Origin: Escherichia phage vB_EcoM_VR26
Direction: 5' to 3' (one strand)
Sequence record: NC_028957.1
Length of the DNA: 64,000 bases
This document shows, piece after piece, positions 1-64,000 of the stretch. Each line of letters opens with the position of its first letter. Positions within the stretch are counted from its first letter, which is position 1. The notes beneath the pieces are model-generated. The model made no database searches. It saw only the letters and a list, made by a program, of their open reading frames with translations, and had not been told where the DNA came from. A program made the translations under genes and the position numbers.

Positions 1-2
1 TT

Positions 3-191
3 GACCCTGAAAGTTTACAGCCTACAGTTGCATTGTTAGCTCGTTATGCACTGACTGCGAACCCTTATACCGTTGCTAAAGACGATAAAGAAGCTCGCAT
101 TATTGATGGGGCTGATATGGATAAGATGGCTAACCAAAGTCAATTGAGTTCTTATCTTGGTGTTAAACTTCCACCACTGGAAAAAGAATAA
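3..191 (+). CDS. 24: capsid vertex/major capsid family protein (gp24-like), C-terminal fragment; 5' end outside window
   Basis: Open frame from window edge to TAA at 189-191 (…ALLARYALTANPY…); position immediately before rnlB matches T4 gene 24; followed by hairpin terminator. Confidence 0.45.
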   Translation, partial: DPESLQPTVALLARYALTANPYTVAKDDKEARIIDGADMDKMANQSQLSSYLGVKLPPLEKE

Positions 192-210
192 GGGCCTTGC
201 GGCCCTTTTT
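192..210. terminator. rho-independent-type hairpin (gggcc-ttgc-ggccc + T run), between convergent gene 24 fragment and rnlB
   Basis: Perfect 5-bp GC stem with 4-nt loop followed by TTTTT; lies between two convergent stop codons. Confidence 0.55.
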
Positions 211-211
211 A

Positions 212-1216
212 TTAACTAATTAATGCAATCCAAACATGTCTTAATGTATCTCTTACATTTGCAATGAGTTGCTTTTTAACTTCAACAGGATTTTCTGCAT
301 CGGTTAATTCTAATTCTTCACGGGACGCCTCTTCCAAAATATCTTGGGCTGTTAGTCCCATTACCTTTCCGAAATCCTTAGGCGTTACTTCACCAATCTT
401 ACTGATAACATTGTTAATACGGTTAACAGTCACATAATCAGTGAATTGCCACAGCAGGTCCATGTCATCTTGGGACAACACAACAGCAGCCTTGATAGGC
501 TTATCAGACTTTTTCTTTTCGCTAAATTTAGAGTTCTTACATTTAATCGCTACGCGCTCACCATTAGGTAACCAGGCAGGAGTATCAGGTTTAAGAACAT
601 ACCCTTCTGCAGTGAATACTTTACCTTCAACCTTTGCGTCAAAATCGGTGGTATTCGCGGTAGTCAAACCCGCATTATCTACTGTAAAATTGTAATCAGG
701 AACCACAGAATCCAGGTCGTTAGGGAGCTTAATCAAGTCTTCAAAGCTACCCGTAGCCAGGCGTGGGGCAACCTTAAATTTATGGATAATACAGAAGGCT
801 TCCATCAATGAATCAGTCAAAACAGATTCAGAGCCATCTTCCTTAGTAACGCGGATATCAAATACATAGAAATCTTTGTCACCATAATCCACATTCTTCT
901 GGATACCGGCCCCGGCAAACTCACCATAAATTTGGTATGATTGATAATTAATATCCTGTAAAAGTCTCTGCACAGTTTTAATGGAATCTGCATAGTTCTT
1001 GAGTACAATTTCGTAGCCATAGAAATCTTCTGCAGGTGGGATAGGTCCAGTGCGTTTCGCACATGTCACATTGTCTTGTTCAATGATTAATGAAAAGTTG
1101 GTGCCATGAATCTTTTCACGCGCTACCCATTCACCGCTGGTGAAGCCTTGCAGGCGAATCTTTTCAATGAACTTGTTGTTATAGTGATTTTCAAGGCTGT
1201 TGTATTTCTTAAACAT
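212..1216 (-). CDS. rnlB: RNA ligase 2 (Rnl2)
   Basis: 334 aa; N-terminus [19 protein letters not shown]… and adenylation motif EKIHGTN (KxHG) match T4 Rnl2 as recalled; same length as T4 Rnl2. Confidence 0.9.
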
Positions 1217-1235
1217 AATCTCTCACTTTTGATGT

Positions 1236-1243
1236 TATAAATA
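1236..1243 (+). promoter_or_regulatory. T4-type late promoter motif TATAAATA, oriented toward the collagen-like/hoc-like module
   Basis: Exact TATAAATA on + strand; next + strand gene starts at 1947; transcript would be antisense to the two minus-strand small genes 1346-1809. Confidence 0.4.
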
Positions 1244-1345
1244 TCATTATAAATTATACCCTCTATACTTTCTTTCTCTGAAAGGAATTAATCGTATCGG
1301 AAGGTCTAGAACCATTATACCACAATTTTATTTGAAGCAAAAAGG

Positions 1346-1609
1346 TCAGAATTTTACATACAGCATTGGTTTGTTATCTTGCCAGTCATAATTCCAGGTA
1401 AATGATGTAAATTTTTCTGCCCGCAGAAAATCAGATATCTTTGTGCGGTTTCCCTCTTCATACTCTTTTTCAGAAACTGCCATATTAACAGCATCTTTGC
1501 CATTCTCAGCAGCGGCAATAGCCACTTTGCGAAATATAACAATAAAGTCATTTGCAACTTTATCTTGTGATTCTTTAGCCATTTGACGTAGTTCTTCTGC
1601 GAATGTCAT
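1346..1609 (-). CDS. hypothetical protein (24.2-like by position)
   Basis: 87-aa ORF, overlaps next gene by 4 nt (translational coupling), position equivalent to T4 24.2. Confidence 0.55.
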   Translation of the reverse strand: MTFAEELRQMAKESQDKVANDFIVIFRKVAIAAAENGKDAVNMAVSEKEYEEGNRTKISDFLRAEKFTSFTWNYDWQDNKPMLYVKF

Positions 1610-1809
1610 TTCTTCACCTTTTTGTTAAACAACCGCTTGCGGTATACGATTTTCTCTCGTGACTTGAACTTTTCTTTAGCTTGTTCAACATCAACCCATG
1701 CCTTTGCCATTTCTTTAGCGGTCCCGCCTAATACCTTGGCGATTTCAATAAATGTCATACCAGTTTCATGCAGGAAATGTACTTTAACCTTATTCATAAC
1801 CATTCTCAT
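1606..1809 (-). CDS. small helix-turn-helix-like protein (24.3-like by position)
   Basis: 67-aa ORF; segment MTFIEIAKVLGGTAKEMAKAW resembles an HTH DNA-binding motif; basic C-terminus. Confidence 0.5.
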   Translation of the reverse strand: MRMVMNKVKVHFLHETGMTFIEIAKVLGGTAKEMAKAWVDVEQAKEKFKSREKIVYRKRLFNKKVKK

Positions 1810-1946
1810 GTTGAGTTAGTGAAGCTATCTTAACATGGAATTTTTAACTTGTAAACAGGAGTTTTATGCCAGATATTCTTGAACGTAAAGATTTACTTTA
1901 CAACCGTCACTACCTTAATAAATATTAAATTAATAACGGAGGATTT

Positions 1947-3473
1947 ATGACACAAACTACAGGTGAAAAAGAAGGCGTATTTTACGGTTATTCTCTTTAT
2001 GATTTGAATAAAGAAAAACTAATAACTTTTGATGAATTACTTACGGGTATTCAAGGAGAGCCCGGAGAAAATGGCGATATTGGACCAAAAGGCCCTATTG
2101 GTTTAACAGGTCCTCAAGGACCGAAAGGTGATATCGGGTCAAAAGGTATTAAAGGTGATACAGGTCCTCAAGGTATTCAAGGGCCCGCTGGCCCACAAGG
2201 TCCTCAGGGAGAAAAGGGAGTCCAAGGTTTAGCTGGAGTCCAAGGCATTCAAGGACCAGTCGGCCACCAAGGAGTGAAAGGTGATACCGGCCCTCAAGGT
2301 ATTCAAGGACCGAAAGGTGATACAGGAGCACAAGGCCCACAAGGTGACAAAGGCGAAATGGGTCCGGTGGGTCCGGCTGGTCTAACATGGAAAGGAACAT
2401 GGGACGCTGATGTAGAGTATTCTATAAATGAGGCTGTCGGATATGGTGGTTCTTTATATTTCGCCAAAACAAAAGTTCCTAATGGCGAAATACCAACACC
2501 GACTTCTAACTATTGGGGTGTTTTGGCTACCGAGGGTCCACAAGGTCCACAAGGTCAACAAGGTCTTAAAGGTGATACCGGTCCTCAAGGTATTCAAGGA
2601 CCTGTAGGGCCTGTAGGGCCGCAGGGTATTCAGGGACCAAGAGGACTTCAAGGGTCAGAAGGTGAAATAGGACCGCGGGGTATTCAAGGGCTAAAAGGCG
2701 AAACTGGGCCCGCTGGTCCACAGGGTATTCAAGGGCTAAAAGGCGAGGTGGGTGCTCAGGGTCCTTCTGGTTCTCCTGGACTTACAGGACCAGAAGGACC
2801 TCGTGGGTTAACAGGCGAAGCTGGAGCTCAAGGACCTCGTGGTGCTATAGGTCCTATCGGTTTAACAGGTCCTATCGGTTTAACGGGTCCTCAAGGTATT
2901 CAAGGTCCGAAAGGTGATACAGGTCCTCAAGGCTTACAAGGTCCTCAAGGCTTACGAGGTATTCAAGGAGCTCCTGGAGTAAAAGGAGAAGCGGGTGCAC
3001 AAGGTCCGAAAGGTGATACAGGAGCACAAGGTCCTATTGGTTTAACTGGACCTAAAGGTGATACAGGCCCGAGCCCTTATACTGTTTATAATTATTCTAA
3101 TGTTGCAACTGGTTATGCTGAAATGGTTATGCCTGGTGTGTCATCAAACACAGTATTTAGACTTCGTTCAGTTGGAACTAATATAGAATATAGTGTTCTA
3201 AGTAAAGGCGGAGCTAATAGATATGTAGATTGGCACTTTTCAATTCCAAGTGTTTCCGGCAATACAGTAAGTACTAATAGCGGAACTAATACATTAACTC
3301 CTACAGGTAATTTTACTATTGTGGCGACCGCTTATAATGGACTAAGGGGATTTACAATAACATTATGCGAGTGGGGTTCAAGAGCTATTGTTGATATCAC
3401 TGTTTATCATCATGGGCGTTCGGGAGACACAACCAAAGCTGTGGCTATTCGTATGACTACTACAAAATACTAA
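1947..3473 (+). CDS. collagen-like triple-helix repeat fibre protein with C-terminal globular domain
   Basis: 508 aa; two long uninterrupted Gly-X-Y runs (~nt 2052-2390 and 2534-3072) separated by a W/Y-rich knot (LTWKGTWDADVEYSINEAVGYGGSLYFAK…NYWGVLATEG); GGAGG Shine-Dalgarno 8 nt upstream; not part of the T4 gene set as recalled. Confidence 0.8.
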   Translation: MTQTTGEKEGVFYGYSLYDLNKEKLITFDELLTGIQGEPGENGDIGPKGPIGLTGPQGPKGDIGSKGIKGDTGPQGIQGPAGPQGPQGEKGVQGLAGVQGIQGPVGHQGVKGDTGPQGIQGPKGDTGAQGPQGDKGEMGPVGPAGLTWKGTWDADVEYSINEAVGYGGSLYFAKTKVPNGEIPTPTSNYWGVLATEGPQGPQGQQGLKGDTGPQGIQGPVGPVGPQGIQGPRGLQGSEGEIGPRGIQGLKGETGPAGPQGIQGLKGEVGAQGPSGSPGLTGPEGPRGLTGEAGAQGPRGAIGPIGLTGPIGLTGPQGIQGPKGDTGPQGLQGPQGLRGIQGAPGVKGEAGAQGPKGDTGAQGPIGLTGPKGDTGPSPYTVYNYSNVATGYAEMVMPGVSSNTVFRLRSVGTNIEYSVLSKGGANRYVDWHFSIPSVSGNTVSTNSGTNTLTPTGNFTIVATAYNGLRGFTITLCEWGSRAIVDITVYHHGRSGDTTKAVAIRMTTTKY

Positions 3474-3482
3474 GGAGCTTTA

Positions 3483-4346
3483 ATGGAACCGGTTAAAGCT
3501 GTGTTAGAGCCTGATGTAATAGATGTGGAATATGGTAATACATACTCGGCTACTGTAACTCTGTCTCCTATAGAAAATATTCCAGATGGTTCCGTGATAA
3601 GATATGATTGGGTTGTTAATAACAAGTTCGTTGGTACGGGTGAAGCTACTCGTACCACCCAACCATCTCAGACCGGAAATTATGTATTATCATGTAGAGT
3701 ATTCATTACTCCGCCTAATGAAAATACTGTAATGGTAACAACTAATAAATCATATGGGTATGTATATAAAAATTCCGATACAAGTCCAGTAGATGCAGAA
3801 ATATTATATGATAACAAGATATACCAAGTAGGAAGCAAAGTTAGATTATTAGCCGTTGCCAATAACCCAGATACCAACTTTGTTAAAGGTATTATATGGA
3901 AGGATGCTGATGGTAAGATAATAGGTATAGGTCGGGAATATATCCATACAATGCAATCAGAGTATGATATAGTTCGAGCTAAAGTTACAATGGATTCGCC
4001 TATAAGAGATGAATTTAGTAAGAACTTTACTATACATTTGTACGCTATAAATGTTCAAGAAGGAACATGTATAAGATATATTCATCCTTTAGACCACAGG
4101 GATGCAGGATTTATCTGGTGTGGTTGGTGGGTTATGGATGAAATCCAACGAGCGATAAAACTTGGGCTGGATTGGAAAAATCCAAAAGAGCTAGATTTAA
4201 ATTACAAGTGTGATTTAGAGACATTAGCGTTATTGCTCAAGACATATCCTGAAGCCGAAGTTCAAGAATCAAGACACGGATATATAATAACCAGACTACA
4301 AATTGAGACTGGCGGAATATATGAAAAACCATATGAAGTAAAATAA
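3483..4346 (+). CDS. Hoc-like capsid decoration protein paralogue (Ig-like domains + Hoc capsid-binding domain)
   Basis: 287 aa; C-terminus YIHPLDHRDAGFIWCGWWVMDEIQ…DW…YPEAEVQESRHGYIITRLQIETGGIY aligns with the C-terminal capsid-binding domain of the canonical Hoc encoded at 4372-5475; AAGGAG SD; start 9 nt after collagen-like stop. Confidence 0.75.
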   Translation: MEPVKAVLEPDVIDVEYGNTYSATVTLSPIENIPDGSVIRYDWVVNNKFVGTGEATRTTQPSQTGNYVLSCRVFITPPNENTVMVTTNKSYGYVYKNSDTSPVDAEILYDNKIYQVGSKVRLLAVANNPDTNFVKGIIWKDADGKIIGIGREYIHTMQSEYDIVRAKVTMDSPIRDEFSKNFTIHLYAINVQEGTCIRYIHPLDHRDAGFIWCGWWVMDEIQRAIKLGLDWKNPKELDLNYKCDLETLALLLKTYPEAEVQESRHGYIITRLQIETGGIYEKPYEVK

Positions 4347-4349
4347 AAA

Positions 4350-4367
4350 GGGCCGCAAGGCCCTTTT
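4350..4367. terminator. bidirectional hairpin terminator (gggcc-gcaa-ggccc + T run) between convergent hoc-like and hoc
   Basis: GC stem-loop flanked by A run (upstream) and T run (downstream), so usable on both strands. Confidence 0.55.
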
Positions 4368-4371
4368 ATCA

Positions 4372-5475
4372 TTAATAGACGTAATCGTATATAATACCAG
4401 CTTCCAATGCCGAACGGTGGACGATACGACCGTTACGAGATTCCTGTACATCAACTTCCGGGTAATCACTAAGCATTTTGGCTAATACCGCCAGATGACA
4501 ATAATATGGTGTATCCTCTTTAGTGGCTTTTTTCCAATCTGTACTTTCAGATGTTAATTTCTGAATAGCGTCCATAACCCACCAACCACACCAAATATAC
4601 GCAGTATTACGGACAGGAAGTGGATGTACATAAATTAAAGGACATTCTTCTGGAACAACAGGCTCTGCTTCTGTCACCGTAACAGACTTATTACCTGATT
4701 TAACTGAATTTGTAAAGCCTGTTTGTGATGCAGTAACTTCACAAGTATATGACTTCAAGCCTTCAGTGGATTCCGTTATTGCTCTTGTTGCTTCTGTTGA
4801 GTTGTCGTCCCATTTATATGCAAGAGTAGCGCCAGGAATAGCAGGGGACACAGAAGCTGTCAAATTGAATGGAACATCAACCGTTGCAGTAGACGGGCCT
4901 GAAATCTCAACAGTGAACTCAGGGAATGTATTGTTTTCGACCGTAACAACTACTGCATCAGGATTAATAACTTGGTTGTCATAATCTGCAGCAGAAATGG
5001 TAATTTGACAAGTTAAAGAAACCGGCCCTGCAACAGTAGCAGTACGAGTAATATCTTTAGTAATTTCACCAGTAGACCACAAATATGCTATTGTAGCTCC
5101 ACCAGGTTCACCTGTTACATTAGCCGAAGCGTTATATTCCTCGCCAACTTTAACGGTTGGAGTGGAAGTTGTTAATGTTGCAGTTGCAGACATAGTCTTG
5201 TTATTAACTGTAATAGTTGTTTGAGCCTCTGCCGTTTCAGGCTCTCCTTCTTCCGGCGTTGTGGTGGCAACAACTTTAATTACTTTTGAACCTGCTGGGC
5301 CAGCTGCAATATAATCCATAGTAGCAATAACAGAAGCTTGTGGAACCTCATCAACGGTCCATACAAAAGATTCGGTACCAGCGACAGCGGCTCCAGCCCC
5401 AGTAGCAGTAAAATTAGTTGTTGCACCTATAACCGCTGTAGGTGTTAAAGGGGCAATTGATACAGTATAAGCCAT
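4372..5475 (-). CDS. hoc: highly immunogenic outer capsid protein Hoc
   Basis: 367 aa; Ig-like repeat architecture and C-terminal YVHPLPVRNTAYIWCGWWVMDAIQK…YPEVDVQESRNGRIVHRSALEAGIIY match T4 Hoc as recalled. Confidence 0.9.
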   Translation of the reverse strand: MAYTVSIAPLTPTAVIGATTNFTATGAGAAVAGTESFVWTVDEVPQASVIATMDYIAAGPAGSKVIKVVATTTPEEGEPETAEAQTTITVNNKTMSATATLTTSTPTVKVGEEYNASANVTGEPGGATIAYLWSTGEITKDITRTATVAGPVSLTCQITISAADYDNQVINPDAVVVTVENNTFPEFTVEISGPSTATVDVPFNLTASVSPAIPGATLAYKWDDNSTEATRAITESTEGLKSYTCEVTASQTGFTNSVKSGNKSVTVTEAEPVVPEECPLIYVHPLPVRNTAYIWCGWWVMDAIQKLTSESTDWKKATKEDTPYYCHLAVLAKMLSDYPEVDVQESRNGRIVHRSALEAGIIYDYVY

Positions 5476-5503
5476 AAAACCTCCAAGGGCCGAAGCCCTT
5501 TTG

Positions 5504-6184
5504 TTAATTTAAACGAATAAAAGATGAGTTACGTGTTTCACGAATAAGAATGGAACCGTCACGATTGATATAGTAAATCAAACTAAACAATGTTTGGTGT
5601 GCGCTTGCATGAGTAAAAGAAGTAGGGCGTTCTTTCCAGTCTGGGGTCTCTTTAATCCACTGGTAAATCCACCAAGGGAGAGTACAATATCCAGGAGCTT
5701 TGCCCAGCATAAGCAGATTGGGGCTAAAATTTTTAGGCAGTGTAAATTTAGGAGTTTCAGCTTCGATGATTTGAGCGACAGCTTCTTCAAAGTCTTCGGA
5801 AACAAACGGCACTTCAATTTCAACGAGTTTAACTTCTGATTCAGGGACAACTTCCTGGGTAACTTCGACTACTTCAACGGGTGCTTCTGGAGCATCAAAC
5901 AAAAGAACAGCTTCAGGTTTAGCTGATTCTTCACCTTCAAACTTACTACCTGATAATTCATCATCGGCATTAATAAGGTCGGTGATGCTTAAGCCTTCGT
6001 TATCGTCCGGCATAGGCATGTCAGCAAATGCTTTAAGTCCTGCTTCCAGGTCAATCAACATATTATCGAAAGTTTTTGTTTTCTTAACATCAACACCAAG
6101 CGATGATGCATATTCAGCTAATTTTTCTTTGGCTTCTTTTTTCTCGAGGATACGAATTTCCTCAATATAGTTCTTGTCAATCAT
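5504..6184 (-). CDS. inh: Inh-like protein (inhibitor of prohead protease), capsid internal protein
   Basis: 226 aa, acidic Glu/Pro/Val-rich middle; position between hoc and uvsW as in T4. Confidence 0.65.
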   Translation of the reverse strand: MIDKNYIEEIRILEKKEAKEKLAEYASSLGVDVKKTKTFDNMLIDLEAGLKAFADMPMPDDNEGLSITDLINADDELSGSKFEGEESAKPEAVLLFDAPEAPVEVVEVTQEVVPESEVKLVEIEVPFVSEDFEEAVAQIIEAETPKFTLPKNFSPNLLMLGKAPGYCTLPWWIYQWIKETPDWKERPTSFTHASAHQTLFSLIYYINRDGSILIRETRNSSFIRLN

Positions 6185-6202
6185 GATGAACCTCGGTTAG
6201 TA

Positions 6203-6210
6203 TATAAATA
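6203..6210 (+). promoter_or_regulatory. late promoter motif TATAAATA upstream of uvsW
   Basis: Exact TATAAATA 29 nt upstream of uvsW ATG. Confidence 0.5.
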
Positions 6211-6238
6211 TAGATATATTTATTACCTTGGAATCATC

Positions 6239-7738
6239 ATGGATATCAAAATCAACTTTTTAAATTTTAGTCATGTACATGTTGAATGTGAAGATAGTAT
6301 CTTCTATGAACTCCGTGACTATTTCAGTTTTGAAGCCGAAAACTATCGGTTTAACCCTAAATTCAAAGCGGGAGTTTGGGACGGACGTATCCGTCTCCTG
6401 GATTATAACCGTAAATTACCGTACGGCTTAGTTAACCAGATTAAAAAATTCGCTGACCAGTTTGGTTATTCATTTTGGATTGACCCTCAAATCACCGAGA
6501 AAGAGGAAATCTCCCGTGTGGATTTCGATAAATGGGTCGAGTCAAAAGAAATCTATTCAGGCCATACCAAGATTACTCCCCATTGGTACCAAACAGACGC
6601 CGTATACGATGGTCTGGTCAACAGAAGAAAGATATTGAACTTACCTACGTCTGCAGGTAAAAGCCTCATCCAGGCGCTTCTGGCGCGATATTATCTCGAG
6701 AACTATGAAGGCAAGGTTCTTATCCTTGTACCTACAACTGCGCTCGTTGACCAGATGATTAATGACTTTGTTGATTATAGATTGTTCCCTCGAGAAGCTT
6801 GTCTCGGTATCCGTTCCGGAACTAAACGTGATTCGGATGCAATGATTTATGTGTCTACTTATCAGACGGCAGTAAAACAACCTAAAGAATGGTTTTCACA
6901 GTTCGGTCAGTTTATGAATGATGAATGCCATATGGCTACTGGTAAATCTATTTCGACTGTTATCGAAGGCCTGACTAATTGTATGTTTAAATTTGGTCTC
7001 TCTGGTTCTCTCCGTGACGGCAAAGCAAACCTTATGCAATATATGGGTCTGTTTGGTGATATCTTTAAACCAGTATCCACATCCCAATTAATGGATGAAG
7101 GACAAGTTACTGACCTTAAGATAAATAGTATTTTCCTTCGATATCCTGATGAATTCACCGTTAAAATGAAAGGCAAATCTTATCAAGATGAAATCAAGGT
7201 AATTACAAAAGCTACGCGTAGAAATAAATGGGTAACAAACCTTGCACTCAAGCTTGCTAAAAAAGATGAAAACGTCTTTTTGATGTTTAAGAATATCGAG
7301 CACGGTAAATCGATGTTTGAAATGCTTAAGGAAGCTGGTCATGAGAATGTGTATTATGTTTCCGGGGAAGTTGATACAGAAACACGTAACGCATTAAAGG
7401 TCATGGCAGAAAATGGAAAGGGAATTATCGTTGTAGCTTCATACGGTGTATTCTCGACGGGGATTTCCGTTAAAAACCTCCATCATATTATTTTCGCTCA
7501 TCCGGTCAAGTCAAAGGTAATTGTACTCCAGACAATTGGTCGTGTACTTCGAAAACATGAATCCAAATCGACCGCAAACGTGTGGGACATCGTGGACGAC
7601 ATGGGGGTTAAACCCAAATCAGCAAACGCTAAAAAGAAATATGTTCACTTGAACTTTGCACTGAAACATGCATTAGAGCGTATTCAGCGGTATGCAGACG
7701 AAAAATTCAATTATATCATTAAACAGGTGGAAATATAA
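6239..7738 (+). CDS. uvsW: UvsW DNA/RNA helicase (SF2)
   Basis: 499 aa; MDIKINFLNFSHVHVECEDS…; Walker A LPTSAGKS, DECH box (MNDECHMA); near-colinear with T4 UvsW as recalled. Confidence 0.92.
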   Translation: MDIKINFLNFSHVHVECEDSIFYELRDYFSFEAENYRFNPKFKAGVWDGRIRLLDYNRKLPYGLVNQIKKFADQFGYSFWIDPQITEKEEISRVDFDKWVESKEIYSGHTKITPHWYQTDAVYDGLVNRRKILNLPTSAGKSLIQALLARYYLENYEGKVLILVPTTALVDQMINDFVDYRLFPREACLGIRSGTKRDSDAMIYVSTYQTAVKQPKEWFSQFGQFMNDECHMATGKSISTVIEGLTNCMFKFGLSGSLRDGKANLMQYMGLFGDIFKPVSTSQLMDEGQVTDLKINSIFLRYPDEFTVKMKGKSYQDEIKVITKATRRNKWVTNLALKLAKKDENVFLMFKNIEHGKSMFEMLKEAGHENVYYVSGEVDTETRNALKVMAENGKGIIVVASYGVFSTGISVKNLHHIIFAHPVKSKVIVLQTIGRVLRKHESKSTANVWDIVDDMGVKPKSANAKKKYVHLNFALKHALERIQRYADEKFNYIIKQVEI

Positions 7739-7965
7739 TGAAGTCATTTGAAGAAATTATGTATGAAGCGGCAATTGAAAGCTTCATGTCTAAGATAGGT
7801 TCTTGTCAGACCATGGACGGTCTGAAGGAGCTGGAAGGTTATTATAAAAAGCGCAGTAAAGAAGCTGAATTGAAAGATTCCGATGATATCAGTGTTCGCG
7901 ATGCTCTAGCAGGTAAACGTGCCGAGCTTGAAGATATGGACGACGAAGAAGACGAAGATTTCTAA
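7738..7965 (+). CDS. UvsW.1-like small acidic protein
   Basis: 75 aa, ATG overlaps uvsW stop (ATAATG); acidic C-terminus DMDDEEDEDF. Confidence 0.6.
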   Translation: MKSFEEIMYEAAIESFMSKIGSCQTMDGLKELEGYYKKRSKEAELKDSDDISVRDALAGKRAELEDMDDEEDEDF

Positions 7966-8022
7966 ATAAAAAGGCCCCAACCAAAAAGGAAGGGGCAAAA
8001 CCAAAATGGTTAACAACACTAG

Positions 8023-8190
8023 CTAAATTAAAAGTTGGGTCTCGTTCAGTTGCTCTTGAGTATTTTCCGTAACTGGCAAACTCTGAACATAATTATAACA
8101 GGCGCCCGGATGCACCGGACCTTGGTCTGTATCCACAACCAATGCAGAATCGATTGGAGTTTTACAGACAACACAAATCTTATCTGACAT
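8023..8190 (-). CDS. small Cys-containing protein (55 aa), possible zinc ribbon
   Basis: Manually translated minus-strand ORF MSDKICVVCKTPIDSALVVDTDQGPVHPGACYNY…; below the 60-aa cutoff of the ORF track; CxxC…C pattern. Confidence 0.35.
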   Translation of the reverse strand: MSDKICVVCKTPIDSALVVDTDQGPVHPGACYNYVQSLPVTENTQEQLNETQLLI

Positions 8191-8329
8191 GATTGTCTCC
8201 TCAGTTAAACTTACATATCTATTTAGTGCTCTTCATTGCTGTGGCTTTTGCTTTCAATTCATTAACAATTTTGGTTATTCGGTTTGCAGAGATAACCATC
8301 TCGTCAAGAATCTTACTAATATTTTTCAT

Positions 8330-8563
8330 TTAACTTTCCTTAAAGTATCTCATACCAGTATCTATCCCCATATTGTGAGAATAGAATGCATCATCGATGT
8401 ATCCCGCAAATTTACCTTTAACATAGATAACATCTTCACCACAAGGGTGGTCAGCGCAGATACGAATATCTGCACGATTCAATTTCCATTCCTTCATCAT
8501 ATACTTAATTTCTTCTTCGAACTCTTCGTCTTGGTTAAACGCATCGTCGATAGAATATCGCAT
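8330..8563 (-). CDS. hypothetical protein (uvsY.-1/-2-like by position)
   Basis: 77-aa ORF immediately downstream of uvsY with ATG overlapping uvsY stop. Confidence 0.55.
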   Translation of the reverse strand: MRYSIDDAFNQDEEFEEEIKYMMKEWKLNRADIRICADHPCGEDVIYVKGKFAGYIDDAFYSHNMGIDTGMRYFKES

Positions 8564-8997
8564 TACTTGCCTGCCTCGAATTGTCTTATTTCTAACATAT
8601 GTTTAAGCGCGAAACTTCTCGACTTAACACCATCTAATGCAGCGCTACAGAAGTCCTGGAGCAGTGCCCAATATTGAATTGAAGTATCAATCTTAAGCAC
8701 GCTTGAATCTGCGGCCATAACTGTTTTCAATTCTGACTTCTCGTACACATCCATGCATACTTCTTCCCCTGGGTCACCCCTTCCCGTATAATGGTCTAGT
8801 CGTTTTTTCAGTGCAGTTTTCTTCTGAATCTCAAGACGCATTATTTCTTTCTTGCAGTTGGTATACAATCTCAACCATTTGCTATGCAACAAAACGTTGT
8901 TTTGTGTTTCATATTGAATTTGTGTACCATCAATTTTTAAATCTGCATCCAACTCATCCTGAAATACTTCCAACTTATATTCAATCTCTGTTTTCAT
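8563..8997 (-). CDS. uvsY: UvsY recombination mediator protein
   Basis: Matches T4 UvsY as recalled (…LHSKWL…KKEIMRLEIQKK…RGDPGEE…LKHMLEIRQFEAGK). Start set at internal ATG (MKTEIEY…) because the upstream ATG at 9025-9027 lies inside the -10 element of the promoter. Confidence 0.8.
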   Translation of the reverse strand: MKTEIEYKLEVFQDELDADLKIDGTQIQYETQNNVLLHSKWLRLYTNCKKEIMRLEIQKKTALKKRLDHYTGRGDPGEEVCMDVYEKSELKTVMAADSSVLKIDTSIQYWALLQDFCSAALDGVKSRSFALKHMLEIRQFEAGK

Positions 8998-9025
8998 AAT
9001 GTATCCAATGTAAGGGTCTAGAACC

Positions 9026-9050
9026 ATTATACAGCCATAAAATTAAAGCA
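9026..9050 (-). promoter_or_regulatory. MotA-dependent middle-promoter-like element (MotA box TGCTTTA + 12 nt + TATAAT) upstream of uvsY
   Basis: Minus strand reads ttaaTGCTTTAattttatggctgTATAATgg; matches T4 middle promoter consensus (MotA box at about -30, -10 TATAAT). Confidence 0.45.
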
Positions 9051-9440
9051 TTAACCGTTTTGACTTAACTGAATCCTGATTTGTTCGAGGGTGTCAGGGT
9101 CATCAACAATGCTGAACTGAACCGTTACGATGATGGAGTTATCATCATACATAGGGACAACCGCAACCTGCAGATTGCTTATCCTTGGTTCAAAGTTCCG
9201 CACAGCGGAGACGATGTTGCGTTTAATGGTATCTGTGATTAATGGTGTGATATTCTCAAAAAGCTGATTACTTATATCACATCCAAATTCAGGCATAAAA
9301 GGCCTTGACCCTTTTCTTGTGGTGATTATTCCCAGAAGACTGTTCTTAACAGACCTTGCACCAGTTACTTTAGCAACGTCTTTATCCCAACTTGTAGATA
9401 AGTCGGGAGACACATCGCTATACATTTTGTTTATATTCAT
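9051..9440 (-). CDS. 25: baseplate wedge protein gp25 (gpW/lysozyme-like fold)
   Basis: 129 aa; MNINKMYSDVSPD…SLLGIITTRKGSRPFMPEFGCD… matches T4 gp25 as recalled. Confidence 0.9.
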   Translation of the reverse strand: MNINKMYSDVSPDLSTSWDKDVAKVTGARSVKNSLLGIITTRKGSRPFMPEFGCDISNQLFENITPLITDTIKRNIVSAVRNFEPRISNLQVAVVPMYDDNSIIVTVQFSIVDDPDTLEQIRIQLSQNG

Positions 9441-10064
9441 TTACATAAACTTAAAGAATTCTTTAAGCCCCTTAATTACATGGACAGAATGCGCTCCACA
9501 CTCACAAGAGATAGGAATAGCCATTTGGACCTGTGGCTTGAGAAGTTCTTCCGTTAGTGCATTGATATCATCGAGGGTAATTGCATTGTACAGGTCCTCG
9601 ATTTCGGCCTCATTTAAGTCATCAACAACGATGCGCTCGCCGCCTTCCGTGATAATATATTCAATGCAACAAGCAATCATTTTTCCTTTATCACCGTCTT
9701 CAAACAGTCCAGGATAACGGAATTTAATTTTAAACGACCCGAAATCACGAATAACTTCAGACTCGTCCACGATGCTCGCGCGGCTTATTGTCACAGGAAT
9801 GTCTTGTTCCTTTCCGCACTCACATACCCATGTATGCTCGACGTTAACAGCTCCGAGACTATTTGCCCAGAGATTAATAAGAAGCAACTCGGCTTCCTGT
9901 TTGTTTAACCCTTTAGCATCAGTGCATTTATTAAGCAGTTCAATTATTGCAGGTTCCATACGCTTTTCTAATTTTGCCTGAAGCAAATCTTTATATTCGC
10001 GCAAGGTAAAAGCCCTACAATTTATAGTTTTATTTTTAATTTGGACAATAAATTCATAAGTCAT
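9441..10064 (-). CDS. 26: baseplate hub subunit gp26
   Basis: Start chosen at ATG preceded by AAGGAG SD (MTYEFIV…); 207 aa, close to the T4 gp26 length recalled (~208 aa); synteny 25-26-51. Confidence 0.8.
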   Translation of the reverse strand: MTYEFIVQIKNKTINCRAFTLREYKDLLQAKLEKRMEPAIIELLNKCTDAKGLNKQEAELLLINLWANSLGAVNVEHTWVCECGKEQDIPVTISRASIVDESEVIRDFGSFKIKFRYPGLFEDGDKGKMIACCIEYIITEGGERIVVDDLNEAEIEDLYNAITLDDINALTEELLKPQVQMAIPISCECGAHSVHVIKGLKEFFKFM

Positions 10065-10081
10065 AATTTGCTCCTTTACTG

Positions 10082-10093
10082 TATTTATAAATA
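10082..10093. promoter_or_regulatory. divergent late promoters (TATAAATA readable on both strands) between gene 26 and gene 51
   Basis: Sequence tatttataaata contains TATAAATA on + (10086-10093) and on - (10082-10089). Confidence 0.55.
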
Positions 10094-10117
10094 TCAATAA
10101 AGATAAAAGGGGATTCT

Positions 10118-10870
10118 ATGGCCAATATCGTAAGATGTGAAATGCCAGACGGAGTTCATCGTTTCAAACCGTTTACAGTCGCTGATTACCGTGATTTACT
10201 GCTTGTGCGAAACGACATGAACAACAAACCCGTCGAAGAACAAAAACAATTATTAGACGAACTGTTGGAAGATTATTTTGGAGAATATCCGAAAGCATGG
10301 AGACCTTACATATTCCTGAAGGTATTCACTTCCTCTATCGGTAAGACAAAAGTCCCGGTAGCGTTCGAATGTCAAAAATGTAAAAAGACAAAGCAGACTT
10401 TGTTTAACATGAGTCAAGGCCCATTGATAAATCCAACGATGGAAACTGCCGGGATAAAAATACAATTTAAGTTCCCTGAAGTGGAATATAAAGATAAGTC
10501 GGAGCTTGTTCTAAACACCATCCAGACTGTCGAAGACTCGGAACAAAAGTACAATTGGGAAGACCTCCCTGAAGAAACGAAGATGCAAGTTATCGATGCA
10601 ATTGATATAGAAAGTCTCGAAGAGCTCCTTAAGAAAATGCACTCGATTTATCTTCCATTTACATATGGTTGCTGCGAAAAACACAAAACCGAATATACAG
10701 ACTTGATTGATGTCTTTAAGCTTATCCTTAACCCGGATGAAGTCTTTGTATTTTATCAAATTAACCACTTGCTGGTAAAGAACCAATATACGCTGGATAG
10801 CATCATGCACATGATTCCTATTGAACGAGGTATTGCTTTATCACTAGTTGAGAAGGACTTGAAAAAATGA
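10118..10870 (+). CDS. 51: baseplate hub assembly protein gp51
   Basis: 250 aa, position and size match T4 gp51 (~249 aa as recalled); ATG overlaps next gene (ATGA). Confidence 0.8.
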
Positions 10871-12036
10871 CAGTTAAATCTATGCAGCGTGAAGGCTTTC
10901 CTAATATCAGCATCCGCCTTTATGAAGATTATGATGCGTGGCTTGAACACCGTTTTGTAGAACTAGCCGCCACCTTTACAACGTTAACCATGCGTGATTC
11001 CCTTTATGGAAGAAACGAGGGGTTGTTGCAATTCTACGATACGAAAAACCTGCATACAAAAATGAATGGTGAACAGGTTATTCAGATTTCTGTTAAGAAT
11101 GCCAACTCTGACCGAACCCAATCCAGAATATATGGAAGCAAACACTTTGCAGTTTCTGTGGATTCAAAGGGTGATAACATAATTACAATTCAACTGGCAC
11201 CTATTCACGAAATTGAAGACCTGAAATTTAGTCGTATGTTTTACCCGAGTGTACAAGAAACATTAGTCGAAATGACCGGGGTAATTTATCAAGACAGGCC
11301 CTTACTTGCTCCTCCTATAAACGGAATCAACGTTTATGCTCCTAATGTTCCATGGTGTGATTCGATGAACCAATATATGGAATTCATAAGGGAAGTGGGT
11401 CTTGCAGTTGAGTCTGATAAATTTGTATTTGTGTGGGAAGATATTGATGGCATCAGTATCCAGGATTATGAGTGGTTAACTGCACAAGAGCCAATTAACT
11501 TTGTCGTAGGGGAACCTCGATTGATTGGTCAGTTTGTGCAAAACCTCGATGCTCCGTTAGCCTTCGATTTTGAATGGTTAACAAAGGCAAACCAACACAC
11601 AAGAAAACCATATGAAAACGCAACCGTGTATGCGCATTCATTCCTTGACAAGAACGCAACCAGAATAACTTTTGGGGAAGGTCAAAACAGTATTCTGGTA
11701 TCTCGTTCCGGGGGCTATTCGGATTACACGTACCGAAATGGTTTCGAGGAAGCACAACGATTAATAACCATGTCTCAGTATGACGGTTACGCACATTGCA
11801 AAACGTACGGGAACTTTGAATTAACCCCGGGTGATAAGATAAATTTCTTTGACCCTAAGAACCAATTCAAATATGATTTTTACGTAGACGAAGTTATTCA
11901 TGAAGTGAGTAACAATACATCAATTACAAACCTCTATATGTTTACCAATGGTAAGCCTATCGAAGTTGAAGAACCACCGAAGGTTAAAAATGAACTTAAA
12001 ACTGATTCTGCCGACGAAGAAAATACAGCTGGGTGA
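10867..12036 (+). CDS. 27: baseplate hub subunit gp27
   Basis: 389 aa; synteny and size as T4 gp27 (~391 aa as recalled). Confidence 0.88.
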
Positions 12037-12508
12037 TAAAGAGATTCATGTACCCAAGCTTGGGCTTAAGCATCACAATCTGATTAAAAACGAGGCCAAC
12101 CCTTACGCTGCATTAAGAAAGGTTATGCAATCGATATTCCCTAATCTTACAGCAGCCGAATCCGACTTTGTATCCTTACATCTTCTGGAATTCAATGGTA
12201 AGCTAAAAGACAAACGCGAGATTAACGGATTTACATATAAGCTGGATGATGTTTATATCTGTCAACGTCTTGAATTCTCTTATCAAGGAAAGACATTTAA
12301 ATTCCGCTCGAATAAACCGTATGAAGAATTTGGGCCAGTTGACAATCTTCTGGAGACTCTTTATCTCGGGGAAGATGTTCCAGACTTTCTGGATATGCCT
12401 GCTTTTGTTGCTAAGTGGGCAGACGATATCACAAGCACATTAGCAATCCCGGGCCCGAATGGTCCTGTTAAGGGGTTACTGAAAATAATGGAACTCCTAA
12501 ATGAATAA
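11990..12508 (+). CDS. 28: baseplate hub distal subunit gp28
   Basis: Start set at [11 protein letters not shown]… (SD-like aagg 9 nt upstream); overlaps gp27 3' end; ~172 aa versus ~177 aa recalled for T4. Confidence 0.75.
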
Positions 12509-14246
12509 GAACTCCGAACAAACGAGCTTCAGACGCGGTGGACCGAATAAAAAGCTTATCGAAGAATTAGCACCACAAAGGAGGGCGGAAGCCCTCTCTG
12601 CTGAACAGAATGATGAACTATCGAATCTGAATACGACTCTTACAAATACTCAGGCTGCGACCGAACTTGTATCGGAAGCTATTGAGGATAAGGGTAATCA
12701 GATTATCGAGAATATCCAAACCAATAATGGAGTCCTCCAGGATATCAGTGCTGGGGTCGAACTGACGGCTGAAGCCACCGAGAAGACTCAACAAGGGATT
12801 AAAAACCTCACGGATATTCTCTCGGATAAGCTCGACAAACTCAGTGCAATGATAAGCGGTAAAATAGGCGTCACGTCTCCTGTGGCTGGTTCTGAAAGCC
12901 TTAAACCCGTTGAGGATGCATTACCAGAGCCTGAAGAGAATAAGCCTACAGCGAGCGTTCCAGCGCTTATACCACCCGAAGAACAAAAGCCAGATGCAGA
13001 CTTCATACCGGAACCGGAGCAGCCAAAGAATGATGCAGAAGGTAAAGAGACTAACACTTGGTCTCTCGGCGATAAGCTTGACACTCTTTCGAAGATAACC
13101 GAAAAAGGATTTAAGGCATCGGTTTCTGTAGCCGACCGAATCTCAGGGATGTTGTTCAAATACACAATAACTGCGGCAGCTGAAGCAGCTAAATTAATAG
13201 GCGGATTATTGTTGTTGGTATTCGGCATCGATGCAATACGAGTTTACTTCCAGTATTTCATGAAGCAATTCGAAAAAGGATGGGTCGAATTTAATGATAA
13301 GTTCAAAGAATGGGGGCCATTACTCGAAGGATTAATGACTTGGGCGAAGAATGCTGAAGCTATGTTTAGTGAAAGAAATTGGCTTGGCCTGGCAGAAGCT
13401 ATTATCCGTGGAATGGTTAACTTAACGAAGAATATGGCTCAACTTCTTATGCTTGGTATTTCAAAATTAATCTCGGCTATCTTAAGTAAAATCCCCGGGA
13501 TGGGTGACCTAGCAGATAATGTGGAAGCCTCTGCGTTGATGTCTTATCAGCAAAACACGGGCGCAACCCTTGATGATGAAGACCAAACAAAGATAGCTAA
13601 GTATCATGATAAACGTTCGGCCGAAGCAATGAAAACTGCGGAGAAGATGAATAAGAAGTATAAGGATAAACCTGAACTGATTAATCAAGCCGAAAAATAT
13701 GGCAACCTTACCAAGGAACAAGCTGACCAGCTTCGTGCAGGTGGTATTGACACAAGCTTCAGAGACCTTCCAGAAGAAGAACGTCTGGACTATTTCAAGA
13801 AGCGTGATAAAACCCAAGCCGATATTATTCGTTTAACCCAGACTGCAGATAACTTAATGAAGCCAGATGCAACCGATAAAAAGAATGCTGAAGCCTCGTA
13901 TAAAGCAATCCAGGAACAGTTGGCTGACCCGGTTATGTCAAAAGGTGGAGCTCCGAAAGACCTTAATATGCGTGCTCTCCTGGAAAAACTCGATAAGTCT
14001 CTTGAGAAGTTCAAAGACGAACCGAAAGTTAAACCACCTGATGTTAAGACTTCTCCGGACGCACAACAAGCCGCGAAGGTCGACGAAGGCATGAAGGCCA
14101 AAGAAAATAAATACAAGGATGCACCGGCTCAGGCACAAATTAACACGGTCAATAATATTCAGAAGACTTCAAGGACGCAATACAATATGCCTCCTCAAAG
14201 TTCAACCCCTGCCCCTGGCATGAGACAGGCCACGAGAATTAACTAA
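12501..14246 (+). CDS. 29: baseplate hub protein gp29 / tail tube length determinant (tape-measure-like)
   Basis: 581 aa, coiled-coil/Lys-Glu-rich; synteny 28-29-48-54. Confidence 0.85.
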   Translation: MNKNSEQTSFRRGGPNKKLIEELAPQRRAEALSAEQNDELSNLNTTLTNTQAATELVSEAIEDKGNQIIENIQTNNGVLQDISAGVELTAEATEKTQQGIKNLTDILSDKLDKLSAMISGKIGVTSPVAGSESLKPVEDALPEPEENKPTASVPALIPPEEQKPDADFIPEPEQPKNDAEGKETNTWSLGDKLDTLSKITEKGFKASVSVADRISGMLFKYTITAAAEAAKLIGGLLLLVFGIDAIRVYFQYFMKQFEKGWVEFNDKFKEWGPLLEGLMTWAKNAEAMFSERNWLGLAEAIIRGMVNLTKNMAQLLMLGISKLISAILSKIPGMGDLADNVEASALMSYQQNTGATLDDEDQTKIAKYHDKRSAEAMKTAEKMNKKYKDKPELINQAEKYGNLTKEQADQLRAGGIDTSFRDLPEEERLDYFKKRDKTQADIIRLTQTADNLMKPDATDKKNAEASYKAIQEQLADPVMSKGGAPKDLNMRALLEKLDKSLEKFKDEPKVKPPDVKTSPDAQQAAKVDEGMKAKENKYKDAPAQAQINTVNNIQKTSRTQYNMPPQSSTPAPGMRQATRIN

Positions 14247-14254
14247 GGAATAAC

Positions 14255-15355
14255 ATGAAAGTAAAAGAACTCGATTTCGATTTAGATATTGCGGGTTTAT
14301 TTAACGGAGGTTCTAAGACCTCCGCTGGGCAGTCAAAAGCTGCCCAGACTCAAGCTACTATTGTGGCGCAATATCCAGCAGAACGAGCTTCCGGTAATGA
14401 TTCTTCAGATGATATGCGAGTTAATGACCTTTATAAAAATGGTCTGTTATTCACGGCATACAATTTCAGTTCAAGAACATCTCCGGAATTACGCTCAGAC
14501 CGGTCAAGCCAATTGACTTCATTAAAGAAAGTTTCCAATGGTGCTTCATTTAACCCAGTTAAAAGTTTAACATCTTTTGCTAAATCAAAATTAACCGGCT
14601 CCGGTTCAACAGGTAAAAGTTTTGATTCGAACGCTGTTGCAAATATCCTGTTGCCTCGTTCAAAGTCTGATGTAGAATCCGTATCGCATCGATTCAACGA
14701 TGTTGGCGAATCTCTTATTACGAAAGGCGGCGGCTCAGCTACGGGTATTCTTAGTAACATCGCATCGACCGCAGTTTTTGGCGCGCTCGAATCAGTTACA
14801 AACGGTGTAATGGCCGACCATGGCGAACAGATTTACACAACGGCAAGAAGCATGTATGCTGGTCCGGATAACAGGACAAAAGTTTACACATGGGAAATGA
14901 CTCCACGTAGCGCGCAAGACTTAATCCAGATAGTGAAGATATACGAGATTTTCAACTATTATTCTTATGGTGAAACCGGTAAAAGCTCCTTTGCTTCCGA
15001 GCTGAAAGATAAAATCGATACGTGGTATAAATCCACCTTCAAAAAGGAAGCAATCGATAACTTTGACGGTAAGTTGCTCGGTGAAGAGATAACAAGCTTC
15101 TTAACGAACGTTCTGGTGGTCTCTAACCCTACTATCTGGTATATCCGTAACTTCGGTGATACAAGCTCATACGATGGCCGTGGGGAGCTATTTGGGCCAT
15201 GTCAGATTCAGAGCATAAGATTCGATAAATCTCCGGATGGTCATTTCGGTGGATTAGCTATTGCTCCTAACCTGCCATCGACTTTTGTACTTGAAATCAC
15301 TTTCCGTGAAATCATTACGCTTAACCGTGGCTCATTATATGCGGAAGGTTTCTAA
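14255..15355 (+). CDS. 48: baseplate-tail tube junction protein gp48
   Basis: 366 aa; size and position as T4 gp48. Confidence 0.85.
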   Translation: MKVKELDFDLDIAGLFNGGSKTSAGQSKAAQTQATIVAQYPAERASGNDSSDDMRVNDLYKNGLLFTAYNFSSRTSPELRSDRSSQLTSLKKVSNGASFNPVKSLTSFAKSKLTGSGSTGKSFDSNAVANILLPRSKSDVESVSHRFNDVGESLITKGGGSATGILSNIASTAVFGALESVTNGVMADHGEQIYTTARSMYAGPDNRTKVYTWEMTPRSAQDLIQIVKIYEIFNYYSYGETGKSSFASELKDKIDTWYKSTFKKEAIDNFDGKLLGEEITSFLTNVLVVSNPTIWYIRNFGDTSSYDGRGELFGPCQIQSIRFDKSPDGHFGGLAIAPNLPSTFVLEITFREIITLNRGSLYAEGF

Positions 15356-16314
15356 TGTTTACTTTACAAGAATTTCAAACACAAGCGATTAATATCGACT
15401 TGCAGAGGAATAACCTTTTTAGCGTGGTCTTCGCGACCGCGCCTTCCTCTAAATCTCAGAATCTTCTGGACCAGTTCGGTGGTGCATTATTCAGCAACCT
15501 TCCTGTTAACTCGGATTGGTTTGGTTTAACGCAAGGCGACTTAACCCAGGGAATAACAACTCTTGTTACTGCAGGAACTCAAAAGCTTATTCGTAAATCA
15601 GGAATAAGCAAATATCTTATCGGGGCAATGAGTAACCGTGTTGTGCAATCATTATTAGGGGAATTTGAGGTTGGTACTTACCTGCTTGATTTCTTTAATA
15701 TGGCTTATCCAACGGCCGGGCTATTAGTTCACTCCGTTAAGCTTCCGGACAACACATTGAACTACGAAATGGACCTTAACCATAACGCGCCAAATATCAA
15801 GATAACAGGGAGAGAATATTCTCCGTTGGTATTAAGCTTTAGAATGGATTCAGAGGCAGGGAACTTCAGAGCATTTAACGATTGGGTCAACTCTGTACAG
15901 GACCCAGTTACCCAGCTAAGGGCTTTGCCTGAAGATGTTGAAGCAGATATTCAGGTCAACCTTCACTCACGTAATGGATTGCCACACACGGTTGTTATGT
16001 TAACTGGTTGTGTTCCTGTAAGTGTATCTGCACCTGAATTGAGTTATGAAGGGGATAATCAGATAGCTACATTTGATGTGACTTTTGCTTATCGCGTTAT
16101 GTCAACTGGGGCGGTGGGAAGAAATGCTGCATTAGAATGGTTAGAAGATAAGGTTATTAAGGGTGTATCTGGTATTAGTTCAGATAACAACTTGAACGCA
16201 GAAGTTGCCAAATTGAGTCGCCTGTCTGGTGCCCAATCTGGATTAACAAGTCTGTACAATACGTTCACTGGTTCCGGGAGAGCAATCTCTGGTGGAAGTC
16301 AACGTATATTATAA
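15355..16314 (+). CDS. 54: baseplate-tail tube initiator gp54
   Basis: 319 aa; ATG overlaps gp48 stop; size and position as T4 gp54. Confidence 0.85.
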   Translation: MFTLQEFQTQAINIDLQRNNLFSVVFATAPSSKSQNLLDQFGGALFSNLPVNSDWFGLTQGDLTQGITTLVTAGTQKLIRKSGISKYLIGAMSNRVVQSLLGEFEVGTYLLDFFNMAYPTAGLLVHSVKLPDNTLNYEMDLNHNAPNIKITGREYSPLVLSFRMDSEAGNFRAFNDWVNSVQDPVTQLRALPEDVEADIQVNLHSRNGLPHTVVMLTGCVPVSVSAPELSYEGDNQIATFDVTFAYRVMSTGAVGRNAALEWLEDKVIKGVSGISSDNNLNAEVAKLSRLSGAQSGLTSLYNTFTGSGRAISGGSQRIL

Positions 16315-16321
16315 AAAGAAA

Positions 16322-16343
16322 GGGACCCGAAGGTCCCTTTTTT
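16322..16343 (+). terminator. rho-independent terminator after gene 54 (gggacc-cgaa-ggtccc + TTTTTT)
   Basis: 6-bp GC-rich stem, 4-nt loop, 6 T residues. Confidence 0.6.
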
Positions 16344-16632
16344 ATTTGCGGAATGAAATGAAACCTGCTACAGTCATTACAGCTTCTTTCTTAACAAAGA
16401 CTGTAATCGCAATTGGCGCTTCAGATTCAAGCTGTCCAGTTACTATACCATTAAAAATATTTTCTGTTTGTTCAGAATTTACAAAGTTTTCAACAGGGCG
16501 AAGGTCAAACTTCTTATCTTCACCAAACACGCGGCGCAATTCATTACCCACCGCGCTGTCAAACTCTTCTGAAGCTGGGATAACATTCTCAACTACCAGT
16601 TCCTGACCATTAAAGCGAAAAGATGATTTCAT
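16342..16632 (-). CDS. hypothetical early protein
   Basis: Start at ATG preceded by GAGGAAAACAAA leader (MKSSFRFNGQ…); own early promoter upstream. Confidence 0.55.
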   Translation of the reverse strand: MKSSFRFNGQELVVENVIPASEEFDSAVGNELRRVFGEDKKFDLRPVENFVNSEQTENIFNGIVTGQLESEAPIAITVFVKKEAVMTVAGFISFRK

Positions 16633-16663
16633 TTTGTTTTCCTCATGTGCAATTGATATGAAC

Positions 16664-16693
16664 ATTGTATCGCACTTCCTTGTGCTTGTAAAC
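16664..16693 (-). promoter_or_regulatory. T4-type early promoter (GTTTAC–18 nt–TACAAT)
   Basis: Minus strand: GTTTACaagcacaaggaagtgcgaTACAAT, followed by conserved leader cacatgaggaaaacaaaATG. Confidence 0.45.
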
Positions 16694-16695
16694 CC

Positions 16696-18747
16696 CTATG
16701 AAAGGAATTTAGGAGGAATACTTTCCAAATTAATACAACTAGCAAGAATACCAAGACCTTGGTTGACTTTCTTCGTCACCCTGGAGGATGCAAACGATGC
16801 GAAGTCAACAGATTCTTCTGGTTCCTCGCCTTTATAAACGACAAGCTCGCCAGTTTCCATCAACACATCACCATCATAGATAACTGCATTTTCATCCAGT
16901 TGGTCAGTGGTCTGAATGTCAGCTTCCAGCATTTTGACGTTCGCATTTCCTTGATACGACGCATCTGTAATCTTTGTAATCTTAACTATAGTTCCACGAG
17001 GAAGAATAACTTCCTGCTCGGATGGGTTGCCTGACAATTCACCAGGAACAATTACGTTAATTAAGTCCGCTCCAGAAATTTTCCAACCGACATGCATCAT
17101 TACGTGGTCGCGGCGGGCATCCGGCATATCTGGTAAAACAATTTCGTCATCAGCCTGGAAAGATGTCCCATCACGATAGTCCTGATGAACTGCGGCCATA
17201 GCAACGTTCGCCACCCAGCCACCAAAGATAATCGGTTTAAACGACGTTGATACATAGTTCCTGAAATAAAATAATTTAGATTTCTTAATTTTATCAAATG
17301 TAGGAACGTTTAAATATTGACCACGCCAAAGAGTTGTATTAGGCGGCAACTTATGTCCAATTTCAAAGGCCGAATCCAATTCCTTAATTGTTTCGACAAC
17401 TCTGTCTAGATTTAGGAATTCAGCTTCTTCTTCATAATATTTGCCCATCAAATAATTATTAATATCGGCATAGTTTGCTCCACAATAATCTGCAATTGCT
17501 TCTCGCTGGCCATAATGGAAACGGTTGTCAGTATACCCTGCTGTGAAATTAAGAGTATTTTCTGATGCTTCTTCGGCAAAGTCTTTAACTGCAACACGAA
17601 TGGCGCTTGTGTATTCTTTTTCCCAGAGCGTGGCTGCATAAGTGGCTGCATCCAGGTTAGGAGGAGCATCATTCATTTTTCTTTCGATAAATGCGGCTTT
17701 GCGAAGGTTAAGAATCTCTGCACATGATTCGGCAAAAATCTGCATCTGCTTCATACTACCAACTGGAGCACGTTTAAGTTCACGGTGCATACGGTTAAAA
17801 ATTGGGTCAGTATCTTCAACACGAATTTCTTCTTTCCAAACACCATTTGCTCGCATAGCCGTATCTGCTGCGCGCATACGTGCCATAGTATTCGTTTCAG
17901 AAGGCCGAACAAAAATTTCCAGTTCTTCGGCATCATCAATTAATTCAGCAGTTGCAGGTCGACTAAACTTAGCAGCTTCTGCATCAATTTCGTCCCAACC
18001 TTCTGGCACGGAATCACTTGGTGCGTACTGGGCTTGTGCAATAGCTCGGCGACTGATTTTAGTTTTCTGGGCAACAGCAGCGTCGGTCTTTTTGTTTGCT
18101 GCGTCAATCAGAACTTCGGCTGCGATTTCTTGTTTGGAGACTTGAGCACCTGTATCTTTATTGGTGAATACATCGCCAACTTTAGTTTCAACTTTTTGAT
18201 ATTTCTCAGGGACTGGTGGCATACCATCAACCGAAAGCAGGTCAACACCCTTTTTGTACATAATTACATAAGCGTTCTTTTTACCGAGGCCAGAAGCATT
18301 CGGAAGAACATGATAACGCCCGCTGGTTTTCATTTGAATCAGTCGATTCATAATACGAATAACAGCTTGGTCTTGTCCTTTCATCTTTTTGGATGGGAAA
18401 CGGAACAAGACTACATCAGGTTTACCTAGTTTAATGCTTTCCCAGACTGTAACAAAAATCAGGTTAATCGCGTCAAGAGGTTTTTCACCTAGACCACCCT
18501 TCAGAGGAACAGCATGGCCATGTGAAGTCCCGGATAACAGAAATACCTCGGCAATCGCATCACCGCGTTTATATTGTTTAACCGTTTCTTTGCCCGTGAA
18601 TTGCATCAAACGAGCCATAAGAGAATTTGTCCCAGGAACACCGAATTGCCAAACCTGTGGGACCTTGTATTTTGGGTTCATATTAATGACAGGATAACCG
18701 AAGGCTTCGATATATTTGTCAAAGAGTTCATTTAATTGTTCAGACAT
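16696..18747 (-). CDS. alt: Alt ADP-ribosyltransferase (packaged in virion)
   Basis: 683 aa; segment KVGDVFTNKDTGAQVSKQEIAA…KISRRAIAQAQ matches T4 Alt as recalled; ~682 aa recalled for T4. Confidence 0.88.
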   Translation of the reverse strand: MSEQLNELFDKYIEAFGYPVINMNPKYKVPQVWQFGVPGTNSLMARLMQFTGKETVKQYKRGDAIAEVFLLSGTSHGHAVPLKGGLGEKPLDAINLIFVTVWESIKLGKPDVVLFRFPSKKMKGQDQAVIRIMNRLIQMKTSGRYHVLPNASGLGKKNAYVIMYKKGVDLLSVDGMPPVPEKYQKVETKVGDVFTNKDTGAQVSKQEIAAEVLIDAANKKTDAAVAQKTKISRRAIAQAQYAPSDSVPEGWDEIDAEAAKFSRPATAELIDDAEELEIFVRPSETNTMARMRAADTAMRANGVWKEEIRVEDTDPIFNRMHRELKRAPVGSMKQMQIFAESCAEILNLRKAAFIERKMNDAPPNLDAATYAATLWEKEYTSAIRVAVKDFAEEASENTLNFTAGYTDNRFHYGQREAIADYCGANYADINNYLMGKYYEEEAEFLNLDRVVETIKELDSAFEIGHKLPPNTTLWRGQYLNVPTFDKIKKSKLFYFRNYVSTSFKPIIFGGWVANVAMAAVHQDYRDGTSFQADDEIVLPDMPDARRDHVMMHVGWKISGADLINVIVPGELSGNPSEQEVILPRGTIVKITKITDASYQGNANVKMLEADIQTTDQLDENAVIYDGDVLMETGELVVYKGEEPEESVDFASFASSRVTKKVNQGLGILASCINLESIPPKFLS

Positions 18748-18804
18748 AATAGGTTCCTTATAAAATATGATGTATTTATACTAAAAAAGGCCGAAGCCCT
18801 TTTG

Positions 18805-20337
18805 TTATTTTAACCCCGTCTGTGACCAGTCGCCAAATACTTCTTCGAAAGTATCTGCACGGTCTTTATCGAATCTGAACCCTTTGATAATCGGAAGGAA
18901 CAGTTTAACAGTATTATCTTTACGAGTTTCAGAAGTCAACCAACCATTACATTCACAATCAGCAATCATTCCAACTAATTCACCTTTACGAGCCTTAATC
19001 ATAAGAGCTTCGCGGTCCATTTCATGACGCTCATCAATTGGGATAATAGCCCATTTCTTAGTCTTCGGGTCTTTGACTTGTGTTGTATCTTTGAAGCCTG
19101 ACCCACAATTGGTAACAATTTTACCGCAAGAAGATTGAAGCACAACACCACCAATTTTATTTGGGTCTTTCTCGTGCTCATAGAATCCGATAATTTCCAA
19201 AGCGATGTCAATAACTTCTTTGAACTTGTACATATTCTTAGAACGCTTGTTTTCCCAAGGAGCTGCAGTGTTTTTAAGAATAATACCTTCGAGCTTTAAA
19301 GCAATATATTTCTTATAGATGGCTTTGGCTTCTTCGAGGTTATTAACCACGTGGTTTTCAATCAGAATCATGCGGTCGTAGCCATGAAGCACCACGTTAT
19401 CTGCAATCATCTTCTCTAATACCGCGAACCGCACATCATATTTCAGAGGGTTAAGAATTTTAACATCTGAATACACTTCAATCAACGGAACATAATCCCA
19501 GACCTGGAATTTCATGCCAGCTGCTTCAGTCGCAGTGATAGTTCCTTTTAATGATTTGTTCGCTAGACCGTTTGACTTAGTACGAGATTCCGCAGATTCA
19601 ATTTGAGTCTCGGCTTGCTCTGTATCGCCAAAAAGGAAGGCCAAACCGTCATTCTGGGGAGCTACTTTCTGTTCATGGTATACTAACTCGCCATCAATTA
19701 AAACGCCCTCAGGATGTCTCTCACGCGCTTCACGGGTGGCTTCAATCAGTTCCTTTTTAAGGAGGTCAAGCTTGAGGTATTCGTTACCGGCACGGGATAA
19801 CAATCGAACATCATCCAACTCATCACCACGAACTTCTGCAAAACACCTGGCACCATCGGCTTTCAATTGTGCAAAGGCCGGGAACTTAATGTTTTTAGCA
19901 ATACCTGCTTCATCATAAGAAGAAGCAAGCATCTGTGGCTGTTCAGGAATTAAACCTTTCCAAACTTTATTCGCAATCGATACGGATGCCCCACATTCCA
20001 GGTCACGCATCATCACACGGCGCAGGACTTCAACATCTGCTTTTTTACCATCAGCAATATAACCCGATAATTCCTCGATTGCAGCATTACCTGTTAATTT
20101 ACGAGGGGCTAATGTAAATTCGATAAAGTCAAGCATATCACTTATATTCAGCATACCAAAGCTTTGAGTCGTTGTCCCAGGTTTTGGCCATTTCTTGATA
20201 TAGAACTGAATGCCTTTGGAATATGTCAAACGATACACACGTTTAAGCGTTTCATTTTCAGAATACGATTCCAGGATAGCTTGTTTCTCTTTCGTAGAAT
20301 CGGTTGCAGCAATTTCATTTAAAATATCTAAAATCAT
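18805..20337 (-). CDS. 30: ATP-dependent DNA ligase
   Basis: 510 aa; MILDILNEIAATDSTKEKQAILE…; adenylation motif KADGAR; near-colinear with T4 DNA ligase as recalled. Confidence 0.93.
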   Translation of the reverse strand: MILDILNEIAATDSTKEKQAILESYSENETLKRVYRLTYSKGIQFYIKKWPKPGTTTQSFGMLNISDMLDFIEFTLAPRKLTGNAAIEELSGYIADGKKADVEVLRRVMMRDLECGASVSIANKVWKGLIPEQPQMLASSYDEAGIAKNIKFPAFAQLKADGARCFAEVRGDELDDVRLLSRAGNEYLKLDLLKKELIEATREARERHPEGVLIDGELVYHEQKVAPQNDGLAFLFGDTEQAETQIESAESRTKSNGLANKSLKGTITATEAAGMKFQVWDYVPLIEVYSDVKILNPLKYDVRFAVLEKMIADNVVLHGYDRMILIENHVVNNLEEAKAIYKKYIALKLEGIILKNTAAPWENKRSKNMYKFKEVIDIALEIIGFYEHEKDPNKIGGVVLQSSCGKIVTNCGSGFKDTTQVKDPKTKKWAIIPIDERHEMDREALMIKARKGELVGMIADCECNGWLTSETRKDNTVKLFLPIIKGFRFDKDRADTFEEVFGDWSQTGLK

Positions 20338-20347
20338 TAATCACCTC

Positions 20348-20626
20348 TTAGTCGTTGGCTCTATTATATGCCACGTCTTCCAAAAGCAAATCCAGACGCT
20401 TATGATAAGTGAACACAAATTTCGTGGCACCGTCTGGTTTCATTTTAGTCATGAAGTGAACATAAATGAACCCCTGCTCAACACATTCACGCCAAACGGG
20501 ATTATCTTTAGTCGGATTAATATCAAACGAGTAATCATGATTCACATGACGAATAAACTGGTTAACATGACCATAATCCATCGTAGTGGTTGGACCACGG
20601 TCAGAAATAGTATGAACGACAAACAT
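20348..20626 (-). CDS. hypothetical protein (30.1-like by position)
   Basis: ORF 20348-20668 trimmed to internal ATG to avoid 40-nt overlap with the upstream gene; start uncertain. Confidence 0.45.
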   Translation of the reverse strand: MFVVHTISDRGPTTTMDYGHVNQFIRHVNHDYSFDINPTKDNPVWRECVEQGFIYVHFMTKMKPDGATKFVFTYHKRLDLLLEDVAYNRAND

Positions 20627-20627
20627 A

Positions 20628-21446
20628 TTAACCCCTTCCACCAGTTGGTTGATTGTACCAGTATTCAATACCAGTACCTACGCGCTGACCATATTGGTAT
20701 GGATATGCTGGATTATATCCAGGAGTCCATTGTTGACCTGGCTGCCAGCCTTGCTGCATTTGTTGTTGAAGACGCCGAGTTTCACGAAACAGTTCTTCCA
20801 GTTTATGAAGTTCATCTGGTGTGAATTCTGGTTTGGTCGGTTCATCTTTGTGTTTCAGTTTAAGCTGTCCGGCAACATCGTCCCAATTAAAAACTTTGGA
20901 AGCTGTTTTAGGAATAGCATCACGTTCGCCACGAGCCATCCAATAAACTGGAACTGCAAGGATTTCACTCGCATGGTCGCAATGGTGAGCAAGGTCATCA
21001 ATATAACAAATGACATTATATTTGTCTTTTGCCTTCTGGAACAACTCCTCTTTAGAGGCTGTATGACCACACATCATAACTTCTTTAAACGCACCAGGGA
21101 ACAAAGCATTCAGGTTGAATTGACGATTCAGACGAGCATCAATGGAATCGCCCAGGGCTGTAACAGCCACAAAATCATATTGTTCTTTGAGGCTATTAAT
21201 AACCCTTAACGCATCTGCATAAGGAGACAAATAACGAATAAAATCTGAACAGTTATATTTCTCAATCAACTGTGCGCCCAACTCTTCATCACAATTGAAC
21301 AGTTTGCCAGGGGTCACAAATTTTTCATCCTGAATCATCTTAAGGATATGTTCCAGGGGTAAATTGTATTTTTGGGCGAAATAAGGCAAGCCAGACTGCC
21401 ATGACAAACATACGCCATCAATGTCTGTTAAAATAACGGGTTTCAT
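20628..21446 (-). CDS. HAD-superfamily-like hydrolase (30.2-like by position) with Gln/Pro/Tyr-rich tail
   Basis: 272 aa; N-terminal motif I LTDIDGV (DxDG[VT]), downstream VAVTA and CYIDD motifs typical of HAD phosphatases; low-complexity C-terminus QQMQQGWQPGQQWTPGYNPAYPYQYG. Confidence 0.6.
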   Translation of the reverse strand: MKPVILTDIDGVCLSWQSGLPYFAQKYNLPLEHILKMIQDEKFVTPGKLFNCDEELGAQLIEKYNCSDFIRYLSPYADALRVINSLKEQYDFVAVTALGDSIDARLNRQFNLNALFPGAFKEVMMCGHTASKEELFQKAKDKYNVICYIDDLAHHCDHASEILAVPVYWMARGERDAIPKTASKVFNWDDVAGQLKLKHKDEPTKPEFTPDELHKLEELFRETRRLQQQMQQGWQPGQQWTPGYNPAYPYQYGQRVGTGIEYWYNQPTGGRG

Positions 21447-21910
21447 AATGCATCTCTCAATTGGTTAAGTATGTCAATAAATTCTTGTTCAGTCAATATT
21501 GTATCATGAACAGTAAGGTGGCTCGCCATCGAATGCTTTAAAACTTTGCCCTTTGTAGCTTGTAATGCGTCGCGGAATCCTTTGTTTTGGAGAGCTGCTT
21601 CAAAATATGCACTTGTATACAACTCTTTCCATGCTGCAGAGTATCTTGAAAAGGGAATTCCAAGCCAGAAAAGCGTCCCACGGTCCGCAGCTCTTGCATA
21701 AGCTCTTCCAGTTTGTTGTGCGACCAGCCCGGACATCCCAAATATACGTTTTTGTTGTTCATAATTTCTCACCTTGCACCCTTGGAGGAAGCCTTCAAGA
21801 CCTCCAAACTGGATACCATCCATAACAAAAGGCCATTTGGCAAAGTTACTTAATGCACATGATGGCCACGGGAAATTGCTTCTGATTTCTAACTCAGACA
21901 TCTTTGACAC
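21443..21910 (-). CDS. hypothetical protein (30.3-like by position)
   Basis: 155-aa ORF coupled (ATGA overlap) to downstream gene. Confidence 0.6.
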   Translation of the reverse strand: MSKMSELEIRSNFPWPSCALSNFAKWPFVMDGIQFGGLEGFLQGCKVRNYEQQKRIFGMSGLVAQQTGRAYARAADRGTLFWLGIPFSRYSAAWKELYTSAYFEAALQNKGFRDALQATKGKVLKHSMASHLTVHDTILTEQEFIDILNQLRDAL

Positions 21911-22106
21911 TTATAATATCGATATCACACCAATGACCATAACCTGGTAGACGGTCTTCAACAGATAAACCGCTGACATATTTGAGCATCGTTGTTTTCA
22001 TTATAACAGGTTCAATATCTTGACCGCCTGGGCGAACGTCAGTCACGCGATAAGTCACTTCAACCATTTCTGTGCCCAAAATTTTCTGAATCAATTTCTT
22101 AAACAT
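21894..22106 (-). CDS. hypothetical protein
   Basis: 70-aa ORF in early-gene array. Confidence 0.45.
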   Translation of the reverse strand: MFKKLIQKILGTEMVEVTYRVTDVRPGGQDIEPVIMKTTMLKYVSGLSVEDRLPGYGHWCDIDIISVKDV

Positions 22107-22107
22107 A

Positions 22108-22302
22108 TTATCCTCGCTTTAAACATTTGATTACAGACAATTCTTGCCCCATGCGGACGTCTTCAGTTCCATCAACCCACAGGACTGCATAGGCTTCTTT
22201 AATGGAAATATTACCAAATTTGAAAGCAGGCAGGACCTTGGAAATCATTCCAGGAATACCCACACCTTTTAACTGAACAGTTTGTGATAAGAACAATTTC
22301 AT
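22108..22302 (-). CDS. hypothetical protein
   Basis: 64-aa ORF in early-gene array. Confidence 0.45.
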   Translation of the reverse strand: MKLFLSQTVQLKGVGIPGMISKVLPAFKFGNISIKEAYAVLWVDGTEDVRMGQELSVIKCLKRG

Positions 22303-22589
22303 TAAAACCTCGTCTGAAAACCGCGCGATTTAACATTCTTGCCATTGATATCAGAGGAATTAATTTCACGTGCTGCAATTGGGTCAATATCAATGTCGCG
22401 ACTAAGCTTGGTGATTGCTAGAGTATCGCGACCATTTACAGTGCGAAATTCTAGTGGACAAACTACATCAACATAGTTCTTAATGGAATCGCGTGTTGGT
22501 TCACACCCAGCAGGAACATTAGGGCCTTTTTTAGAGAAAACAACTTCACAGAAATTTTTACGAGTATCAAAATAAGTGGTCATAAACAT
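22302..22589 (-). CDS. hypothetical protein
   Basis: Start placed at ATG with GAGGA SD (MFMTTYFDT…); preceded by hairpin ggggcgaaagcccc. Confidence 0.5.
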   Translation of the reverse strand: MFMTTYFDTRKNFCEVVFSKKGPNVPAGCEPTRDSIKNYVDVVCPLEFRTVNGRDTLAITKLSRDIDIDPIAAREINSSDINGKNVKSRGFQTRF

Positions 22590-22625
22590 AATATTTTCCT
22601 CAAGGGGCTTTCGCCCCATTTAAGA

Positions 22626-22991
22626 TTAGATATCAAATTCATTAAGAACTACATCAAAGATTGCTTCCAGGTGTGCAGGTTTTGCTTTGTTGCTCAGAAT
22701 ATGGCGAATCCAAGTTTTAACCAGAAGCTTACGATTAACACCATTCCAGCAAGGATGAGTACCTAAATCACGTTCACGGAAATCATCATCCAGAGCGATT
22801 TTAAAGTTGGAACCTTCCATTGTGATTGAAAGAGTGATACCATTTTCAAATCGCATATAAACATAGTTGGGAGTCATATACTGTTCAATTTCACACACTG
22901 AACCATTTTTATGTTTCCATAAACAAATAACTTCAGAAGAACCTGGGATACAGTTGGAAACATATTTGCGTTCAAAGTTGATGTAGTTCAT
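22626..22991 (-). CDS. hypothetical protein
   Basis: 121-aa ORF. Confidence 0.5.
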   Translation of the reverse strand: MNYINFERKYVSNCIPGSSEVICLWKHKNGSVCEIEQYMTPNYVYMRFENGITLSITMEGSNFKIALDDDFRERDLGTHPCWNGVNRKLLVKTWIRHILSNKAKPAHLEAIFDVVLNEFDI

Positions 22992-23062
22992 TTTATTCTC
23001 CAGTTATTTTCATTTGTTGGTACAGGTTTATAATATCATAACCTGTACCAAAGTAAACTGTT

Positions 23063-23431
23063 TTATGCGACTTTAATCCAATTATCTAAATTTAATTCAC
23101 CCTTAGCTTTCATTTTTTCAATCAGAAGGTCTGCAGTGGTGCGACCATTTTGATACCATGTAACATCTTCAGAATAACCAGTTTCTTCATCTTCATAGGT
23201 CTTACAACGAATCTTACCAAGAATCAAAGTTTTCAGTTCGTAGGTATCACCAGTAAAAAAGTTTGTTACCAAAATTTTCCAGGAGAAGTCATCAGAAGGA
23301 CCTTCAGGAGTCATGCAACCAACAAATTCAAACTGTTCTTTATGCAAGTGCCATTGGAGTTCTTTAGTTTCAATGGCTTTATAACCGTCGTGGTCTTTAC
23401 CTTTGATGTATGAGTTAAGATTGATTTTCAT
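23063..23431 (-). CDS. hypothetical protein
   Basis: 122-aa ORF directly downstream of an early promoter. Confidence 0.55.
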   Translation of the reverse strand: MKINLNSYIKGKDHDGYKAIETKELQWHLHKEQFEFVGCMTPEGPSDDFSWKILVTNFFTGDTYELKTLILGKIRCKTYEDEETGYSEDVTWYQNGRTTADLLIEKMKAKGELNLDNWIKVA

Positions 23432-23472
23432 TTTATTCTCCAGTGTTTTATTGTGTAACTCAGTATGGAATC

Positions 23473-23502
23473 ATTATGCACTGGTCAAACCCTGTTGTAA
23501 AC
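23473..23502 (-). promoter_or_regulatory. T4-type early promoter (GTTTAC–18 nt–CATAAT)
   Basis: Minus strand GTTTACaacagggtttgaccagtgCATAATgattccatactgagttacac; shares the 22-nt taactcagtatggaatcattat cassette found at three other sites. Confidence 0.5.
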
Positions 23503-23514
23503 CTTTTTATGGAA

Positions 23515-23540
23515 ATAAAAAAGGGACTCCGAAGAGTCCC
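23515..23540 (-). terminator. rho-independent terminator (gggactc-cgaa-gagtccc + U run on minus strand)
   Basis: 7-bp stem; on the minus strand the hairpin is followed by TTTTTTAT; located 6 nt after the stop of the 53-aa ORF. Confidence 0.6.
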
Positions 23541-23545
23541 TGAAC

Positions 23546-23707
23546 TTATGCTTTCGGCTTACCAAAGCAAGCTGCATCGGCACGCAATACCGCACGAGCA
23601 CGAGCCTGAAGTTTATCAGTCACCTGATTGATTCGCTTGTTGGACGCACGCTTGTAACCAGCGCGTTTGGAGGAGCCATCAACAACTTTAACTTCTTTCT
23701 TAGCCAT
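23546..23707 (-). CDS. small basic protein (53 aa)
   Basis: Manually translated: MAKKEVKVVDGSSKRAGYKRASNKRINQVTDKLQARARAVLRADAACFGKPKA; below ORF-track cutoff; followed by strong terminator. Confidence 0.4.
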   Translation of the reverse strand: MAKKEVKVVDGSSKRAGYKRASNKRINQVTDKLQARARAVLRADAACFGKPKA

Positions 23708-24105
23708 ATTAAATTCTCTTTAAAATAGAATGCAGGACTTATTGACATTGCCCGCGCAAGCCCTCGAAGGGAACATTAGGTTTCGGATATTTAACGGCAG
23801 GATAACCATAAACCTCGCCATCATACCTTATAGCTCTTATCTGTTGCACACCGTTAGCTTAAAGGTTCCGGGTTCGATTACTCGAGGATAAGATATATAC
23901 TGATGGATATATAGGCCTTGAGGCGTACTCCCGATTGGCCATCACCTCGGGGTAGCATGCACTTGCCGCTATAAAATAACATTCAAGAGGTACACCATAA
24001 AACTGCCGAGGTCTTAAAACTATAATGATTCGCAAATCATTAATCAGACAGTTCGATGGCTCCTCGATTTTCTAGCCGCACTTAAGGTAGCGAATCACCT
24101 AAAAC

Positions 24106-24360
24106 TTACTTCAGAGTAACGACAAAATGGCGAACAGCTTTGCGAGCTGCAGATGCCAGCGGCTTAGCAAATTTCAGTTCATCTTTAGCTTCGAGCACAG
24201 CGCGAAGGTCGGTTTGTACCGGGTTAAGATGTTTGAAATACTGCAGAATTTCCAGTGCTTCGGCTTCAACATCAATAGATGCGCCGTAGTTTTCGTGACC
24301 GTTATTCCATGCAGTGCGTTGCAGTTCAAGAGCGTGTTGTAATTGTTTGTTTAAAGACAT
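24106..24360 (-). CDS. rIII: rIII lysis-inhibition accessory protein
   Basis: Internal start MSLNKQLQHALELQRTAWNNGHENYGASIDVEAEALEILQYFKHLNP…KAVRHFVVTLK matches T4 rIII as recalled; GAGG SD upstream of this ATG. Confidence 0.8.
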   Translation of the reverse strand: MSLNKQLQHALELQRTAWNNGHENYGASIDVEAEALEILQYFKHLNPVQTDLRAVLEAKDELKFAKPLASAARKAVRHFVVTLK

Positions 24361-24500
24361 TTTAGAAGCCTCAATATGAGGTGAATATTTGGTGGACACG
24401 TTCTTCTGAATTTCACTTCCTTTCGGCAAGTCTCTCAGTTGTAGTCCACCGTTTAGGATTCTCCGGGTAACTAACTGGTCCGGCAGCCAATCCATATTAT

Positions 24501-24508
24501 TATTTATA
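24501..24508 (-). promoter_or_regulatory. late promoter motif TATAAATA (minus strand) upstream of rIII
   Basis: + strand TATTTATA = minus TATAAATA, ~140 nt upstream of rIII ATG. Confidence 0.4.
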
Positions 24509-24517
24509 ACGCTAATT

Positions 24518-24841
24518 TTACTTATAAAGGCAAGGAACAGCTTTATAATGACAGGTCACAAATTTCTGCTTAACTTCTTTAGCCTGCTTAAGTCCCAAGG
24601 CAACCAGAGGATGTGGAACGTTTGCAATCTTGCCAACCGGAAGAGGAGTCAAATCACCTACTTCACAGAAGCCTTCAGGAACATCTGAACCAATCGAAAA
24701 TACTTCACACATCTCGGGAATTTCACCCTGATGAAGTTTTCCGATAACGATACCTGATGCCGTAGTTTCTTCGTCACCAGCTTGCTTTGGCTCAGAAACC
24801 AAAATAATATATTCACCTACTGCTTTAATTGGTAATTCCAT
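24518..24841 (-). CDS. 31: co-chaperonin gp31 (GroES analogue for capsid protein folding)
   Basis: …[32 protein letters not shown]…[26 protein letters not shown]…[15 protein letters not shown] matches T4 gp31 as recalled; start at second ATG. Confidence 0.85.
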
Positions 24842-24896
24842 ATTTAATCCATGTTGTTTGGTCATGTATTAATAATAACACGCGTTGTTTGAAGCA

Positions 24897-25196
24897 TTAA
24901 AGGACGAGCAGAGTCTCGGTCTGTAATCCATTCACAGAAATCAATTTATTGAAACAGAATGAACGCCACTCATTAAGCTTGGTATCAAATACCCTGATAT
25001 AGCTAACCGGTTCTTTACTAGCTTCTGGTCCAGGGGCCTGGATTTCTTTATACGGCAACAGGTCCAGGTCGCGAGTACAAGTCATACGACGGATGCTGCC
25101 ATCTGCTTTTTCAAACAGAACTTCGTGAAAGCCAACAGACAAGATAGTCTTGACTTTTTCACGGAGGCGAATTGTTTCTTGTTCAGTTAAAATCAT
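24897..25196 (-). CDS. hypothetical protein (31.1-like by position)
   Basis: 99-aa ORF between cd and 31. Confidence 0.55.
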   Translation of the reverse strand: MILTEQETIRLREKVKTILSVGFHEVLFEKADGSIRRMTCTRDLDLLPYKEIQAPGPEASKEPVSYIRVFDTKLNEWRSFCFNKLISVNGLQTETLLVL

Positions 25197-25198
25197 AA

Positions 25199-25432
25199 TT
25201 ATTCCAAAACAGTTTTAATGGTGGTTGTACCGCGCGATTTTAAAGCGCTCAACAGGTTTTTACATTTTTCAAAAACTGGGTCCGTTTTATACTTAATGCT
25301 TTCATCAATCCATTCGGATTTATAGTAAGACTTCCAGCGAGAGAAAAAGTTCTTTTTGTATTCTACTGAAAAAGCAATTATACCAGTTCCTCTTGAACTA
25401 AGCCCGGATATTTTAACCATACGAAATTTCAT
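25199..25432 (-). CDS. hypothetical protein (31.2-like by position)
   Basis: 77-aa ORF, ATG overlaps cd stop. Confidence 0.5.
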   Translation of the reverse strand: MKFRMVKISGLSSRGTGIIAFSVEYKKNFFSRWKSYYKSEWIDESIKYKTDPVFEKCKNLLSALKSRGTTTIKTVLE

Positions 25433-26013
25433 TATTCACCACAAAATTCGTTAATGTTTTCCCAGTTCAATTTGTCTAGACTACGCTTAGGCACATTGAA
25501 CACCTCAATTCCTGCATTCTTTAGGATATCATCCCAACCGGGAATATTCTTGTCATACGTTTCACAGTAAACCAATTTCTTGATTCCTGATTGAGAAATT
25601 GCCTTTGCACAATCAGGGCAAGGAGAAAGCGTCACGTACATAGTCGCTCCCTCAATTGACGACCCCATCCTTGCTGCGAACAAAATCGCATTAAGTTCTG
25701 CGTGGATTTCGTTGTTCTTTGACCATGCAGAATGTTCTTCACGATGAGCTTTCGCCAATACAAAACGGTCAACCTTACTGAATCTCACACATTCTGGCTT
25801 GTGGCCAGGGACGAGAACAGGTTTAGGTTTATTCAGTAACCAACCTTGCTCCTCTGCATGCTCGCAACAGTTAACCCCACCTGCAGGGGAACCATTATAC
25901 CCTGTAGAAATAATGCGACCATTCTTTTCAATAACAGCTCCCACTTTCCAGGAGCAGCATTTTGATTCTTGAGATACAAGGTACGCGATTTGCAGAACAG
26001 TAGTTGGTTTCAT
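25432..26013 (-). CDS. cd: dCMP deaminase
   Basis: 193 aa; zinc-binding motifs HAEEQ and PCPDCAK characteristic of deoxycytidylate deaminases. Confidence 0.92.
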   Translation of the reverse strand: MKPTTVLQIAYLVSQESKCCSWKVGAVIEKNGRIISTGYNGSPAGGVNCCEHAEEQGWLLNKPKPVLVPGHKPECVRFSKVDRFVLAKAHREEHSAWSKNNEIHAELNAILFAARMGSSIEGATMYVTLSPCPDCAKAISQSGIKKLVYCETYDKNIPGWDDILKNAGIEVFNVPKRSLDKLNWENINEFCGE

Positions 26014-26349
26014 TTACATCACCACGAGATAATTGGTTTTAATAGTTTCAACACGATATAATTCATGTCGCAATTTAGTAATGCTCTTAACATGTGTTGT
26101 AATTATACTATCACCATCACTGAAGCGTTTTTTCTTATCATCAAAAATCACCCCAAACATTCGCTCACCAATTTCTACAGGAGCTTCTGTGATAACAACC
26201 GCATCATAATTACTTGGGTGAATACTTTTAAACAGAGCATCATTCGCAAGCGTTACTTTAATAAATGCAGTTGTCTCCGGGTCCAACTTACGATGGTCAC
26301 CCAAATCATTTTTAAGTGCTTCCTGGAAAATATCCATCAAATTCATCAT
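26014..26349 (-). CDS. hypothetical protein (cd.1-like)
   Basis: 111-aa ORF. Confidence 0.55.
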   Translation of the reverse strand: MMNLMDIFQEALKNDLGDHRKLDPETTAFIKVTLANDALFKSIHPSNYDAVVITEAPVEIGERMFGVIFDDKKKRFSDGDSIITTHVKSITKLRHELYRVETIKTNYLVVM

Positions 26350-26579
26350 TGAATGTACACTCGCTGCGCTTCAACCAGACCATCAGAACCCAATTTCAAT
26401 TGAGTAAGCTGGTCACCATCTTTTGGATTAATGACAATCATAAAACTGCGTGCAGATTCCTGAATAACTTGCAAAGTCGCATTAGGGAATCGCTCTGATA
26501 CGCGGTTAATCATCGTTTGAGCAAATGCCTTCACTTTTTCGTGGAACTCTTCAACAGTAATTGGGGTTTCGCTAAGCAT
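26346..26579 (-). CDS. hypothetical protein (cd.2-like)
   Basis: 77-aa ORF. Confidence 0.5.
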   Translation of the reverse strand: MLSETPITVEEFHEKVKAFAQTMINRVSERFPNATLQVIQESARSFMIVINPKDGDQLTQLKLGSDGLVEAQRVYIQ

Positions 26580-27121
26580 CAGATTGTCTCCTGTTTTACT
26601 TGTTTAACGATAGAAGCTTTTGTGATATCGCCCTTGATAATATAGCAATCTTCTGCAGTACCACGGTTTAATAGGCGCTCTGCTTCGTCTTCCGCATATT
26701 CTTTTGATGTATGACGAGAGTTAATCTCAATCTTGCCATTTTTAACCACGAGTAATTTCCAAACTGATGCAAGTTTCACCGGTACAGGCTCAACTTCTGG
26801 CTTAACACCAACTTCCGCCTGGATGAAATAATCAAATTCATCAGACAATGGACCAGCAGAAACAAACATTGCTCCATGATGCCTGTTCTGTGTGCTAGAT
26901 ATTTTTGCCAAATCCACAAAATCATTTTCATCAATCAAACGAATCTCACAAACTTTTTTACCGCCGCTGATAGCATCAGGTACAATCTTAACTTCAAACG
27001 GAGTCATGCCGATGTATCCAGCAATTTGGTAATTAGCTGCCCAGCCTCCGGCAATAAATTGTTTTTTGGCATTTTCAGACGTGAATTTGTAAAACTTACC
27101 TTCTTCAAAGAAATTGCTCAT
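26579..27121 (-). CDS. hypothetical protein with N-terminal GKFY…AKKQFIAGG domain (paralogue of 40065-40433)
   Basis: 180 aa; N-terminus EEGKFYKFTSENAKKQFIAGGWAANY resembles METGKFYTLDPAAKKQFIAGSPDD of the ORF at 40065-40433; own early promoter and conserved leader. Confidence 0.6.
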   Translation of the reverse strand: MSNFFEEGKFYKFTSENAKKQFIAGGWAANYQIAGYIGMTPFEVKIVPDAISGGKKVCEIRLIDENDFVDLAKISSTQNRHHGAMFVSAGPLSDEFDYFIQAEVGVKPEVEPVPVKLASVWKLLVVKNGKIEINSRHTSKEYAEDEAERLLNRGTAEDCYIIKGDITKASIVKQVKQETI

Positions 27122-27150
27122 TTTGTTTTCCTCATGTGTTGATGAAATTC

Positions 27151-27179
27151 ATTATACACCATCCGTGGTGAAAGTAAAC
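27151..27179 (-). promoter_or_regulatory. T4-type early promoter (GTTTAC–17 nt–TATAAT)
   Basis: Minus strand GTTTACtttcaccacggatggtgTATAAT followed by leader cacatgaggaaaacaaaATG. Confidence 0.5.
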
Positions 27180-27181
27180 AC

Positions 27182-27493
27182 TTAAATTGCTTCGACAACT
27201 ACCGTTTGTTTCTGGAAGTCCATTTTGCATGAAATGGCCAAAATGCGGTTATCAATTTTAAACGGAACAATTGCAAATGCTGCACCAGGCGTGAGTTGAA
27301 CAGTGATTGCATCAACTGCATCCGGGAACATGATTTCCAGAATAGCAGACAAACGACCATGCACCTTTAGTTCAGTCGACACGTCGACGCTTTCGTATAG
27401 ATAATCAGATACAATCTGACTAAAAACTACTTTAACAATTTCAGAATACGTAGGAAACATTTTCTTTTCTCGCTTAGTTATTGGGGTATCCAA
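27182..27493 (-). CDS. hypothetical protein
   Basis: 103-aa ORF. Confidence 0.45.
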   Translation of the reverse strand: MDTPITKREKKMFPTYSEIVKVVFSQIVSDYLYESVDVSTELKVHGRLSAILEIMFPDAVDAITVQLTPGAAFAIVPFKIDNRILAISCKMDFQKQTVVVEAI

Positions 27494-27532
27494 AGGACCT
27501 AGACCCCATTATAACATAAAATTTTTAAAGCG

Positions 27533-27748
27533 TTAATGAACGGTATGCACCTTGACATTAACGATAAATCGGTCAATGACTTCAGTCAGCGGAACAAACT
27601 CAACATAGTACTCGCCTTTGTAACGTTCATTGAGGTCATTACGAAGGGCCGCTAGCGAGTTAATGAGGGCAGGAGACATATTCTGCCCTACCAGTTTCTG
27701 AAGCTCTTTATAAGCTTCTTCTTCAACTTCATGGTGTTTGTTATACAT
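27533..27748 (-). CDS. hypothetical protein
   Basis: ORF 27533-27817 trimmed to internal ATG to resolve overlap; start uncertain. Confidence 0.35.
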   Translation of the reverse strand: MYNKHHEVEEEAYKELQKLVGQNMSPALINSLAALRNDLNERYKGEYYVEFVPLTEVIDRFIVNVKVHTVH

Positions 27749-27937
27749 AATGTTCTTCCAAGAAGGCCAAGAGTTCTGGAGCGGATTTAAAAATACCACC
27801 ATCGACCTTGTCTTCATCTTTATAGTCCATCACATCCAGGCCAATACGTCCATCAGTTAAAGGCCATACGCCGAAGAAAAAGCATTTACGTTTTTCAATT
27901 TCTTCGATTGTACGAAAAATCTTTTCGATATTATTCA

Positions 27938-27938
<1 letters not shown>
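27741..27938 (-). CDS. hypothetical protein
   Basis: ORF 27741-27968 trimmed to ATG overlapping pseT stop; start uncertain. Confidence 0.35.
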
Positions 27939-29156
<1,218 letters not shown>

Positions 29157-29160
<4 letters not shown>

Positions 29161-29639
29161 ACACCAAGCTCCTTATAAAGTTCTTCGCGACAGGTTTTAA
29201 GGATTTTACCAGTTTCATAAGCTGCACTTTCAGAAACATCACCAAGTGCAGCGGCAGATTGCATTTGTCCATGGCGTTTAGCTGCATATTCAAAACTTTT
29301 TACTAGCTCACGAATACGTTCTTTTTCATTGTATTCTTCAATGAATTCAGGATATTCCCAAACTGGGCGCATCATACGATACCAATGCTGAATAGTAATA
29401 TAATTACTTCCATCCAGATTAATAATTTGCGAAGGCTTAATAGCGCCCGGAGCATAAAAAGTTACCTGTCTTACTACATCAATACCGTCCACAATAGCCC
29501 AAGCAAAATCGAAAGTGGCCTTCTTTTCAATTGGCGTGCTCGCACAAGACCCTAACTTTAAGAGCTTTTGTAATACAGGAGATTTAACTCCTGAAATGTA
29601 CACAGGATTAGCTACAAAGCTGTTATCACGTAATGACAT
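29157..29639 (-). CDS. hypothetical protein
   Basis: Start placed at ATG with GAGGA SD (MSLRDNSF…) because an early promoter lies inside the longer ORF. Confidence 0.45.
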
Positions 29640-29675
29640 AATAGTTTCCTCAAATATTTTATAATCCGTAGGAGC

Positions 29676-29704
29676 ATTATACTCTGCTCCCGTGAGTTTG
29701 TATA
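29676..29704 (-). promoter_or_regulatory. T4-type early promoter (TATACA–17 nt–TATAAT)
   Basis: Member of the repeated cassette family cattatactctg…ccc..gagtttgta(c/t)act. Confidence 0.45.
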
Positions 29705-29808
29705 CTACTTTCCGAAAAGACCTTGAACACATAAAGTGGCCGCAATCCCAAAACAAAAACAGAATGCACCAAATCTAACAATATCCCAACCAAGGCTACA
29801 GGTCTCTA

Positions 29809-30099
29809 TCATTTGCAACGTTCCTCTTTTAGTTCAGAACGATAATAACATAACATACCTTTTTGGTCATGTACATATCTTTTTACATCATTCATCCAAA
29901 TCCTGAATTCTTGCGATGCTTCAAAAGGCATACCAACCCAGGCTTGACCCTCAATTACCTTCACTTCCCATTGCTGCTTATAATCAGCCAATGCAACAGG
30001 CCAATTAGGATGAACTTGGATTGTGGGCTCCACAACGGGCTTCTGGGCACATGAAACGAGTCCGATAGCCAAACATACTGCCATGATAGATTTCATCAT
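29809..30099 (-). CDS. o-spanin (outer-membrane lipoprotein, Rz1 equivalent; T4 PseT.2-like)
   Basis: 96 aa; signal peptide with lipobox LVSC; ATG overlaps upstream i-spanin stop; T4 spanins are known to be pseT.3/pseT.2. Confidence 0.72.
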   Translation of the reverse strand: MMKSIMAVCLAIGLVSCAQKPVVEPTIQVHPNWPVALADYKQQWEVKVIEGQAWVGMPFEASQEFRIWMNDVKRYVHDQKGMLCYYRSELKEERCK

Positions 30100-30449
30100 T
30101 TGGTGAGCTCCTGGAAGTCCTGGGCAAACTTATCAAAGGACTGATTAATCTGTTTTTCAACTAATTTAGGCTTAGCTGCCACAACCTTAGTACGTTTTGC
30201 ATCTGCGCGAAGTTTATCATTTTCCTTCTGCAGAAGTTCAACATATTCCTGGCGCTCCTGGTCAAGGAGATTAATTTGATTAACCTGGTCTTTTATTGAT
30301 TGCAGATTTTTTGCGTTATCTTCTGCAACTTTGGTGACCGCAGCCACCTCTGTCTTGAGATTATCCACTTTTGCTTTTAGATAGAAACCACTACCAGCAG
30401 TTACTACCAGGGCAAGCATAAGCCCTGCGGTCAGATTACTTATTTGCAT
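30096..30449 (-). CDS. i-spanin (inner-membrane, Rz equivalent; T4 PseT.3-like)
   Basis: 117 aa; N-terminal TM helix LTAGLMLALVVTAGSGFYL followed by coiled-coil-prone region. Confidence 0.72.
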   Translation of the reverse strand: MQISNLTAGLMLALVVTAGSGFYLKAKVDNLKTEVAAVTKVAEDNAKNLQSIKDQVNQINLLDQERQEYVELLQKENDKLRADAKRTKVVAAKPKLVEKQINQSFDKFAQDFQELTK

Positions 30450-30943
30450 AACTTGATGATTACCTCAACAATATCATCCTGGGATAAACCATTCAGGAGG
30501 ATGTGATTTGTACTGTCAGATGCTGAAATGCGGAACTGATTACCAACTTCATCCGCCATATCATCCTGGGTTAACACTGGGTGTTTAATTCCCAGGCGGT
30601 GTTGAAGTGTCAGGGGTTCAACCACAACATAACAAACACATCCATTGATATGCACATTAGGTTGGGTCTGATTGATGAACACTTCTGCATCATATTTAAC
30701 CAAATGGTTCTTTAAGAAGTCAACCATTTCTGGAACAGATTCATGAAGGGCTTCTTTCCGCTCTTCTGATTTCTTATTGCGATATTCCTTCTGTTTGGTC
30801 TTCAACTTATTATCAGACGCCAGTTTCTTTCTTAAGTCAGTAAGGAACCCAACATTTTTGGAACCTTTATAAACATAGATTCCGTCATGGCGGTCACCAT
30901 ATACATCAACAATCATATCATTTGAAATCAGTTGCATATTCAT
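30440..30943 (-). CDS. alc: Alc-like protein (host transcription shut-off), by position and size
   Basis: Internal start MNMQLISNDMIVDVYGDRHDGIYVYKG… gives 167 aa, the length recalled for T4 Alc; located between spanins and rnlA as in T4. Confidence 0.5.
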   Translation of the reverse strand: MNMQLISNDMIVDVYGDRHDGIYVYKGSKNVGFLTDLRKKLASDNKLKTKQKEYRNKKSEERKEALHESVPEMVDFLKNHLVKYDAEVFINQTQPNVHINGCVCYVVVEPLTLQHRLGIKHPVLTQDDMADEVGNQFRISASDSTNHILLNGLSQDDIVEVIIKLCK

Positions 30944-30953
30944 AATATTTTCC

Positions 30954-31187
30954 TCAATAGCGGTTATAACCTCTAGGACCAAAAGAGTTTGCACCCAGGC
31001 GCTCATCTTTCTTTTTAGCTCTTGCTCTAAACCCAGAATCACCTGTTTGGTCTTTCAGTTCTTTTAACAATTTGGCCTTCAGGTCAGTAATGAAACCAAT
31101 CCGGCGGTCTCCCTTGTAGACATAGATTCCATCATTTCTGTCGCCATATGCCTTTGTAACTCTGTCATTTGAAATTAAGTTTAACAT
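30954..31187 (-). CDS. paralogue of the Alc-like N-terminal domain
   Basis: MLNLISNDRVTKAYGDRNDGIYVYKGDRRIGFITDLKAKL… parallels MNMQLISNDMIVDVYGDRHDGIYVYKGSKNVGFLTDLRKKL of the downstream gene. Confidence 0.5.
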   Translation of the reverse strand: MLNLISNDRVTKAYGDRNDGIYVYKGDRRIGFITDLKAKLLKELKDQTGDSGFRARAKKKDERLGANSFGPRGYNRY

Positions 31188-31218
31188 GTTTTGGTCCTCA
31201 TCAGTAGTTGATGGAACC

Positions 31219-31247
31219 ATTATGTATAGAAAGAAGGGGCTTGTACA
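31219..31247 (-). promoter_or_regulatory. T4-type early promoter (TGTACA–17 nt–CATAAT) overlapping a GC hairpin
   Basis: Minus strand …ggggTGTACAagccccttctttctataCATAATggttcc. Confidence 0.45.
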
Positions 31248-31258
31248 CCCCTTTTTTA

Positions 31259-32395
31259 TTATTCAGGCAGGATTACATCCGCTTGGTAGTCCGCTGGGAT
31301 GTAAAGTTTATGATTTTTAAGGAAAACATTATTGATTTGAGCGATAGTTTGCTCTGTTTCCTGGGGACGTTGATAGGTGTTCATTAATACAGAGAACAAA
31401 CCCGGATATGGTTTACACAGTTCTTGACCTTTAATCGCAAACTCGCGTCGGTCTTTTCCTGCCAACTGTTTCTGGGCATCAAGCAACAGTCCCAGGGTAT
31501 TGGACAGATAATCCAGATGGGTCAAAGTAAAGGCATTAACTTTTTCACGAGCATACTCATCGCCAGTAAACATGGCAATAACATCATCTGCACCGCCTGC
31601 AACAACAACTTCAAAAAGACGCTGGTTATTGTTAACAGAATCCTTTGTATGGTGTAAAGCACAATACCATTCTGTCTTAACTTTAAATTTGCGACCATCG
31701 ACCAGCTCATAGACAAAGCCTTCAATCTCTTTCATATCACGGACGTTTTCAATTGTAGCCGGGTCATATGCTTCAACCAGGAATGGACGAAGCGCTGCAT
31801 CTTTAAACAAATCCTGATAAGGGATATATTCACCAGTTTCATTATGGCGAACGTTCAGTAAAATCAGGTCACGTTCCTGGTAAGGCAAAACAATGCGGTT
31901 GGTTGGCGCAACATATTCCATATTGCATGTATAACCAGCTTCAGTAATTTCAGTTACGCGCTCACGGAAAGCTATACGGTGTTCTTGTTTGAATACCTGC
32001 AGCGCTTCTGCAGCCTGGGAGCTTTTGATTGACCCTTTGGATTTAAAAGCAATATTGGTCTGGTCCATATAAGTGGAGACAAGAGAGCCATCGGCCTTGG
32101 TCATGACCAGCGCAACTTCATCCATATTGATATCCATGGTCAACGGATTTTCGCCTAAGTTAAAGAACTTTTCCATAGGACGAGCCGCAATACGAACTGG
32201 ACCATCTGCATCCATTTCAAACATAATGCCGCGGCACTCTAATGCATCATCAAGGAGCCAATCACTATAGGAAGCATAGTTATAGCTAAAGATGCGGAAC
32301 TTGGTTTCAAATGGAGAAACGAAATCAGTATAGAAAAACTTACCTTTTTCAGATTCAGCACACAGCTTCATTAAGTTGTCATATAATTCAATCAT
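31259..32395 (-). CDS. rnlA: RNA ligase 1
   Basis: 378 aa; …YRIFSYNYASYSDWLLDDALECRGIMFEMD…MTKADGSLVSTY… matches T4 Rnl1 as recalled, including the ligase lysine motif K(A/E)DGSL. Confidence 0.92.
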   Translation of the reverse strand: MIELYDNLMKLCAESEKGKFFYTDFVSPFETKFRIFSYNYASYSDWLLDDALECRGIMFEMDADGPVRIAARPMEKFFNLGENPLTMDINMDEVALVMTKADGSLVSTYMDQTNIAFKSKGSIKSSQAAEALQVFKQEHRIAFRERVTEITEAGYTCNMEYVAPTNRIVLPYQERDLILLNVRHNETGEYIPYQDLFKDAALRPFLVEAYDPATIENVRDMKEIEGFVYELVDGRKFKVKTEWYCALHHTKDSVNNNQRLFEVVVAGGADDVIAMFTGDEYAREKVNAFTLTHLDYLSNTLGLLLDAQKQLAGKDRREFAIKGQELCKPYPGLFSVLMNTYQRPQETEQTIAQINNVFLKNHKLYIPADYQADVILPE

Positions 32396-32808
32396 TTCTT
32401 CACCTTATGTTGGTAGTTCCACGGGGGATTAAAAAGCTTTATGAACATCGGCTCTTCCAGAGACATAGTTTCGACTGACATCGTACCAAGTTCATTGGTC
32501 ATTGATAGATTGAAACATTGTCGTGCATAGAATACCACCTTTTGACCTGCATGTAAAGCTTCATGTATCATCCGGGATTTGTTTGAATCACTCGTTTGTT
32601 CTATACGATTGATTGCAGTCCGGTAATAATTGATTCGCTTCTTCAGGTTGTTCGTCTTACCAATATACACTAGTTCGTCGTCAACTGAAATAGCGTAGAT
32701 AACATTTTTCTTGTTCGCGAGTGTAAGGGTAGGGATTTTACCATCGACTAACTCTAACTCCGCATATTTTATAAAACTGTATTCGTCAGCGATTTGTTTC
32801 ATAGACAA
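32392..32808 (-). CDS. denA: endonuclease II (GIY-YIG family)
   Basis: 138 aa; GIY-YIG-like motifs VIYAIS…VYIGKTNNLKKRINYY; position between nrdB and rnlA as in T4. Confidence 0.82.
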   Translation of the reverse strand: MSMKQIADEYSFIKYAELELVDGKIPTLTLANKKNVIYAISVDDELVYIGKTNNLKKRINYYRTAINRIEQTSDSNKSRMIHEALHAGQKVVFYARQCFNLSMTNELGTMSVETMSLEEPMFIKLFNPPWNYQHKVKK

Positions 32809-32828
32809 AAAGGGCCGAAGCCCTTTCC

Positions 32829-34007
32829 TTATAGATATTTACGGAAACCAGCAAGAACATTCTCATCGACGTCATTGTCAATCTGGGCTACCAGGTAAGC
32901 GGACAACTCAACTTCTTGTGGCGCAGATTGCACATTATCAGAATTGAGATATTCGCGAATCCATGGAATCGGGTGCTTAGTAGATTCTAACACGATTTCA
33001 CAAGGGAGACCGCATTGCTTCATACGAGAAACTGTCAGGTAATCGATGAACCGGTTAAGAATCTCGACGCTCAGCCCGGGGAGTCCACCATCTTTAAACA
33101 GATGCACAGCCCATTCTTTTTCCTGGCGATTGACTTCCATAAAAATGGCTGCGGCTTCTGCTTCGCATTCTTGAGCGATTTTAACCCATTCGTCACCGTC
33201 AACACCGGTCTGCAGCTGACGAAGAATATATTGGGTCCCCTTAAGGTGGAGCTGTTCATCACGGGCGATGAACTTCATTATCTTCGCATTGCCTTCCATG
33301 ATTTCCATGTTCTTATGGAAGTTGAAAGTACAAGCAAAAGATACATAAAAACGAATGGCTTCCAGCGCATTAATGACATGAAGGCAGAGATAAAGAGACT
33401 TCATCAATGCTCGTTTGGCAATAGCTTCTTGTGTGATAGCTCGTTCCAAACGTTGGTCCGCTTCGGGAGTTTCTTTGGCTAGTTCAATAAAAGCAATCTG
33501 GTTTTGCCATTGACGAGTTTTATTCAGAACGTCGTCATAATAATGTCCGATGGATTCGGCTCGCTTCATGATTGCATCATCTAACAGGATTTCGTCGAAT
33601 ACCTTCGCCGGGTCTGTATAGAGATTTCGCATGATGTGTGTATAAGAACGAGAGTGAATTGTCTCGCTGAATGTCCAGGTCTGAATCCATGTATCAAGAC
33701 TTGGGTCAGAAACTAATGCGGCTAATGCTGCAGCTGGAGCACGGCCCTGGATACTATCCAGAAGTGATTGGTATTTCAGGTTATTGGTAAAAATATTTTG
33801 TTGATGTTCAGGAAGCTTATTAAATTGAGCCCCGTCCATCATCAGGTTTACTTCCTCGGGTCGCCAGAAAAAACTCAACTGCTTTTCACAAAGCTCTTCA
33901 AAAACTTTATGACGCTGGATATCATACCGGGCGATGCCCAATCCAGAACCAAAGAACATCGGCTCGGCTAAAACATCCACCGGAGTGGTATTAAAAACTG
34001 TACTCAT
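32829..34007 (-). CDS. nrdB: ribonucleotide reductase small subunit (class Ia beta)
   Basis: 392 aa, uninterrupted; diiron/tyrosyl radical protein family; no intron-sized insertion. Confidence 0.92.
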   Translation of the reverse strand: MSTVFNTTPVDVLAEPMFFGSGLGIARYDIQRHKVFEELCEKQLSFFWRPEEVNLMMDGAQFNKLPEHQQNIFTNNLKYQSLLDSIQGRAPAAALAALVSDPSLDTWIQTWTFSETIHSRSYTHIMRNLYTDPAKVFDEILLDDAIMKRAESIGHYYDDVLNKTRQWQNQIAFIELAKETPEADQRLERAITQEAIAKRALMKSLYLCLHVINALEAIRFYVSFACTFNFHKNMEIMEGNAKIMKFIARDEQLHLKGTQYILRQLQTGVDGDEWVKIAQECEAEAAAIFMEVNRQEKEWAVHLFKDGGLPGLSVEILNRFIDYLTVSRMKQCGLPCEIVLESTKHPIPWIREYLNSDNVQSAPQEVELSAYLVAQIDNDVDENVLAGFRKYL

Positions 34008-34045
34008 TTTATTTCCTCAATAGCTCATCCATGAGCATAATTATA

Positions 34046-36301
34046 TCAAAGTTTACATGCGGAGCAGTCTTCTGCTTTAGGAGCTTCGATTTCGTAATCG
34101 TCTGTTCCGGAACCGTCTCTAGTGTTATGATAATAAAGGTTTTTTCCACCAAAATACCAGAAGTACATCAAGTCGTCAAGCATAACTGACATCGGAACTT
34201 TTCCTTTCGGATAATTCTGCGGGTCATAATATGTGTTTGCTGATGCTGACTGACAAATCCATTTCAACATAATTGCGACTTGAGTCAGATAAGGTTTGTT
34301 ACCTTGCTTAGCCAGCACCCATGCGTAATCGTACAATCCTTTATTATGTTCGATATTAGGAACAACCTGGTTAAAGGAACCTTCTTTACTTTCCTTGATA
34401 CTTACTGGTCCACGCGGAGGTTCGATACCGTTTGTACTGTTAGAAACTTGGGAAGATGACTCACACGGCATAAGTGCTGATAATGTGCTATTACGGATGC
34501 CATGTGCAACCAGGTCTTCCCGCAGCTGCGCCCAGTCACAAACGTAGTTTGGAGCTGCGATTTGGTCAATCTTTTTATTGTACCAGTCGATAGGTAATTC
34601 GCCTCGAGCCCAACGAGTGTCTGAATAATATTCGCAAGGTCCTTTTTCTTTGGCGAGCTTGATTGACGCTCGGATAAGGCCATATTGTAATCTCTCAAAT
34701 AATTCATGGGTTAAATCGTTTGCATCAGCGTAAGAAGCGAAATTGCTTGCCAGCCATGCAGCATAGTTAGTAACCCCAACACCCAGGTTGCGGCGTTTTT
34801 TGGCTTTCAGAGCTTCTTTAACCGGATAACCCTGGTAGTCCAACAGGTTATCAAGAGCACGAACTTGAACTTCGGCCAGCTCGTTAATCTTATCTTGGTC
34901 CTGCCAGTCAAAACTATCCAGAACAAATGCAGAGAGGGTGCACAATCCGATTTCAGCGTCTTCGCTGTTCACATCAGTGGTCGGGATTGCAATTTCACAA
35001 CATAAATTCGATTGACGAATCGGAGCCTTATCGCGGATGAACGGAGTATAGTCATTCACGTTATCAACGAACTGTGGATAAACCCTGGCTGTACCGGAAC
35101 GTTCAGTCATGAATAATTCGAACAGGTCTTTTGCTTTGATGCGCTTCTTACGAACTGTCGGGTCTTTTTCCAAGGCTTCGTATAACTCACGGAATTTATC
35201 CGGGTTATCAAAATATGAATAATACAATTCACCACCAGCTTCATGTGGACTAAACAGAGTGATGTAATCATTCTTAGCCAGACGTTCCATCATCAAGTTA
35301 TTCAACTGGACGCCATAGTCCATATGTCTGATGCGGTTTTCTTCAACGCCCTTGTTGTTCTTCAGAACGAGCAAATTTTCAACTTCCAAATGCCATAAAG
35401 GATAATAAGCAGTAGCAGCGCCGCCCCGGATTCCACCTTGTGAACAGGATTTAACAGCCGTTTGGAAATGTTTCCAGAACGGAATAACACCAGTATGACG
35501 AACTTCACCCATACCGATTTTCGAACCTTCAGCACGAATCATACCAACGTTGATGCCGATACCCGCACGCTTACTGATATATTCGATGATTGAATTGGCA
35601 GTCTTATTGATTGACTTCAGGGAGTCTGCAGCTTCGATAACCACGCAGGAACTGAACTGCCGGGTAGGTGTTCTGGCGCCCGCCATGATAGGTGTGGGCA
35701 ACGAAACCTGTCTTGTGGATACTGCATCATAAAAACGGCAAACGTGCTTCAGACGGTCCGTTGGTTCATCCTGGTGCAGTGCCATGCCGATAGCCATGAT
35801 AGCGAATTGTGGAGTCTCGTAGATTTTACCAGTGGTTTTATCTTTAACCAGGTATTTCTCTTTAAGCTGCATCGCGCCTGCATAAGTCAGGTCAAAATCA
35901 CGTTCGTGCTTGATACGAGATTCCAGATAAGTAATCTCTTCGGCGGAGTAGCTTGACAACAGCTCTGGGTCATATTTGCCTTCATTAACACAATAAGAAA
36001 TCTGGTCAATAAAAGAACGTGGCTCGAATTGCCCATAAACATCTTTACGCAGAGCAAACATCGTAGCCTTCGCTGCAACATATTGATAATCCGGTTCTTC
36101 GACCGAGATAAGCCCAGCAGACACTTTGATGATAACCGTCTGAATATCGCGGGTAGTCATACCATCGCGCAGATGTGGTTTGATTGTTTCGTATAATTCA
36201 TACGGGTCGATATTAGTTCCTTCGCATGACCAGGAAAGAACTTTAATAATTTTCTGGCCATCAAAATCTTGAGAGACACCACTACTTTTTTGTACTTGCA
36301 T
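34046..36301 (-). CDS. nrdA: ribonucleotide reductase large subunit (class Ia alpha)
   Basis: 751 aa; N-terminal ATP-cone region, active-site NLCCEI motif and C-terminal redox cysteine pair DCSACKL. Confidence 0.95.
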   Translation of the reverse strand: MQVQKSSGVSQDFDGQKIIKVLSWSCEGTNIDPYELYETIKPHLRDGMTTRDIQTVIIKVSAGLISVEEPDYQYVAAKATMFALRKDVYGQFEPRSFIDQISYCVNEGKYDPELLSSYSAEEITYLESRIKHERDFDLTYAGAMQLKEKYLVKDKTTGKIYETPQFAIMAIGMALHQDEPTDRLKHVCRFYDAVSTRQVSLPTPIMAGARTPTRQFSSCVVIEAADSLKSINKTANSIIEYISKRAGIGINVGMIRAEGSKIGMGEVRHTGVIPFWKHFQTAVKSCSQGGIRGGAATAYYPLWHLEVENLLVLKNNKGVEENRIRHMDYGVQLNNLMMERLAKNDYITLFSPHEAGGELYYSYFDNPDKFRELYEALEKDPTVRKKRIKAKDLFELFMTERSGTARVYPQFVDNVNDYTPFIRDKAPIRQSNLCCEIAIPTTDVNSEDAEIGLCTLSAFVLDSFDWQDQDKINELAEVQVRALDNLLDYQGYPVKEALKAKKRRNLGVGVTNYAAWLASNFASYADANDLTHELFERLQYGLIRASIKLAKEKGPCEYYSDTRWARGELPIDWYNKKIDQIAAPNYVCDWAQLREDLVAHGIRNSTLSALMPCESSSQVSNSTNGIEPPRGPVSIKESKEGSFNQVVPNIEHNKGLYDYAWVLAKQGNKPYLTQVAIMLKWICQSASANTYYDPQNYPKGKVPMSVMLDDLMYFWYFGGKNLYYHNTRDGSGTDDYEIEAPKAEDCSACKL

Positions 36302-36334
36302 GTTTTCCTCTATAGTTCAAAAGGGTTGGGAACC

Positions 36335-36580
36335 TTAAATTGACTCTGGCAGTTCCGAAGACATTTCATCATTATATTCTTCTTCTGACTGGACGGTGAT
36401 GTCAAAATATGATTGGACGTCACCGGCTGCATCATGACAGTAGACACGTTCATGACGTTTGGCCAGAAATTTGATTCCGTCAATAGTGATATAAGAATTT
36501 GGTGCCGGTAAATCCTGTTCGGTAAATTGCAGCATTTCAAAAATGACTTCGCCGGTCTGGCGTTTAAATCGTAAATTCAT
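36335..36580 (-). CDS. hypothetical protein (nrdA.1-like)
   Basis: 81-aa acidic ORF. Confidence 0.5.
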   Translation of the reverse strand: MNLRFKRQTGEVIFEMLQFTEQDLPAPNSYITIDGIKFLAKRHERVYCHDAAGDVQSYFDITVQSEEEYNDEMSSELPESI

Positions 36581-36606
36581 AATTTCCTCTCATTAAATTT
36601 TAAATA

Positions 36607-36629
36607 ATTATATCACAGTGCCCTGAAGC
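36607..36629 (-). promoter_or_regulatory. possible middle promoter (GCTTCA MotA-box-like + 11 nt + TATAAT)
   Basis: Minus strand cgCTTCAgggcactgtgaTATAATtat upstream of 36335-36580. Confidence 0.3.
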
Positions 36630-36639
36630 GGAATCGTAT

Positions 36640-36939
36640 TTATGTTCCCAAATCCTCGAGCGAAAAGGTATCTTTGAAAAGTTTGTTAACGACCAGGGCG
36701 ATAACATCGCCATGGCATGCTTTTGGTTTGCATGTACAGGCCAATCGCATTCCGCGTAGGGTTTCTAGGTGTTCTCTTTTGATTTCGCCCGATTTAATCT
36801 TTGCTATGAAATATTCTTTAAAGTTCTTTATGTTTTCTTCTCGGGTACCATCTTTATATGGGTTTCCCCACATGGTACCCCGTTGAATATTCACATCAAA
36901 GTCGGATTGATATTTGTTAACAACCCGACAGGCTTTCAT
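36640..36939 (-). CDS. hypothetical protein, possibly DUF4326-type
   Basis: 99 aa; motifs GNPYKDGTREE…LACTCKPKACHGDVI resemble the DUF4326 signature as recalled; unverified. Confidence 0.45.
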   Translation of the reverse strand: MKACRVVNKYQSDFDVNIQRGTMWGNPYKDGTREENIKNFKEYFIAKIKSGEIKREHLETLRGMRLACTCKPKACHGDVIALVVNKLFKDTFSLEDLGT

Positions 36940-37000
36940 AGTAGGAAGTTAAGTCCGACCATTACGACCAGAAATAAAATACCGGCAATTTGAATTTTCA

Positions 37001-37203
37001 TTAGACCTCGACAATAAACCAGATAGACTGGTGTTGGGTTAAATCGTGATATTCATATGATTTAATCACACGCATAACATAAAGTTCTTTGTTCTGGACA
37101 AAAATCGTTGTTTTCTCTTTAGGCAGCTCATCGAGACTTATATTCATTTTTTCAAACAGCACCTCACGGGTGCCGTATCTATTGTTTACTATACGAATAT
37201 TCA

Positions 37204-37204
<1 letters not shown>
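37001..37204 (-). CDS. hypothetical protein
   Basis: 67-aa ORF. Confidence 0.4.
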
Positions 37205-38862
<1,658 letters not shown>

Positions 38863-38866
<4 letters not shown>

Positions 38867-39204
38867 TTTAATTCCTTAACTGCCTTTTTGATGGCAGTAA
38901 AATCTTTGCGAATATCGAGAACCAATTTGTAAAGATGTTTAATTGTATCTGTATCAAAATATGATACCGCGCAACGTGATTGGCGAATATCTTCTAATGA
39001 ATACTTGCTTTCACCTGCGCCATATCCAATGATACCACTAATGCACTTGTCATTAAGCGTATACTTCTGGGGGACATCAATAATATTTTTAGGATAGATG
39101 TAAAGACTCCAATCAAATTTTTGTTCAAGCGTATCAACCTTAACTTCAAGAACCAGTTCAGGATGCGCATCATCTTTAGCAAAACAAGTGTATTCAGCAA
39201 GCAT
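38863..39204 (-). CDS. hypothetical protein
   Basis: Start at ATG with GAGGA SD (MLAEYTCFAKDD…). Confidence 0.45.
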
Positions 39205-39214
39205 TATATTTTCC

Positions 39215-39454
39215 TCACGCTTTCTTAGCGATTTTCCAGTCAGCTTTAAATTGGTCAACATCAGAGTGGTGAATCCAGAAACCAGATGAGCTACCATCTT
39301 CATAAAGAGGGCAACCATCACACTCATCTTTCCAACCCATTGTACACAAAGTTTCTTCTGCTTTTTCCAGAGCTTCAGGATTGTTACCTTGGATTGTGAA
39401 GTACCATTTGCCTTTAACTTCTGAATCTTTGATGCTCTCACGTTTTAATTTCAT
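39215..39454 (-). CDS. hypothetical protein
   Basis: 79-aa ORF. Confidence 0.45.
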   Translation of the reverse strand: MKLKRESIKDSEVKGKWYFTIQGNNPEALEKAEETLCTMGWKDECDGCPLYEDGSSSGFWIHHSDVDQFKADWKIAKKA

Positions 39455-39512
39455 TTTATTCTCCTCAAGTTGGTAAGGCTATAGTATCATTACCATAGCC
39501 TGTTGTAAACAT

Positions 39513-39740
39513 TTATTTTTGGATTAAGCCCATATAAAATTCAGCATCTTCAACATGCATACCATCACAATACTCGTCAGTCATAAAACGAGTAAGGTCT
39601 TCAAGAGGACCTTGGATTTCAATTTGGATACTGAAGAATTGAGTATCTTTAATATAAGTCATACTCAAAGAAGGATAACGATTACGGATAACTTCGTAAG
39701 TGTATTCAAAATCAACAATATCAATATTAACTTTAGCCAT
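39513..39740 (-). CDS. hypothetical protein
   Basis: 75-aa ORF. Confidence 0.45.
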
Positions 39741-39808
39741 TTTATTTTCCTCACTTATTAGTTGATAGGTCTATAATAACATAATCATAGACATTGTATA
39801 CTACTTTT

Positions 39809-40075
39809 TTAAATTTTATCAAGCCATTTGCCAAGTTTAGTCATTTCTTTAGTAGCTTTTTCTAGACTTCTGAACTTGACTAACAAAGGATGAGTGTCTA
39901 CGCCCATGACTAAAGTGGTTACAAGACTATGCTCGCCTACAAGCCATAGAGAATACGTTTGAACATCAAGTCCGTAATTTCGGTCTTTATGAACACGTAC
40001 ACCCATCACTTCAAACTGTTCGCTGGCTTTTTCTACTGCATCCAGGAAATCATCTTTAGTCATATTAAATTCCAA
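39809..40075 (-). CDS. hypothetical protein
   Basis: 88-aa ORF. Confidence 0.45.
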   Translation of the reverse strand: MEFNMTKDDFLDAVEKASEQFEVMGVRVHKDRNYGLDVQTYSLWLVGEHSLVTTLVMGVDTHPLLVKFRSLEKATKEMTKLGKWLDKI

Positions 40076-40433
40076 AGGTAGCTTTAATCAGGGCAATGAC
40101 TTCAGCAGCATTTTTGTGATTAACTTGTACATGAATGGTTTGCGTGTCAACAACAGGAGCATCTTCATCAACTTCCAGGAAGTGACGGAATTCCCACTCA
40201 GCGAGTTCAAAGTACTCATCAGCACCATCCATACTATCCAGGATGGTGCCATCTTTCATTTCAACTTTTTCGACAAAATAATCGCCATCAATATAGCACA
40301 TATCCAGGACTTTGAAGGAACTGCCATGTTGTTCCATCAGCTTAATCATACGCGAATTGTCATCAGGACTACCAGCGATGAATTGTTTTTTGGCAGCAGG
40401 GTCTAATGTATAAAATTTACCAGTTTCCATCAT
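40065..40433 (-). CDS. hypothetical protein with N-terminal GKFY…AKKQFIAG domain
   Basis: 122 aa; N-terminus paralogous to 26579-27121. Confidence 0.5.
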   Translation of the reverse strand: MMETGKFYTLDPAAKKQFIAGSPDDNSRMIKLMEQHGSSFKVLDMCYIDGDYFVEKVEMKDGTILDSMDGADEYFELAEWEFRHFLEVDEDAPVVDTQTIHVQVNHKNAAEVIALIKATFGI

Positions 40434-40476
40434 TTTAATTTCCTCGGTTGTTTATCGTGTAACTCAGTATGGAATC

Positions 40477-40505
40477 ATTATGCCTTAGCTCAAAGGACTT
40501 GTACA
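40477..40505 (-). promoter_or_regulatory. T4-type early promoter (TGTACA–17 nt–CATAAT)
   Basis: Carries the repeated cassette gtgtaactcagtatggaatcattatgc. Confidence 0.5.
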
Positions 40506-40520
40506 CTACTTTTTGAAAAT

Positions 40521-40542
40521 AAAAAAGGGACCCGAAGGTCCC
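40521..40542 (-). terminator. rho-independent terminator after gene 32 (gggacc-cgaa-ggtccc; U run on minus strand)
   Basis: 6-bp stem preceded on + strand by AAAAAA; begins 7 nt after gp32 stop. Confidence 0.65.
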
Positions 40543-40548
40543 CTTATA

Positions 40549-41466
40549 TTAAAGGCCAGCCAGAAGGTCGTCAAGACCATCATCAGAAGGCTCTGGAGTG
40601 CTTGGAGCAGTCGCAGTGCGTTCAGACTTAGCAGGTTTACTGGAAGTGAAATCTTCCATATCTTTATCAAAATCGTCCAGGTCAGCGCCCAGTTTATCAG
40701 CTTGTGCAGCAGCTTTAGAAGCAGCGCCGCCGAGAGCAGCCGTACCCATTACTTTAGAGAATTTCTTCTGATTCTCTTCAAGGGATTTAAACACCAGCAA
40801 TTCATTCAGGTCAGACATTTCGTCCCAAAGTTTTTTCTGGAACGCTTCATCATTGATGCCAGCGATTTCAGACTGGTTCATGAATTTGGAATCATCGTAG
40901 TTTTTATAACCGGAAACCATTTTAGATTTCAGTACGAAGTTTGCACCTTCAAAAGGACAAGTTACATCAATAGCTGTTTCGCCCATGTCAACATCGACTT
41001 CAACCATCTGGTTGATTTTGTCCATGATTTTCTTACCGAAGCGGTATTTGAATACTTGGCCTTCGTTAGACGGAACAGCAGGGTCTTTAATGACCAGGAT
41101 GTTAGCCCAGTAAGAAGTATTACGCTTCAGTTTACGATATTCGGATTCGTTTGTATTGTACAGGTCATTCTTATTCATGTACGAACACACAGGGCAGTTT
41201 TCATAGTCGCCGTGAGTAGAAGTACAGTTTTCAATATACCATTGACCAGCATTTTTAAAGCCGTGGTTAACCAACTTAATGAACGGAGATGGATTTTCTT
41301 CATTCTTAGAAGGCAGGAAACGAATAACCGCAGAGCCGACGCCATCAGTATCTTTCAGTTTCCATTCTTTTTTATCGTCAGAAGAGAAACCAGAACCACC
41401 TTTAAGTGCATTCAGGGAAGCGGCGAGGTCAGCTGGGTTTTTACGTTTAAACATAGACATAGACAT
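40549..41466 (-). CDS. 32: single-stranded DNA-binding protein gp32
   Basis: 305 aa; …[36 protein letters not shown]…[14 protein letters not shown]… matches T4 gp32 as recalled; zinc-binding Cys/His cluster, acidic C-terminus; N-terminus has an ATGTCTATGTCTATG repeat, so the start could be M1 or M5. Confidence 0.92.
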
Positions 41467-41517
41467 AGTGATTTCCTTAGATTATTTGATTTTAACAGTT
41501 GTTTTGATTACGTATTA

Positions 41518-41541
41518 ATTATACTTCAGAGTGATTGAAGC
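41518..41541 (-). promoter_or_regulatory. possible middle promoter for gene 32 (GCTTCA + 12 nt + TATAAT) inside the 3' end of gene 59
   Basis: Minus strand aacGCTTCAatcactctgaagTATAAT. Confidence 0.3.
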
Positions 41542-42194
41542 GTTATTTGACAGTTTTTAACCGTCTCAATGAAAAGCTTACGAGCTTCAAGAGCATCTAT
41601 ATTTAAGATTTTCTTATAAGCATTTAGTTTGGTTGAATACTTGTCCCAAACCAAATCGTTAGTCTGTTCATCATGTTTATTTATTATATGCAAAAATGAG
41701 TCAAGCAAACAAAACGTTTCAAATGAAATAACATTCGATTGGAGAAGTTTGAAAATATAACTTGTGTTCACTTTAGTATTATACTCGAAAATCTCTTGAA
41801 GCGATTTGACTTCGACTTTCTTACTGAAGTAATAGATGTTCTTTATATCATCTTCGTATACTTGTTTAATTCTTTTAAGTCTGCCGATGTATTCCCTATA
41901 AAATATCAGAGCATCGGCATCACTTATATCACCTATCCATGCATCCTGGTTCGCGACCAGGTTTGACATGAATATTAACGTTAATTCTTTGAGAGTGTAC
42001 TTATCGCTAAGCTTTTCGAAAAAATACTTGTCACGACGTTTTTGATAAGCACTATCGGAGATTCGCATGGTCCAGTTATATTTGATAATATCATAACGAC
42101 CCGAAAAATGCTGTTTGATGGATAAGTACAGTTGATATACTGATTTACCATTTATGTATCGGTTGTTATTTGGAGGCATGCGAATCGTAATCAT
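41526..42194 (-). CDS. 59: helicase loader gp59
   Basis: 222 aa; …YINGKSVYQLYLSIKQHFSGRYDIIKYNWTMRISDSAYQKRRDKYFF…ANQDAWIGDISDADAL… matches T4 gp59 as recalled. Confidence 0.9.
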   Translation of the reverse strand: MITIRMPPNNNRYINGKSVYQLYLSIKQHFSGRYDIIKYNWTMRISDSAYQKRRDKYFFEKLSDKYTLKELTLIFMSNLVANQDAWIGDISDADALIFYREYIGRLKRIKQVYEDDIKNIYYFSKKVEVKSLQEIFEYNTKVNTSYIFKLLQSNVISFETFCLLDSFLHIINKHDEQTNDLVWDKYSTKLNAYKKILNIDALEARKLFIETVKNCQITLQSL

Positions 42195-42511
42195 AACAAA
42201 AAGTCCAGCGTATTAGTTTTCTGTGTACGAGACATACTCGGACGAAGCAGGTTATCATCATATGCTTCATTCATAATCTTATCAATGATCCCCGCGGGGA
42301 TATATCGCGCAAAATTACCCTCAGGAACACCACGTTCTTCCAACCAGGCAGTCGTAGCTTCCAGATAAGACATTTCAGTTGACTCAACCATGGCTTCAAT
42401 ATCAAGCCCGTTTTGCTGCTTACTAATCGCCCCGGAAGGTGATTCAGTTTTCTGTGTATCAAAATTAACTAAAGAGGACATCATAGAGCTCCACAGCTTC
42501 GGTTTTTTCAT
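42191..42511 (-). CDS. 33: late transcription co-activator gp33 (start uncertain)
   Basis: Position between dsbA and 59 as in T4; alternative ATGs at 42580, 42511, 42484/42481; overlaps dsbA 3' end. Confidence 0.55.
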   Translation of the reverse strand: MKKPKLWSSMMSSLVNFDTQKTESPSGAISKQQNGLDIEAMVESTEMSYLEATTAWLEERGVPEGNFARYIPAGIIDKIMNEAYDDNLLRPSMSRTQKTNTLDFLL

Positions 42512-42734
42512 CTTCAAAACGCTCACGAGTACCTTTATGATACAAGCCGAGCTGTGTATTGAACATCTTACCGTCAACACCTAATTCAGTTTTTGCCTTA
42601 TCTTTAAGGTCTTTAATTTCGTCCGCGTATGCTTCCATTTTTAATTTAGTATCGGAAGCAGCTTTAATCAGTTTGGCCAGTTCAGCGCCGTGAGTATCAG
42701 GACAAAATTCAACTTTCACTTTTTTCTCTTTCAT
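42465..42734 (-). CDS. dsbA: DsbA double-stranded DNA-binding protein (late transcription enhancer)
   Basis: 89 aa, same length as T4 DsbA as recalled; position between rnh and 33. Confidence 0.7.
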   Translation of the reverse strand: MKEKKVKVEFCPDTHGAELAKLIKAASDTKLKMEAYADEIKDLKDKAKTELGVDGKMFNTQLGLYHKGTRERFEDEKTEAVELYDVLFS

Positions 42735-42742
42735 AATATACC

Positions 42743-43687
42743 TTAATAAAATTCAGCAATATTTGCAGTTAGTTTAGACAGACCAGACTTAACAAAGTAA
42801 GGATAAACTTTACTTTTGGCTGGGATAGTGTAGTTATTATATCGTTCTAAGATTGAAGCGGATATTTCTGTTGGGATAAAGTCCATATCAATCAACAATT
42901 GGTTTTCACAGAATCTATTATATTGCTCTTCTGTTAAAAGCGTTTTCAGGACGTCATGGTCGTAATAGTTGAGCGCAATTTGTTCAAGCTCAGCAGCACG
43001 GGTCGGTGGAGTACGTTCCCCTTCTTCGTGAGTGTAATAAAAATCACCACGAACTTTGATGCTTGACACGTTATCTTTTTTGTCGCCTTTAACAACTTTT
43101 GTCACGCAATCCATAAGGGCATCGCCAGATTTTGTTTTTACATATTTTTTCTGCATCGGGGACCATTGTTTTACCCCAGGGAATTTATGCAACTGGGTAA
43201 AGTCGCCATCCGAAGAAACAATCATAACCGGATGTCCGAGACCGGTGAGCAACTTCGTTAAGACTGCAATATGGTCGTCTGCCTCAACTTTATCCATATT
43301 CATCACGATGTACGGCATGTATTTTTCCATTTCATCAATGATGATGTGCATGGCAGCATGTAGACCTTCCCAATCGAATTGAGACTCTTCACGAGCTTTC
43401 GCACGGTTTTTCTTATAATAATAAGATTTCGTTCGACGCCAATAACCATTCTTCGAGTTATCAACACAAATAATTGGAATCGTATAACCGAGCTTCTTGA
43501 ACTGCACAATATTTTTTCTGATGGAGTTCAGAACCAGGTGCCGGGTCATTGCGGTTGTTACCTTTGGATAACCAGCGTCTTTGCCGAATTCCTGGAAGGC
43601 TGCAGCCATGATGAGCTGACTAAAATCGAGTAACTGAAAACCATCTTTTTGACGGTCTTCTTCAGGGAGTAAGAAATCTAAATTCAT
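42743..43687 (-). CDS. rnh: RNase H / 5'-3' exonuclease (FEN-1 family)
   Basis: 314 aa; …DNSKNGYWRR…YYKKNRAKAREESQFDWEG…EADDHIAVL…VSSDGDFTQLHK…KKDNVSSIKVRGDF… matches T4 RNase H as recalled. Confidence 0.9.
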   Translation of the reverse strand: MNLDFLLPEEDRQKDGFQLLDFSQLIMAAAFQEFGKDAGYPKVTTAMTRHLVLNSIRKNIVQFKKLGYTIPIICVDNSKNGYWRRTKSYYYKKNRAKAREESQFDWEGLHAAMHIIIDEMEKYMPYIVMNMDKVEADDHIAVLTKLLTGLGHPVMIVSSDGDFTQLHKFPGVKQWSPMQKKYVKTKSGDALMDCVTKVVKGDKKDNVSSIKVRGDFYYTHEEGERTPPTRAAELEQIALNYYDHDVLKTLLTEEQYNRFCENQLLIDMDFIPTEISASILERYNNYTIPAKSKVYPYFVKSGLSKLTANIAEFY

Positions 43688-43744
43688 ATGTACCTCTGTA
43701 CAAGTAGTTAACTCAATTATATTAGCATAAAAATTTTAAAGCAA

Positions 43745-43752
43745 TATAAATA
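43745..43752 (+). promoter_or_regulatory. late promoter motif TATAAATA upstream of gene 34
   Basis: Exact TATAAATA 32 nt upstream of ATG. Confidence 0.5.
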
Positions 43753-43783
43753 CACATATACCAAATCAATAAGGATAAAGCAC

Positions 43784-46700
43784 ATGGCCGATATTTTAAA
43801 ACCAGCATTCAGAGCAACATCCGGTCTCGATGCTGCTGGTGAGAAAGTCATTAATGTCGCGAAAGCTGATTACTCAGTTTTGTCAGACGGCGTTAACGTA
43901 GATTTCTTTATAGAAGAAAACACAGTTCAACAATATGATGCAACGCGTGGATACAAAAAGAACTTCGCAGTTATTAATGATAACCGTATTTGGGTTGCTC
44001 AACGTGATATTGATGCTCCTGCTGGAGCATTTACCCCTCAGTATTGGTTAGCAACTCGTACTGACCCTAAATGGGAAACTGTTGCATCTCCGACTCGTCA
44101 GCTTAATTCGGGTGAATTTATCGCAGTTGACTCTGCTGCAAGCTTTACCACATTTACATTGCCTACAAACCCGGTCGATGGCGATACCATCGTTATTAAA
44201 GATATCGGCGGCAATGTTGGTTACAACGAAATTAAAGTGCAGTCAAGCAACGTACCAGGCGGCGGTAACCAAAAGATTGTTCGTTTTGGTAATCAGTATT
44301 CAGAAGTTTTAATTACCAAACCGTTCTCTTATAATATGCTTATCTTCTCGAATCGCTTATGGCAATTCTGGGAAGCTGGCAACGAAGAACGTGGCATCAG
44401 AGTAGAACCATCAACTGGTCGTTTCCATGCGCAAGCCGGCGACTTTATTATGCGTCGTTATACAACCGGTGCACCGATTACTTTCATTCTTCCTAAGTAT
44501 GCGAACCAGGGCGATATTGTCAAATCTGTTGATATCGATGGCCTGGGGCCAACATTCCACCTGATGGTTGAAACCTTTGACTCCAGTTCCAGTCTTGGTA
44601 AAGCTGGACAGCATCAAATGGAATTCCGCACCACGGGCGATGGCTTCTTTGTTTATAATGCCGCCGAAAAACTCTGGTATGTTTGGGACGGTGATTTTAA
44701 AACTCGTCTTCGCGTTATTCGCGATAACGTTAAACTTTTACCGAACGAAAGTGTCATTGTATTTGGTGAAGATAACTCAACTCCAGCGACGATTAATATC
44801 GATTTGCCAACGGATGTTTTGCAAGGTGACATTGTTAAAATTGCACTGAACTATCTCCGCAAATCACAGACTGTTAATATAAGAGCTGCTGCTGGTGATA
44901 AGATTGCATCTGACATTAAATTGTTGCAATTTCCTAAACGCTCCGAGTATCCACCAGATTCAACTTGGGTATTGGTTGATTCATTGACCTTTAATGGTAA
45001 CATCAGTTATACTCCAGTTATTGAATTGTCTTATGCCGAAGATAAATTGTCTGGAACAAGTTATTGGGTTGTTGCTCAAAACGTTCCGACTGTTGAGCGA
45101 GTTGACTCATTAAATGATTCCACGCGTGCTCGTCTTGGTGTTATTGCTCTGGCAAACCAGACTCAGGCAAACGTTGACCATGAAAATAACCCAGAAAAAG
45201 AACTCGCAATTACTCCTCAGACTTTGGCTAACCGTGTTGCTAAAGAGAACCAACGAGGCATTGCCAGAATCGCAACGACTGCCCAAGTAAATCAGAACAG
45301 TGATTTTGCATTTGTTGATGATGTAATTATTTCTCCGAAAAAACTCAATGAACGTACGGCAACAGAAACGAGACGTGGGCTCGCAGAACTCGCCACACAG
45401 CAAGAAACTGATGCAGGTGTAGATGATACCACAATTATCACTCCAAAGAAACTGCAAGCGCGTCAGGGCTCAGAATCGCTGTCCGGTATCGTGACTTACG
45501 TCCCGACCACTGGTGCAACTCCAGCTACTTCGCGTGAATTAAATGGTACAAACGTTTATAATAAAAATACCACTAATCTGGTAATTTCTCCGAAAGCTCT
45601 TGACCAATACAAAGCTACTTACACTCAGCAAGGCGCAGTTATTCTGGCCGTTGAAAGTGAAGTAATTGCAGGTACATCGCAATCTGGCTGGCCAAACGCT
45701 GTTGTTACTCCGGAGATGTTGCATCGTAAAACAGCTCTTGATTCCCGTATCGGTTTAATCGAAATTGCTACTCAGACAGAAACAAATGCAGGAACCGATT
45801 ATACCAGAGCCGTGACTCCTAAAACGTTAAATGACCGTAAAGCATCAGAAACGTTAACCGGCATAGCCGAGATTGCTACGCAATCAGAATTTGATACTGG
45901 AACTGATGATACTCGTATCTCAACTCCATTAAAAGTTAAAACTAGATTTAATAATACTGCTCGTACTTCTGTTAATGCATTAAGTGGTTTAGTAGAAACA
46001 GGGACGCTCTGGGACCATTATAACCTGAATATTCTTGAAGCAAATGAGACACAACGTGGTACGGCAAGATTAGCAACTCAGGGTGAAGTTAATACCGGTA
46101 CTGACGATAAAACAATCGTTACTCCGCTTAAATTGATGTCGAAAAAAGCCACTGAAAATGCCGAAGGTATTGTTCGCATTGCGACAAACGCAGAAGCGAC
46201 TGCCGGTACATCGAAAGTTCTGGCCATCAGTCCGTCTGCGCTGAAATATATTGCACAAACGGAAACAACCTGGGAAGCATCTGAAACACTGCGTGGATTT
46301 GTTCGTTTATCTTCTGGCACAGCTACTTCGGCCGCAACTACAACGACTGGTGCAGGATTTACATATGAGAATGGTGTATATACCCCGGACCCAAGTAAAC
46401 TGGTTAACTACGTAAAATCTGGCTATGCAGTTTCGCCTTACGAATTAAACCGCGTATTGCAAAACTTCTTACCGATAAATGCGATGGCTGTTAATGCCGA
46501 AAAACTTGATAGCCTCGATTCAACCCAGTTTATTCGTCGTGATATTGCTCAGACTGTTGAAGGTGTGTTAACTCTCACCAAACAGACAAATTTATCCGCT
46601 CCGGTTGTATCGACGAGCACTGCAGTGTTTACTGATGTAACGGCTGGCACTTCGACGTTCGGAACTGTGAATGTTGTTAATGGAACCAACAAGTGGAAAA

Positions 46701-47797
46701 TCACTGCTCCTTCCACCGGAACGACAATGACTATTGGCGATACGACTAACGTATTGACATTAAACACTGCCTCGGGCAATGTTGCTGTATTGAACAACCT
46801 TAGTGCCGGAAACGATGTTCAAGCCAAAAATAATTACGTTCTAAACGGTCGTACTATTGCAACCACGACGGGTGAAGCTTCTGGTGCAACTCTGGCCCTG
46901 GGTGATAACTCGCAGAATTTAGTGCTCAAAACTCTTGATGCTGGTAATATCATAGCAAATGGTGGCGGTGCATTTAAAGTCCTGACCGAGAAAAACGCTG
47001 TTGAGATTGTTGATAGAAACTTTGTTAACCAAGCGGGCGATACAATGTCTGGTATGCTCCGTGTGAATGCTCCGGTCCGTGTATTCGGTACGAAACCAAG
47101 TCTTATCGCACAAGCCCCAACTGCGGAAACTGTTGGCTTCTGGTCTGTTGATATTAATGATGAACCGACTTACAGTCAGTTCCCCGGTTATTGGACAATG
47201 ATTTTAAAACGTCAAATAAACATTGATACCGTTCAAACTAAACCGGCCGGTATGTCCGATGAAGTTTGGAATAGTTCTGGTTGGTTAACAGAAAACGGCA
47301 AGAATGGTAAATTACCCGGTGGACAAGAATTGGGTCCCGATGGACAACCGATTACACCACAGCCTCCGGTTGTACCAATTCATTATCGTAAACCAGATGG
47401 AACTTTAGGTGACCCAGTTAGTACACCAGAGGCTCCTATACGTGGTACATGGTTTGACTATTCAGTTCGTGACAAACAAATTAAATATCCTGGTACATTG
47501 ACTCAGTTTGGTAATACGCTGGATTCATGCTATCAAGATTGGGTTTGCTATCCTACTGGATTAAACGGTGGTACTATTCGTTATACTCGCACATGGCAGA
47601 AAAATAAATCAGCCTGGACGACTTTCGCAATGGTTTACACCGCGGATAACCCTCCGTCTGCAGAGGATGTTGGTGCATTACCGGCGGACAACACAACAAT
47701 GGGGAACTTGACCATTCTTGATTGGTTACGTATCGGTAACGTGCGTATCATCCCAGACCCGACCACTAAATCCGTTAAGTTTGAATGGGTTGAATAA
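43784..47797 (+). CDS. 34: long tail fibre proximal subunit gp34
   Basis: 1337 aa; repetitive fibre protein; synteny 34-35-36-37. Confidence 0.9.
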   Translation: MADILKPAFRATSGLDAAGEKVINVAKADYSVLSDGVNVDFFIEENTVQQYDATRGYKKNFAVINDNRIWVAQRDIDAPAGAFTPQYWLATRTDPKWETVASPTRQLNSGEFIAVDSAASFTTFTLPTNPVDGDTIVIKDIGGNVGYNEIKVQSSNVPGGGNQKIVRFGNQYSEVLITKPFSYNMLIFSNRLWQFWEAGNEERGIRVEPSTGRFHAQAGDFIMRRYTTGAPITFILPKYANQGDIVKSVDIDGLGPTFHLMVETFDSSSSLGKAGQHQMEFRTTGDGFFVYNAAEKLWYVWDGDFKTRLRVIRDNVKLLPNESVIVFGEDNSTPATINIDLPTDVLQGDIVKIALNYLRKSQTVNIRAAAGDKIASDIKLLQFPKRSEYPPDSTWVLVDSLTFNGNISYTPVIELSYAEDKLSGTSYWVVAQNVPTVERVDSLNDSTRARLGVIALANQTQANVDHENNPEKELAITPQTLANRVAKENQRGIARIATTAQVNQNSDFAFVDDVIISPKKLNERTATETRRGLAELATQQETDAGVDDTTIITPKKLQARQGSESLSGIVTYVPTTGATPATSRELNGTNVYNKNTTNLVISPKALDQYKATYTQQGAVILAVESEVIAGTSQSGWPNAVVTPEMLHRKTALDSRIGLIEIATQTETNAGTDYTRAVTPKTLNDRKASETLTGIAEIATQSEFDTGTDDTRISTPLKVKTRFNNTARTSVNALSGLVETGTLWDHYNLNILEANETQRGTARLATQGEVNTGTDDKTIVTPLKLMSKKATENAEGIVRIATNAEATAGTSKVLAISPSALKYIAQTETTWEASETLRGFVRLSSGTATSAATTTTGAGFTYENGVYTPDPSKLVNYVKSGYAVSPYELNRVLQNFLPINAMAVNAEKLDSLDSTQFIRRDIAQTVEGVLTLTKQTNLSAPVVSTSTAVFTDVTAGTSTFGTVNVVNGTNKWKITAPSTGTTMTIGDTTNVLTLNTASGNVAVLNNLSAGNDVQAKNNYVLNGRTIATTTGEASGATLALGDNSQNLVLKTLDAGNIIANGGGAFKVLTEKNAVEIVDRNFVNQAGDTMSGMLRVNAPVRVFGTKPSLIAQAPTAETVGFWSVDINDEPTYSQFPGYWTMILKRQINIDTVQTKPAGMSDEVWNSSGWLTENGKNGKLPGGQELGPDGQPITPQPPVVPIHYRKPDGTLGDPVSTPEAPIRGTWFDYSVRDKQIKYPGTLTQFGNTLDSCYQDWVCYPTGLNGGTIRYTRTWQKNKSAWTTFAMVYTADNPPSAEDVGALPADNTTMGNLTILDWLRIGNVRIIPDPTTKSVKFEWVE

Positions 47798-47805
47798 GAG
47801 GTAAT

Positions 47806-48936
47806 ATGGAAAAATTTATGGCAGAGTTTGGACAAGGATACGTCCAAACGCCAGTTATATCAGAAAATAATGCCGTTAAATTTAAAATGAGTATAGCAGG
47901 GAGCTGTACTCTTTCCACGGTGAAATCGTATATCAAATTTCAGGACGAACGAATCGGGCCAACTACTTTTGGTAATGGTCTGACTCTATTGGAAATTGAT
48001 ACAACTACGAATAAAATTGTTAACACGAAAAACTATTCATTAACCAGCACACACGATGCAATCAGTCAGGCATTAATTACCTTTGTGGAATCTGTTCCAG
48101 CCGGAAGATTAATTGCATTTATTTCTTCCGGTAAGCTAAATGCTTCACAGACATTAATTGACTGGATGCGATTAAAGGGGTCAAAGGCATTCCCTGAAAA
48201 ATGGCTAATCGACAAAGTTGACACATCTTACTCGGCATTCTATATCTCTGGTCGAAATGTAATCGTCTCCGAGCATGTAAAATATAACGATGGCAAATTT
48301 GTTGAAGATGTATCCACCCCATTAGAAGTTGTTTATGATACCTTTAGTGATATAGGAGCAACAGGCTATCCTGTGCGCATAACGGAAGACGAGAGCACGT
48401 ATTCATCAACAGGTGATGGAACACCAGCCACAATTAAAAGGTTCCCTAGAGAGGACCTGGTGACTCCTATGGCTGGCTACAACCTTTTGCCTTTGGATAT
48501 GCTTTATCTGAAGTTTCAGATGTCATTTGATGCTGCTCTGAAAGCCGCTGGGACTGTAAGGACTTCGGTTCGATTCTTTAAAAGCCCCAGCACCTCTCCT
48601 ATATCAAATACAAACATCGATATTGCAACAAACGTTCCAGCCGGTGCATGGGCGAGTTTTGAAAGATATGTCGAGATTCCAGCAGGTGCCGATGGTTTTA
48701 CAGTAGTAACGTCAAGAACTGTAGCTGTGGGAACTGGGTCAATACGTAATATTGTTATTGGTGAGATAACCAGAGACGACTCTGCGTTCAAACCAGCTGA
48801 ATTTGGTGTCAACGGCATAAGGATGTCATATGCAAACGATGCAACAAATACAGGCAATACAATTGTAACATTCCCTGATGCACAAGCTCCGCGTGCAGGC
48901 AAGATTTATGCAGCCGAACTTCGAGAAAAACAATAA
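47806..48936 (+). CDS. 35: long tail fibre hinge connector gp35
   Basis: 376 aa; size and position as T4 gp35. Confidence 0.85.
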   Translation: MEKFMAEFGQGYVQTPVISENNAVKFKMSIAGSCTLSTVKSYIKFQDERIGPTTFGNGLTLLEIDTTTNKIVNTKNYSLTSTHDAISQALITFVESVPAGRLIAFISSGKLNASQTLIDWMRLKGSKAFPEKWLIDKVDTSYSAFYISGRNVIVSEHVKYNDGKFVEDVSTPLEVVYDTFSDIGATGYPVRITEDESTYSSTGDGTPATIKRFPREDLVTPMAGYNLLPLDMLYLKFQMSFDAALKAAGTVRTSVRFFKSPSTSPISNTNIDIATNVPAGAWASFERYVEIPAGADGFTVVTSRTVAVGTGSIRNIVIGEITRDDSAFKPAEFGVNGIRMSYANDATNTGNTIVTFPDAQAPRAGKIYAAELREKQ

Positions 48937-48957
48937 GGACCTTCGGGTCCTTTTTTC
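48937..48957 (+). terminator. rho-independent terminator after gene 35 (ggacc-ttcg-ggtcc + TTTTTT)
   Basis: Hairpin immediately 3' of gp35 stop followed by T run. Confidence 0.6.
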
Positions 48958-48959
48958 GT

Positions 48960-48967
48960 TATAAATA
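48960..48967 (+). promoter_or_regulatory. late promoter motif TATAAATA upstream of gene 36
   Basis: Exact TATAAATA 37 nt upstream of ATG. Confidence 0.5.
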
Positions 48968-49003
48968 TTGAATAATGAATAAGCTGACCGAAGAGGATTT
49001 GAA

Positions 49004-49651
49004 ATGGCTGATTTAAAATTAGGTTCAACCGCCGGAGGTTCAGTCCTTTGGCATCAGGGTAATTTCCCTTTAACACCAGTTAGTAATGATGTATATTACA
49101 AAACTTATAAAATTTATTCCGAATATAATAAGCCACAGGCAGTAGATAATGATTTCGTTTCTAAAGCTCTTGGTGGTAATTATAAAGCAAACGTATATTT
49201 CGAACAAGGTCTGACCTTTAACGATTCAAATGGTTATGGCATTAAACTCGGAGCAAGAACAGGCGGTGCACCATTTACAGCTTCATTCCGTATAAAAGGT
49301 CCGTTTGGTTTCGAAACCGAAACAGGCACGCCATTTGTTATTTTTGACCCCGATACTACAACCGGAGCAAAACGTTTTACTGTTATGGGTGATACGCTGG
49401 CTCGTCAAGTTTATGATGATTCGGGTCGTGTATTTTCCCCAGGGAACACTCCGTCGAAAGCTCAAGTTGGTTTAGGAAACGTAACTAACCAGCAACAGGT
49501 AGAACTAAATAATAGTACATTACAATCAATGACAGGAAACTTGTCAGCGCCCAATTTTTTCTCTAGGAACCCTGCATCAGACCCGGCTCACGTGCCTCGT
49601 TTTGACCAAATCGTTCTTAAAGACTCCGTACAAGACTTTGGATATTATTAA
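49004..49651 (+). CDS. 36: long tail fibre distal subunit connector gp36
   Basis: 215 aa; size and position as T4 gp36. Confidence 0.85.
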   Translation: MADLKLGSTAGGSVLWHQGNFPLTPVSNDVYYKTYKIYSEYNKPQAVDNDFVSKALGGNYKANVYFEQGLTFNDSNGYGIKLGARTGGAPFTASFRIKGPFGFETETGTPFVIFDPDTTTGAKRFTVMGDTLARQVYDDSGRVFSPGNTPSKAQVGLGNVTNQQQVELNNSTLQSMTGNLSAPNFFSRNPASDPAHVPRFDQIVLKDSVQDFGYY

Positions 49652-49659
49652 GAGGCATT

Positions 49660-52600
49660 ATGGCTACTTTAAAACAAATACAATTTAAAAGAAGTAAAAT
49701 TGCTGGTGTCCGCCCAACCCCAACTGTATTGGCTGAAGGTGAACTCGCAATTAACTTGAAAGACCGCTTGTTATTCACAAAGGATGATACCGGAGCTATT
49801 ATTGACCTTGGTTTTGCTAAAGGTGGCAATATCGATGGTAACGTTATCCATAAAGGCAATTACAACCAAACGGGCGATTATACCCTCAATGGCACATTTA
49901 CCCAGACAGGTAATTTTAATTTAACCGGAATTGCTCGTGTAACTCGTGATATTATTGCTGCAGGTCAGATAATGACTGAAGGTGGCGAACTGATTTCTAA
50001 GAGCGCTTCTACTTCACACCTTCGTTTCTTTGATGGCGATGACCGAGAACGCGGTATTATCTTTTCGCCAAATAATGCGGGTCTTACCAATCAAGTAGTT
50101 AATATTCGTGTCCAAGACTACGCCGCTGGTAGCGAAAGCACCTACGCGTTTTCAGGCAGTGGCCTATTTACTTCACCAGAAGTATCAGCATGGAAATCTA
50201 TTTCTTCGCCACAAATTCTTACCGATAAAGTTATTACCAACGGCAAGAAGGCAGACGATTATGACATCTATTCGTTGGCTGACAACACTCCTTTAACCGA
50301 AAGCGAAACAGCAATTAATCATCTTCGTGTCATGCGTAATGCCGTTGGTTCTGGTATTTTCCATGAAGTTAAAGATAATGATGGAATAACTTGGTATGCT
50401 GGTGATGGGCTAGAGGCCTATCTATGGTCGTTTACATGGTCTGGTGGATTGAAAGCGGGTCATTCCATTTCTATAGGCACCCCAGGCGGCCCCAAAGGAT
50501 ATTCCGAATTAGGAACGGCTTCAATTGCCCTCGGTGATAATGGCACCGGATTTAAATGGCATCAAGATGGATATTTTTTTACGGTAAACAACGGTACAAA
50601 AACTTTCCTTTCCGGTCCGGCGGAAACTACTAGTCTTAGAAAAATGGTTATGGGTTATTCTGTAAATGGTACTGATTTGACAACGCCGCCGGAAGAAAAC
50701 TATGCCCTGGCAACTGTAGTTACTTACCATGATAATAACGCCTTTGGTGATGGTCAAACCCTTTTAGGATATTATCAAGGTGGTAATTACCATCACTATT
50801 TCCGTGGTAAAGGTACTACAAACATTAACACCGCCGGCGGATTGTTAGTTACTCCAGGTAATATTGATGTTGTTGGTGGTTCGGTTAATATCGACGGACG
50901 TAGTAATGCTTCTACTGTGCTTTTTAAAGGAAATACTATAGGACATAGTTCAGTTGATAATATAGAGCTCAAAGTTTGGGGCGATACTTTTGCTACTGTA
51001 GGTGGTACTCGCAAAAACGTAATGGAAACATCTGATGCTACCGGCTGGATGCAGTATATTCAGCGAACTACAGCAGGTAAAGTCGAATCTTATTTAAACG
51101 GCGCGATGAACATCGTCGAAGGATTAAATGTAGGTCAAGATGCATCCTTAAAACGCAATCTGTACGTTTCCAATGAAATTAAAGTTCGCGGTTCTAGTGG
51201 ACTTCGTATTTGGAACGATAAGTACGGCGTTATTTTCAGGAATTCAGAAGACCAACTACATATTATTCCAACTAATATTAACCAAGGCGAAAGTGGCGGA
51301 TTAGGTCCATTACGTCCATTGAGTATTACATTAGACACTGGTCTGGTTAAAATTCCCAATTTGGCAGCTGGCCAGGTTTCTTTTAGTAGTACAGGCGTAT
51401 TGGAATTTCCCGCCGGTAATGGCGGCTCTTATGCCAACCAGAACACGGCTAAAGCCCCACTGTATCAAACATTAGGTTCGTCGTCGGCTCAAGCATTCTA
51501 TCCTATTACTAAGCAGAAAAATACTGTTTCGAATGTAACTGTTACTCAAGGTATGGACCGAACTACAAGTGAATACCGAATTGTTGCTCAAGGCGATTTG
51601 CTTGGTGATGGTGATGCTACTGGATTAAAATACTGGCGCTTTACTAAAGAAGGTCACTTCATAACTCAGAGCCGCTTATATGCTGGTACAGCATTCTTGA
51701 ACACTGACGGTAACATTGCTGGTTCTATCTGGAACAAATATTCTGGTTCCACTAACCTTGATGCAGCAGTGAGTACTCGTGTCGGTAAAAGCGGTGATAC
51801 AATGACCGGAAAATTGACTATTGAGGCTCCGGGTGATGCATTAGTATTGAGAACAACCACAGGTAATAGCTCGCATATCCGTTCTGATGTAGGTGGTACA
51901 GGTAACTGGTATATAGGCAAAGGCGGCGACGACAATGGTCTAGGTTTCTACAGTTACGCTACACAAGGTGCTATATACATAACAAATAATGGCGAAATAT
52001 CTCTCTCTCCTCAAGGTCAAGGAACATTTAATTTTAACAAAGACCGTATTCATATAAACGGTACACAATGGACTGCACACCAGGGTGGTGACTGGGCCAG
52101 TCAATGGCGTCAAGAAGCTCCTGTGTTTGTGGATTTTGGTAATGTCGGTAATGATAGTTATTATCCTATTATTAAAGGAAAATCTGGTATTACTAATGAA
52201 GGTTATATATCTGGTGTAGATTTTGGTATGCGCCGTATCACTAATACATGGGCCCAAGCTATTATCCGTGTTGGTAACCAGGAAAACGGTCATGACCCAC
52301 AAGCTGTCTACGAATTCCACCATAGTGGTACTTTTTATGCCCCTGGGTTGCTCAAGAGTAGCAGGGTATCAGCAGGTGGTGGTGACCCCGCCTGGTTAGG
52401 GCCGTGTATTGTTCTTGGCGATAATGACACAGGTCTAGTTTGGGAATCTGATGGTGTCTACAACCTTTATGCAAATGGGCAAGGTGTATTCAGTATTCGT
52501 GCTGGACTGGCACAAACATATGCTAACGTAGCGTTAAACGTCAACGCTGGGATGTATGTTCGAGATAACATTGATGTTAACGACGTTTATATCCGTTCTG

Positions 52601-52917
52601 ATATTCGTTGTAAGTCAGAAATTAAGCTTATTAAGAACGCTCAAGAGAAATCTAAACTCTTAGGCGGCTATACTTATCTGCTTAAAAACTCTGTTACAGA
52701 CGAAGTTAAACCATCTGCAGGTTTAATTGCTCAGGAAGTTCAAGAAGTATTACCTGAACTTGTTTCTGAAGATAAAGAGACCGGCTTGCTTCGTTTGAAC
52801 TATAACGGTATTATCGGTTTAAATACTGCTACTATCAACGAGCATACTGACGAAATCAAGGAATTGAAATCTGAAATTGCCGAATTGAAAGCATTAATTA
52901 AATCATTGATAAAATAA
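49660..52917 (+). CDS. 37: long tail fibre distal subunit gp37 with C-terminal intramolecular chaperone (peptidase S74-like) domain
   Basis: 1085 aa; last ~109 aa (YIRSDIRCKSEIK…GLIAQEVQEVLPELV…LNYNGIIGL…, nt 52588-52914) match the auto-cleaving intramolecular chaperone signature. Confidence 0.9.
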   Translation: MATLKQIQFKRSKIAGVRPTPTVLAEGELAINLKDRLLFTKDDTGAIIDLGFAKGGNIDGNVIHKGNYNQTGDYTLNGTFTQTGNFNLTGIARVTRDIIAAGQIMTEGGELISKSASTSHLRFFDGDDRERGIIFSPNNAGLTNQVVNIRVQDYAAGSESTYAFSGSGLFTSPEVSAWKSISSPQILTDKVITNGKKADDYDIYSLADNTPLTESETAINHLRVMRNAVGSGIFHEVKDNDGITWYAGDGLEAYLWSFTWSGGLKAGHSISIGTPGGPKGYSELGTASIALGDNGTGFKWHQDGYFFTVNNGTKTFLSGPAETTSLRKMVMGYSVNGTDLTTPPEENYALATVVTYHDNNAFGDGQTLLGYYQGGNYHHYFRGKGTTNINTAGGLLVTPGNIDVVGGSVNIDGRSNASTVLFKGNTIGHSSVDNIELKVWGDTFATVGGTRKNVMETSDATGWMQYIQRTTAGKVESYLNGAMNIVEGLNVGQDASLKRNLYVSNEIKVRGSSGLRIWNDKYGVIFRNSEDQLHIIPTNINQGESGGLGPLRPLSITLDTGLVKIPNLAAGQVSFSSTGVLEFPAGNGGSYANQNTAKAPLYQTLGSSSAQAFYPITKQKNTVSNVTVTQGMDRTTSEYRIVAQGDLLGDGDATGLKYWRFTKEGHFITQSRLYAGTAFLNTDGNIAGSIWNKYSGSTNLDAAVSTRVGKSGDTMTGKLTIEAPGDALVLRTTTGNSSHIRSDVGGTGNWYIGKGGDDNGLGFYSYATQGAIYITNNGEISLSPQGQGTFNFNKDRIHINGTQWTAHQGGDWASQWRQEAPVFVDFGNVGNDSYYPIIKGKSGITNEGYISGVDFGMRRITNTWAQAIIRVGNQENGHDPQAVYEFHHSGTFYAPGLLKSSRVSAGGGDPAWLGPCIVLGDNDTGLVWESDGVYNLYANGQGVFSIRAGLAQTYANVALNVNAGMYVRDNIDVNDVYIRSDIRCKSEIKLIKNAQEKSKLLGGYTYLLKNSVTDEVKPSAGLIAQEVQEVLPELVSEDKETGLLRLNYNGIIGLNTATINEHTDEIKELKSEIAELKALIKSLIK

Positions 52918-52947
52918 TAAAAGGGCCTTCGGGCCCTGGAGGTTTAT

Positions 52948-53748
52948 ATGGCAGTAGTAGGAATTCCTGGTTGGATTGGGACTTCAGCCGTCGCTGAAAC
53001 CGGGCAAAGATGGATGTCAGCCGCTTCGAGGGAACTTCGTTTAGGAAACCCTTCATGGATGTCTCAATTCGCCGGCCGCTCAAGAGAAATTATTCACACA
53101 CTCGGAGCAGACCATAACTTTAACGGGCAGTGGTTTAGAGACCGTTGCTTTGAAGCCGGTGGCGCACCTATTGTGTTTAACATCACAGGTGATTTAGTGT
53201 CTTATAACAGGGACGTTGCGTTATTCTTTATGAATGGAGATACTCCTAACGAATATGTTACTTTGAATATTCATGGTGGAGTTCACATGTGGGGACGCGG
53301 TGGACATGGAGGTTGGACCCACTCCGGCGGCGACGGCAACGGGCAGTGGGGTGGTGATTGTATTGTTAACCATATAGGCACCCGTTTACGTATATGGAAC
53401 TATGGTGTTATCTGTGGTGGTGGTGGCGGCGGTGGCGGTATCGCTTATCGTCCTCACTCCGGCGCTAACTGGCAGGATATTGGTGGCGGTGGTGGAAGAC
53501 CATTTGGCCCAGGCGGAGGTGGTGCTTATTCAGGAGGTGCCGCTTCTTATGGGGGCCCGGGTGGTGGATATAACTACGGTAACGCTCACTCTGGGCAGGG
53601 TGGCGATGCTGGTGCAGCCGGACAAAACGCCTGGTCTGATGGCGGGAAAGTGCTTAAAGTGGGTGTTGGAGGTGGTTCTGGTGCAGCTGTTGCAGTAACA
53701 GCTCCTGCATGGGGAGCAACAGGTACTATCTATGGACCATGGCTATAA
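52948..53748 (+). CDS. 38: tail fibre adhesin gp38, T2-type with glycine-rich motifs
   Basis: 266 aa; conserved N-terminal gp37-attachment region [24 protein letters not shown]…[46 protein letters not shown]; poly-Gly motifs separating variable segments. Confidence 0.88.
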
Positions 53749-53759
53749 TACTTTTGCGC

Positions 53760-53767
53760 TATAAATA
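53760..53767 (+). promoter_or_regulatory. late promoter motif TATAAATA upstream of holin gene t
   Basis: Exact TATAAATA 19 nt upstream of ATG. Confidence 0.5.
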
Positions 53768-53785
53768 TCTTTAAAGGAGAAAAGT

Positions 53786-54439
53786 ATGGAACCAAAAGTA
53801 GGAATCTCAATACCCGACCTACTTTTTGGACTTCTTGATAGAATTTTTAAAGATAATGCGACCGGGAAAGTTGTCTTTTCCCGGGTACTAGTTATTGTTC
53901 TATTATTTTTAATGGCGGTAATCTGGTATAAAGGTGATGCAATTTTAGATGCGTATAGGGATGCTTCATATGCCTCGTACACGGAAATGATAAGGCAAGA
54001 CCAAGATAACAGATTTAAAATTGCAGCTATCGAGCAAATCCAGATAGTCCATTCATCAAGCGGAGCAGACTTTACAGCGATATATTCCTTCAGACCTACC
54101 AACCTTAACTACTTTGTGGATATGGTTGGCTACGAAGGGAGATTGCCTGATACAGTTGACGAGAAAAATTTGGGTGGGTTTCCAATAGATAAGACTTCAG
54201 CGGAATATTTGGCGGGGGTTAATGGTAATTATTTTGAATCCAGTAATGAATTTGTATTCTTACCAACAAAGAAAAAAAGCAGCTTCGCATATATGTTCAG
54301 CTGCCCATTCTTTAATCTAGAGAACGTTTACGCAGGTACAGTTTCTTTGTATTGGTACGTTCAGAAACCAGACCTTGGTTTTGATAGGCTTTCTGCTATG
54401 TGTGGACAAGCAGGTCGTACGCTCGGGCGTACACGTTAG
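53786..54439 (+). CDS. t: holin T
   Basis: 217 aa; …DLLFGLLDRIFKDNATGKVVFSRVLVIVLLFLMAVIWYKGD… single TM near N-terminus and large periplasmic domain; matches T4 T as recalled. Confidence 0.9.
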   Translation: MEPKVGISIPDLLFGLLDRIFKDNATGKVVFSRVLVIVLLFLMAVIWYKGDAILDAYRDASYASYTEMIRQDQDNRFKIAAIEQIQIVHSSSGADFTAIYSFRPTNLNYFVDMVGYEGRLPDTVDEKNLGGFPIDKTSAEYLAGVNGNYFESSNEFVFLPTKKKSSFAYMFSCPFFNLENVYAGTVSLYWYVQKPDLGFDRLSAMCGQAGRTLGRTR

Positions 54440-54711
54440 AATCCGGAGGTATACATCATAAGATATCGGTGTATATCTTCGAATCCTTCGTTAAATTGTT
54501 CAATGATTTGTTCAATTTCATCTTCAGATAAACTTTTAAACAACTTGTTAAACGATACATTGTTTAACTCATTCCCATTCTCATTCCTCAATCCCAACTC
54601 ATTCAAAAACGCGATAAACACATCACGCTTCATCGTAATATCTTCCCGGTCGGTTTTAATCAAAATTGAAGTAACGGTAACAATTTCAGAAACGATTTCA
54701 AATTTAGTCAT
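54436..54711 (-). CDS. asiA: anti-sigma-70 factor AsiA
   Basis: 91 aa; …EIVTVTSILIKTDREDI…FIAFLNELGL…FNEGFEDIHRYLMMYT matches T4 AsiA as recalled. Confidence 0.8.
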   Translation of the reverse strand: MTKFEIVSEIVTVTSILIKTDREDITMKRDVFIAFLNELGLRNENGNELNNVSFNKLFKSLSEDEIEQIIEQFNEGFEDIHRYLMMYTSGF

Positions 54712-55023
54712 TTTATTTTACTCAAGTATTCAATAAGACATTCAATTATTCAGTAAGGATATTGTACTATTATTCCTCTGGGTTGTACACATGATTTTCC
54801 ATCTGTACAACATATGTCTGATACATATCTTCAATTGGTTCCTGGAACTTAAAATCAGCTCCAAGGAATTCCTCAAAGCAAGCCTGCTCGTGCGTACGCT
54901 GACCAGTGATGGTGTTCTCTAAGTTATGACTCATAGCCTTTACCCTTATGTTTCTGTTTGCGATTGGATTCTTTAAAGTTTTTCTTCTTGTCCTTATGGA
55001 CAGACGCCTTATTGAAATCGTGC

Positions 55024-55305
55024 TTAGCTACCAGATTGTTCATCATGCAATTTCCTTAATTGATATTCTAAAGAGCTAATAATTTCTTTATTAGTTGCTA
55101 TATACATATCACGCAGGAATGGCTTCAGGCCTTCTCTAACTCTATATGTGTTATCACTAATATCCTTTATATATTCATGCTCTAAAGCATCCCATGCCGG
55201 TTGGTTAACATAAGTTCCCCAGTTTTCTTCCATCATAGTATTCAAACGTTTGATATGATTAATATGGACTTCGATTGCATCAATCTGGAGTTGTTTAAGG
55301 TTCAT
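55024..55305 (-). CDS. hypothetical protein (arn-region)
   Basis: 93-aa ORF between asiA and motA; size close to T4 Arn (~92 aa as recalled) but identity unverified. Confidence 0.45.
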   Translation of the reverse strand: MNLKQLQIDAIEVHINHIKRLNTMMEENWGTYVNQPAWDALEHEYIKDISDNTYRVREGLKPFLRDMYIATNKEIISSLEYQLRKLHDEQSGS

Positions 55306-55772
55306 TAGTAAAGGTCCTCTGAATAAAGTTCTTTCTCACTACCGCCGCGTTCAATACGCACCTGATTTGCATAAGTCGCAATAATCATTGCTTCTTCACG
55401 AGTCCAGTAATTGCTGTACTGGTCAATGAATCCTTGATTATCACCACAAACATGGTCTGACACAAGTTTATCACTTACCTGGTCAAGCACTTCTGCCATA
55501 TCTTTTGAATAATGTCTGGCTCCAGGAATAACCAGAGTCCCACCATCTTTTAGCTTAAAGCGGTTAGCTGCACATACAATCCTGCGCTGATATTTTTCAT
55601 TATTGTTCCAATGAGCAATCTGCCAACAGATTTCCGGGACTTCATTCAAAACATCTTGTTCGGAATATTCGGTGTAGTCACCATAGGCCTGTAATTTAGC
55701 AGCAAGACTCTCTGGAGTCTCACGCGATAAAGCCAGGTCTAATAGTTCAAGGCGTTCTTTGAAGGTTTTCAT
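55305..55772 (-). CDS. hypothetical protein (arn-region)
   Basis: 155-aa ORF with conserved-looking core RIVCAANRF…[12 protein letters not shown]…[21 protein letters not shown]; function unknown. Confidence 0.55.
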
Positions 55773-56116
55773 TTGATAATCACCTTATAACCATTATATT
55801 TCACGAATTCATGAATTTTATCACCAATACCAATCAGCTCGCCTTTGTCAGAAGAAGCTAATTTGATATCAACTGTTTGACATACACCAAACGAAGTTAT
55901 GGATACTTTTTCTATAGTAATAATCTCAAGAAAACGTGATAACTGCATACCAAACTCAAGAGGAACATTATCAATCTGGAGATGAAGGTTATAAATTACC
56001 TTAATACCATTCACCAGGGCACAGCGCTCATCCCAAGCATTACGTTGTTCTTCAATCAATTTAAGGGAATGGCCTTCGCCATCCCAATTTAGTTCCATAG
56101 GAATCATTTGAACCAA
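55769..56116 (-). CDS. hypothetical protein (arn-region)
   Basis: 115-aa ORF. Confidence 0.45.
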
Positions 56117-56436
56117 CCTTTAACACGTTGCCACAGACTTTTCTGTTGAGCTTTATTAACACCAATTGAGCGAATAACTGGTTGTGATTCCTGATATTCT
56201 TTGTAGTCAGCTTTATAGACTTCATATGCCGCTGGAACAAAGGCACCAATTGCCGCCATGAAGTTCTTGCGAACACCAAACGGAGCTGCTGCATCATCTT
56301 GGCGATGGATAAGATATTGACCAGCTTTGACCTTGACAATAGTTCCAAGGTAAGCGCCATGATACCAAACATCCCAACCCTCTTGAGTAGGTTCTACACA
56401 AGCACGCAGTTCATTAACAATATTCAGCTTATTCAT
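56104..56436 (-). CDS. hypothetical protein (motA.1-like by position)
   Basis: 110-aa ORF. Confidence 0.45.
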   Translation of the reverse strand: MNKLNIVNELRACVEPTQEGWDVWYHGAYLGTIVKVKAGQYLIHRQDDAAAPFGVRKNFMAAIGAFVPAAYEVYKADYKEYQESQPVIRSIGVNKAQQKSLWQRVKGWFK

Positions 56437-56443
56437 AATTTCC

Positions 56444-57052
56444 TCACTTTAAGATGTTAATAACATGTTGAATGTTTTCAGTTGACATATGATTGTCAAT
56501 GTAGGTATTCAATCCACCTACTTTAACGCTAAATCCCACGTCTGTAAACTGTTTTACTATCTTTTGTTCAGTATTATACGCATGCACGCGAATCTGACCA
56601 TCACGTCGCACATCAATCTGTTTTAATGTCTTGACACGCTTGAACTTCACAATCAAATTACTGCGGTCTTCTGAAATGCTCTTAAAGTCAATACCAATGG
56701 ACAACAATTGCTCTTTGATATATTCTGCAGTCGCTTCCATTTCATCAGTCACACCGCGTTTTGTTCTTGTCTTCTTTACTTCCAGAAGGTCAGGATTATT
56801 TTCATTTGCCCAAAGTTCAGCTGCATCCAGAATAAGGTCAACACCCTTTTCTGTAATCATCAAACCATCACCAGAAGCTTCAACATAGTTGTTATTCAAC
56901 AATGTCTGTACGCTATCAATTGATGTGTTCTGCTGGTCTAAAACAACCTCAGGACGAACAAAGTTGTTTTTGTATACAAACACCAGAGCATTAACATCAG
57001 TCTCGTGTAGAGCGTTCTGGGAGCATTTAACGATATAATTTAACTTGTTCAT
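56444..57052 (-). CDS. motA: MotA-like middle transcription activator
   Basis: 202 aa (T4 MotA ~211 as recalled); shared segment …ASGDGLMITEKG… and position between asiA-region and gene 52. Confidence 0.7.
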   Translation of the reverse strand: MNKLNYIVKCSQNALHETDVNALVFVYKNNFVRPEVVLDQQNTSIDSVQTLLNNNYVEASGDGLMITEKGVDLILDAAELWANENNPDLLEVKKTRTKRGVTDEMEATAEYIKEQLLSIGIDFKSISEDRSNLIVKFKRVKTLKQIDVRRDGQIRVHAYNTEQKIVKQFTDVGFSVKVGGLNTYIDNHMSTENIQHVINILK

Positions 57053-57054
57053 AA

Positions 57055-57282
57055 TTATCCCTTAATAGATTTCATGTAATTGGATGCATATGATTGTACC
57101 ACAGTACGCTTCATATGGGAAGTAGAAACAATAACATCAATCGCTTGTTTACGTTCTTCTTTAGAATTTGCCAGTTTGAACATGTCAAAGTAGTAATAGC
57201 AAGCTTCTTTGTTAGATTTGAATTTAGCGTTGATGTATTCTTGACCTTCATTCTGTTGTGCAGTAAACATTTTATTCTCCAA
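57055..57282 (-). CDS. hypothetical protein (52.1-like by position)
   Basis: 75-aa ORF. Confidence 0.45.
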   Translation of the reverse strand: MENKMFTAQQNEGQEYINAKFKSNKEACYYYFDMFKLANSKEERKQAIDVIVSTSHMKRTVVQSYASNYMKSIKG

Positions 57283-57319
57283 AGTTTTTGTGATTCAGTG
57301 TGTAACTCAGTATGGAATC

Positions 57320-57348
57320 ATTATGCATCCGGTCAAGGGGATTGTACA
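57320..57348 (-). promoter_or_regulatory. T4-type early promoter (TGTACA–17 nt–CATAAT)
   Basis: Carries the repeated cassette gtgtaactcagtatggaatcattatgc; follows terminator. Confidence 0.5.
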
Positions 57349-57362
57349 CTACTTTTTAAAAT

Positions 57363-57384
57363 AAAAAAGGACCCCGAAGGGTCC
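57363..57384 (-). terminator. rho-independent terminator downstream of gene 52 (ggaccc-cgaa-gggtcc; U run on minus)
   Basis: 6-bp stem, 4-nt loop, preceded on + strand by AAAAAA. Confidence 0.6.
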
Positions 57385-57390
57385 TAGTTT

Positions 57391-57480
57391 TTAAGAATCA
57401 ATCACTTTGCCAATAACCCAGGCAATCAACAGGCCAGCTACAGCAGCACAAATCACTGCGTATTCATTTTCTATGCTCAT
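57391..57480 (-). CDS. candidate 29-aa hydrophobic peptide coupled to gene 52
   Basis: Manually translated MSIENEYAVICAAVAGLLIAWVIGKVIDS; ATG overlaps gp52 stop (ATGA). Confidence 0.3.
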   Translation of the reverse strand: MSIENEYAVICAAVAGLLIAWVIGKVIDS

Positions 57481-58808
57481 AGAGCCTCCAAGTCATTAAG
57501 GTATTCAGTTTTAACATCAGTTGCCTTCCAGTACTCATGCTCAGCTTTCTTAGCCTTTGCTTCGTCTGCAAGCTTCTTGGCTTCGTCAGAGGTCATATGG
57601 TAGATGTTCATCGCCACTAACTTTTCTGCAAACTCACCATAGATTTCACTTTCTTGCAATTCTTCAATCAACTTCTTACGAGGTTTCCCCTGGATAACAA
57701 CCTTGCCGTCAATCACTTCTTTAATAAAGAAGACTTTCGCCCGGGCCAGTTTAAATGCTGCTTCAGTTTCTTTAATCTTGCTATCAATTCGCACTTGGAC
57801 ATAAGTCTTACGGACATCAACGAAATCGCGAATCAGGTCAAGAGTGTTGGTATATTCAGCCAGTTTGCCTTTGTGATTAAGCACTGTTAAGTTCTGGGAG
57901 AGCTTTTCAATCAGACCAAAGTCTTTCATGATTTTCTCATGGTTCTCTTCTTCAGTTCCATCCAGCTTGTATTCTTTACGGAATTTAATCTTAAATCCAA
58001 AACCATGCTCGCCGCAGTTGTCTTTCCAGGTTATAAAACCTTTCTCTTCCAGCGGGTCCAGGATTTTACTTGTATACTTTTCCAGGTTCCATTGGACTGG
58101 GATTTCAGTAATTTCCATTTGAGTTCTGGAAGTCATTTTGTACGTGCCATGAAGTTCATACTTACCAGGCTCTTCCAGCTCAACAACTTTACCACGGAAT
58201 TCTGGATATTTTACTTTCGGAGCAACCGGCTCACGACCTTCCACGATAGCTTTAACAGCTTCCTTGACGTCCTGGAACGAATGAGGAAGAATATCAGTAG
58301 CGAAGCCAACAGCAATCCCAGAAGTGGCGTTAAGTAATACAGTAGGAATAACAGGAAGATAAAAAGCAGGAGGCTTATGTTCTTCATCAGGATGGACCGG
58401 AGCATATTCTGTATCCTTAAACAGGTTGTAAAAGTTTTTTGAAACCCTTGCGAATACATAACGAGCTGATGATGCTTCTGGCACCATTCTGGAACCAAAG
58501 TTGCCCTGTCCATCAAACATAGGGTATTCATTTTTATATGTTGCGACCAAACCAGAAGTTGCTTCTTCAGCTGATGCTTCACCATGGTGATAACCATAAT
58601 CAGCTACGCCACCTGCGATGGATGCAACCTTATGGAATTTATTCTTATCACCACGAGCCAGGTCTAATGCTCTCGCCATAACAAATCTGTGAACTGGTTT
58701 AAAACCATCAATCATGTTTGGAATGGCGCGACCTTCCACAGTGTAGATAGCATATGACAATGCTTCCACGTCAATAATGTCTTTTAAATCACGTTTATTC
58801 AGTTGCAT
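57477..58808 (-). CDS. 52: DNA topoisomerase II medium subunit gp52
   Basis: 443 aa; GyrA-like N-terminal region …AIPNMIDGFKPVHRFVMARAL…; size as T4 gp52 (~442 aa as recalled). Confidence 0.92.
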   Translation of the reverse strand: MQLNKRDLKDIIDVEALSYAIYTVEGRAIPNMIDGFKPVHRFVMARALDLARGDKNKFHKVASIAGGVADYGYHHGEASAEEATSGLVATYKNEYPMFDGQGNFGSRMVPEASSARYVFARVSKNFYNLFKDTEYAPVHPDEEHKPPAFYLPVIPTVLLNATSGIAVGFATDILPHSFQDVKEAVKAIVEGREPVAPKVKYPEFRGKVVELEEPGKYELHGTYKMTSRTQMEITEIPVQWNLEKYTSKILDPLEEKGFITWKDNCGEHGFGFKIKFRKEYKLDGTEEENHEKIMKDFGLIEKLSQNLTVLNHKGKLAEYTNTLDLIRDFVDVRKTYVQVRIDSKIKETEAAFKLARAKVFFIKEVIDGKVVIQGKPRKKLIEELQESEIYGEFAEKLVAMNIYHMTSDEAKKLADEAKAKKAEHEYWKATDVKTEYLNDLEAL

Positions 58809-58812
58809 ATTT

Positions 58813-58953
58813 TTACCATATCAGTGAATGTACTGCCATTATAGCATCAGAAATAAAAAGCACAACCTGCACTAATGCAAACATAACTCCATAATACAAC
58901 GCTACCAATAAGGCAGCAAGGGCCAACGAGTAGCCCAAGATTTTCTTAATCAT
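58813..58953 (-). CDS. candidate 46-aa small membrane protein (ac/stp region)
   Basis: Manually translated [36 protein letters not shown]…; ATG overlaps upstream stop; ends 5 nt before gp52 ATG. Confidence 0.35.
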   Translation of the reverse strand: MIKKILGYSLALAALLVALYYGVMFALVQVVLFISDAIMAVHSLIW

Positions 58954-59135
58954 TTATTAATAGCCGATTCAAGAAATTTGACTAAGGCATCCAGTACAAA
59001 CCATGTGCAAATAAATCCTGCAAAAAGAGTACTTGGGACCCATACACCTGTAGCAAAAAGAGTCACAGCAACGATAACAGCTACGAGCCAGATAAAAGTA
59101 AAAACTGTTTGCATATTTTCCTCAAGGGCGTCCAA
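58950..59135 (-). CDS. small membrane protein (ac/stp region)
   Basis: 61 aa; two predicted TM helices ([21 protein letters not shown]…[11 protein letters not shown]). Confidence 0.5.
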
Positions 59136-59203
59136 AGACGCCAGTTAATTTCAGATTATGACGATGCCATTGCATCACATGTTCGTTATGGAAATTACTC
59201 ATA

Positions 59204-59653
59204 TTAATAGCTCTGTAGAATGAATTTAAAGTTATCAGCAAGCATGCGATTCATTTCTGAAAGGGTCTGGCAATCAGAACTATGCGAGCGAGTGAACGCC
59301 ATCGCAATTTGACCTTTACCATAACCAGTTGTCAGAGGTTTCATTTTAGAAACCGGGACAAACAGGACTTCATAGATAACCCCATTGTTCGCCATTGTGC
59401 GAGACAGTTGAGAACGCTGTTTGCGGATGTGACTTAATACAGTGTCAAACCCTTGTTGTGAACGTTGGTTACCAACATAAAAACGTGCGGCAACAATACG
59501 TGATTCGCCTTCACCTTTGACCACGAAATAAAAACCTGGTTGGGTAATAGCTTCTTTAGTTGGACGACCTGCAACATAATTACCATTATGGATGTAAGCA
59601 ACAGTGGTAGCGCCAGCATTCAGTACGTCACGACGAGTCATGTAAGTAGTCAT
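59204..59653 (-). CDS. ndd: nucleoid disruption protein Ndd
   Basis: 149 aa; …[35 protein letters not shown]…[19 protein letters not shown]…[17 protein letters not shown] matches T4 Ndd as recalled. Confidence 0.85.
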
Positions 59654-59697
59654 ATTAATTTCCTCAGTAAGTTAAAGTTTTGTGCTCCAGTGGGGTC

Positions 59698-59726
59698 ATT
59701 ATACTCTGACCCCAAGAGTTTGTACA
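59698..59726 (-). promoter_or_regulatory. T4-type early promoter (TGTACA–17 nt–TATAAT)
   Basis: Family-2 cassette cattatactctgaccccaagagtttgtacactat. Confidence 0.5.
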
Positions 59727-60071
59727 CTATTTTTGAAGTTGTTCTAAAATAAATCCGCTGGTGTAAAGGCTTGCATTATACAGGCGGTCAAGAGACAATG
59801 AATCCAATCCATAAGCTTCACGAATTGCATTTATAACACTTTCATAACTTGTATAATAAACATCGCGATAATCACGGTCCATAGTCATACGGAACTTAAT
59901 AAATTTATAGAAACCAGTTTCAGGGTCCTGATAGAATGCAAATTCTGCAGACATCAAATTTTTAAGGTGAACAACTTTTGTGCCACCTGAATAACTTAAA
60001 TCAAATGCTTCTGATACGCTAATCTGTTTAAAGAACATAATGTTGCGATTACCAAAAAATACTTTAGACAT
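59727..60071 (-). CDS. hypothetical protein
   Basis: 114-aa ORF. Confidence 0.45.
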   Translation of the reverse strand: MSKVFFGNRNIMFFKQISVSEAFDLSYSGGTKVVHLKNLMSAEFAFYQDPETGFYKFIKFRMTMDRDYRDVYYTSYESVINAIREAYGLDSLSLDRLYNASLYTSGFILEQLQK

Positions 60072-60109
60072 AATATTTTCCTCAATTAAATTTTATTATC
60101 CACGGGAAC

Positions 60110-60138
60110 ATTATACTCTGCTCCCAAGAGTTTGTACA
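60110..60138 (-). promoter_or_regulatory. T4-type early promoter (TGTACA–17 nt–TATAAT)
   Basis: Family-2 cassette cattatactctgctcccaagagtttgtacactat. Confidence 0.5.
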
Positions 60139-60384
60139 CTATTCTACATCTACCGCGCCATCCCACAAGTCAACTTCTTCTGATGATTCCATCAGTTCAT
60201 CAACTGTGAAGCACTCAGTATTATTTTCAATTGCAAAACGCTTCTGATAAAAAGGATAATCCAAACAGTTTTCAGTGCGCACAGGGCGCTCGCTGTTATC
60301 CATTAAAGGCGAAATGCGAATCAGTTGTTGACCATTACCAAGGACAAATTTTTCACCAACTGCAATGTCTTTAAAAAGTTTCAT
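60139..60384 (-). CDS. hypothetical protein
   Basis: 81-aa ORF. Confidence 0.45.
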   Translation of the reverse strand: MKLFKDIAVGEKFVLGNGQQLIRISPLMDNSERPVRTENCLDYPFYQKRFAIENNTECFTVDELMESSEEVDLWDGAVDVE

Positions 60385-60587
60385 TGCTTAGCTCCATTCC
60401 AAATTACATCAACAACAGACTTCAAACCATTATCCTGGATTTGTGTGAACACTTCAGCAGCAATCCAGACCTGGAAACCAATCATTGCAATGGCACCAAT
60501 GAAAATCAGGATAATCATCGCCACGATAAACTTGAACATAAAGTCAAAGCGACGATTGGATTTCTGAAATTGTGAATTGTAATTCAT
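60381..60587 (-). CDS. small membrane protein
   Basis: 68 aa with hydrophobic core FIVAMIILIFIGAIAMIGFQVWIAA. Confidence 0.5.
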   Translation of the reverse strand: MNYNSQFQKSNRRFDFMFKFIVAMIILIFIGAIAMIGFQVWIAAEVFTQIQDNGLKSVVDVIWNGAKQ

Positions 60588-60597
60588 AATATTATCC

Positions 60598-60744
60598 TCA
60601 GTTAAATTTAGTCATTCCACGAAGGCACCAAATGTGTGCATAGTTTAAATTATCAAAAGAAAAGACGCTTAATGAATGAATAGAATCAATCTTTTTGCCA
60701 CATTCATAGCAATGATATTCTTTAAACTTTTTCATAACTATCAT
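60598..60744 (-). CDS. small zinc-ribbon-like protein
   Basis: Start at ATG with GAGGA SD (MIVMKKFKEYHCYECGKK…HIWC); CxxC…H..C. Confidence 0.4.
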   Translation of the reverse strand: MIVMKKFKEYHCYECGKKIDSIHSLSVFSFDNLNYAHIWCLRGMTKFN

Positions 60745-60754
60745 AATATTATCC

Positions 60755-60871
60755 TCAAAAGAAATAGTTAAAGTAAACACGTACATGGTCAATCATAAAA
60801 ACGATTGGGAAAATGCTCAGGACGACAAACAGTACAAACATGTTCCAAATGGCTTTAAGTAACTTTTTCAT
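60755..60871 (-). CDS. candidate 38-aa hydrophobic peptide
   Basis: Manually translated MKKLLKAIWNMFVLFVVLSIFPIVFMIDHVRVYFNYFF. Confidence 0.3.
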   Translation of the reverse strand: MKKLLKAIWNMFVLFVVLSIFPIVFMIDHVRVYFNYFF

Positions 60872-60897
60872 AATCATCTCCAGTAGTTGATAGGTTC

Positions 60898-60925
60898 ATT
60901 ATACTACATCCACCGGAGATGTACA
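60898..60925 (-). promoter_or_regulatory. T4-type early promoter (TGTACA–16 nt–TATAAT)
   Basis: Minus strand TGTACAtctccggtggatgtagTATAAT. Confidence 0.45.
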
Positions 60926-61010
60926 CTCTTTTATGCTGTTATTAATAAACTAAAACACACACAAATCATTGGAATGGATAATACCCAGATAAGACACCAA
61001 TTTTTGCTGC

Positions 61011-61277
61011 TCAAAATACCACCTCTTTAATTTCAATCAATCCATCAGACAATGCAGTGCGGAGGTCATAAAGAATATCTATACCATCAATATTGTCCAG
61101 CTTACCATCAATAAGCTTTTTTAAATCACGCTTTGATGCAACCAATGGGCGAAGAAATTTACAATCAGAAAGAGATAACTCTGTAGTAACATCATCACCA
61201 TCACCTGACGCATCATACATAGCGGCAACAACCATACCTGTAACTTTGTGTTTGGCGTAGTATAATTTAATATCCAT
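61011..61277 (-). CDS. hypothetical protein
   Basis: Start at ATG with GAGGAAAA SD (MDIKLYYAKHK…). Confidence 0.45.
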   Translation of the reverse strand: MDIKLYYAKHKVTGMVVAAMYDASGDGDDVTTELSLSDCKFLRPLVASKRDLKKLIDGKLDNIDGIDILYDLRTALSDGLIEIKEVVF

Positions 61278-61287
61278 TTTATTTTCC

Positions 61288-61494
61288 TCAATAATCAGCA
61301 AGTAAATCAACAATAGAATCACGAAGGCATTTGTTCGCAATACGTTTAAGAGCAATTTCAGTTTCTGGAGCATTTTGAATAATCATTGAATTCAATTCAG
61401 CTTCAGCAAATTGCAATTCTTTAACTAATTCAGCTTTATGCTTGCCTTCACCTGGTTTTGCTTTAGCACGTTTTAATTCAGCAGTAGTAAACAT
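61288..61494 (-). CDS. hypothetical protein
   Basis: 68-aa ORF. Confidence 0.45.
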   Translation of the reverse strand: MFTTAELKRAKAKPGEGKHKAELVKELQFAEAELNSMIIQNAPETEIALKRIANKCLRDSIVDLLADY

Positions 61495-61529
61495 TTTGTT
61501 TCTCCAGTTTGGTAACTCAGTATGGAATC

Positions 61530-61558
61530 ATTATACATAGACTCCATACTGATGTACA
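61530..61558 (-). promoter_or_regulatory. T4-type early promoter (TGTACA–17 nt–TATAAT)
   Basis: Carries the repeated cassette ggtaactcagtatggaatcattatac. Confidence 0.5.
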
Positions 61559-61569
61559 CTATTTTTTAA

Positions 61570-61845
61570 TTAATTGTGCATTTGTTCTTTAACTTCTTTG
61601 TATGCACCAACTGCATTCACGACCCCAGTAAAATCTGCAGTCCCACGATAGAGATAGAAAGCAATTTCAGTCAGGTGGTAGACTTCAAATTCTGAAAGAT
61701 AAACGATAACGTCATAATAGGCAACTTGACCCTGGACTTCGTTGAATACCACATCAAAAATTTCATGGGTTGGAAAATTGATGTTGTTGTTTTTGAGTGC
61801 TTGAATGAGAATTTGTTTGATGTGGTGAGTAGTAATGTGTTCCAT
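61570..61845 (-). CDS. hypothetical protein
   Basis: Start at ATG with GAGGA SD (MEHITTHHIKQ…). Confidence 0.45.
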   Translation of the reverse strand: MEHITTHHIKQILIQALKNNNINFPTHEIFDVVFNEVQGQVAYYDVIVYLSEFEVYHLTEIAFYLYRGTADFTGVVNAVGAYKEVKEQMHN

Positions 61846-61892
61846 GATAATGTCCTCATTTGTTGGCGTGAGGACATTATTACACAGTTGGT

Positions 61893-62486
61893 TCAGCTTG
61901 TAAACCGGTGATAGGGAAATTTTTCTTCTGAACAAGAACGGAGGTACCAACCATCCCCTTGTGACTTCTGTACAAGTCCAGACTCAGGAACGAAAGCACC
62001 AGGTCCAGCAAGGAATTTTGGTTTAAATCTATAACCTTTGATAGTCTCTTTAACATTGAACATAATCATAAGGTCAGCAAGCTTGTGCTGCATAAAGGGT
62101 CCAAGATTAACCCCATAACCATGTGGATAATCACCCTGGTGGCCAGTATGAACGGATATCCATTTGGAACCAGACTGATGAGTCTTGACTTCGATTCTTA
62201 CCCCTTCTTTCGAAACTACATCAAATGCAAAGGAATAAGGATTATCGTAATCTTCATCACCACCACACAAGAAACCGGAGGTCCATTTGGCGATAGCTTG
62301 TTCGGCCATTGTGGCCACCATACATCTTTGCATGACTTGCTCACGGTCCTGGCCTGGGTCTTTACGCAATGAATACCTGGCAGTGTCTACAATCTTTTGC
62401 AGGGATTCGGGGGTTAAGTCTTCCTTTGTATAAAGAAAGGAGGGCATCTTTTTCAGATGCTCCCATGTTTTACTCTTCTGAATCAT
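61893..62486 (-). CDS. denB: endonuclease IV DenB-like
   Basis: Start at MIQKSKTWEHLKK…; …DPGQDREQV…GGDEDYDNPYSFAFDVVSKEGVRIEVKTHQSGSKWISVHTGHQGDYPHGYGVNLGPF… resembles T4 DenB as recalled; adjacent to rIIB. Confidence 0.75.
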   Translation of the reverse strand: MIQKSKTWEHLKKMPSFLYTKEDLTPESLQKIVDTARYSLRKDPGQDREQVMQRCMVATMAEQAIAKWTSGFLCGGDEDYDNPYSFAFDVVSKEGVRIEVKTHQSGSKWISVHTGHQGDYPHGYGVNLGPFMQHKLADLMIMFNVKETIKGYRFKPKFLAGPGAFVPESGLVQKSQGDGWYLRSCSEEKFPYHRFTS

Positions 62487-62490
62487 AATG

Positions 62491-62811
62491 TCATCCTTTA
62501 AAATACATATCGGATTTTTCGACAATATCTAAAGAATTTTGCTCAGCTTGCTCTTGATAATCGCTGCCAATATAAACTTTGTCCACATGAACGACGCCAT
62601 AATAAATTCTGGCACTTTCGGCTAGTGTAGAATGGTCCAGACTACGAAGTTCTTCTTTCGTTGCAAGAATGATGTCCCTCGCATATAACCGCCCAGTTGA
62701 CTTTGTAGAAGCATAATGACAATCCACACAATAAACAATATCCGCAACATGATTACCATGCAACCGGATTTCGTTAATAGATTCATCGCCAACGTTCATA
62801 TAGTTAATCAT
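62491..62811 (-). CDS. hypothetical protein
   Basis: 106-aa ORF. Confidence 0.45.
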   Translation of the reverse strand: MINYMNVGDESINEIRLHGNHVADIVYCVDCHYASTKSTGRLYARDIILATKEELRSLDHSTLAESARIYYGVVHVDKVYIGSDYQEQAEQNSLDIVEKSDMYFKG

Positions 62812-62814
62812 AAT

Positions 62815-63012
62815 TTATTCACCAAAATAAGAGATACGGATTGCCAGTACATGAGCATATGCGCCCATCGCATCCAGTTGGGCAATCAAAAGACCTTGTT
62901 GACGGATATCAAGAGTTTCAAAAACACCACCCTTAATAAACTCTTCAAGAGCATTGATTTTCAAAACCAGCTGGTCATATTCTTCAACTACACGTGCTTG
63001 GAAACCTAACAT
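62815..63012 (-). CDS. hypothetical protein
   Basis: 65-aa ORF immediately downstream of rIIB. Confidence 0.45.
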   Translation of the reverse strand: MLGFQARVVEEYDQLVLKINALEEFIKGGVFETLDIRQQGLLIAQLDAMGAYAHVLAIRISYFGE

Positions 63013-63045
63013 AAAGCCTCATTAGGGGCCGAAGCCCCGATTAAT

Positions 63046-63999
63046 TTAGAATTGTTCAGTTACGTCATCAAGGACCAGATAACCACAGACCCTCATCTTA
63101 CTATCCCCGTAATCCACCGGGATACTTACAACATCACGCGGGTGAACTTTACAGGATACGATACGGCCATCACCATGACCAAAACCGCTTCCAATATAAC
63201 CTTTAGAGCAAACATGCAGTCCGGTTGAACAGGTCTGTTCGTCATTGTCATTTACACGAGAGCGCGGCATTTTAACATATTGACCAGGGCTGTTGTCGAA
63301 TGTATTTGAGTGACAATCTTTGTAGGTTGAACGAACCATTTTCCATGCAATGAAATGACCGTCTTCGGTGATTTCGATATCGTTTGCAACCAGGAAGTCA
63401 AACAAACGCTGTACTGCTTTCTCGCTTGGGTTCTCAAGGAGATTCTCAAGGAAAGGCAGATAGAATTCAAAGTCTTCGCCATTTTGCATTGAATTGATGA
63501 TACGAGTAACCAAACCAGAGCGCAGTTCAATTCCCTGATAGAACAGACTACCACCTTCAATACGCACATCGCCTTTCACATATTTTTGCACTGCAGCTTT
63601 GATAGAAATAAACTCGATAGCATCATCAAAACGAGATTCTTTGAGTGCCTGGATAATAGCATCAAAGTGTTTATGGTCTTTCGTTGCATTCCAGACTGTA
63701 CGACCTTCAGTAATGGAAACGAATTTGCTTGATGCATTCCATACGATTTCCGGTCGGCTTCCACCAATTGTATCAGTAACTGGGACCACTTGAGGTTCAT
63801 TAGGAACCGTTACTGTAATATTTCTGGTAATAACTACTTCAGAAGGCTTAAATTCTTTATCATTTTTCAAAACGCGACGAATGGTATCAACTGAAATATT
63901 GTACCAGTCAGCTAGTTCCTGCTGTGTATAGTTACCTGAAGCATACAGAGAAACAATTTGTTTTTGTTCGTATTCAGAGACGCATTTAATATTGTACAT
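63046..63999 (-). CDS. rIIB: rIIB membrane-associated protector from prophage-induced early lysis
   Basis: 317 aa; MYNIKCVSEYEQKQIVSLYASGNYTQQELADW…SVDTIRRVLKN…FYLPFLENLLENPS…RLFDFLVANDIEITEDG…HPRDVVSIP…DDVTEQF matches T4 rIIB as recalled. Confidence 0.9.
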   Translation of the reverse strand: MYNIKCVSEYEQKQIVSLYASGNYTQQELADWYNISVDTIRRVLKNDKEFKPSEVVITRNITVTVPNEPQVVPVTDTIGGSRPEIVWNASSKFVSITEGRTVWNATKDHKHFDAIIQALKESRFDDAIEFISIKAAVQKYVKGDVRIEGGSLFYQGIELRSGLVTRIINSMQNGEDFEFYLPFLENLLENPSEKAVQRLFDFLVANDIEITEDGHFIAWKMVRSTYKDCHSNTFDNSPGQYVKMPRSRVNDNDEQTCSTGLHVCSKGYIGSGFGHGDGRIVSCKVHPRDVVSIPVDYGDSKMRVCGYLVLDDVTEQF

Positions 64000-64000
64000 A

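Follow-up and report, generated by a model that had tools for sequence, protein, structure and literature searches.

A candidate late promoter facing the middle promoter of rnlB in Escherichia phage vB_EcoM_VR26

The exact TATAAATA at position 1236 of the vB_EcoM_VR26 DNA analysed here belongs to an ordinary class of element; what is unusual about it is its antisense position. The motif is probably a late promoter, older than the collagen/Hoc-like module encoded further downstream on the same strand and independent of it. Our preferred reading, to which we give a probability of about 0.55, is that the motif is a functional gp55-type late promoter facing the MotA-dependent middle promoter of rnlB, the two making up a conserved pair, and that the cassette does not depend on it. 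No long-range antisense drive is needed for the module because it has a late promoter motif of its own. What is left to explain is a late motif that lies antisense to the rnlB middle promoter and has been kept across several genera.

The motif beyond the rnlB start codon and the promoter that faces it

The window is the whole stretch of DNA analysed, 64,000 nt. Over positions 1-6300 it matches coliphages of the T4-type genus Gaprivervirus (98% for VR25, 90% for VR7), and the layout given here was drawn from the VR7 and VR20 annotation together with the ORF list of the window.

Window start, before the terminator hairpin at 190-207: 3' end of gene 24
212-1216, minus strand: rnlB, RNA ligase 2 (Pfam RNA_ligase and T4_Rnl2_C; VR7 annotation)
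Between rnlB and 24.2: spacer of 129 nt, 70% A+T, which holds the 1236 motif
1236..1243, plus strand: exact TATAAATA, candidate antisense late-promoter core (-13 to -6), predicted start near 1249
1248..1255, plus strand: TATAAATT, one mismatch to TATAAATA, 4 nt downstream of the 1236 motif
1314..1341, minus strand: MotA-type middle promoter of rnlB, with MotA box TTTGCTTCA at 1341..1333 and -10 element TATAAT at 1319..1314
1346-1609, minus strand: 24.2 homologue (VR7 annotation, ORF list)
1606-1809, minus strand: 24.3 homologue (Pfam DUF2774; VR7 annotation)
1827..1855, minus strand: sigma-70/T4-early-type promoter match for 24.3 (TTTACA, 17-nt spacer with TG, TAAGAT)
1917..1924, plus strand: AATAAATA, A(-13) late-promoter variant, 22 nt before the collagen-like ATG, predicted start near 1930
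1947-3473, plus strand: collagen-like gene (Pfam Collagen, E = 2e-47)
3483-4346, plus strand: Hoc-like gene, its C-terminal 105 aa 44% identical to the Hoc C-terminus
4346-4367: G+C-rich hairpin with A-run and T-run flanks, between the converging Hoc-like gene and hoc
4372-5475, minus strand: hoc
5504-6184, minus strand: inh
6203..6224: back-to-back late promoters, TATAAATA at 6203-6210 (plus) for uvsW and AATAAATA at 6217-6224 (minus) for inh
From 6239, plus strand: uvsW

The hairpin at 4346-4367 probably terminates transcription on both strands, its plus-strand function being a predicted one. A hairpin core, GGGCCTTGCGGCCC, is found after gene 24 (190-207) and again, inverted, between the Hoc-like gene and hoc (4346-4367), and the rnlB-24.2-24.3-cassette block lies between the two. 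A permissive Rfam scan of positions 1-2100 returned only two sub-threshold sRNA matches, both at the gene 24 terminator.

The sequence-only reading had placed an exact late core on the plus strand just past the start of rnlB, and there it is, at 1236-1243, 20 nt beyond the rnlB start codon. The core of T4-type late promoters is numbered from -13 to -6 (PMC1524935), and an A/T-rich segment just past it is one of the criteria by which such promoters are recognised (PMC2988020); directly downstream of the 1236 core stands TCATTATAAATT, with A or T at 11 of its 12 bases. Nine exact copies of TATAAATA are present in the window against 4.8 +/- 2.2 expected, at least nine being obtained in 5 of 100 shuffles, and motifs with no more than one mismatch are not enriched (116 versus 114). 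By count alone, one exact copy is not significant. None of the nine lies inside an ORF and eight are located 5-36 nt upstream of a gene on the same strand, so exact copies look purged unless used. The genes behind these eight, named from position and length match to VR7 genes, are VR7 uvsW, 51, 26, alt, the gene 31 region, 34, 36 and t. The sole orphan is the 1236 copy, whose next plus-strand gene is 703 nt away. A distance of a few tens of nucleotides to the gene is the typical placement of a late promoter and no requirement for its activity.

The surroundings of the core hold further promoter-like sequence. Read on the minus strand, the A/T-rich block of TATAAATT contains two TATAAT hexamers, at 1258..1253 and 1251..1246, and a sigma-70-like match (TTCAGA, 18-nt spacer, TATAAT; 1282..1253, minus strand) overlaps it. 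The 21-nt block TTATAAATATCATTATAAATT, covering 1236-1256, is identical in loci L014 and L018 and in Kosakonia phage 305. This identity spans Enterobacter and Kosakonia phages (L014, L018, L039) whose RnlB proteins are only ~61% identical, and it could mean either that the segment is under unusually strong constraint or that it has been exchanged. Elsewhere in the window late motifs form two divergent pairs, at 10082-10093 and 6203-6224. The pair at 10082-10093 lies between genes 26 and 51 and consists of overlapping TATAAATA copies, one on each strand; in the inh-uvsW pair the motifs are 14 nt apart, an arrangement kept in most relatives.

Facing the 1236 motif is the middle promoter of rnlB. 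The MotA consensus is (a/t)(a/t)(a/t)TGCTTtA located 12 +/- 1 bp from TAtaaT (PMC2988021). The site at 1314-1341 fits it in box, spacing and -10 element, with a 13-nt spacer carrying TGn between TTTGCTTCA and the -10; use of MotA/AsiA here is a prediction, as is the start near 1307 given by the pattern scan. The predicted starts at 1307 (minus) and 1249 (plus) converge, ~59 nt apart, and the two transcripts would overlap over that distance. Among the 11 matches to the MotA-type pattern in the window, that of rnlB is the only one followed, no more than 130 nt downstream, by a late motif in antisense. Another combination of the two promoter classes is found upstream of rnh, where a MotA-type match on the minus strand adjoins the plus-strand TATAAATA of gene 34 (43719-43752), making a back-to-back middle/late pair. 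The rnlB promoter of T4, PrnlB, is among the identified middle promoters, with its start at 109763 (PMC2988021). Like the site described here it consists of a MotA box and a -10 element and serves rnlB; in T4, however, it lies inside the 24.2 coding sequence and is opposed by no late motif, whereas here it occupies the 129-nt spacer and faces TATAAATA.

Conservation of the pair among RnlB-encoding phages

We compared 30 loci encoding RnlB relatives (41-97% identity) together with annotated phage records. The leader with a MotA box is common to 10 dereplicated lineages, upstream of either rnlB or the adjacent 24.2-like gene; those that could be identified are Gaprivervirus, Dhakavirus, Gelderlandvirus, Kanagawavirus and a group of Yersinia phages. 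The MotA-type element is kept in all 10. An antisense (T/A)ATAAATA is present in the leader of nine, six times as the exact motif, and a sense copy in none. The chance of an antisense match is 0.014-0.057 per lineage, giving a joint P of ~3e-14 if the lineages were independent, a figure that overstates their independence, since they have common ancestry. Overall the leader alignment is 51% identical and shows two conserved islands only, the middle promoter and the late motif. Variation of the motif falls at -13, which is T or A and is a position known to vary in late promoters. At L015 the motif is gone from the conserved site and an exact copy is found elsewhere in the leader, adjoining the middle promoter; one leader-bearing lineage (L019, L020, L026) has no antisense late motif. 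The leaders of L014, L015 and L019 carry a second -10-like hexamer, TATATT, at correct MotA spacing; in these three the conserved TATAATGG is displaced downstream by 9 nt, as though the promoter had been made anew by a short insertion.

The distribution of the motif does not follow that of the cassette. It is kept in phages that have only minus-strand genes downstream, including VR20, PSD2001, STML-198, CIP9, fHe-Yen9-01, TG1 and others, and the plus-strand cassette is absent from most of the motif-bearing lineages; therefore the motif is not there for the module. In T4 itself only 9 nt separate 24.2 from rnlB, and no late-type motif is found on the plus strand there, so the antisense element is dispensable in at least one lineage. 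Because T4 is without it, the classical T4 transcript maps never covered the element. Literature searches of Yersinia-phage promoter lists and transcriptomes of T4-like phages yielded nothing relevant. A rough census of the 30 related loci, with an ORF map too crude for quantitative use, assigned 52 of 94 exact motifs to canonical positions and found the rnlB-proximal one to be the most recurrent non-canonical class.

The cassette and its own upstream motif

The next plus-strand genes downstream of 1236 are indeed the collagen-like and Hoc-like ORFs, as had been noted from the sequence alone. The accompanying statement that no late motif lies immediately upstream of them holds for the exact TATAAATA only: the variant AATAAATA is located at 1917-1924, followed by an A/T-rich stretch, the Shine-Dalgarno GGAGG (1938-1942) and the ATG at 1947. 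Its 22-nt distance to the ATG is canonical, being inside the 5-36 nt range of the eight gene-proximal exact motifs. Among 50 listed T4 late promoters the consensus is perfect in 32, and A for T at -13, seen in nine, is the commonest deviation (PMC2988020); T or A is common at this position in other T4-like phages too (PMC1524935). The motif that faces inh reads AATAAATA in this phage as well as in VR7, VR20 and T4, and TATAAATA at the same position in several relatives. Judged by sequence, the inh site is thus evidence from within the window that the A(-13) form can stand where a true late-gene promoter belongs. The 1917 motif equals the one upstream of inh, here and in T4, both in sequence and in distance to the ATG; it differs from the A(-13) promoters of T4 in standing on an inserted cassette that T4 does not have. 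There are four copies of AATAAATA in the window, two of them gene-proximal (the 1917 and inh sites). As a sigma-70 early promoter of the module, the match at 1897-1926 (TTTACA, 18-nt spacer, AATATT) was considered and rejected: it agrees at 9 of 12 positions, has no TG and is weaker than the late variant that it overlaps.

AATAAATA precedes the cassette also in VR7, VR25, VR5 and ESCO10, sequences that are nearly identical; at the equivalent position TH15 has TATAAATA and Kosakonia 305 has CATAAATA, 33 nt before the ATG. Altogether a NATAAATA motif stands 22-33 nt before the ATG in seven of the 10 cassette-bearing phages examined, and all 10 have the rnlB-proximal motif. In KIT01, CLB_P2 and CGG4-1 no motif within one mismatch of TATAAATA is found next to the cassette. 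In these three the only close late-type match upstream on the plus strand is the rnlB-proximal (T/A)ATAAATA, 380-1020 nt before the cassette; CLB_P2 has in addition a weak one-mismatch TATCAATA upstream on the plus strand.

The cassette itself is a variable insertion. VR20 has none: what it shares with the window breaks off near 1884 and sets in again at the hoc 3' end. The cassette therefore comes with its own ~60 nt of upstream DNA, AATAAATA included. TH15 carries a different cassette at the same junction and Kosakonia phage 305 a diverged collagen-like one. The 24.3-hoc junction (~1884-4346) is found in three states across four genera (L003, L024, L036, L037, L039, L040): type A, with a collagen-like gene and a Hoc paralogue; type B, with a ~500-aa protein starting M..LYGHDGRG and a Hoc paralogue (TH15, CLB_P2, CGG4-1); and empty (VR20, PSD2001). 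The sequence of the early-type promoter of 24.3 is kept in VR7, VR20 and TH15, up to the start of the cassette. Ahead of the collagen-like gene is a 20-codon ORF, MPDILERKDLLYNRHYLNKY, that has a strong Shine-Dalgarno, AGGAG (1858-1928; ORF 1866-1928). VR20 retains a 9-codon remnant of this ORF, and in KIT01 the collagen-like gene itself begins at the ATG that matches the start of the ORF, so the ~81-nt segment bearing AATAAATA seems to have been either inserted here or lost from KIT01. The N-terminal 180 aa of the Hoc-like protein (3483-4022) are 94-99% identical in VR25 and KIT01 and only ~33% in VR7, VR5 and ESCO10, which suggests that the outward-facing domain has been swapped, the flanking DNA being otherwise closely related.

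Could a transcript starting near 1249 reach the module at all? The geometry proposed earlier is right in that such a transcript would cross 24.2 and 24.3 antisense before the cassette. Between 1249 and 1947 the plus strand has one weak terminator-like site only, with a 5-bp stem (1587-1601). The predicted leader would be ~700 nt long and untranslated, with C in excess of G (C/G up to 2.7 in 80-nt windows), and untranslated RNA of this composition favours Rho-dependent termination. On its way the polymerase would meet head-on the rnlB middle promoter and the early-type promoter of 24.3. No hidden plus-strand gene was found in 1249-1946, the three frames being full of stops with the 20-codon ORF at 1866-1928 as the only exception. 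The plus-strand RNA of 1249-1345 and the minus-strand leader of 1304-1214 both fold no better than shuffles (z = +0.56 and z = +0.67, respectively). The predicted antisense RNA would not cover the ribosome-binding site of rnlB. The idea that 1236 is positioned to drive the module thus survives as possible read-through, and loses ground on two counts: the module has AATAAATA, and the 1236 motif is kept in cassette-free phages. Such read-through may at most be auxiliary here, where it would be redundant; in KIT01, CLB_P2 and CGG4-1 it is a credible mechanism and may matter.

Alternative readings, proposed mechanism and meaning

We consider it quite unlikely that late expression of the collagen/Hoc-like module is driven mainly from the 1236 promoter, by way of ~700 nt of antisense transcription across 24.2 and 24.3. 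Such a role would agree with the motif being exact where the module-proximal one is a variant, with the single weak terminator-like site in between, with the rnlB-proximal motif in 10 of 10 cassette-bearing phages and with the cassettes of KIT01, CLB_P2 and CGG4-1, which are related, occupy the same locus and have no motif within one mismatch of TATAAATA beside them. It does not agree with AATAAATA standing 22 nt before the ATG, nor with the equivalent motifs in seven of the 10 cassette phages, nor with the presence of the 1236 motif in many phages that have no plus-strand gene before uvsW; the long C-rich untranslated leader, prone to Rho termination, and the two head-on promoters weigh on the same side. 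Read on the other strand, the motif gives UAUUUAU(A/U) located 5' of the Shine-Dalgarno in the rnlB/24.2-like leader, and might be an A/U-rich signal for translation or processing, an RNase E site for example, with TATAAATA incidental. T4 mRNAs are controlled at translation-initiation regions (PMC3014915), and in six of 10 lineages the motif abuts the Shine-Dalgarno (TATTTAT[A/T]-N-GGTGA). The gap between the two is, however, 8 nt here and ~40 nt in Yersinia phages, the copy at L015 has moved beside the middle promoter while the original site decayed, and the changes fall at -13, where late promoters vary. Moreover, TATTTATA occurs in no other minus-strand gene leader of the 64-kb window, every other plus-strand TATAAATA serves a plus-strand gene, and neither structure nor any Rfam family supports an RNA element, all of which leaves a sense-strand function unlikely.

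A chance match, inherited in an A/T-rich spacer without any function or arising as a by-product of TATAAT hexamers on the rnlB strand, is in our view very unlikely. In its favour, the count of exact copies in 64 kb gains no significance from one more, A+T makes up 70% of the spacer, a sigma-70-like match overlaps the neighbouring TATAAATT, and T4 does without the motif. Yet nine of 10 lineages keep both motif and orientation in leaders that are otherwise only 51% identical, no exact copy falls inside an ORF of the window, and the TATAAT hexamers overlap the second motif, TATAAATT, and not the exact one at 1236.

A functional late promoter paired with the rnlB middle promoter has parallels in known systems. 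The 1236 site resembles T4 late promoters, which depend on gp55, gp33 and gp45 (P23 is an example), in having the identical 8-bp core followed by A/T-rich DNA, with no -35 element needed. The eight other exact motifs of the window are like those of T4 also in their placement before VR7/T4-matched genes, most of them late structural; the 1236 site, by contrast, is not before a gene, points antisense into prereplicative genes and has 703 nt to the nearest same-strand gene. The pR/pL pair of coliphage 186 is an example of interference between convergent promoters. Like the pair described here, it consists of facing promoters a few tens of nucleotides apart that act at different stages; at rnlB interference is a supposition, and the specificity factors would differ, MotA/AsiA-sigma70 on one side and gp55 on the other. 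For T4, late transcripts of either polarity are documented (PMC2988020), 22 of 150 starts mapped by dRNA-seq are antisense, and sense and antisense RNAs of gene 32 were described (Belin et al. 1987). These antisense cases are at loci other than the rnlB leader.

What we observe are the motifs, their positions, their conservation and their independence of the cassette; from these we infer activity of the two late motifs and an effect of the antisense transcript, and the proposed course of events is as follows. Before replication, polymerase would start near 1307 on the minus strand, make a leader of ~90 nt and enter rnlB. At late times gp55-polymerase would initiate on the plus strand near 1249, about 6 nt past the core, and cross this leader, the middle promoter, 24.2, 24.3 and the early promoter of 24.3, yielding an untranslated antisense RNA. 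The likeliest effect would be damping of the prereplicative 24.3-24.2-rnlB unit, via either promoter interference or pairing of transcripts. Polymerases that got as far as 1947 would contribute to the expression of the collagen/Hoc-like genes. The cassette would not depend on the 1249 transcript, having its own predicted A(-13) late promoter at 1917-1924. As designs that disrupt the motifs, TATAGATA would replace TATAAATA at 1236 and AATAGATA would replace AATAAATA at 1917.

More tentatively, the middle/late pair might be a conserved late-phase switch in several genera, one that silences the 24.3-24.2-rnlB unit and at the same time keeps the plus strand between rnlB and hoc transcribed late, as a landing site for capsid-decoration cassettes that have no promoter. 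We regard this wider role as possible, if doubtful; its examples would be KIT01, CLB_P2 and CGG4-1, with cassettes made of a collagen-like or 'GHDGRG' protein and a Hoc paralogue.

If active, the 1236 promoter would be a simple natural case of timed control by convergent promoters or antisense RNA in T4-like phages. It could also explain how decoration-gene cassettes with no recognisable promoter are expressed late at this variable locus, and it bears on the annotation of these genomes and on the engineering of phage capsid display at the same place.

Follow-up and report, generated by a model that had tools for sequence, protein, structure and literature searches.

A collagen-like fibre gene of phage vB_EcoM_VR26 is paired with a second Hoc-like gene and may encode an accessory head fibre

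According to its published descriptions, gp12 of phage SPP1 is a trimeric collagen-like protein that is located on hexamer centres, is dispensable for assembly, and has been suggested to act in adhesion to the host or to surfaces (PMC5292684, PMC7602432). The side tail fibres EPclA-D of E. coli prophages form trimers of dumbbell shape, whose stalk is collagen and whose globular C-terminal domain mediates trimerisation (PMC3368898). Additionally, a cryo-EM preprint on phage phi24B showed that the DUF1737 domain binds the centres of capsid hexons (doi 10.64898/2026.04.10.717836).

The window analysed here, a stretch of 64,000 nucleotides of Escherichia phage vB_EcoM_VR26 (NC_028957.1), comes from a Gaprivervirus and not from T4. 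It contains a real collagen-like fibre gene at 1947..3473 (+), an ORF of 508 aa with an ATG start, as described by an earlier reading made from the sequence alone (the sequence-only reading). From its N-terminus onwards, the protein consists of a peptide of 33 aa, a stretch of 38 Gly-X-Y triplets, an insert of 49 aa, a second stretch of 60 triplets and a C-terminal domain of 132 aa. When the full-length protein and its individual non-collagen parts were scanned against Pfam, only Collagen and a weak CBM match were returned. The strong ribosome-binding site proposed for the gene was found as the Shine-Dalgarno sequence GGAGG at 1938..1942 (+), 4 nt before the ATG. Located 22 nt 5′ of the ATG, a AATAAATA box (1917..1924, +) that is also present in VR7 and VR25 matches the T4 late-promoter box TATAAATA at seven of eight positions, from which a promoter function may be inferred. 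The placement of the gene on the late strand had also been put forward. This argument carries little weight, given that hoc and inh are encoded on the opposite strand and that an exact TATAAATA was not found 5′ of the collagen gene. The missing exact late promoter was counted against the head-fibre model presented below.

Collagen run 1 (2046..2387, +; aa 34-147) contains 38 uninterrupted Gly-X-Y triplets and collagen run 2 (2535..3074, +; aa 197-376) contains 60. These are the only runs of at least six triplets in the six frames of the whole window, in agreement with the two long runs proposed previously, although their total of 98 triplets falls short of the "more than 100" of that proposal. 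The match to Pfam Collagen (PF01391) reached 159.1 bits against a cut-off of 27.2; Pro occupies 39% of the X positions, and Gln, Lys and Thr dominate the Y positions. Judged from its sequence, the protein would form a homotrimeric triple helix; in a monomer model, the collagen parts had pLDDT values <50, as expected for a monomer. As triple helices, runs 1 and 2 would measure ~33 nm and ~51 nm, respectively, and the complete fibre would be roughly 85-90 nm long; the conversion of ~2.9 Å per residue used for EPclA-D (PMC3368898) leads to a comparable estimate.

The near-identical 20-25-nt repeats reported in the collagen DNA were recovered as the 20-mer GGTCCTCAAGGTATTCAAGG, present in three exact copies, or five with up to two mismatches, all within the ORF, where shuffled sequences give an expectation of 0. 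Tandem periodicities of 9, 18, 27 and 36 nt are also present in this DNA. The suggestion that such repeats drive length variation was borne out by the relatives of the gene. The VR25 orthologue is 99.2% identical at the protein level, except for one clean in-frame indel of 54 nt (18 aa) within run 2, after nt 3005, and the numbers of triplets in run 1 and run 2 differ among relatives (38/60, 38/66, 50/32, 36/47, 5/18 and 53/49).

The collagen helix is interrupted by a W/Y-rich "knot" of 49 aa (2388..2534, +; aa 148-196), whose quoted sequence we confirmed. Its supposed resemblance to a tail-fibre repeat was not supported, as neither Pfam Phage_fiber_2 nor any other tail-fibre repeat was matched; the knot is instead CBM5/12-like. 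A profile built from 33 homologous knots matched the chitin-binding domain of chitinase A1 (1ED7) with E=1.2e-6 over the full domain length, as well as chitinase, deacetylase and CBM chains, and 31 of the 33 knots matched PF02839 (best E=2.1e-6). Y14, P39 and W46 are invariant among the homologous knots, and AF2 predicted a small all-beta module with a pLDDT of ~90. Based on homology at the family level and on the conserved aromatic platform, the knot is classed as a CBM5/12-type carbohydrate-binding module. The alignment of the knot family with ChiA1 ChBD (1ED7) and ChiC (2D49) extends over all 45 aa of the domain, and the aromatic positions W, Y, Y and W are conserved. Unlike these domains, the knot sits inside a collagen helix, which would place three copies on each fibre, its carbohydrate ligand is putative, and the knot of the window taken alone lies below the PF02839 threshold (14.3 bits, cut-off 26.2, E=0.04). 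Genuine tail fibres can contain CBM5/12-like modules as well, for example the short tail fibre 8ke9 and the fibre of the F2 pyocin, which counts against a location on the head. In an alternative explanation, the protein would serve as an auxiliary fibre of the tail, baseplate or neck, with its N-terminus bound to a component of the tail or collar, and would extend the host range. In line with this alternative, the knot profile matched the solved tail-fibre chains 8ke9 (E=0.008), 25vf, 9rkv and 8fqc.

The globular C-terminal domain of about 130 aa that had been proposed corresponds to a non-collagen domain of 132 aa (nt 3075-3470; 3075..3473, +, with the stop codon), presumably a distal, exchangeable head that binds ligands and/or trimerises. 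It is confidently predicted to be a beta-sandwich, without a close solved relative. A word-indexed homologue search with this domain alone was empty, which we consider a sensitivity artefact because an exhaustive search and tblastn recovered relatives. A C1q/TNF-like trimer of the BclA type was ruled out by fold searches, in which the ten-strand jelly-roll with C1q/TNF topology was not found. The annotation of VR7 names a Bacillus cereus collagen protein as the nearest match.

The N-terminal 33 aa (1947..2045, +; MTQTTGEKEGVFYGYSLYDLNKEKLITFDELLT), here termed the N-box, presumably act as a virion-attachment and/or trimer-nucleating peptide. The N-box is 100% identical in VR5, VR7, VR25 and ESCO10, though the remainder of the protein differs; the N-box of Vequintavirinae has ~55% identity, and a related type-B form is present in JS10, dhabil and Cronus. 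Profile searches with the N-box gave no Pfam or PDB match, and its pLDDT in the monomer model was 33-41; given the lack of a recognisable fold and the low model confidence, it could be a mere trimerisation nucleus. One and the same C-terminal domain was found joined to three different N-terminal modules, each according to phage type, and members of a single phage group keep an unchanged N-box while the C-terminal domain is swapped. Because the N-terminal modules follow the phage type and the C-terminal domain is exchanged, the N-terminus would be the anchor and the C-terminus the distal end.

The most informative feature of the locus, missed by the sequence-only reading, is a co-oriented Hoc paralogue 9 nt downstream of the collagen gene. 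This paralogue, Hoc2 (3483..4346, +; 287 aa), is identical in sequence to the vB_EcoM_VR26 protein YP_009214031.1, and its gene is probably co-transcribed with the collagen gene. In a phmmer comparison, Hoc2 aligned with residues 121-376 of T4 Hoc (5vf3_Z) with E=3.2e-26, a region that covers the capsid-binding domain and contains the HPL..IWCGWWVMDEIQ..VQESRNGYI motifs; it also matched the Hoc-like family phrog_1149 (E=1e-57). By these similarities, Hoc2 is assigned as a true Hoc paralogue with a C-terminal capsid-binding domain. The canonical hoc gene (4372..5475, −; 367 aa), whose product shares 44% identity with Hoc2 over the last 105 aa only, is convergent with the collagen gene-hoc2 pair, and the GC-rich hairpin located between hoc2 and hoc (4346..4367) is likely a bidirectional terminator that closes the two-gene unit.

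The collagen gene and a co-oriented short Hoc-like gene were found together in all 13 T4-like genomes examined, which came from Gaprivervirus, Dhakavirus, Kanagawavirus and Roskildevirus, plus one metagenomic contig. The two genes are adjacent in 12 of them and separated in IME08. SP18 lacks both. In T4-like phages, the collagen gene occupies the interval from 24/24.3 to hoc/inh. The pair of Cronus and FBB1 is found at another place, directly after gene 24, and has therefore moved as a unit. Because the gene always travels with an extra hoc copy, a head location is more likely than a tail location. The sequence-only reading had proposed a trimeric head or tail fibre; that framing was fair, and the evidence favours the head. 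We thus regard the product as a trimeric collagen-like accessory virion fibre that is most likely, with modest confidence, a component of the head. Against this assignment, the hexamer centre of the T4 capsid is already occupied by Hoc.

The linkage to hoc2 allows more specific proposals. Tentatively, the two genes could constitute a mobile capsid-adhesin cassette in which Hoc2, or a site that it creates, docks the ~85-90 nm fibre. A rather unlikely variant is a receptor-adaptor cassette in which the fibre docks on Hoc2 as its dedicated adaptor and not on the major capsid protein. This variant would account for the strict co-occurrence of the two genes, their relocation as a unit and their intergenic gap of 9-30 nt in most genomes. 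It would also fit the observation that the capsid-binding-domain types of Hoc2 follow the N-box types across genera, type A occurring with RYIHPLDHRD..GWWVMDEI and type B with IYDNDLNAYLPYGGGRN..GWWVWDEI, and the case of KIT01, which retains the window-type N-box (97%) and Hoc2 (90-95%) and has a replaced collagen C-terminal domain. Nevertheless, linkage alone makes neighbouring genes co-vary, and the N-boxes of VR7 and the window are 100% identical, whereas the identity of their Hoc2 proteins is only 57% for the C-terminal domain and 32% for the Ig part. The separation of the two genes in IME08 and the awkward stoichiometry of a trimer on a monomeric Hoc also argue against such docking.

Homologues with the same N-box were identified in Vequintavirinae (A7_1 and CR3) between the genes for the major head protein and Neck1/minor head protein, and not among tail-fibre genes. 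The neighbours A71_111, A71_113 and CR3 gp009/010/012 showed no similarity to Hoc by phmmer; because the N-box occurs here without a Hoc-like neighbour, Hoc2 is not its universal partner, a result that speaks against docking on Hoc2 and, together with the different capsid of these phages, against the head reading. Drexlerviridae (AugustePiccard and L012) encode homologues that share the knot and the C-terminal domain; their genes are flanked by that of a "head decoration" GDSL esterase and that of the major capsid protein. The N-terminus of these homologues is DUF1737 (PF08410), which scored 32.9 bits in AugustePiccard, with a cut-off of 24; no Pfam match to this domain was obtained at E<=1 for the N-terminus of the window protein. 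The gene lies within the head-morphogenesis module in T4-like phages, Vequintavirinae and Drexlerviridae; such synteny can reflect shared mobility instead of shared function.

The auxiliary tail, baseplate or neck fibre introduced above is a reading that we consider unlikely. Its arguments, apart from the knot, are that the best PHROG matches and the RefSeq labels are tail fibre, that side tail fibres with a collagen shaft have been described (EPclA-D, PMC3368898; phi24B gp61), that the Vequintavirinae gene lies just 5′ of the Neck1 and tail-sheath genes, and the label carried by the ESCO10 copy. However, the "tail fiber" labels are inherited from collagen-repeat similarity and not from experiment, and the side-tail-fibre domains PfN, Pf2 (Phage_fiber_2) and PfC were not detected, Pfam assigning Collagen only. 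Moreover, every T4-like copy lies among head genes (23/24, hoc and inh), far from genes 34-38 and 9-12, and the Drexlerviridae homologues, with their capsid-binding DUF1737, are flanked by head decoration and major capsid genes.

The novelty implied by the sequence-only reading did not hold, since a gene at the same locus is annotated in JS10, VR7, VR5, VR25, KIT01 and other phages. The label is "collagen triple helix repeat domain protein" in VR7, and relatives (JS10, VR7 and VR25) are labelled "collagen triple helix repeat" or "tail fiber". The ESCO10 copy is annotated as "host specificity protein". The existence of the gene is thus already public, and what is new here is its genomic context. 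No functional study of the family was found in the literature, nor were proteomic, EM or genetic data for any member in the searchable literature. A link between collagen melting and the low-temperature phenotype of the VR phages was considered and dropped, as VR20 lacks the gene and its carriers JS10 and KIT01 are not known as low-temperature phages.

The rarity of the cassette among T4-like genomes, with ~18 distinct phages among >1000 matching records, could indicate that the protein is not a virion component at all, being either an accessory "moron" product, released by lysis or intracellular, or the product of a decaying, dispensable gene. Close relatives such as SP18 and VR20 manage without the cassette, and two copies look damaged, the N-box of IME08 being in a separate frame and the 3′ end of VR7 being frameshifted relative to VR5. 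We consider this explanation very improbable. The window carries an intact ORF of 508 codons with 98 uninterrupted triplets, a strong Shine-Dalgarno sequence and conserved N- and C-terminal domains; apart from the in-frame indel, the identity to VR25 is 99.2%. Additionally, Pfam revealed no signal peptide or enzymatic domain, and the gene is housed in head-gene modules in three phage families.

In the head-fibre model, one transcription unit would produce both the fibre and the short Hoc paralogue. The conserved 33-aa N-terminus would fix the fibre to the particle and/or nucleate the trimer, and the shaft would be built from collagen triple helices ~33 nm and ~51 nm long, with a node of three CBM5/12-like modules between them. 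At the distal end, a trimer of variable beta-sandwich domains would make up the tip. Both this tip and the CBM modules may bind glycans or other surface structures, providing the phage with an extra weak, reversible adhesin with a role comparable to that of Hoc. Recombination between near-identical Gly-X-Y-coding repeats would alter the length of the shaft, and recombination at the borders of the repeats would swap the tip.

If the cassette reading is true, a minority of T4-like phages bear head fibres that are long and variable in length and that carry three CBM5/12 lectin modules and an exchangeable tip; no such virion feature has been described for Straboviridae. Unrelated capsids would then display the same payload by means of N-terminal adaptors that can replace one another, namely the N-box in the case of myoviruses and DUF1737 in that of Drexlerviridae. 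Should the fibre be on the head, several phages of therapy collections (JS10, KIT01, dhabil, ABTNLsp5 and the VR series) would have a second, much longer capsid adhesin, which could affect retention in mucus or biofilms, pharmacokinetics and immunogenicity. A head location would also correct a systematic mis-annotation, as RefSeq and PHROGs spread "tail fiber protein" family-wide, and the chassis-specific N-terminal adaptor, adjustable collagen spacer and exchangeable tip would offer a ready scaffold for capsid display.

Compared with known systems, the fibre plausibly shares with T4 Hoc (5vf3) the non-essential adhesin role of BAM-type, Ig-like decoration proteins, although the collagen-like protein itself has neither an Ig-like domain nor the Hoc capsid-binding domain. 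The succession of a collagen stalk and a C-terminal domain of ~130 aa is common to this protein and to the BclA-type filaments of Bacillus. Like the E. coli prophage side tail fibres EPclA-D, the family is modular and recombining (PMC3368898); unlike them, which are defined by domains that they have in common with lambda Stf (PfN, PCoil, Pf2 and PfC), it has none of these detected here, and the gene of the window is surrounded by head genes and not by tail genes. The phi24B gp84 esterase, a DUF1737 decoration protein, likewise combines an N-terminal capsid-binding module with an exposed payload (bioRxiv 10.64898/2026.04.10.717836), whereas the window protein lacks DUF1737 and its 33-aa N-box is unrelated. 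As described, SPP1 gp12 is a precedent for the head fibre and is similar in being a phage-encoded, collagen-like, trimeric and head-associated protein, and the Drexlerviridae homologues directly precede the major capsid gene. By its descriptions, gp12 is small and bound at hexamer centres, with a collagen motif at the N-terminus and a C-terminus that is helical; in contrast, the window protein has 508 aa, 98 triplets in two runs, a CBM5/12 insert, a predicted beta-sandwich tip and a presumed N-terminal anchor.

The collagen gene was recovered where the sequence-only reading had placed it, as a 508-aa ORF at 1947-3473 (+) that starts with ATG and is preceded by a GGAGG ribosome-binding site at 1938-1942. 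By parsing its sequence on the (+) strand, we delimited an N-terminus of 33 aa before aa 34 (the N-box), a first collagen run (38 Gly-X-Y triplets without a break, aa 34-147), the knot, a non-collagen insert of 49 aa (aa 148-196), a second unbroken run of 60 triplets (aa 197-376), and a C-terminal domain of 132 aa after aa 376, for which about 130 aa had been estimated. The two runs sum to 98 triplets instead of the more than 100 claimed, and in whichever frame the 64-kb window is read, no other such run occurs. The Pfam Collagen model scored 159 bits (threshold 27), and at 0.286 nm per residue the runs, if triple-helical, would form helices of ~33 nm and ~51 nm. The initial observation stands with small corrections.

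Megablast matches of 97-98% identity assign the locus to the T4-related coliphages of the VR7/VR25 group (Gaprivervirus); its gene order is rnlB, 24.2, 24.3, collagen gene, Hoc-like gene, hoc, inh, uvsW. The 24.2 and 24.3 homologues lie at 1349-1809 (-), 24.3 being a DUF2774 protein (E=6e-29); this stretch is nearer to VR7 than to VR25, which indicates that the locus is mosaic. The novelty implied for the gene was not borne out: it is already annotated in VR7 (VR7ORF196w, 'collagen triple helix repeat domain protein'), JS10 ('tail fiber-like protein'), VR25, VR5, IME08, KIT01 and others. That it might be a widespread, characterised T-even gene held only as far as this annotation, since our full-text literature search found no paper studying it and its cassette with the adjacent Hoc paralogue, Hoc2, is rare (~18 distinct T4-like phages among >1000 T4-like records). 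The gene is real, correctly described, already annotated and uncharacterised.

Upstream of the collagen gene, a 20-codon mini-ORF (MPDILERKDLLYNRHYLNKY and a stop codon) occupies 1866-1928 (+). In KIT01, JS10 and dhabil, the collagen gene itself starts at this ATG (1866 in the window), with a shared 'aacaggag' RBS before it. An 81-nt insert present in VR7, VR25 and the window brings in AATAAATA together with a new GGAGG ahead of the present start. In VR7, a 127-nt 'intergenic' stretch lies 3' of VR7ORF196w (3497-3623 of the VR7 record, L001); read in another frame, it encodes the C-terminal 39 aa of its VR5 orthologue, which points to a frameshifted or mis-sequenced 3' end. In IME08 (record L017, ~3560-3770), an N-box of the related type B occupies a separate upstream frame and the annotated CDS begins at a non-ATG codon, so that this gene also looks frameshifted. 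The apparent frameshifts, at the 5' end in IME08 and the 3' end in VR7, suggest that the gene is dispensable in culture.

Recombination between near-identical repeats in the collagen-coding DNA had been proposed to drive length variation. The 20-mer quoted in support has three exact copies, and five when up to 2 mismatches are allowed, all of them within the collagen ORF (0 expected). A single in-frame 54-nt indel, which falls between repeated Gly-X-Y coding units of run 2, separates the protein from its VR25 orthologue; elsewhere the two are 99.2% identical. This indel and the differing run 1/run 2 triplet counts of relatives (VR7 50/32, Kosakonia 305 36/47, JS10 5/18, A7_1 53/49, AugustePiccard 37/29) support the proposal. 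The 33-aa N-box is fully conserved (100% identity) across VR5, VR7, VR25 and ESCO10, while unrelated domains take the place of the C-terminal domain in VR7/VR5, KIT01, dhabil/L009/Cronus and IME08. Additionally, a C-terminal domain of the window type (52-56% identity) was found behind three different N-termini: the same N-box in A7_1 (Vequintavirinae), a related, longer 'type B' N-box in JS10, and an unrelated 99-aa domain in Drexlerviridae (AugustePiccard, e4/1c). Based on these exchanges, the N-terminus appears to track the virion chassis, and the C-terminus would be an exchangeable payload. A chassis-bound N-terminus with a swappable C-terminus is what is typically seen when a protein attaches proximally and binds distally.

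The knot, originally likened to a tail-fibre repeat, gave only a weak Pfam match to CBM_5_12 when searched alone (E=0.04). Nevertheless, a profile of 33 homologous knots aligned along the entire chitin-binding domain of chitinase A1 (1ED7; E=1.2e-6) and also matched a range of CBMs from chitinases and deacetylases, and 31 of the 33 knots individually matched PF02839. The 1ED7 and PF02839 matches identify the knot as a CBM5/12-type module spliced into the collagen helix, of which a predicted trimer would carry three copies. The profile also matched, more weakly, chains of true tail fibres (8ke9, an F2 pyocin fibre), which shows that such modules serve in tail fibres too. The N-terminal 33 aa had no match in Pfam or PDB; in the full-length monomer model they are of low confidence, and the knot and C-terminal domain score ~90.

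The main new point of our analysis is the linkage to head modules and Hoc. Hoc2 (287 aa; 3483-4346 (+)) begins 9 nt downstream of the collagen gene on the same strand and matches residues 121-376 of T4 Hoc, including the capsid-binding domain (E=3e-26). Its product has the same sequence as the 'Hoc-like head decoration' protein of phage vB_EcoM_VR26, which makes the window almost certainly VR26. It converges on the canonical hoc (4372-5475 (-)), giving two Hoc genes in one genome, and a GC-rich hairpin at 4346-4367 closes both units. The two proteins are similar solely in the capsid-binding domain (44% over the last 105 aa) and should compete for the same hexamer-centre site. The synteny comparison of the 24-hoc interval was run on 13 T4-like genomes or contigs (the window, VR7, VR25, VR5, KIT01, JS10, dhabil, ABTNLsp5, IME08, Kosakonia 305, Cronus, FBB1 and one metagenomic contig). 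A short co-oriented Hoc-like gene accompanies the collagen gene in all 13 and is adjacent in 12, the sole exception being IME08, where rnlB and 24.3 intervene; Shigella phage SP18 (Gaprivervirus) lacks both. Kosakonia 305, Cronus and FBB1 have only the collagen-linked Hoc within the stretch examined. Two Erwinia phages, Cronus and FBB1, have the pair directly after gene 24 instead of 24.3, which indicates that it moved as a unit.

Outside Straboviridae, the homologue lies between the major head protein and Neck1/minor head protein genes in Vequintavirinae, and between 'head decoration' and major capsid protein genes in Drexlerviridae. Two to three genes upstream of the Vequintavirinae homologue, also between major head protein and neck genes, is a second, much larger protein (~1100-1270 aa; 1305-5105 in A7_1, L005; 1264-4545 in CR3, L021) in which many short collagen runs alternate with repeated small 'GDAYLI..W..VG' modules. 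A metagenomic contig (L008, 1322-3847) has two consecutive collagen-like genes a short way upstream of a PhiTE-type head-tail adaptor gene; the first of the two carries the window-form (type-A) N-box.

The product belongs to the phage collagen-like virion fibres; confidence that it is a virion fibre is high. The ORF is intact, with all 98 triplets, and sits in head modules, which makes a role outside the virion unlikely. A neck or tail location would agree with the 'tail fiber' label, but that label rests on collagen-repeat similarity, the Pfam scan found none of the PfN, Pf2 and PfC domains of Stf/EPcl proteins (PMC3368898), and the gene lies away from tail-fibre genes in every case; this location keeps a modest probability, lower than that of the head. 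The consistent head-module and Hoc linkage instead argues that the family is mislabelled as tail fibre. Location on the head is favoured with moderate confidence, at slightly better than even. Modules, module exchange and context together suggest a trimeric accessory fibre, expressed together with Hoc2, that would be mounted on the capsid by its N-terminus and carry a lectin-like node (the knot) and an exchangeable tip.

Hoc2 is the obvious candidate for a binding partner of the T4-type N-box: its capsid-binding-domain type tracks N-box type across genera, and KIT01 keeps both with a swapped tip. This co-variation could arise from linkage alone, and three objections count against the pairing: VR7 and the window have identical N-boxes with rather different Hoc2 proteins; no Hoc-like gene was found in N-box-bearing Vequintavirinae; and the N-box might instead be, in our own proposal, a foldon-like trimer nucleus.

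What our analysis adds is the CBM5/12 identification, a record of the indel and of swapped modules, and a consistent linkage to head modules and Hoc. In Drexlerviridae, whose homologues begin with DUF1737, the neighbouring 'putative head outer capsid protein' (phrog_9703 'head decoration') is a GDSL/SGNH esterase (AugustePiccard, L003, 4594-5883; L012, 4835-5917), paralleling the esterase decoration protein reported for phi24B, where a 2026 cryo-EM preprint describes DUF1737 as a capsid-binding domain on the hexon central pore (doi 10.64898/2026.04.10.717836). The proposed head fibre would act as a weak adhesin, as proposed for Hoc and for SPP1 gp12, which is likewise collagen-like and a known hexamer-centre binder (PMC5292684, PMC7602432).

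Follow-up and report, generated by a model that had tools for sequence, protein, structure and literature searches.

The 64,000-nt stretch of the Escherichia phage vB_EcoM_VR26 genome that we analyzed (NC_028957.1; hereafter the window) contains two genes of the Hoc family in convergent orientation, with their stop codons 25 nt apart. The canonical hoc (4372-5475, minus strand) encodes a protein of 367 residues (Hoc1), consisting of three Ig-like domains (4651-5475) and a C-terminal domain (4375-4650), whereas the second gene (3483-4346, plus strand) encodes a protein of 287 residues (Hoc2). The pair exists exactly as an earlier note on this DNA had described it, and the C-terminal signature that the note had recognized, HPL..R..IWCGWWVMD.IQ..DW..YPE..VQESR.G.I..G.IY, can be read in both proteins. 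When Hoc1 and Hoc2 were compared by BLASTP, as the note had proposed, only the C-terminal ~90-105 residues could be aligned (44% identity, E=4e-28); no significant similarity was found by BLASTP between the N-terminal parts, in keeping with the statement that the Ig-like regions differ.

Because a search of Pfam gave no match for either protein, the family assignment was based on PHROGs, the PDB, and pairwise searches. PHROG 1149 (Hoc-like head decoration) matches Hoc1 with E=3e-115 and Hoc2 with E=1e-57, and Hoc2 also matches PHROG 21694. In a phmmer search against the PDB, Hoc2 matched the T4 Hoc chain 5vf3_Z with E=3e-26, residues 30-283 corresponding to T4 residues 121-376. Both genes are Hoc-family genes. 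The Hoc C-terminal domain is rare, an exhaustive HMMER search of 1.84 billion representative proteins having found it in no more than 139 clusters, so that the presence of two Hoc genes far exceeds chance. The canonical hoc lies 3′ of inh, on the same strand and in a gene order identical to that of T4. The inh gene (prohead protease inhibitor; 5504-6184, minus strand; PHROG 1051, E=1e-88) is the first gene of this inh-hoc unit and is separated from hoc by a hairpin (5485-5500), after which GGAGG and the ATG of hoc come next on the minus strand.

Hoc2 was predicted by AF2 with a mean pLDDT of 86 to consist of two β-sandwiches and the C-terminal domain. The two tandem Ig-like domains (residues 1-97 and 98-193) are encoded at 3483-4061, and the best Foldseek matches of the model are receptors with two Ig domains. 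The capsid-binding domain (residues 194-287) and the stop codon occupy 4062-4346, and the domain aligns to domain 4 of T4 Hoc. Fokine et al. (PMC10385173) list 15 contact and loop residues of T4 Hoc, 13 of which are identical in Hoc2 and likewise 13 in Hoc1. Hoc2 keeps T4 residues Y293, H295, H299, R300, W306, W309, W310, D313, Q354, E355, S356, R357, G359, and Y360 and differs by Y304F and N358H; of the core set (Y293, H295, R300, W309, W310, D313, and E355-G359), only N358H is altered. In T4 Hoc, N358 forms a hydrogen bond with R344 of gp23, the corresponding residue in Hoc2 being histidine. Hoc1 differs from T4 at contact positions by H299V and Y360R. Among its relatives, the Ig part of Hoc2 is only 32-41% identical, and the last C-terminal segment is missing from the Hoc2 of VR7 and VR5. 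Against the KIT01 homolog, dN/dS for Hoc2 was 0.076 overall (dS 0.47), with 0.075 in the Ig part and 0.067 in the C-terminal domain. A ratio of ~0.07 indicates strong purifying selection, and because it is as low in the Ig part as in the C-terminal domain, we regard Hoc2 as a functional gene. On the same ratio, we rejected the idea that it is a pseudogene.

Hoc2 is the second gene of a ~2.5-kb cassette (1873-4346, plus strand) that comprises a promoter-like motif, a gene for a collagen-like protein (1947-3473), and Hoc2 itself, inserted between gene 24.3 and the terminator of hoc. The motif, AATAAATA at 1917-1924, differs at one position from the T4 late promoter TATAAATA and ends 22 nt 5′ of the collagen-like ATG, its start being 30 nt upstream. 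AATAAATA occurs only four times on both strands of the 64 kb, once at this site and once 5′ of inh-hoc (6217-6224, minus strand), where it stands back to back with a TATAAATA upstream of uvsW (6203, plus strand). Upstream of the cassette, xATAAATA is kept in 6 of 8 relatives and is missing from the preceding 60 nt of KIT01 and JS10; we infer that the AATAAATA variant may function as a promoter. The Shine-Dalgarno sequence AAGGAG of Hoc2 was read at 3472-3477, where it overlaps the collagen stop codon, and the Hoc2 ATG at 3483 follows that stop after 9 nt, both as claimed in the earlier note. The gap measures 9-11 nt in six of the eight phages compared. Neither a late-promoter motif nor a hairpin was found between the two genes in the window, which supports the paired unit that the note had suggested; in Kosakonia phage 305 a hairpin stands between them. 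The collagen-like gene and Hoc2 would presumably be transcribed together late in infection. At 4346-4367, the G+C-rich hairpin AAAAGGGCC-GCAA-GGCCCTTTT, flanked by runs of A and T, is present in eight phages with compensatory changes in its stem and is the terminator, probably a bidirectional one, that the convergent Hoc genes share.

The collagen-like protein comprises 508 residues (Pfam Collagen, E=2e-47): an N-terminal motif (1-33), 38 GXY triplets (34-147), a small globular insert (148-196), 60 further triplets (197-376), and a C-terminal β domain (377-508). These long triplet runs, 98 in all, place it among the bacterial and phage collagen-like proteins. The N-terminal motif is conserved in T4-like phages and Vequintavirinae. 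The AF2 model of the C-terminal domain is all-β with a pLDDT of 69, and no clear solved homolog of the modeled domain was found. This distal domain is common to the unrelated Drexlerviridae and Vequintavirinae, with 51-57% identity to their collagen proteins, and the setting among head genes recurs there. In Bas01 (Drexlerviridae), the collagen gene lies between a head-decoration gene and the MCP gene; in A5-4 (Vequintavirinae), it lies between the MCP and neck genes. In neither A5-4 nor Bas01 do the proteins that flank the gene have relatives encoded in the window, and no shared partner protein was found.

The window is 97% identical in nucleotide sequence to coliphage VR25 across the first 8 kb. 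In VR25, the same cassette occupies the same site, with a Hoc2 that is 98.6% identical; the differences amount to 18 residues of collagen repeats and 4 residues in Hoc2. VR7, VR5, ESCO10, KIT01, Kosakonia phage 305, and a metagenome contig of 173 kb also carry the cassette at this site, and JS10 carries a variant of it. VR20, of the same genus, has an empty site, at which 24.3 is followed after 116 nt by a hoc whose product is 54.8% identical to that of the window's canonical hoc; to the left of the site, its sequence follows the window as far as ~1872. In T4, the genes likewise stand in this order without the cassette. Homology between the window and VR7 extends to 2092 and resumes at 4069, the sequences being divergent between these positions. 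VR7 and VR5 have another collagen distal domain, and their Hoc2 Ig domains are 32% identical to those of the window. In Kosakonia phage 305, the Hoc2-type gene is the only intact Hoc gene, the deleted canonical hoc persisting as a relic; thus, the Hoc2 type can serve as the sole Hoc of a phage.

The two-Hoc arrangement itself is not new, as it is contained in the public annotation of VR25 and VR7. GenBank and RefSeq label the homologs in VR7 (ORF196w and ORF197w), VR25, VR5, and KIT01 as ‘similar to T4 Hoc’ and ‘collagen triple helix repeat domain protein’, and VR7 ORF197w has been labeled ‘similar to T4 Hoc’ since 2010. Searching the literature on VR7, JS10, and Gaprivervirus for Hoc or collagen yielded no paper that deals with this locus, the VR7 genome paper being outside the coverage of the search. 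New here are the lineage of Hoc2, the selection acting on it, its contact residues, its Ig architecture, its linkage to the cassette, and the sole-Hoc case in Kosakonia phage 305.

The reading that we favor, to which we assign a probability of roughly 65%, is that the locus combines an ordinary inh-hoc unit with a horizontally mobile late cassette of the collagen-like gene and Hoc2, and that Hoc2 is a functional decoration protein from another Hoc lineage. A T4-like coliphage close to VR25 would have gained the two-gene cassette on the strand opposite inh-hoc, and with it a long, collagen-like, trimeric fiber protein followed 9 nt on by a complete Hoc2. Three-Ig and two-Ig Hoc fibers would then occur side by side on the virion, with expression and affinity determining their proportions. 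The collagen-like protein would form a separate surface fiber, its conserved N-terminus presumably being the end anchored in the virion, and the collagen shaft, the collagen distal domain, and the Ig domains of Hoc2 would be parts exchanged between phages.

Where the collagen-like protein resides bears on the most serious competing view, a minority possibility that we nonetheless consider worth weighing: Hoc2 decorates the head, the collagen-like protein is a tail, neck, or whisker fiber or not part of the virion, and the pairing reflects joint transfer only. The PHROG families matching the collagen-like protein are labeled tail fiber, but these labels are driven by GXY repeats. Lateral tail fibers, such as phi24B gp61, often have collagen shafts; a neighboring 1263-residue collagen protein of Vequintavirinae has a fibritin C-terminal region, typical of neck whiskers; and a distal domain common to three phage families resembles a receptor-binding module. 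Against this, the gene is found in or beside head genes in all three families rather than in a baseplate or tail-fiber cluster, and in the window it lies in the head-gene neighborhood between 24.3 and hoc, not in the tail/baseplate module; by gene position in the three families, the product would not be placed as a tail fiber. SPP1 gp12, described in PMC7602432 as a collagen-like trimer that binds capsid hexamers, is a further argument for the head. More tentatively, and with considerable doubt, the cassette may be viewed as a mobile unit for the capsid surface, in which the collagen-like protein forms a head or head-proximal fiber of ~85 nm with an exchangeable distal binding domain and is delivered with its own Hoc-type protein. 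If this were true, the heads of T4-like phages would acquire a second adhesion system independent of the tail.

A direct physical link between the two cassette products, in which the C-terminal domain of Hoc2 binds the hexamer while its Ig domains hold the collagen N-terminus as a two-part head-fiber system, appears unlikely to us. The closely spaced pair persists in three T4-like genera although the identity is no higher than 31-42%, JS10 differs both in its collagen N-terminus and in its Hoc2 type, and collagen genes with the same C-terminal domain or N-terminal motif occur in head modules of Drexlerviridae and Vequintavirinae, all of which accord with such an adaptor. Yet the first 44 residues of the VR7 collagen protein are 100% identical to those of the window despite a Hoc2 Ig region at only 32%, and this N-terminal motif recurs in Vequintavirinae, where no Hoc-like gene was seen in the inspected part of the A5-4 head module. 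The same two observations speak against a role for Hoc2 in the possible display of the collagen fiber that the earlier note had mentioned. In addition, Hoc is a monomer at a sixfold site and collagen a trimer (PMC10385173; PMC7602432), and the hairpin of Kosakonia phage 305 splits the two genes.

At the capsid, the C-terminal domain of Hoc2 most likely docks where Hoc does, at the center of expanded gp23* hexamers. The gp23 docking segment (T4 residues 326-344) differs at one residue among T4, VR25, and Kosakonia phage 305. Since the contact residues are kept, this segment is conserved, and a Hoc2-type protein is the sole Hoc of Kosakonia phage 305, we infer with good support that Hoc1 and Hoc2 would compete for the hexamer center, as the earlier note had surmised. 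A partition of sites, with Hoc1 and Hoc2 preferring different hexamer classes (e.g., vertex-proximal versus mid-section) to give a patterned, non-random surface, is in our judgment very unlikely. T4 Hoc does show orientation preferences on vertex-proximal hexamers (PMC10385173), and the two C-terminal domains differ at different contacts (H299V and Y360R in Hoc1, Y304F and N358H in Hoc2), but both have the same Trp pair and central loop ESR.G, and there is one sequence only for the gp23 docking segment.

The origin of Hoc2 was addressed by a neighbor-joining tree of 149 C-terminal domains, computed over 90 columns and carrying no support values. As a word-indexed protein search had given few relatives (13 for Hoc2; 1 and 4 for the collagen C-terminal domain), the sequences for the tree were supplied by the exhaustive HMMER search. 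Hoc1 groups with T4 Hoc, and Hoc2 with the Hocs of Serratia phages, which in these T4-like phages occupy the canonical inh-hoc position as the resident Hoc. Judged by tree placement and identities, Hoc2 stems from another Hoc lineage and is no recent or local duplicate. That hoc underwent a recent, inverted duplication within the genome, followed by divergence and loss of one Ig domain, is accordingly rejected as extremely improbable: the two genes do adjoin and converge, and the 314- and 1174-residue Muldoon-like Hocs have C-terminal domains that cluster together, consistent with local duplication (PMC10385173), but the C-terminal domains of Hoc1 and Hoc2 fall in separate clades and are only 44% identical, compared with 53-64% between Hoc2 and Serratia and Kosakonia phage Hocs, their Ig parts have no detectable similarity, and the whole cassette comes and goes together. 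The term ‘paralog’ applied to Hoc2 in the earlier note therefore holds in that the C-terminal domain is homologous and fails in the sense of a local duplicate, given the different clades and the absence of the cassette from VR20.

Hoc, the main platform for display on the T4 capsid, is also believed to let the phage adhere to mucus and to surfaces. A phage co-expressing two types of Hoc for one site would offer a system for mixed decoration, competitive occupancy, and dual-antigen display. With the two-Hoc fact already publicly annotated, the value lies in the experiments indicated, not in the observation itself. The linkage of collagen genes to head genes in three families further suggests that head-borne fibers may be more common than ‘tail fiber protein’ labels imply.

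Compared with T4 Hoc (PDB 5vf3 and 8t1x), which has three Ig-like domains, Hoc2 has two, is encoded on the opposite strand within a cassette that also includes a collagen gene, belongs to another clade by its C-terminal domain, and carries Y304F and N358H. The Hoc of PhiPNJ-9 resembles Hoc2 in consisting of two Ig domains and a C-terminal domain and is a functional, mucus-binding protein (PMC11853027). Unlike Hoc2, it is the only Hoc of its phage and lies in the canonical position. For the collagen-like protein, SPP1 gp12, which is very short, is a precedent for a collagen-type head fiber, whereas the protein encoded in the window has 98 triplets and globular domains. According to Zairi et al. 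(2014), as cited in PMC7602432, gp12 is a collagen-like trimer located at the centers of capsid hexamers. Serratia phage Muldoon and Enterobacter phage PG7 carry, like the window, two proteins with the Hoc capsid-binding domain in one genome, which Fokine et al. (2023; PMC10385173) read as functionalizing the capsid surface. The 314- and 1174-residue proteins, whose lengths are those given for Muldoon, have closely related C-terminal domains, whereas those of Hoc1 and Hoc2 belong to different clades; the second Hoc-like protein of PG7 carries a GDSL esterase, and for neither phage is a collagen-like partner gene, such as the one that accompanies Hoc2, reported.

The hoc neighbourhood of a T4-like phage lies in this region of the window, and its nearest public genome, that of Escherichia phage vB_EcoM_VR25 (Gaprivervirus), is 97.3% identical in nucleotide sequence across the first 8 kb. 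The genes run from the end of gene 24 (33-191, +) through rnlB (212-1216, -), 24.2 (1346-1609, -) and 24.3 (1606-1809, -) to a collagen-like ORF of 508 aa (1947-3473, +), a 287-aa ORF here called Hoc2 (3483-4346, +), a 367-aa ORF that is the canonical hoc (4372-5475, -), inh (5504-6184, -) and uvsW (6239-7738, +). T4 has the order 24, rnlB, 24.2, 24.3, hoc, inh, (segE), uvsW on the same strands, but its 24.3/hoc interval, unlike that of the window, contains no gene. Vertex gene 24 occurs in two tandem copies in VR25 (L013 2529-5093), VR7, VR5, JS10 and Kosakonia phage 305, and the window starts with the end of the second copy.

The earlier note described a canonical hoc and a divergent paralogue that share a capsid-binding end, and this two-Hoc arrangement is confirmed. 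BLASTP aligned the last ~105 residues of both ORFs with 44% identity (E=4e-28) and returned no alignment between their N-terminal parts, as had been described. Both ORFs matched PHROG 1149 ("Hoc-like head decoration"); a Pfam search gave no match for either. Among PDB sequences Hoc2 matched T4 Hoc chains (5vf3_Z, 8t1x and others; E=3e-26), with residues 30-283 aligning to T4 Hoc 121-376, which comprises domains 2, 3 and 4. The 9-nt gap between the collagen stop and the Hoc2 start, with AAGGAG at 3472-3477, was also found as noted.

The collagen gene and Hoc2 together form a cassette that is absent from VR20, of the same genus, in which the empty site consists of 24.3, 116 nt and hoc; its left flank matches the window to ~1872, and a hairpin lies just downstream of hoc in both genomes. 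The pair occupies this site in VR25, VR7, VR5, ESCO10, KIT01, Kosakonia phage 305 and a 173-kb metagenome contig, and in variant form in JS10 and probably Esco_phi_B-01. Of eight phages compared, six have 9-11 nt between the two genes. The spacing is 29 nt, containing a hairpin, in Kosakonia 305 and 127 nt in VR7 (L002 3497-3623). The latter is an artefact of a frameshift in the VR7 collagen gene relative to that of VR5: the C-terminus present in VR5 (...GATVTIEKLYN-stop) is still encoded within these 127 "intergenic" nt. Either the VR7 sequence is in error or its distal domain is truncated. Kosakonia 305 has a single intact Hoc gene, that of Hoc2 type: canonical hoc is absent between it and inh (L004 6260-6621), and 11 codons left over from the hoc 3' end (LEAGTIYSYVY-stop; minus strand, L004 6290-6322) just past the terminator imply that the resident hoc was deleted. 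The metagenome contig (L009 5001-9462) carries three Hoc C-domain genes, of 282 aa (+, after a collagen gene), 960 aa (-) and 185 aa (-). Hoc2 matched 1199 places across 1160 records of the phage database; extra Hoc copies are therefore uncommon and affect no more than a few percent of records.

An exhaustive HMMER search with the 94-aa C-terminal capsid-binding domain (C-domain) retrieved only 139 clusters among 1.84 billion representatives. In a neighbour-joining tree of C-domains (149 sequences, 90 columns, no support values), the canonical Hoc of the window clusters with T4 Hoc, and the Hoc2 proteins of the window, VR25, KIT01, VR7, VR5, Kosakonia 305 and one metagenome phage form one separate clade, which also holds the Hocs of Serratia phages 92A1 and X20. 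A 92A1-type contig has its Hoc directly after inh, the ordinary position. The second Hoc of JS10 falls in a third clade of this tree, and the C-domains of 314-aa and 1174-aa proteins, lengths matching those reported for Muldoon, cluster together. Since the two C-domains of the window lie in different clades, a recent local duplication of hoc was rejected; "paralogue" holds in the sense of a second Hoc-family gene, of a lineage brought by the cassette.

Decay of Hoc2 was ruled out by its dN/dS of 0.076 against KIT01 (dS 0.47), and the similarly low values for the N-terminal Ig part (0.075) and the C-domain (0.067) indicate a gene under strong purifying selection. The VR25 counterpart (L001 3512-4375) differs by four nonsynonymous and no synonymous changes, counts too small to interpret. 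The AlphaFold2 model of Hoc2 (mean pLDDT 86; 14-sequence alignment) shows two β-sandwich domains (~1-97 and ~98-190) followed by a short linker of low confidence and then a strand/helix C-domain, and its best Foldseek matches in the PDB were two-domain Ig-type receptors; PhiPNJ-9 has a functional two-Ig Hoc. The T4 Hoc residues in contact with gp23* or holding the central loop in place are, according to Fokine et al. 2023 (PMC10385173, section 3.4), Y293, H295, H299, R300, Y304, W306, W309, W310, D313, Q354, E355-S356-R357-N358-G359 and Y360. Hoc2 differs from T4 at these only by Y304F and N358H, and canonical Hoc only by H299V and Y360R; the gp23 docking segment (T4 326-344, including D336 and R344) has a single S-to-A change in VR25 and Kosakonia phage 305. 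Both Hocs are acidic (pI 5.2 and 4.4), as reported for the family. That two Hocs serve one capsid site is thus an inference that we consider well supported.

Homology between the window and VR7 extends over 1-2092, taking in the collagen N-terminus, and resumes from 4069 onward, close to the start of the Hoc2 C-domain at 4062. Divergence is confined to the stretch between, so the exchanged block comprises the collagen shaft, the distal domain and the Hoc2 Ig domains, and both presumed anchoring ends (collagen N-terminus and Hoc2 C-domain) stay with the backbone. This pattern fits outward-facing variable parts on conserved anchors. The first ~33 residues of the collagen-like protein (GVFYGYSLYDL...) are 100% identical in VR7, conserved in Kosakonia 305 and recognizable as a motif in Vequintavirinae (e.g. 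A5-4, CR3, CR8 and PBES02). In VR7 the same N-terminus is paired with Hoc2 Ig domains only 32% identical, and the stretch of head module examined in Vequintavirinae with the motif showed no Hoc-like gene; a specific lock between collagen N-terminus and Hoc2 Ig domains is therefore disfavoured. Display of the collagen fibre by Hoc2, which the earlier note had raised as a possibility, appears somewhat disfavoured on these sequence comparisons.

The T4 late promoter is TATAAATA. Upstream of the collagen ATG, with its 3' end 22 nt away, lies AATAAATA, one mismatch from that motif and present in only four copies in the 64-kb window on both strands; six of eight relatives retain the related motif xATAAATA. 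The absence of any late-promoter motif or hairpin at the collagen gene/Hoc2 junction of the window makes late co-transcription of the two genes likely. A G+C-rich hairpin accompanied by runs of A and of T (4346-4367) separates the Hoc2 and hoc stop codons; eight phages retain it, their stem substitutions being compensatory. A GGGCC-GAAG-CCC-type hairpin also lies between inh and hoc (5485-5500); on the + strand, which is antisense to hoc, a T-run follows it. Its possible roles are to halt antisense read-through or to stabilise the inh-hoc RNA. Back-to-back late-promoter-like motifs occupy the 54-nt inh/uvsW intergenic region (6203-6224), TATAAATA (+) for uvsW and AATAAATA (-) for inh-hoc.

The two-Hoc arrangement itself is already known, as near-identical genomes carry the annotation: in GenBank since 2010, VR7 ORF197w is "similar to T4 Hoc" and ORF196w a collagen triple-helix protein, and the two VR25 genes both carry the RefSeq name "Hoc-like head decoration". 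Our literature search found no paper on this locus or on a collagen-Hoc linkage. What merits an experiment is the conserved mobile collagen + Hoc cassette, together with the head-module position of related collagen genes elsewhere.

Collagen rises by ~0.86 nm per triplet, so the 38 + 60 GXY triplets of the collagen-like protein would span a shaft near 85 nm. Its VR25 counterpart has 526 rather than 508 aa (L001 1922-3502) with identical ends, which looks like repeat-number variation in the shaft. Searches with the distal domain gave no fold assignment. VR7, VR5 and KIT01 have unrelated domains in place of this C-terminal domain, which shares 51-57% identity with collagen proteins of JS10, Vequintavirinae and the siphovirus AugustePiccard (Bas01) and relatives. 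In A5-4 the collagen gene lies between the major capsid and neck genes, near a gene for a 1263-aa collagen protein. The latter (L011 7003-10794) is encoded immediately downstream of the major capsid gene, with the collagen gene that has the N-terminal motif two genes further on, and joins collagen repeats to a fibritin C-terminal (foldon-type) region. The Bas01 collagen gene is flanked by the major capsid gene on one side and a GDSL-esterase gene ("head decoration") on the other. The collagen gene is thus found among head or neck genes in three families, outside any tail-fibre cluster, despite its PHROG label. Muldoon and PG7 each have two Hoc-like proteins, and the C-domain has been proposed to serve to functionalise the capsid (Fokine et al. 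2023, PMC10385173). SPP1 gp12 sets a precedent for collagen-like trimers that bind capsid hexamers (PMC7602432). The Bas01 "putative head outer capsid protein" adjoining the collagen gene (L007 2603-3892) is a GDSL-family esterase (Pfam Lipase_GDSL_2; PHROG 9703 "head decoration"), reminiscent of the PG7 Hoc-like protein that bears a GDSL domain and of the phi24B esterase decoration.

Follow-up and report, generated by a model that had tools for sequence, protein, structure and literature searches.

A very probable MotA/AsiA-dependent uvsY promoter in Escherichia phage vB_EcoM_VR26 and its possible role as an oriF-type origin

The minimal T4 origins oriF and oriG, of approximately 100 bp each, combine a middle-mode promoter with an A+T-rich unwinding element (DUE), in which the origin transcript forms a persistent R-loop (Kreuzer and Brister, PMC3016281). 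The promoter of oriF is that of uvsY, and Escherichia phage vB_EcoM_VR26 (sequence record NC_028957.1) carries, directly upstream of its own uvsY gene, a site that a sequence-only reading had taken for a MotA-dependent middle promoter and, on account of the same arrangement, for a predicted origin. This locus raises two questions: whether the site is a middle promoter, and whether it would act as an origin as well. Both have been approached by computational analysis of a 64,000-nucleotide stretch of VR26 DNA (hereafter, the window), the features of which are collected in Table 1.

The window has a GC content of 40.6%, and the genome is here 7 points richer in GC than that of T4. The 1.4 kb around the uvsY promoter show 96-98% identity to the SP18 / VR7 / TH41 group of T4-like coliphages (the SP18 record is classified as Gaprivervirus), and the order of the genes is T4-like: uvsW / uvsY.-2 / uvsY.-1 / uvsY / 25 / 26 / 51 / 27. 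At around 8561, where uvsY stops and uvsY.-1 starts, the match to VR7, VR20, VR25 and a number of further close relatives breaks off precisely where uvsY ends (query position 1131-1140 of 1401), and in TH41, SP18 and others it runs on past this point. Judged by these comparisons, the uvsY / uvsY.-1 junction is a mosaic boundary. A recombination junction near the promoter itself, considered in view of 95-99% matches to Klebsiella phages, was discarded, the matching segment being merely a 40-nt conserved piece within gene 26.

Table 1. Features of the VR26 window referred to in the text (positions counted from the first nucleotide of the window)
Feature	Position	Strand	Remarks
RNA ligase 2 gene (rnlB homologue)	212-1216
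Late promoter TATAAATA	6203-6210		29 nt upstream of uvsW
uvsW helicase	6239-7738	+	in T4, unwinds origin R-loops
uvsY.-2-like ORF	8190-8023	-
uvsY.-1	8563-8330	-
uvsY CDS, driven by the promoter	8997-8563	-	144 aa; Pfam UvsY, E 7e-50
Would-be DUE (+1..+50)	9019-8970	-	32% GC; overlaps first 9 uvsY codons
Shine-Dalgarno-like GGA	9006-9004	-	within leader
5' leader	9019-8998	-	22 nt
Predicted transcription start A	9019	-	7 nt past -10; homology to T4
-10 element TATAAT	9031-9026	-	followed by GG (G-rich discriminator)
Spacer, box to -10	9043-9032	-	12 nt; sequence not conserved
MotA box core TGCTTTA	9050-9044	-	centred near -30; consensus PMC2988021
Gene 25 stop TAA	9053-9051	-	doubles as A/T-rich 5' flank of MotA box
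Gene 25	9440-9051	-	Pfam GPW_gp25
Gene 26	ending at 9441	-
Gene 51	10118-10870	+
Gene 27		+
Gene 59, helicase loader	41526-42194	-
rnh, T4-type RNase H	42743-43687	-
Gene 34	43784-47797	+
P34i/oriG orthologue, TGCTTCA-N13-TATAAT	46017-46042	-	antisense in gene 34
asiA, co-activator and anti-sigma factor	54436-54711	-	91 aa; 53% identical to T4 AsiA
motA, middle-promoter activator	56444-57052	-	202 aa; 34% identical to T4 MotA
GCTT-N12/13-TATAAT examples	58838, 42917, 42836, 41778, 41683, 41518, 36607, 27508, 26102, 20363, 7841, 6774, 1314	-

Read directly, the minus strand from 9053 to 9026 is TAA TGCTTTA ATTTTATGGCTG TATAAT. The sequence-only reading had reported TGCTTTA, 12 nt and TATAAT on this strand, with exact coordinates, and had called the arrangement near-consensus, a term that understates the likeness: the consensus for T4 middle promoters is (a/t)(a/t)(a/t)TGCTTtA, 12 +/- 1 bp, TAtaaT (PMC2988021), and the match to it is complete, spacer and -10 included. 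For the exact pattern TGCTTTA-N11-13-TATAAT, 0.05 occurrences are expected in the window and one is found; for the looser pattern TGCTTNA-N11-13-TANNNT, 2.68 are expected and 13 are found, all 13 lying on the minus strand, which is that of early/middle transcription. At 17-nt spacing, the sigma-70 -35 position is occupied by TTAATG (3/6 matches), the site was not called in a sigma-70 consensus scan, and the TGn of an extended -10 is absent (ctgTATAAT).

The window encodes both motA and asiA, and the MotA protein contains its two Pfam domains (MotA_activ and MotCF) above the cut-off. Since this MotA is just 34% identical to that of T4, the specificity for the box was tested without presupposing it. 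Thus, in an unbiased k-mer test, the top 4-mer at -24..-9 of minus-strand TATAAT sites was GCTT, found at 17 of 46 sites against 2.6 expected (p 2e-10), and in 14 of these 17 it stands at offset -19/-18, that is, 12-13 nt upstream of TATAAT; the same test on plus-strand TATAAT sites gave no GCTT signal. The uvsY site agrees with this consensus of VR26's own.

Window-wide, 15 GCTT-N12/13-TATAAT sites were catalogued, all of them on the minus strand. Taking into account that approximately half of them carry CGCTT instead of TGCTT, the VR26 box consensus looks like (T/C)GCTT(C/T)A, slightly unlike that of T4. One of these sites is the promoter of the RNA ligase 2 gene, in which 19 nt (1303-1321, minus strand; GTATAATGGTTCTAGACC) are identical to positions 9015-9033 (minus strand) of the uvsY promoter, a segment that reaches from the -10 across the GG discriminator into the first transcribed bases. 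Starts of the related form TATAATGG(G)TC(T/C) are also found at 27508, at 46017 and in the uvsY promoters of relatives, and this recurrent TATAATGG-type start may be a preferred initial transcribed sequence of strong middle promoters. As a promoter, the uvsY site is a routine one, which helps to define the middle regulon of VR26.

Comparison with T4 places the site more precisely. After gene 25, T4 reads taa TGCTTCA cgttaaaacgtgg TATAAT, the box standing directly behind the gene 25 stop, as in VR26. The start of T4 PuvsY has been mapped to 115371 (Table 1 of PMC2988021), 7 nt past its -10; the bases at this start are gaatctA in T4 and ggttctA in the window, the homologous base being the A at 9019, where we infer that the VR26 transcript begins. 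On the T4 PuvsY transcript, the position 115321 at which oriF is marked in T4 records corresponds to +51. The uvsY site of VR26 is, by its place and by its letters, the orthologue of T4 PuvsY. The two share their position between the gene 25 stop and uvsY, the strand and the neighbourhood, including the nearby uvsW; a MotA box, 12-13 nt and TATAAT without a -35; similar start bases (tctA); and an equal predicted stability over the first 50 transcribed bp. They differ in the box (TGCTTTA in VR26, TGCTTCA in T4), in the spacer (12 nt in VR26, 13 nt in T4), in the TGn extended -10, which T4 PuvsY has and VR26 lacks, and in the leader, which is 22 nt long in VR26 and 44 nt in T4. The A/C-rich T4 leader (ccaataacaaccaataacaattg...) has no counterpart in VR26, and no homology of the leader to the T4 oriF DUE was found, VR26 and T4 being unalignable past about +12. 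Moreover, origin activity has been demonstrated for T4 oriF, whereas the VR26 site is a candidate origin.

The conservation of the site was followed in 26 uvsY loci from IMG/VR, with protein identities of 53-100%. In all loci that keep gene 25 upstream (every one but L023), a box containing GCT sits right behind the gene 25 stop, 12-14 nt ahead of TATAAT. In an alignment of 14 loci (53-100% UvsY identity), TATAATG and the GCT core are invariant, and the spacer and the leader variable, so that just the two elements are conserved. Across relatives, the box ranges from the perfect TGCTTTA, in VR26 and L027, to degenerate forms such as TGCTGTT and CGCTTTC; together with the invariant -10, this degeneracy is consistent with the tolerance of MotA for deviations in the box and with the fact that a good -10 is strictly required (PMC2988021). 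The distance from the -10 to the ATG falls into two length classes, one of 28-31 nt (VR26, with 28 nt, and L005-L017, 64-85% identity) and another of 40-50 nt (T4 types and L024-L028). In T4 itself (L001, 2835-2857), the uvsY leader/oriF DUE region contains a tandem duplication of CCAATAACAA, present as a single copy in the T4-type contigs L018-L022, which have 40 nt between the -10 and the ATG where T4 has 50 nt; DUE length therefore varies even among the closest relatives of T4.

The location of the promoter bears on the start codon of uvsY. In annotations of the SP18 type (SP18 uvsY being annotated at L002 3174-3638), UvsY has 154 aa and its ATG lies inside TATAATG, which corresponds to 9027 in the window. 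If this start were right, the whole ORF could not be expressed from this promoter, a point that would count against the middle-promoter reading. However, the 10-codon extension (8998-9027) is blocked by stop codons in T4, L011, L016 and L024, and the loci in which it is open show unrelated sequences there, whereas the ATG at 8997 aligns with the UvsY of all relatives and its GGA-type ribosome site is conserved. The long ORF, which would start inside the -10 element, was thus rejected, and the true start of uvsY is most likely at 8997, giving a protein of 144 aa and being compatible with a transcript that begins at 9019. In this way, the promoter analysis corrects a likely mis-annotation of the uvsY start in close relatives.

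How such a promoter would work can be proposed by analogy with T4. Early in infection, AsiA would remodel region 4 of sigma-70, with the result that the missing -35 would cease to matter; MotA would bind TGCTTTA at about -30 and region 2 of sigma-70 would bind TATAAT. The transcript would then run from approximately 9019 leftward through uvsY, uvsY.-1 and, probably, uvsY.-2.

Two other accounts of the site have to be weighed against this one. It could be an ordinary sigma-70 promoter of the early type, independent of MotA and AsiA and relying on its strong -10 and G-rich discriminator; the perfect TATAAT followed by GG would suit this view, and some T4 TGn/-10 middle promoters stay active without region 4 contacts (PMC2988021). 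But the VR26 site lacks TGn, keeps just three of the six -35 bases and escapes the sigma-70 scan, whereas T4 early promoters typically have a -35, TGn and UP elements (PMC2988021), and the lineage-wide invariance of the GCT at -30 would be left unexplained without a factor reading it, all of which makes this account very improbable. It could also be a functionless chance match, given that at least one exact match appeared in 4 of 100 shuffles of the window. Against this, the match lies at the exact orthologous spot of a mapped T4 promoter, and both elements are invariant across 14 diverged loci in which the neighbouring bases vary, so that the comparative sequence data effectively refute chance and leave it a negligible probability. 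The point that does weigh against the middle-promoter reading is the divergence of MotA from its T4 homologue, the dependence on MotA and its exact specificity being what we infer from the k-mer signal. Even so, we consider it very probable that, in this T4 relative of the Gaprivervirus type, the site is the MotA/AsiA-dependent middle promoter of uvsY, orthologous to T4 PuvsY. The proposal that a MotA-dependent middle promoter stands immediately upstream of uvsY thus has good support from the consensus, T4 orthology, the invariant box and -10, the presence of motA and asiA, and the phage-wide GCTT/-10 signal.

Whether the uvsY promoter, together with approximately 50-100 bp downstream of it, is an oriF-type origin as well is a different matter, and a possibility that we place somewhat below even. 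In T4, RNase H probably makes the primer from the RNA of the R-loop, the helicase loader gp59 is needed for origin replication, and UvsW, acting late, removes R-loops (PMC3016281). If VR26 behaved in the same way, the nascent transcript would stay annealed as an R-loop on easily unwound DNA and would be trimmed by RNase H; the trimmed RNA would prime a leftward leading strand, and gp59 would load the gp41/61 primosome on the displaced strand. Later, the late expression of UvsW would clear the R-loops, shutting the origin off. It has to be noted that, in T4, plasmid replication is supported by only 2 of about 58 middle promoters (PMC3016281).

The sequence-only reading had proposed looking for an AT-rich unwinding element just downstream of the transcription start. 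Over +1..+50, VR26 and T4 oriF are nearly equal in GC (0.32 and 0.30), purine content (0.60 and 0.64), nearest-neighbour duplex dG (-58.3 and -58.4 kcal/mol) and RNA:DNA hybrid stability (-59.9 and -60.1 kcal/mol), and the weakest 25-mer lies at +20 in VR26 and at +22 in T4 oriF; this equality holds despite the 7-point higher genomic GC of VR26, which would, at first sight, speak for the origin. The difference between hybrid and duplex, -1.5 kcal/mol per 50 nt in VR26 and -1.7 in T4 oriF, is unremarkable against background. Likewise, among the 100-mers of 5000-13000, 8956-9055 comes fifth in order of increasing stability (z 2.1) and belongs to the least stable 2% of the window, T4 oriF being the seventh least stable in its 5 kb (z 1.8). 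On the face of it, the +1..+50 stretch has the stability of the T4 DUE and is part of a local minimum of helical stability.

The value of such measures was assessed on T4 itself, by placing all 58 mapped middle-promoter starts (PMC2988021) on the T4 sequence; the coordinates are validated by the fact that 56 of these starts have a -10 at the offset expected or close to it. Ten downstream measures, among them GC, duplex stability, RNA:DNA hybrid stability, purine content, weakest 25-mer and RNA folding, were compared, and none separates oriF and oriG from the 55 other mapped T4 middle promoters (Mann-Whitney p 0.12-0.91). By 50-bp stability among the 58 promoters, oriF ranks 39 and oriG ranks 9, being among the most stable, and oriA, linked to P56, is in the middle of the distribution on the downstream measures. 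In the window, the MotA-type sites at 38101, 43719 and 1314 have duplex stability scores at least equal to that of the uvsY site. Stability, hybrid, purine, weakest-25-mer and RNA-folding measures were consequently dropped as predictors of origins. The proposed check thus looks positive at this site, but since the T4 control shows no separation, its outcome carries almost no weight; an AT-rich element cannot call an origin, and it is therefore positional orthology that carries the origin claim. In practice, then, finding AT-rich DNA downstream of a MotA promoter should not be read as evidence of an origin.

In T4 records, oriA lies 50 nt downstream of the P56 start (L039, 16763 and 16813), the same offset that oriF has from PuvsY. 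Taking into account that both offsets are equal to 50 nt, the deposited coordinates of oriA and oriF may be nominal (start minus 50) and not mapped transition points.

In favour of the origin stand the positional orthology of the site with the T4 oriF promoter and the fact that the known trans-acting set is encoded in full, that is, RNase H, gp59, gp32 and a UvsW with a late promoter (gp52 is also encoded in the window). To these can be added that the promoter of the other T4 R-loop origin, P34i/oriG, is conserved too and survives changes of gp34 in L033 and L034, which suggests that this type of origin persists beyond T4. Against it, the leader of 22 nt, compared with 44 nt in T4, would let a ribosome engage the transcript sooner, and untranslated RNA favours bacterial R-loops (PMC3977913); the T4 leader sequence, moreover, has no equivalent in VR26. 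This last point is not disqualifying, because in T4 the DUE does not depend on its sequence and heterologous unwinding elements can take its place (PMC3016281). Searches of the region gave no known RNA families at E <= 1 in 7500-10500 (Rfam), and just weak two-copy matches in 7700-10300 when iterons or a direct-repeat array, as proposed for T4 oriE, were looked for. Literature searches for replication or origin mapping in T4 relatives found none, and those for promoter lists of JS98, VR7 or SP18 gave nothing usable. Of the statement that the same arrangement predicts an origin, the arrangement of the promoter stands, and the origin becomes a plausible consequence of orthology instead of a prediction.

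If the uvsY site were an origin, it would resemble ColE1 RNA II and E. coli oriK (constitutive stable DNA replication), in which a transcript becomes a persistent RNA-DNA hybrid and then provides a 3'-OH primer, a comparison made for T4 in PMC3016281. There is, however, no sequence or structural homology between these systems and the VR26 site, and ColE1 requires a folded RNA II, host RNase H and Pol I, whereas T4 uses a phage RNase H and its own replisome. The importance of such an origin would be modest, origin mapping being known from T4 itself only. As a diverged orthologue with the same promoter and a shorter, unrelated leader, VR26 would offer a natural way of testing whether the promoter and its position are enough.

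The second T4 origin promoter of this class has its own counterpart in the window. On the antisense strand of gene 34, the sequence catTTGCTTCAagaatattcaggtTATAATggtcccagag (TTGCTTCA-N13-TATAAT) is almost the same as that of T4 P34i/oriG, a promoter of the MotA type, the transcript of which primes T4 replication, and the A+T-rich run located approximately 55-85 nt downstream (about 45930-45963) is kept, as in T4. Unlike the uvsY promoter, P34i/oriG is a separate locus that lies antisense inside a coding region and expresses no known protein. Over its boxes, gene 34 codes for the peptide WDHY(N/T)LNILEANE, and among the window, L032 (a VR25 contig) and T4 there are zero synonymous changes in the codons of the boxes, whereas third positions do differ in the codons on either side. 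L033 and L034, where the peptide has become WNHYTLDISKANE, still read TTGCTTTA-N13-TATAAT on the antisense strand; in L035-L038 both boxes have been lost. Over the four informative lineages of this synonymous-site test, the pattern suggests selection on a DNA element. It may tentatively be proposed, though we regard it as rather doubtful, that several Tevenvirinae genera maintain both PuvsY/oriF and P34i/oriG as origins, with the boxes fixed and the DUE free in sequence and in length (leaders of 22-44 nt).

Some further traits of the region can be mentioned. GC skew was considered as evidence of an origin and rejected: its sign flips at around 8000 and 10000 track the small block of minus-strand genes, and it provides no independent evidence because the flips merely follow gene orientation. 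In the short gap between the divergent genes 26 and 51, two late-promoter motifs TATAAATA on opposite strands overlap at 10082-10093, forming the palindrome TATTTATAAATA, and the least stable 100 bp of the neighbourhood (10020-10119) are found at this palindrome. Finally, an ORF of 508 aa on the plus strand (1947-3473), consisting mostly of collagen-like G-X-Y repeats, sits in a GC-rich patch (50% GC, 2001-3000), at the place where T4 has hoc and inh.
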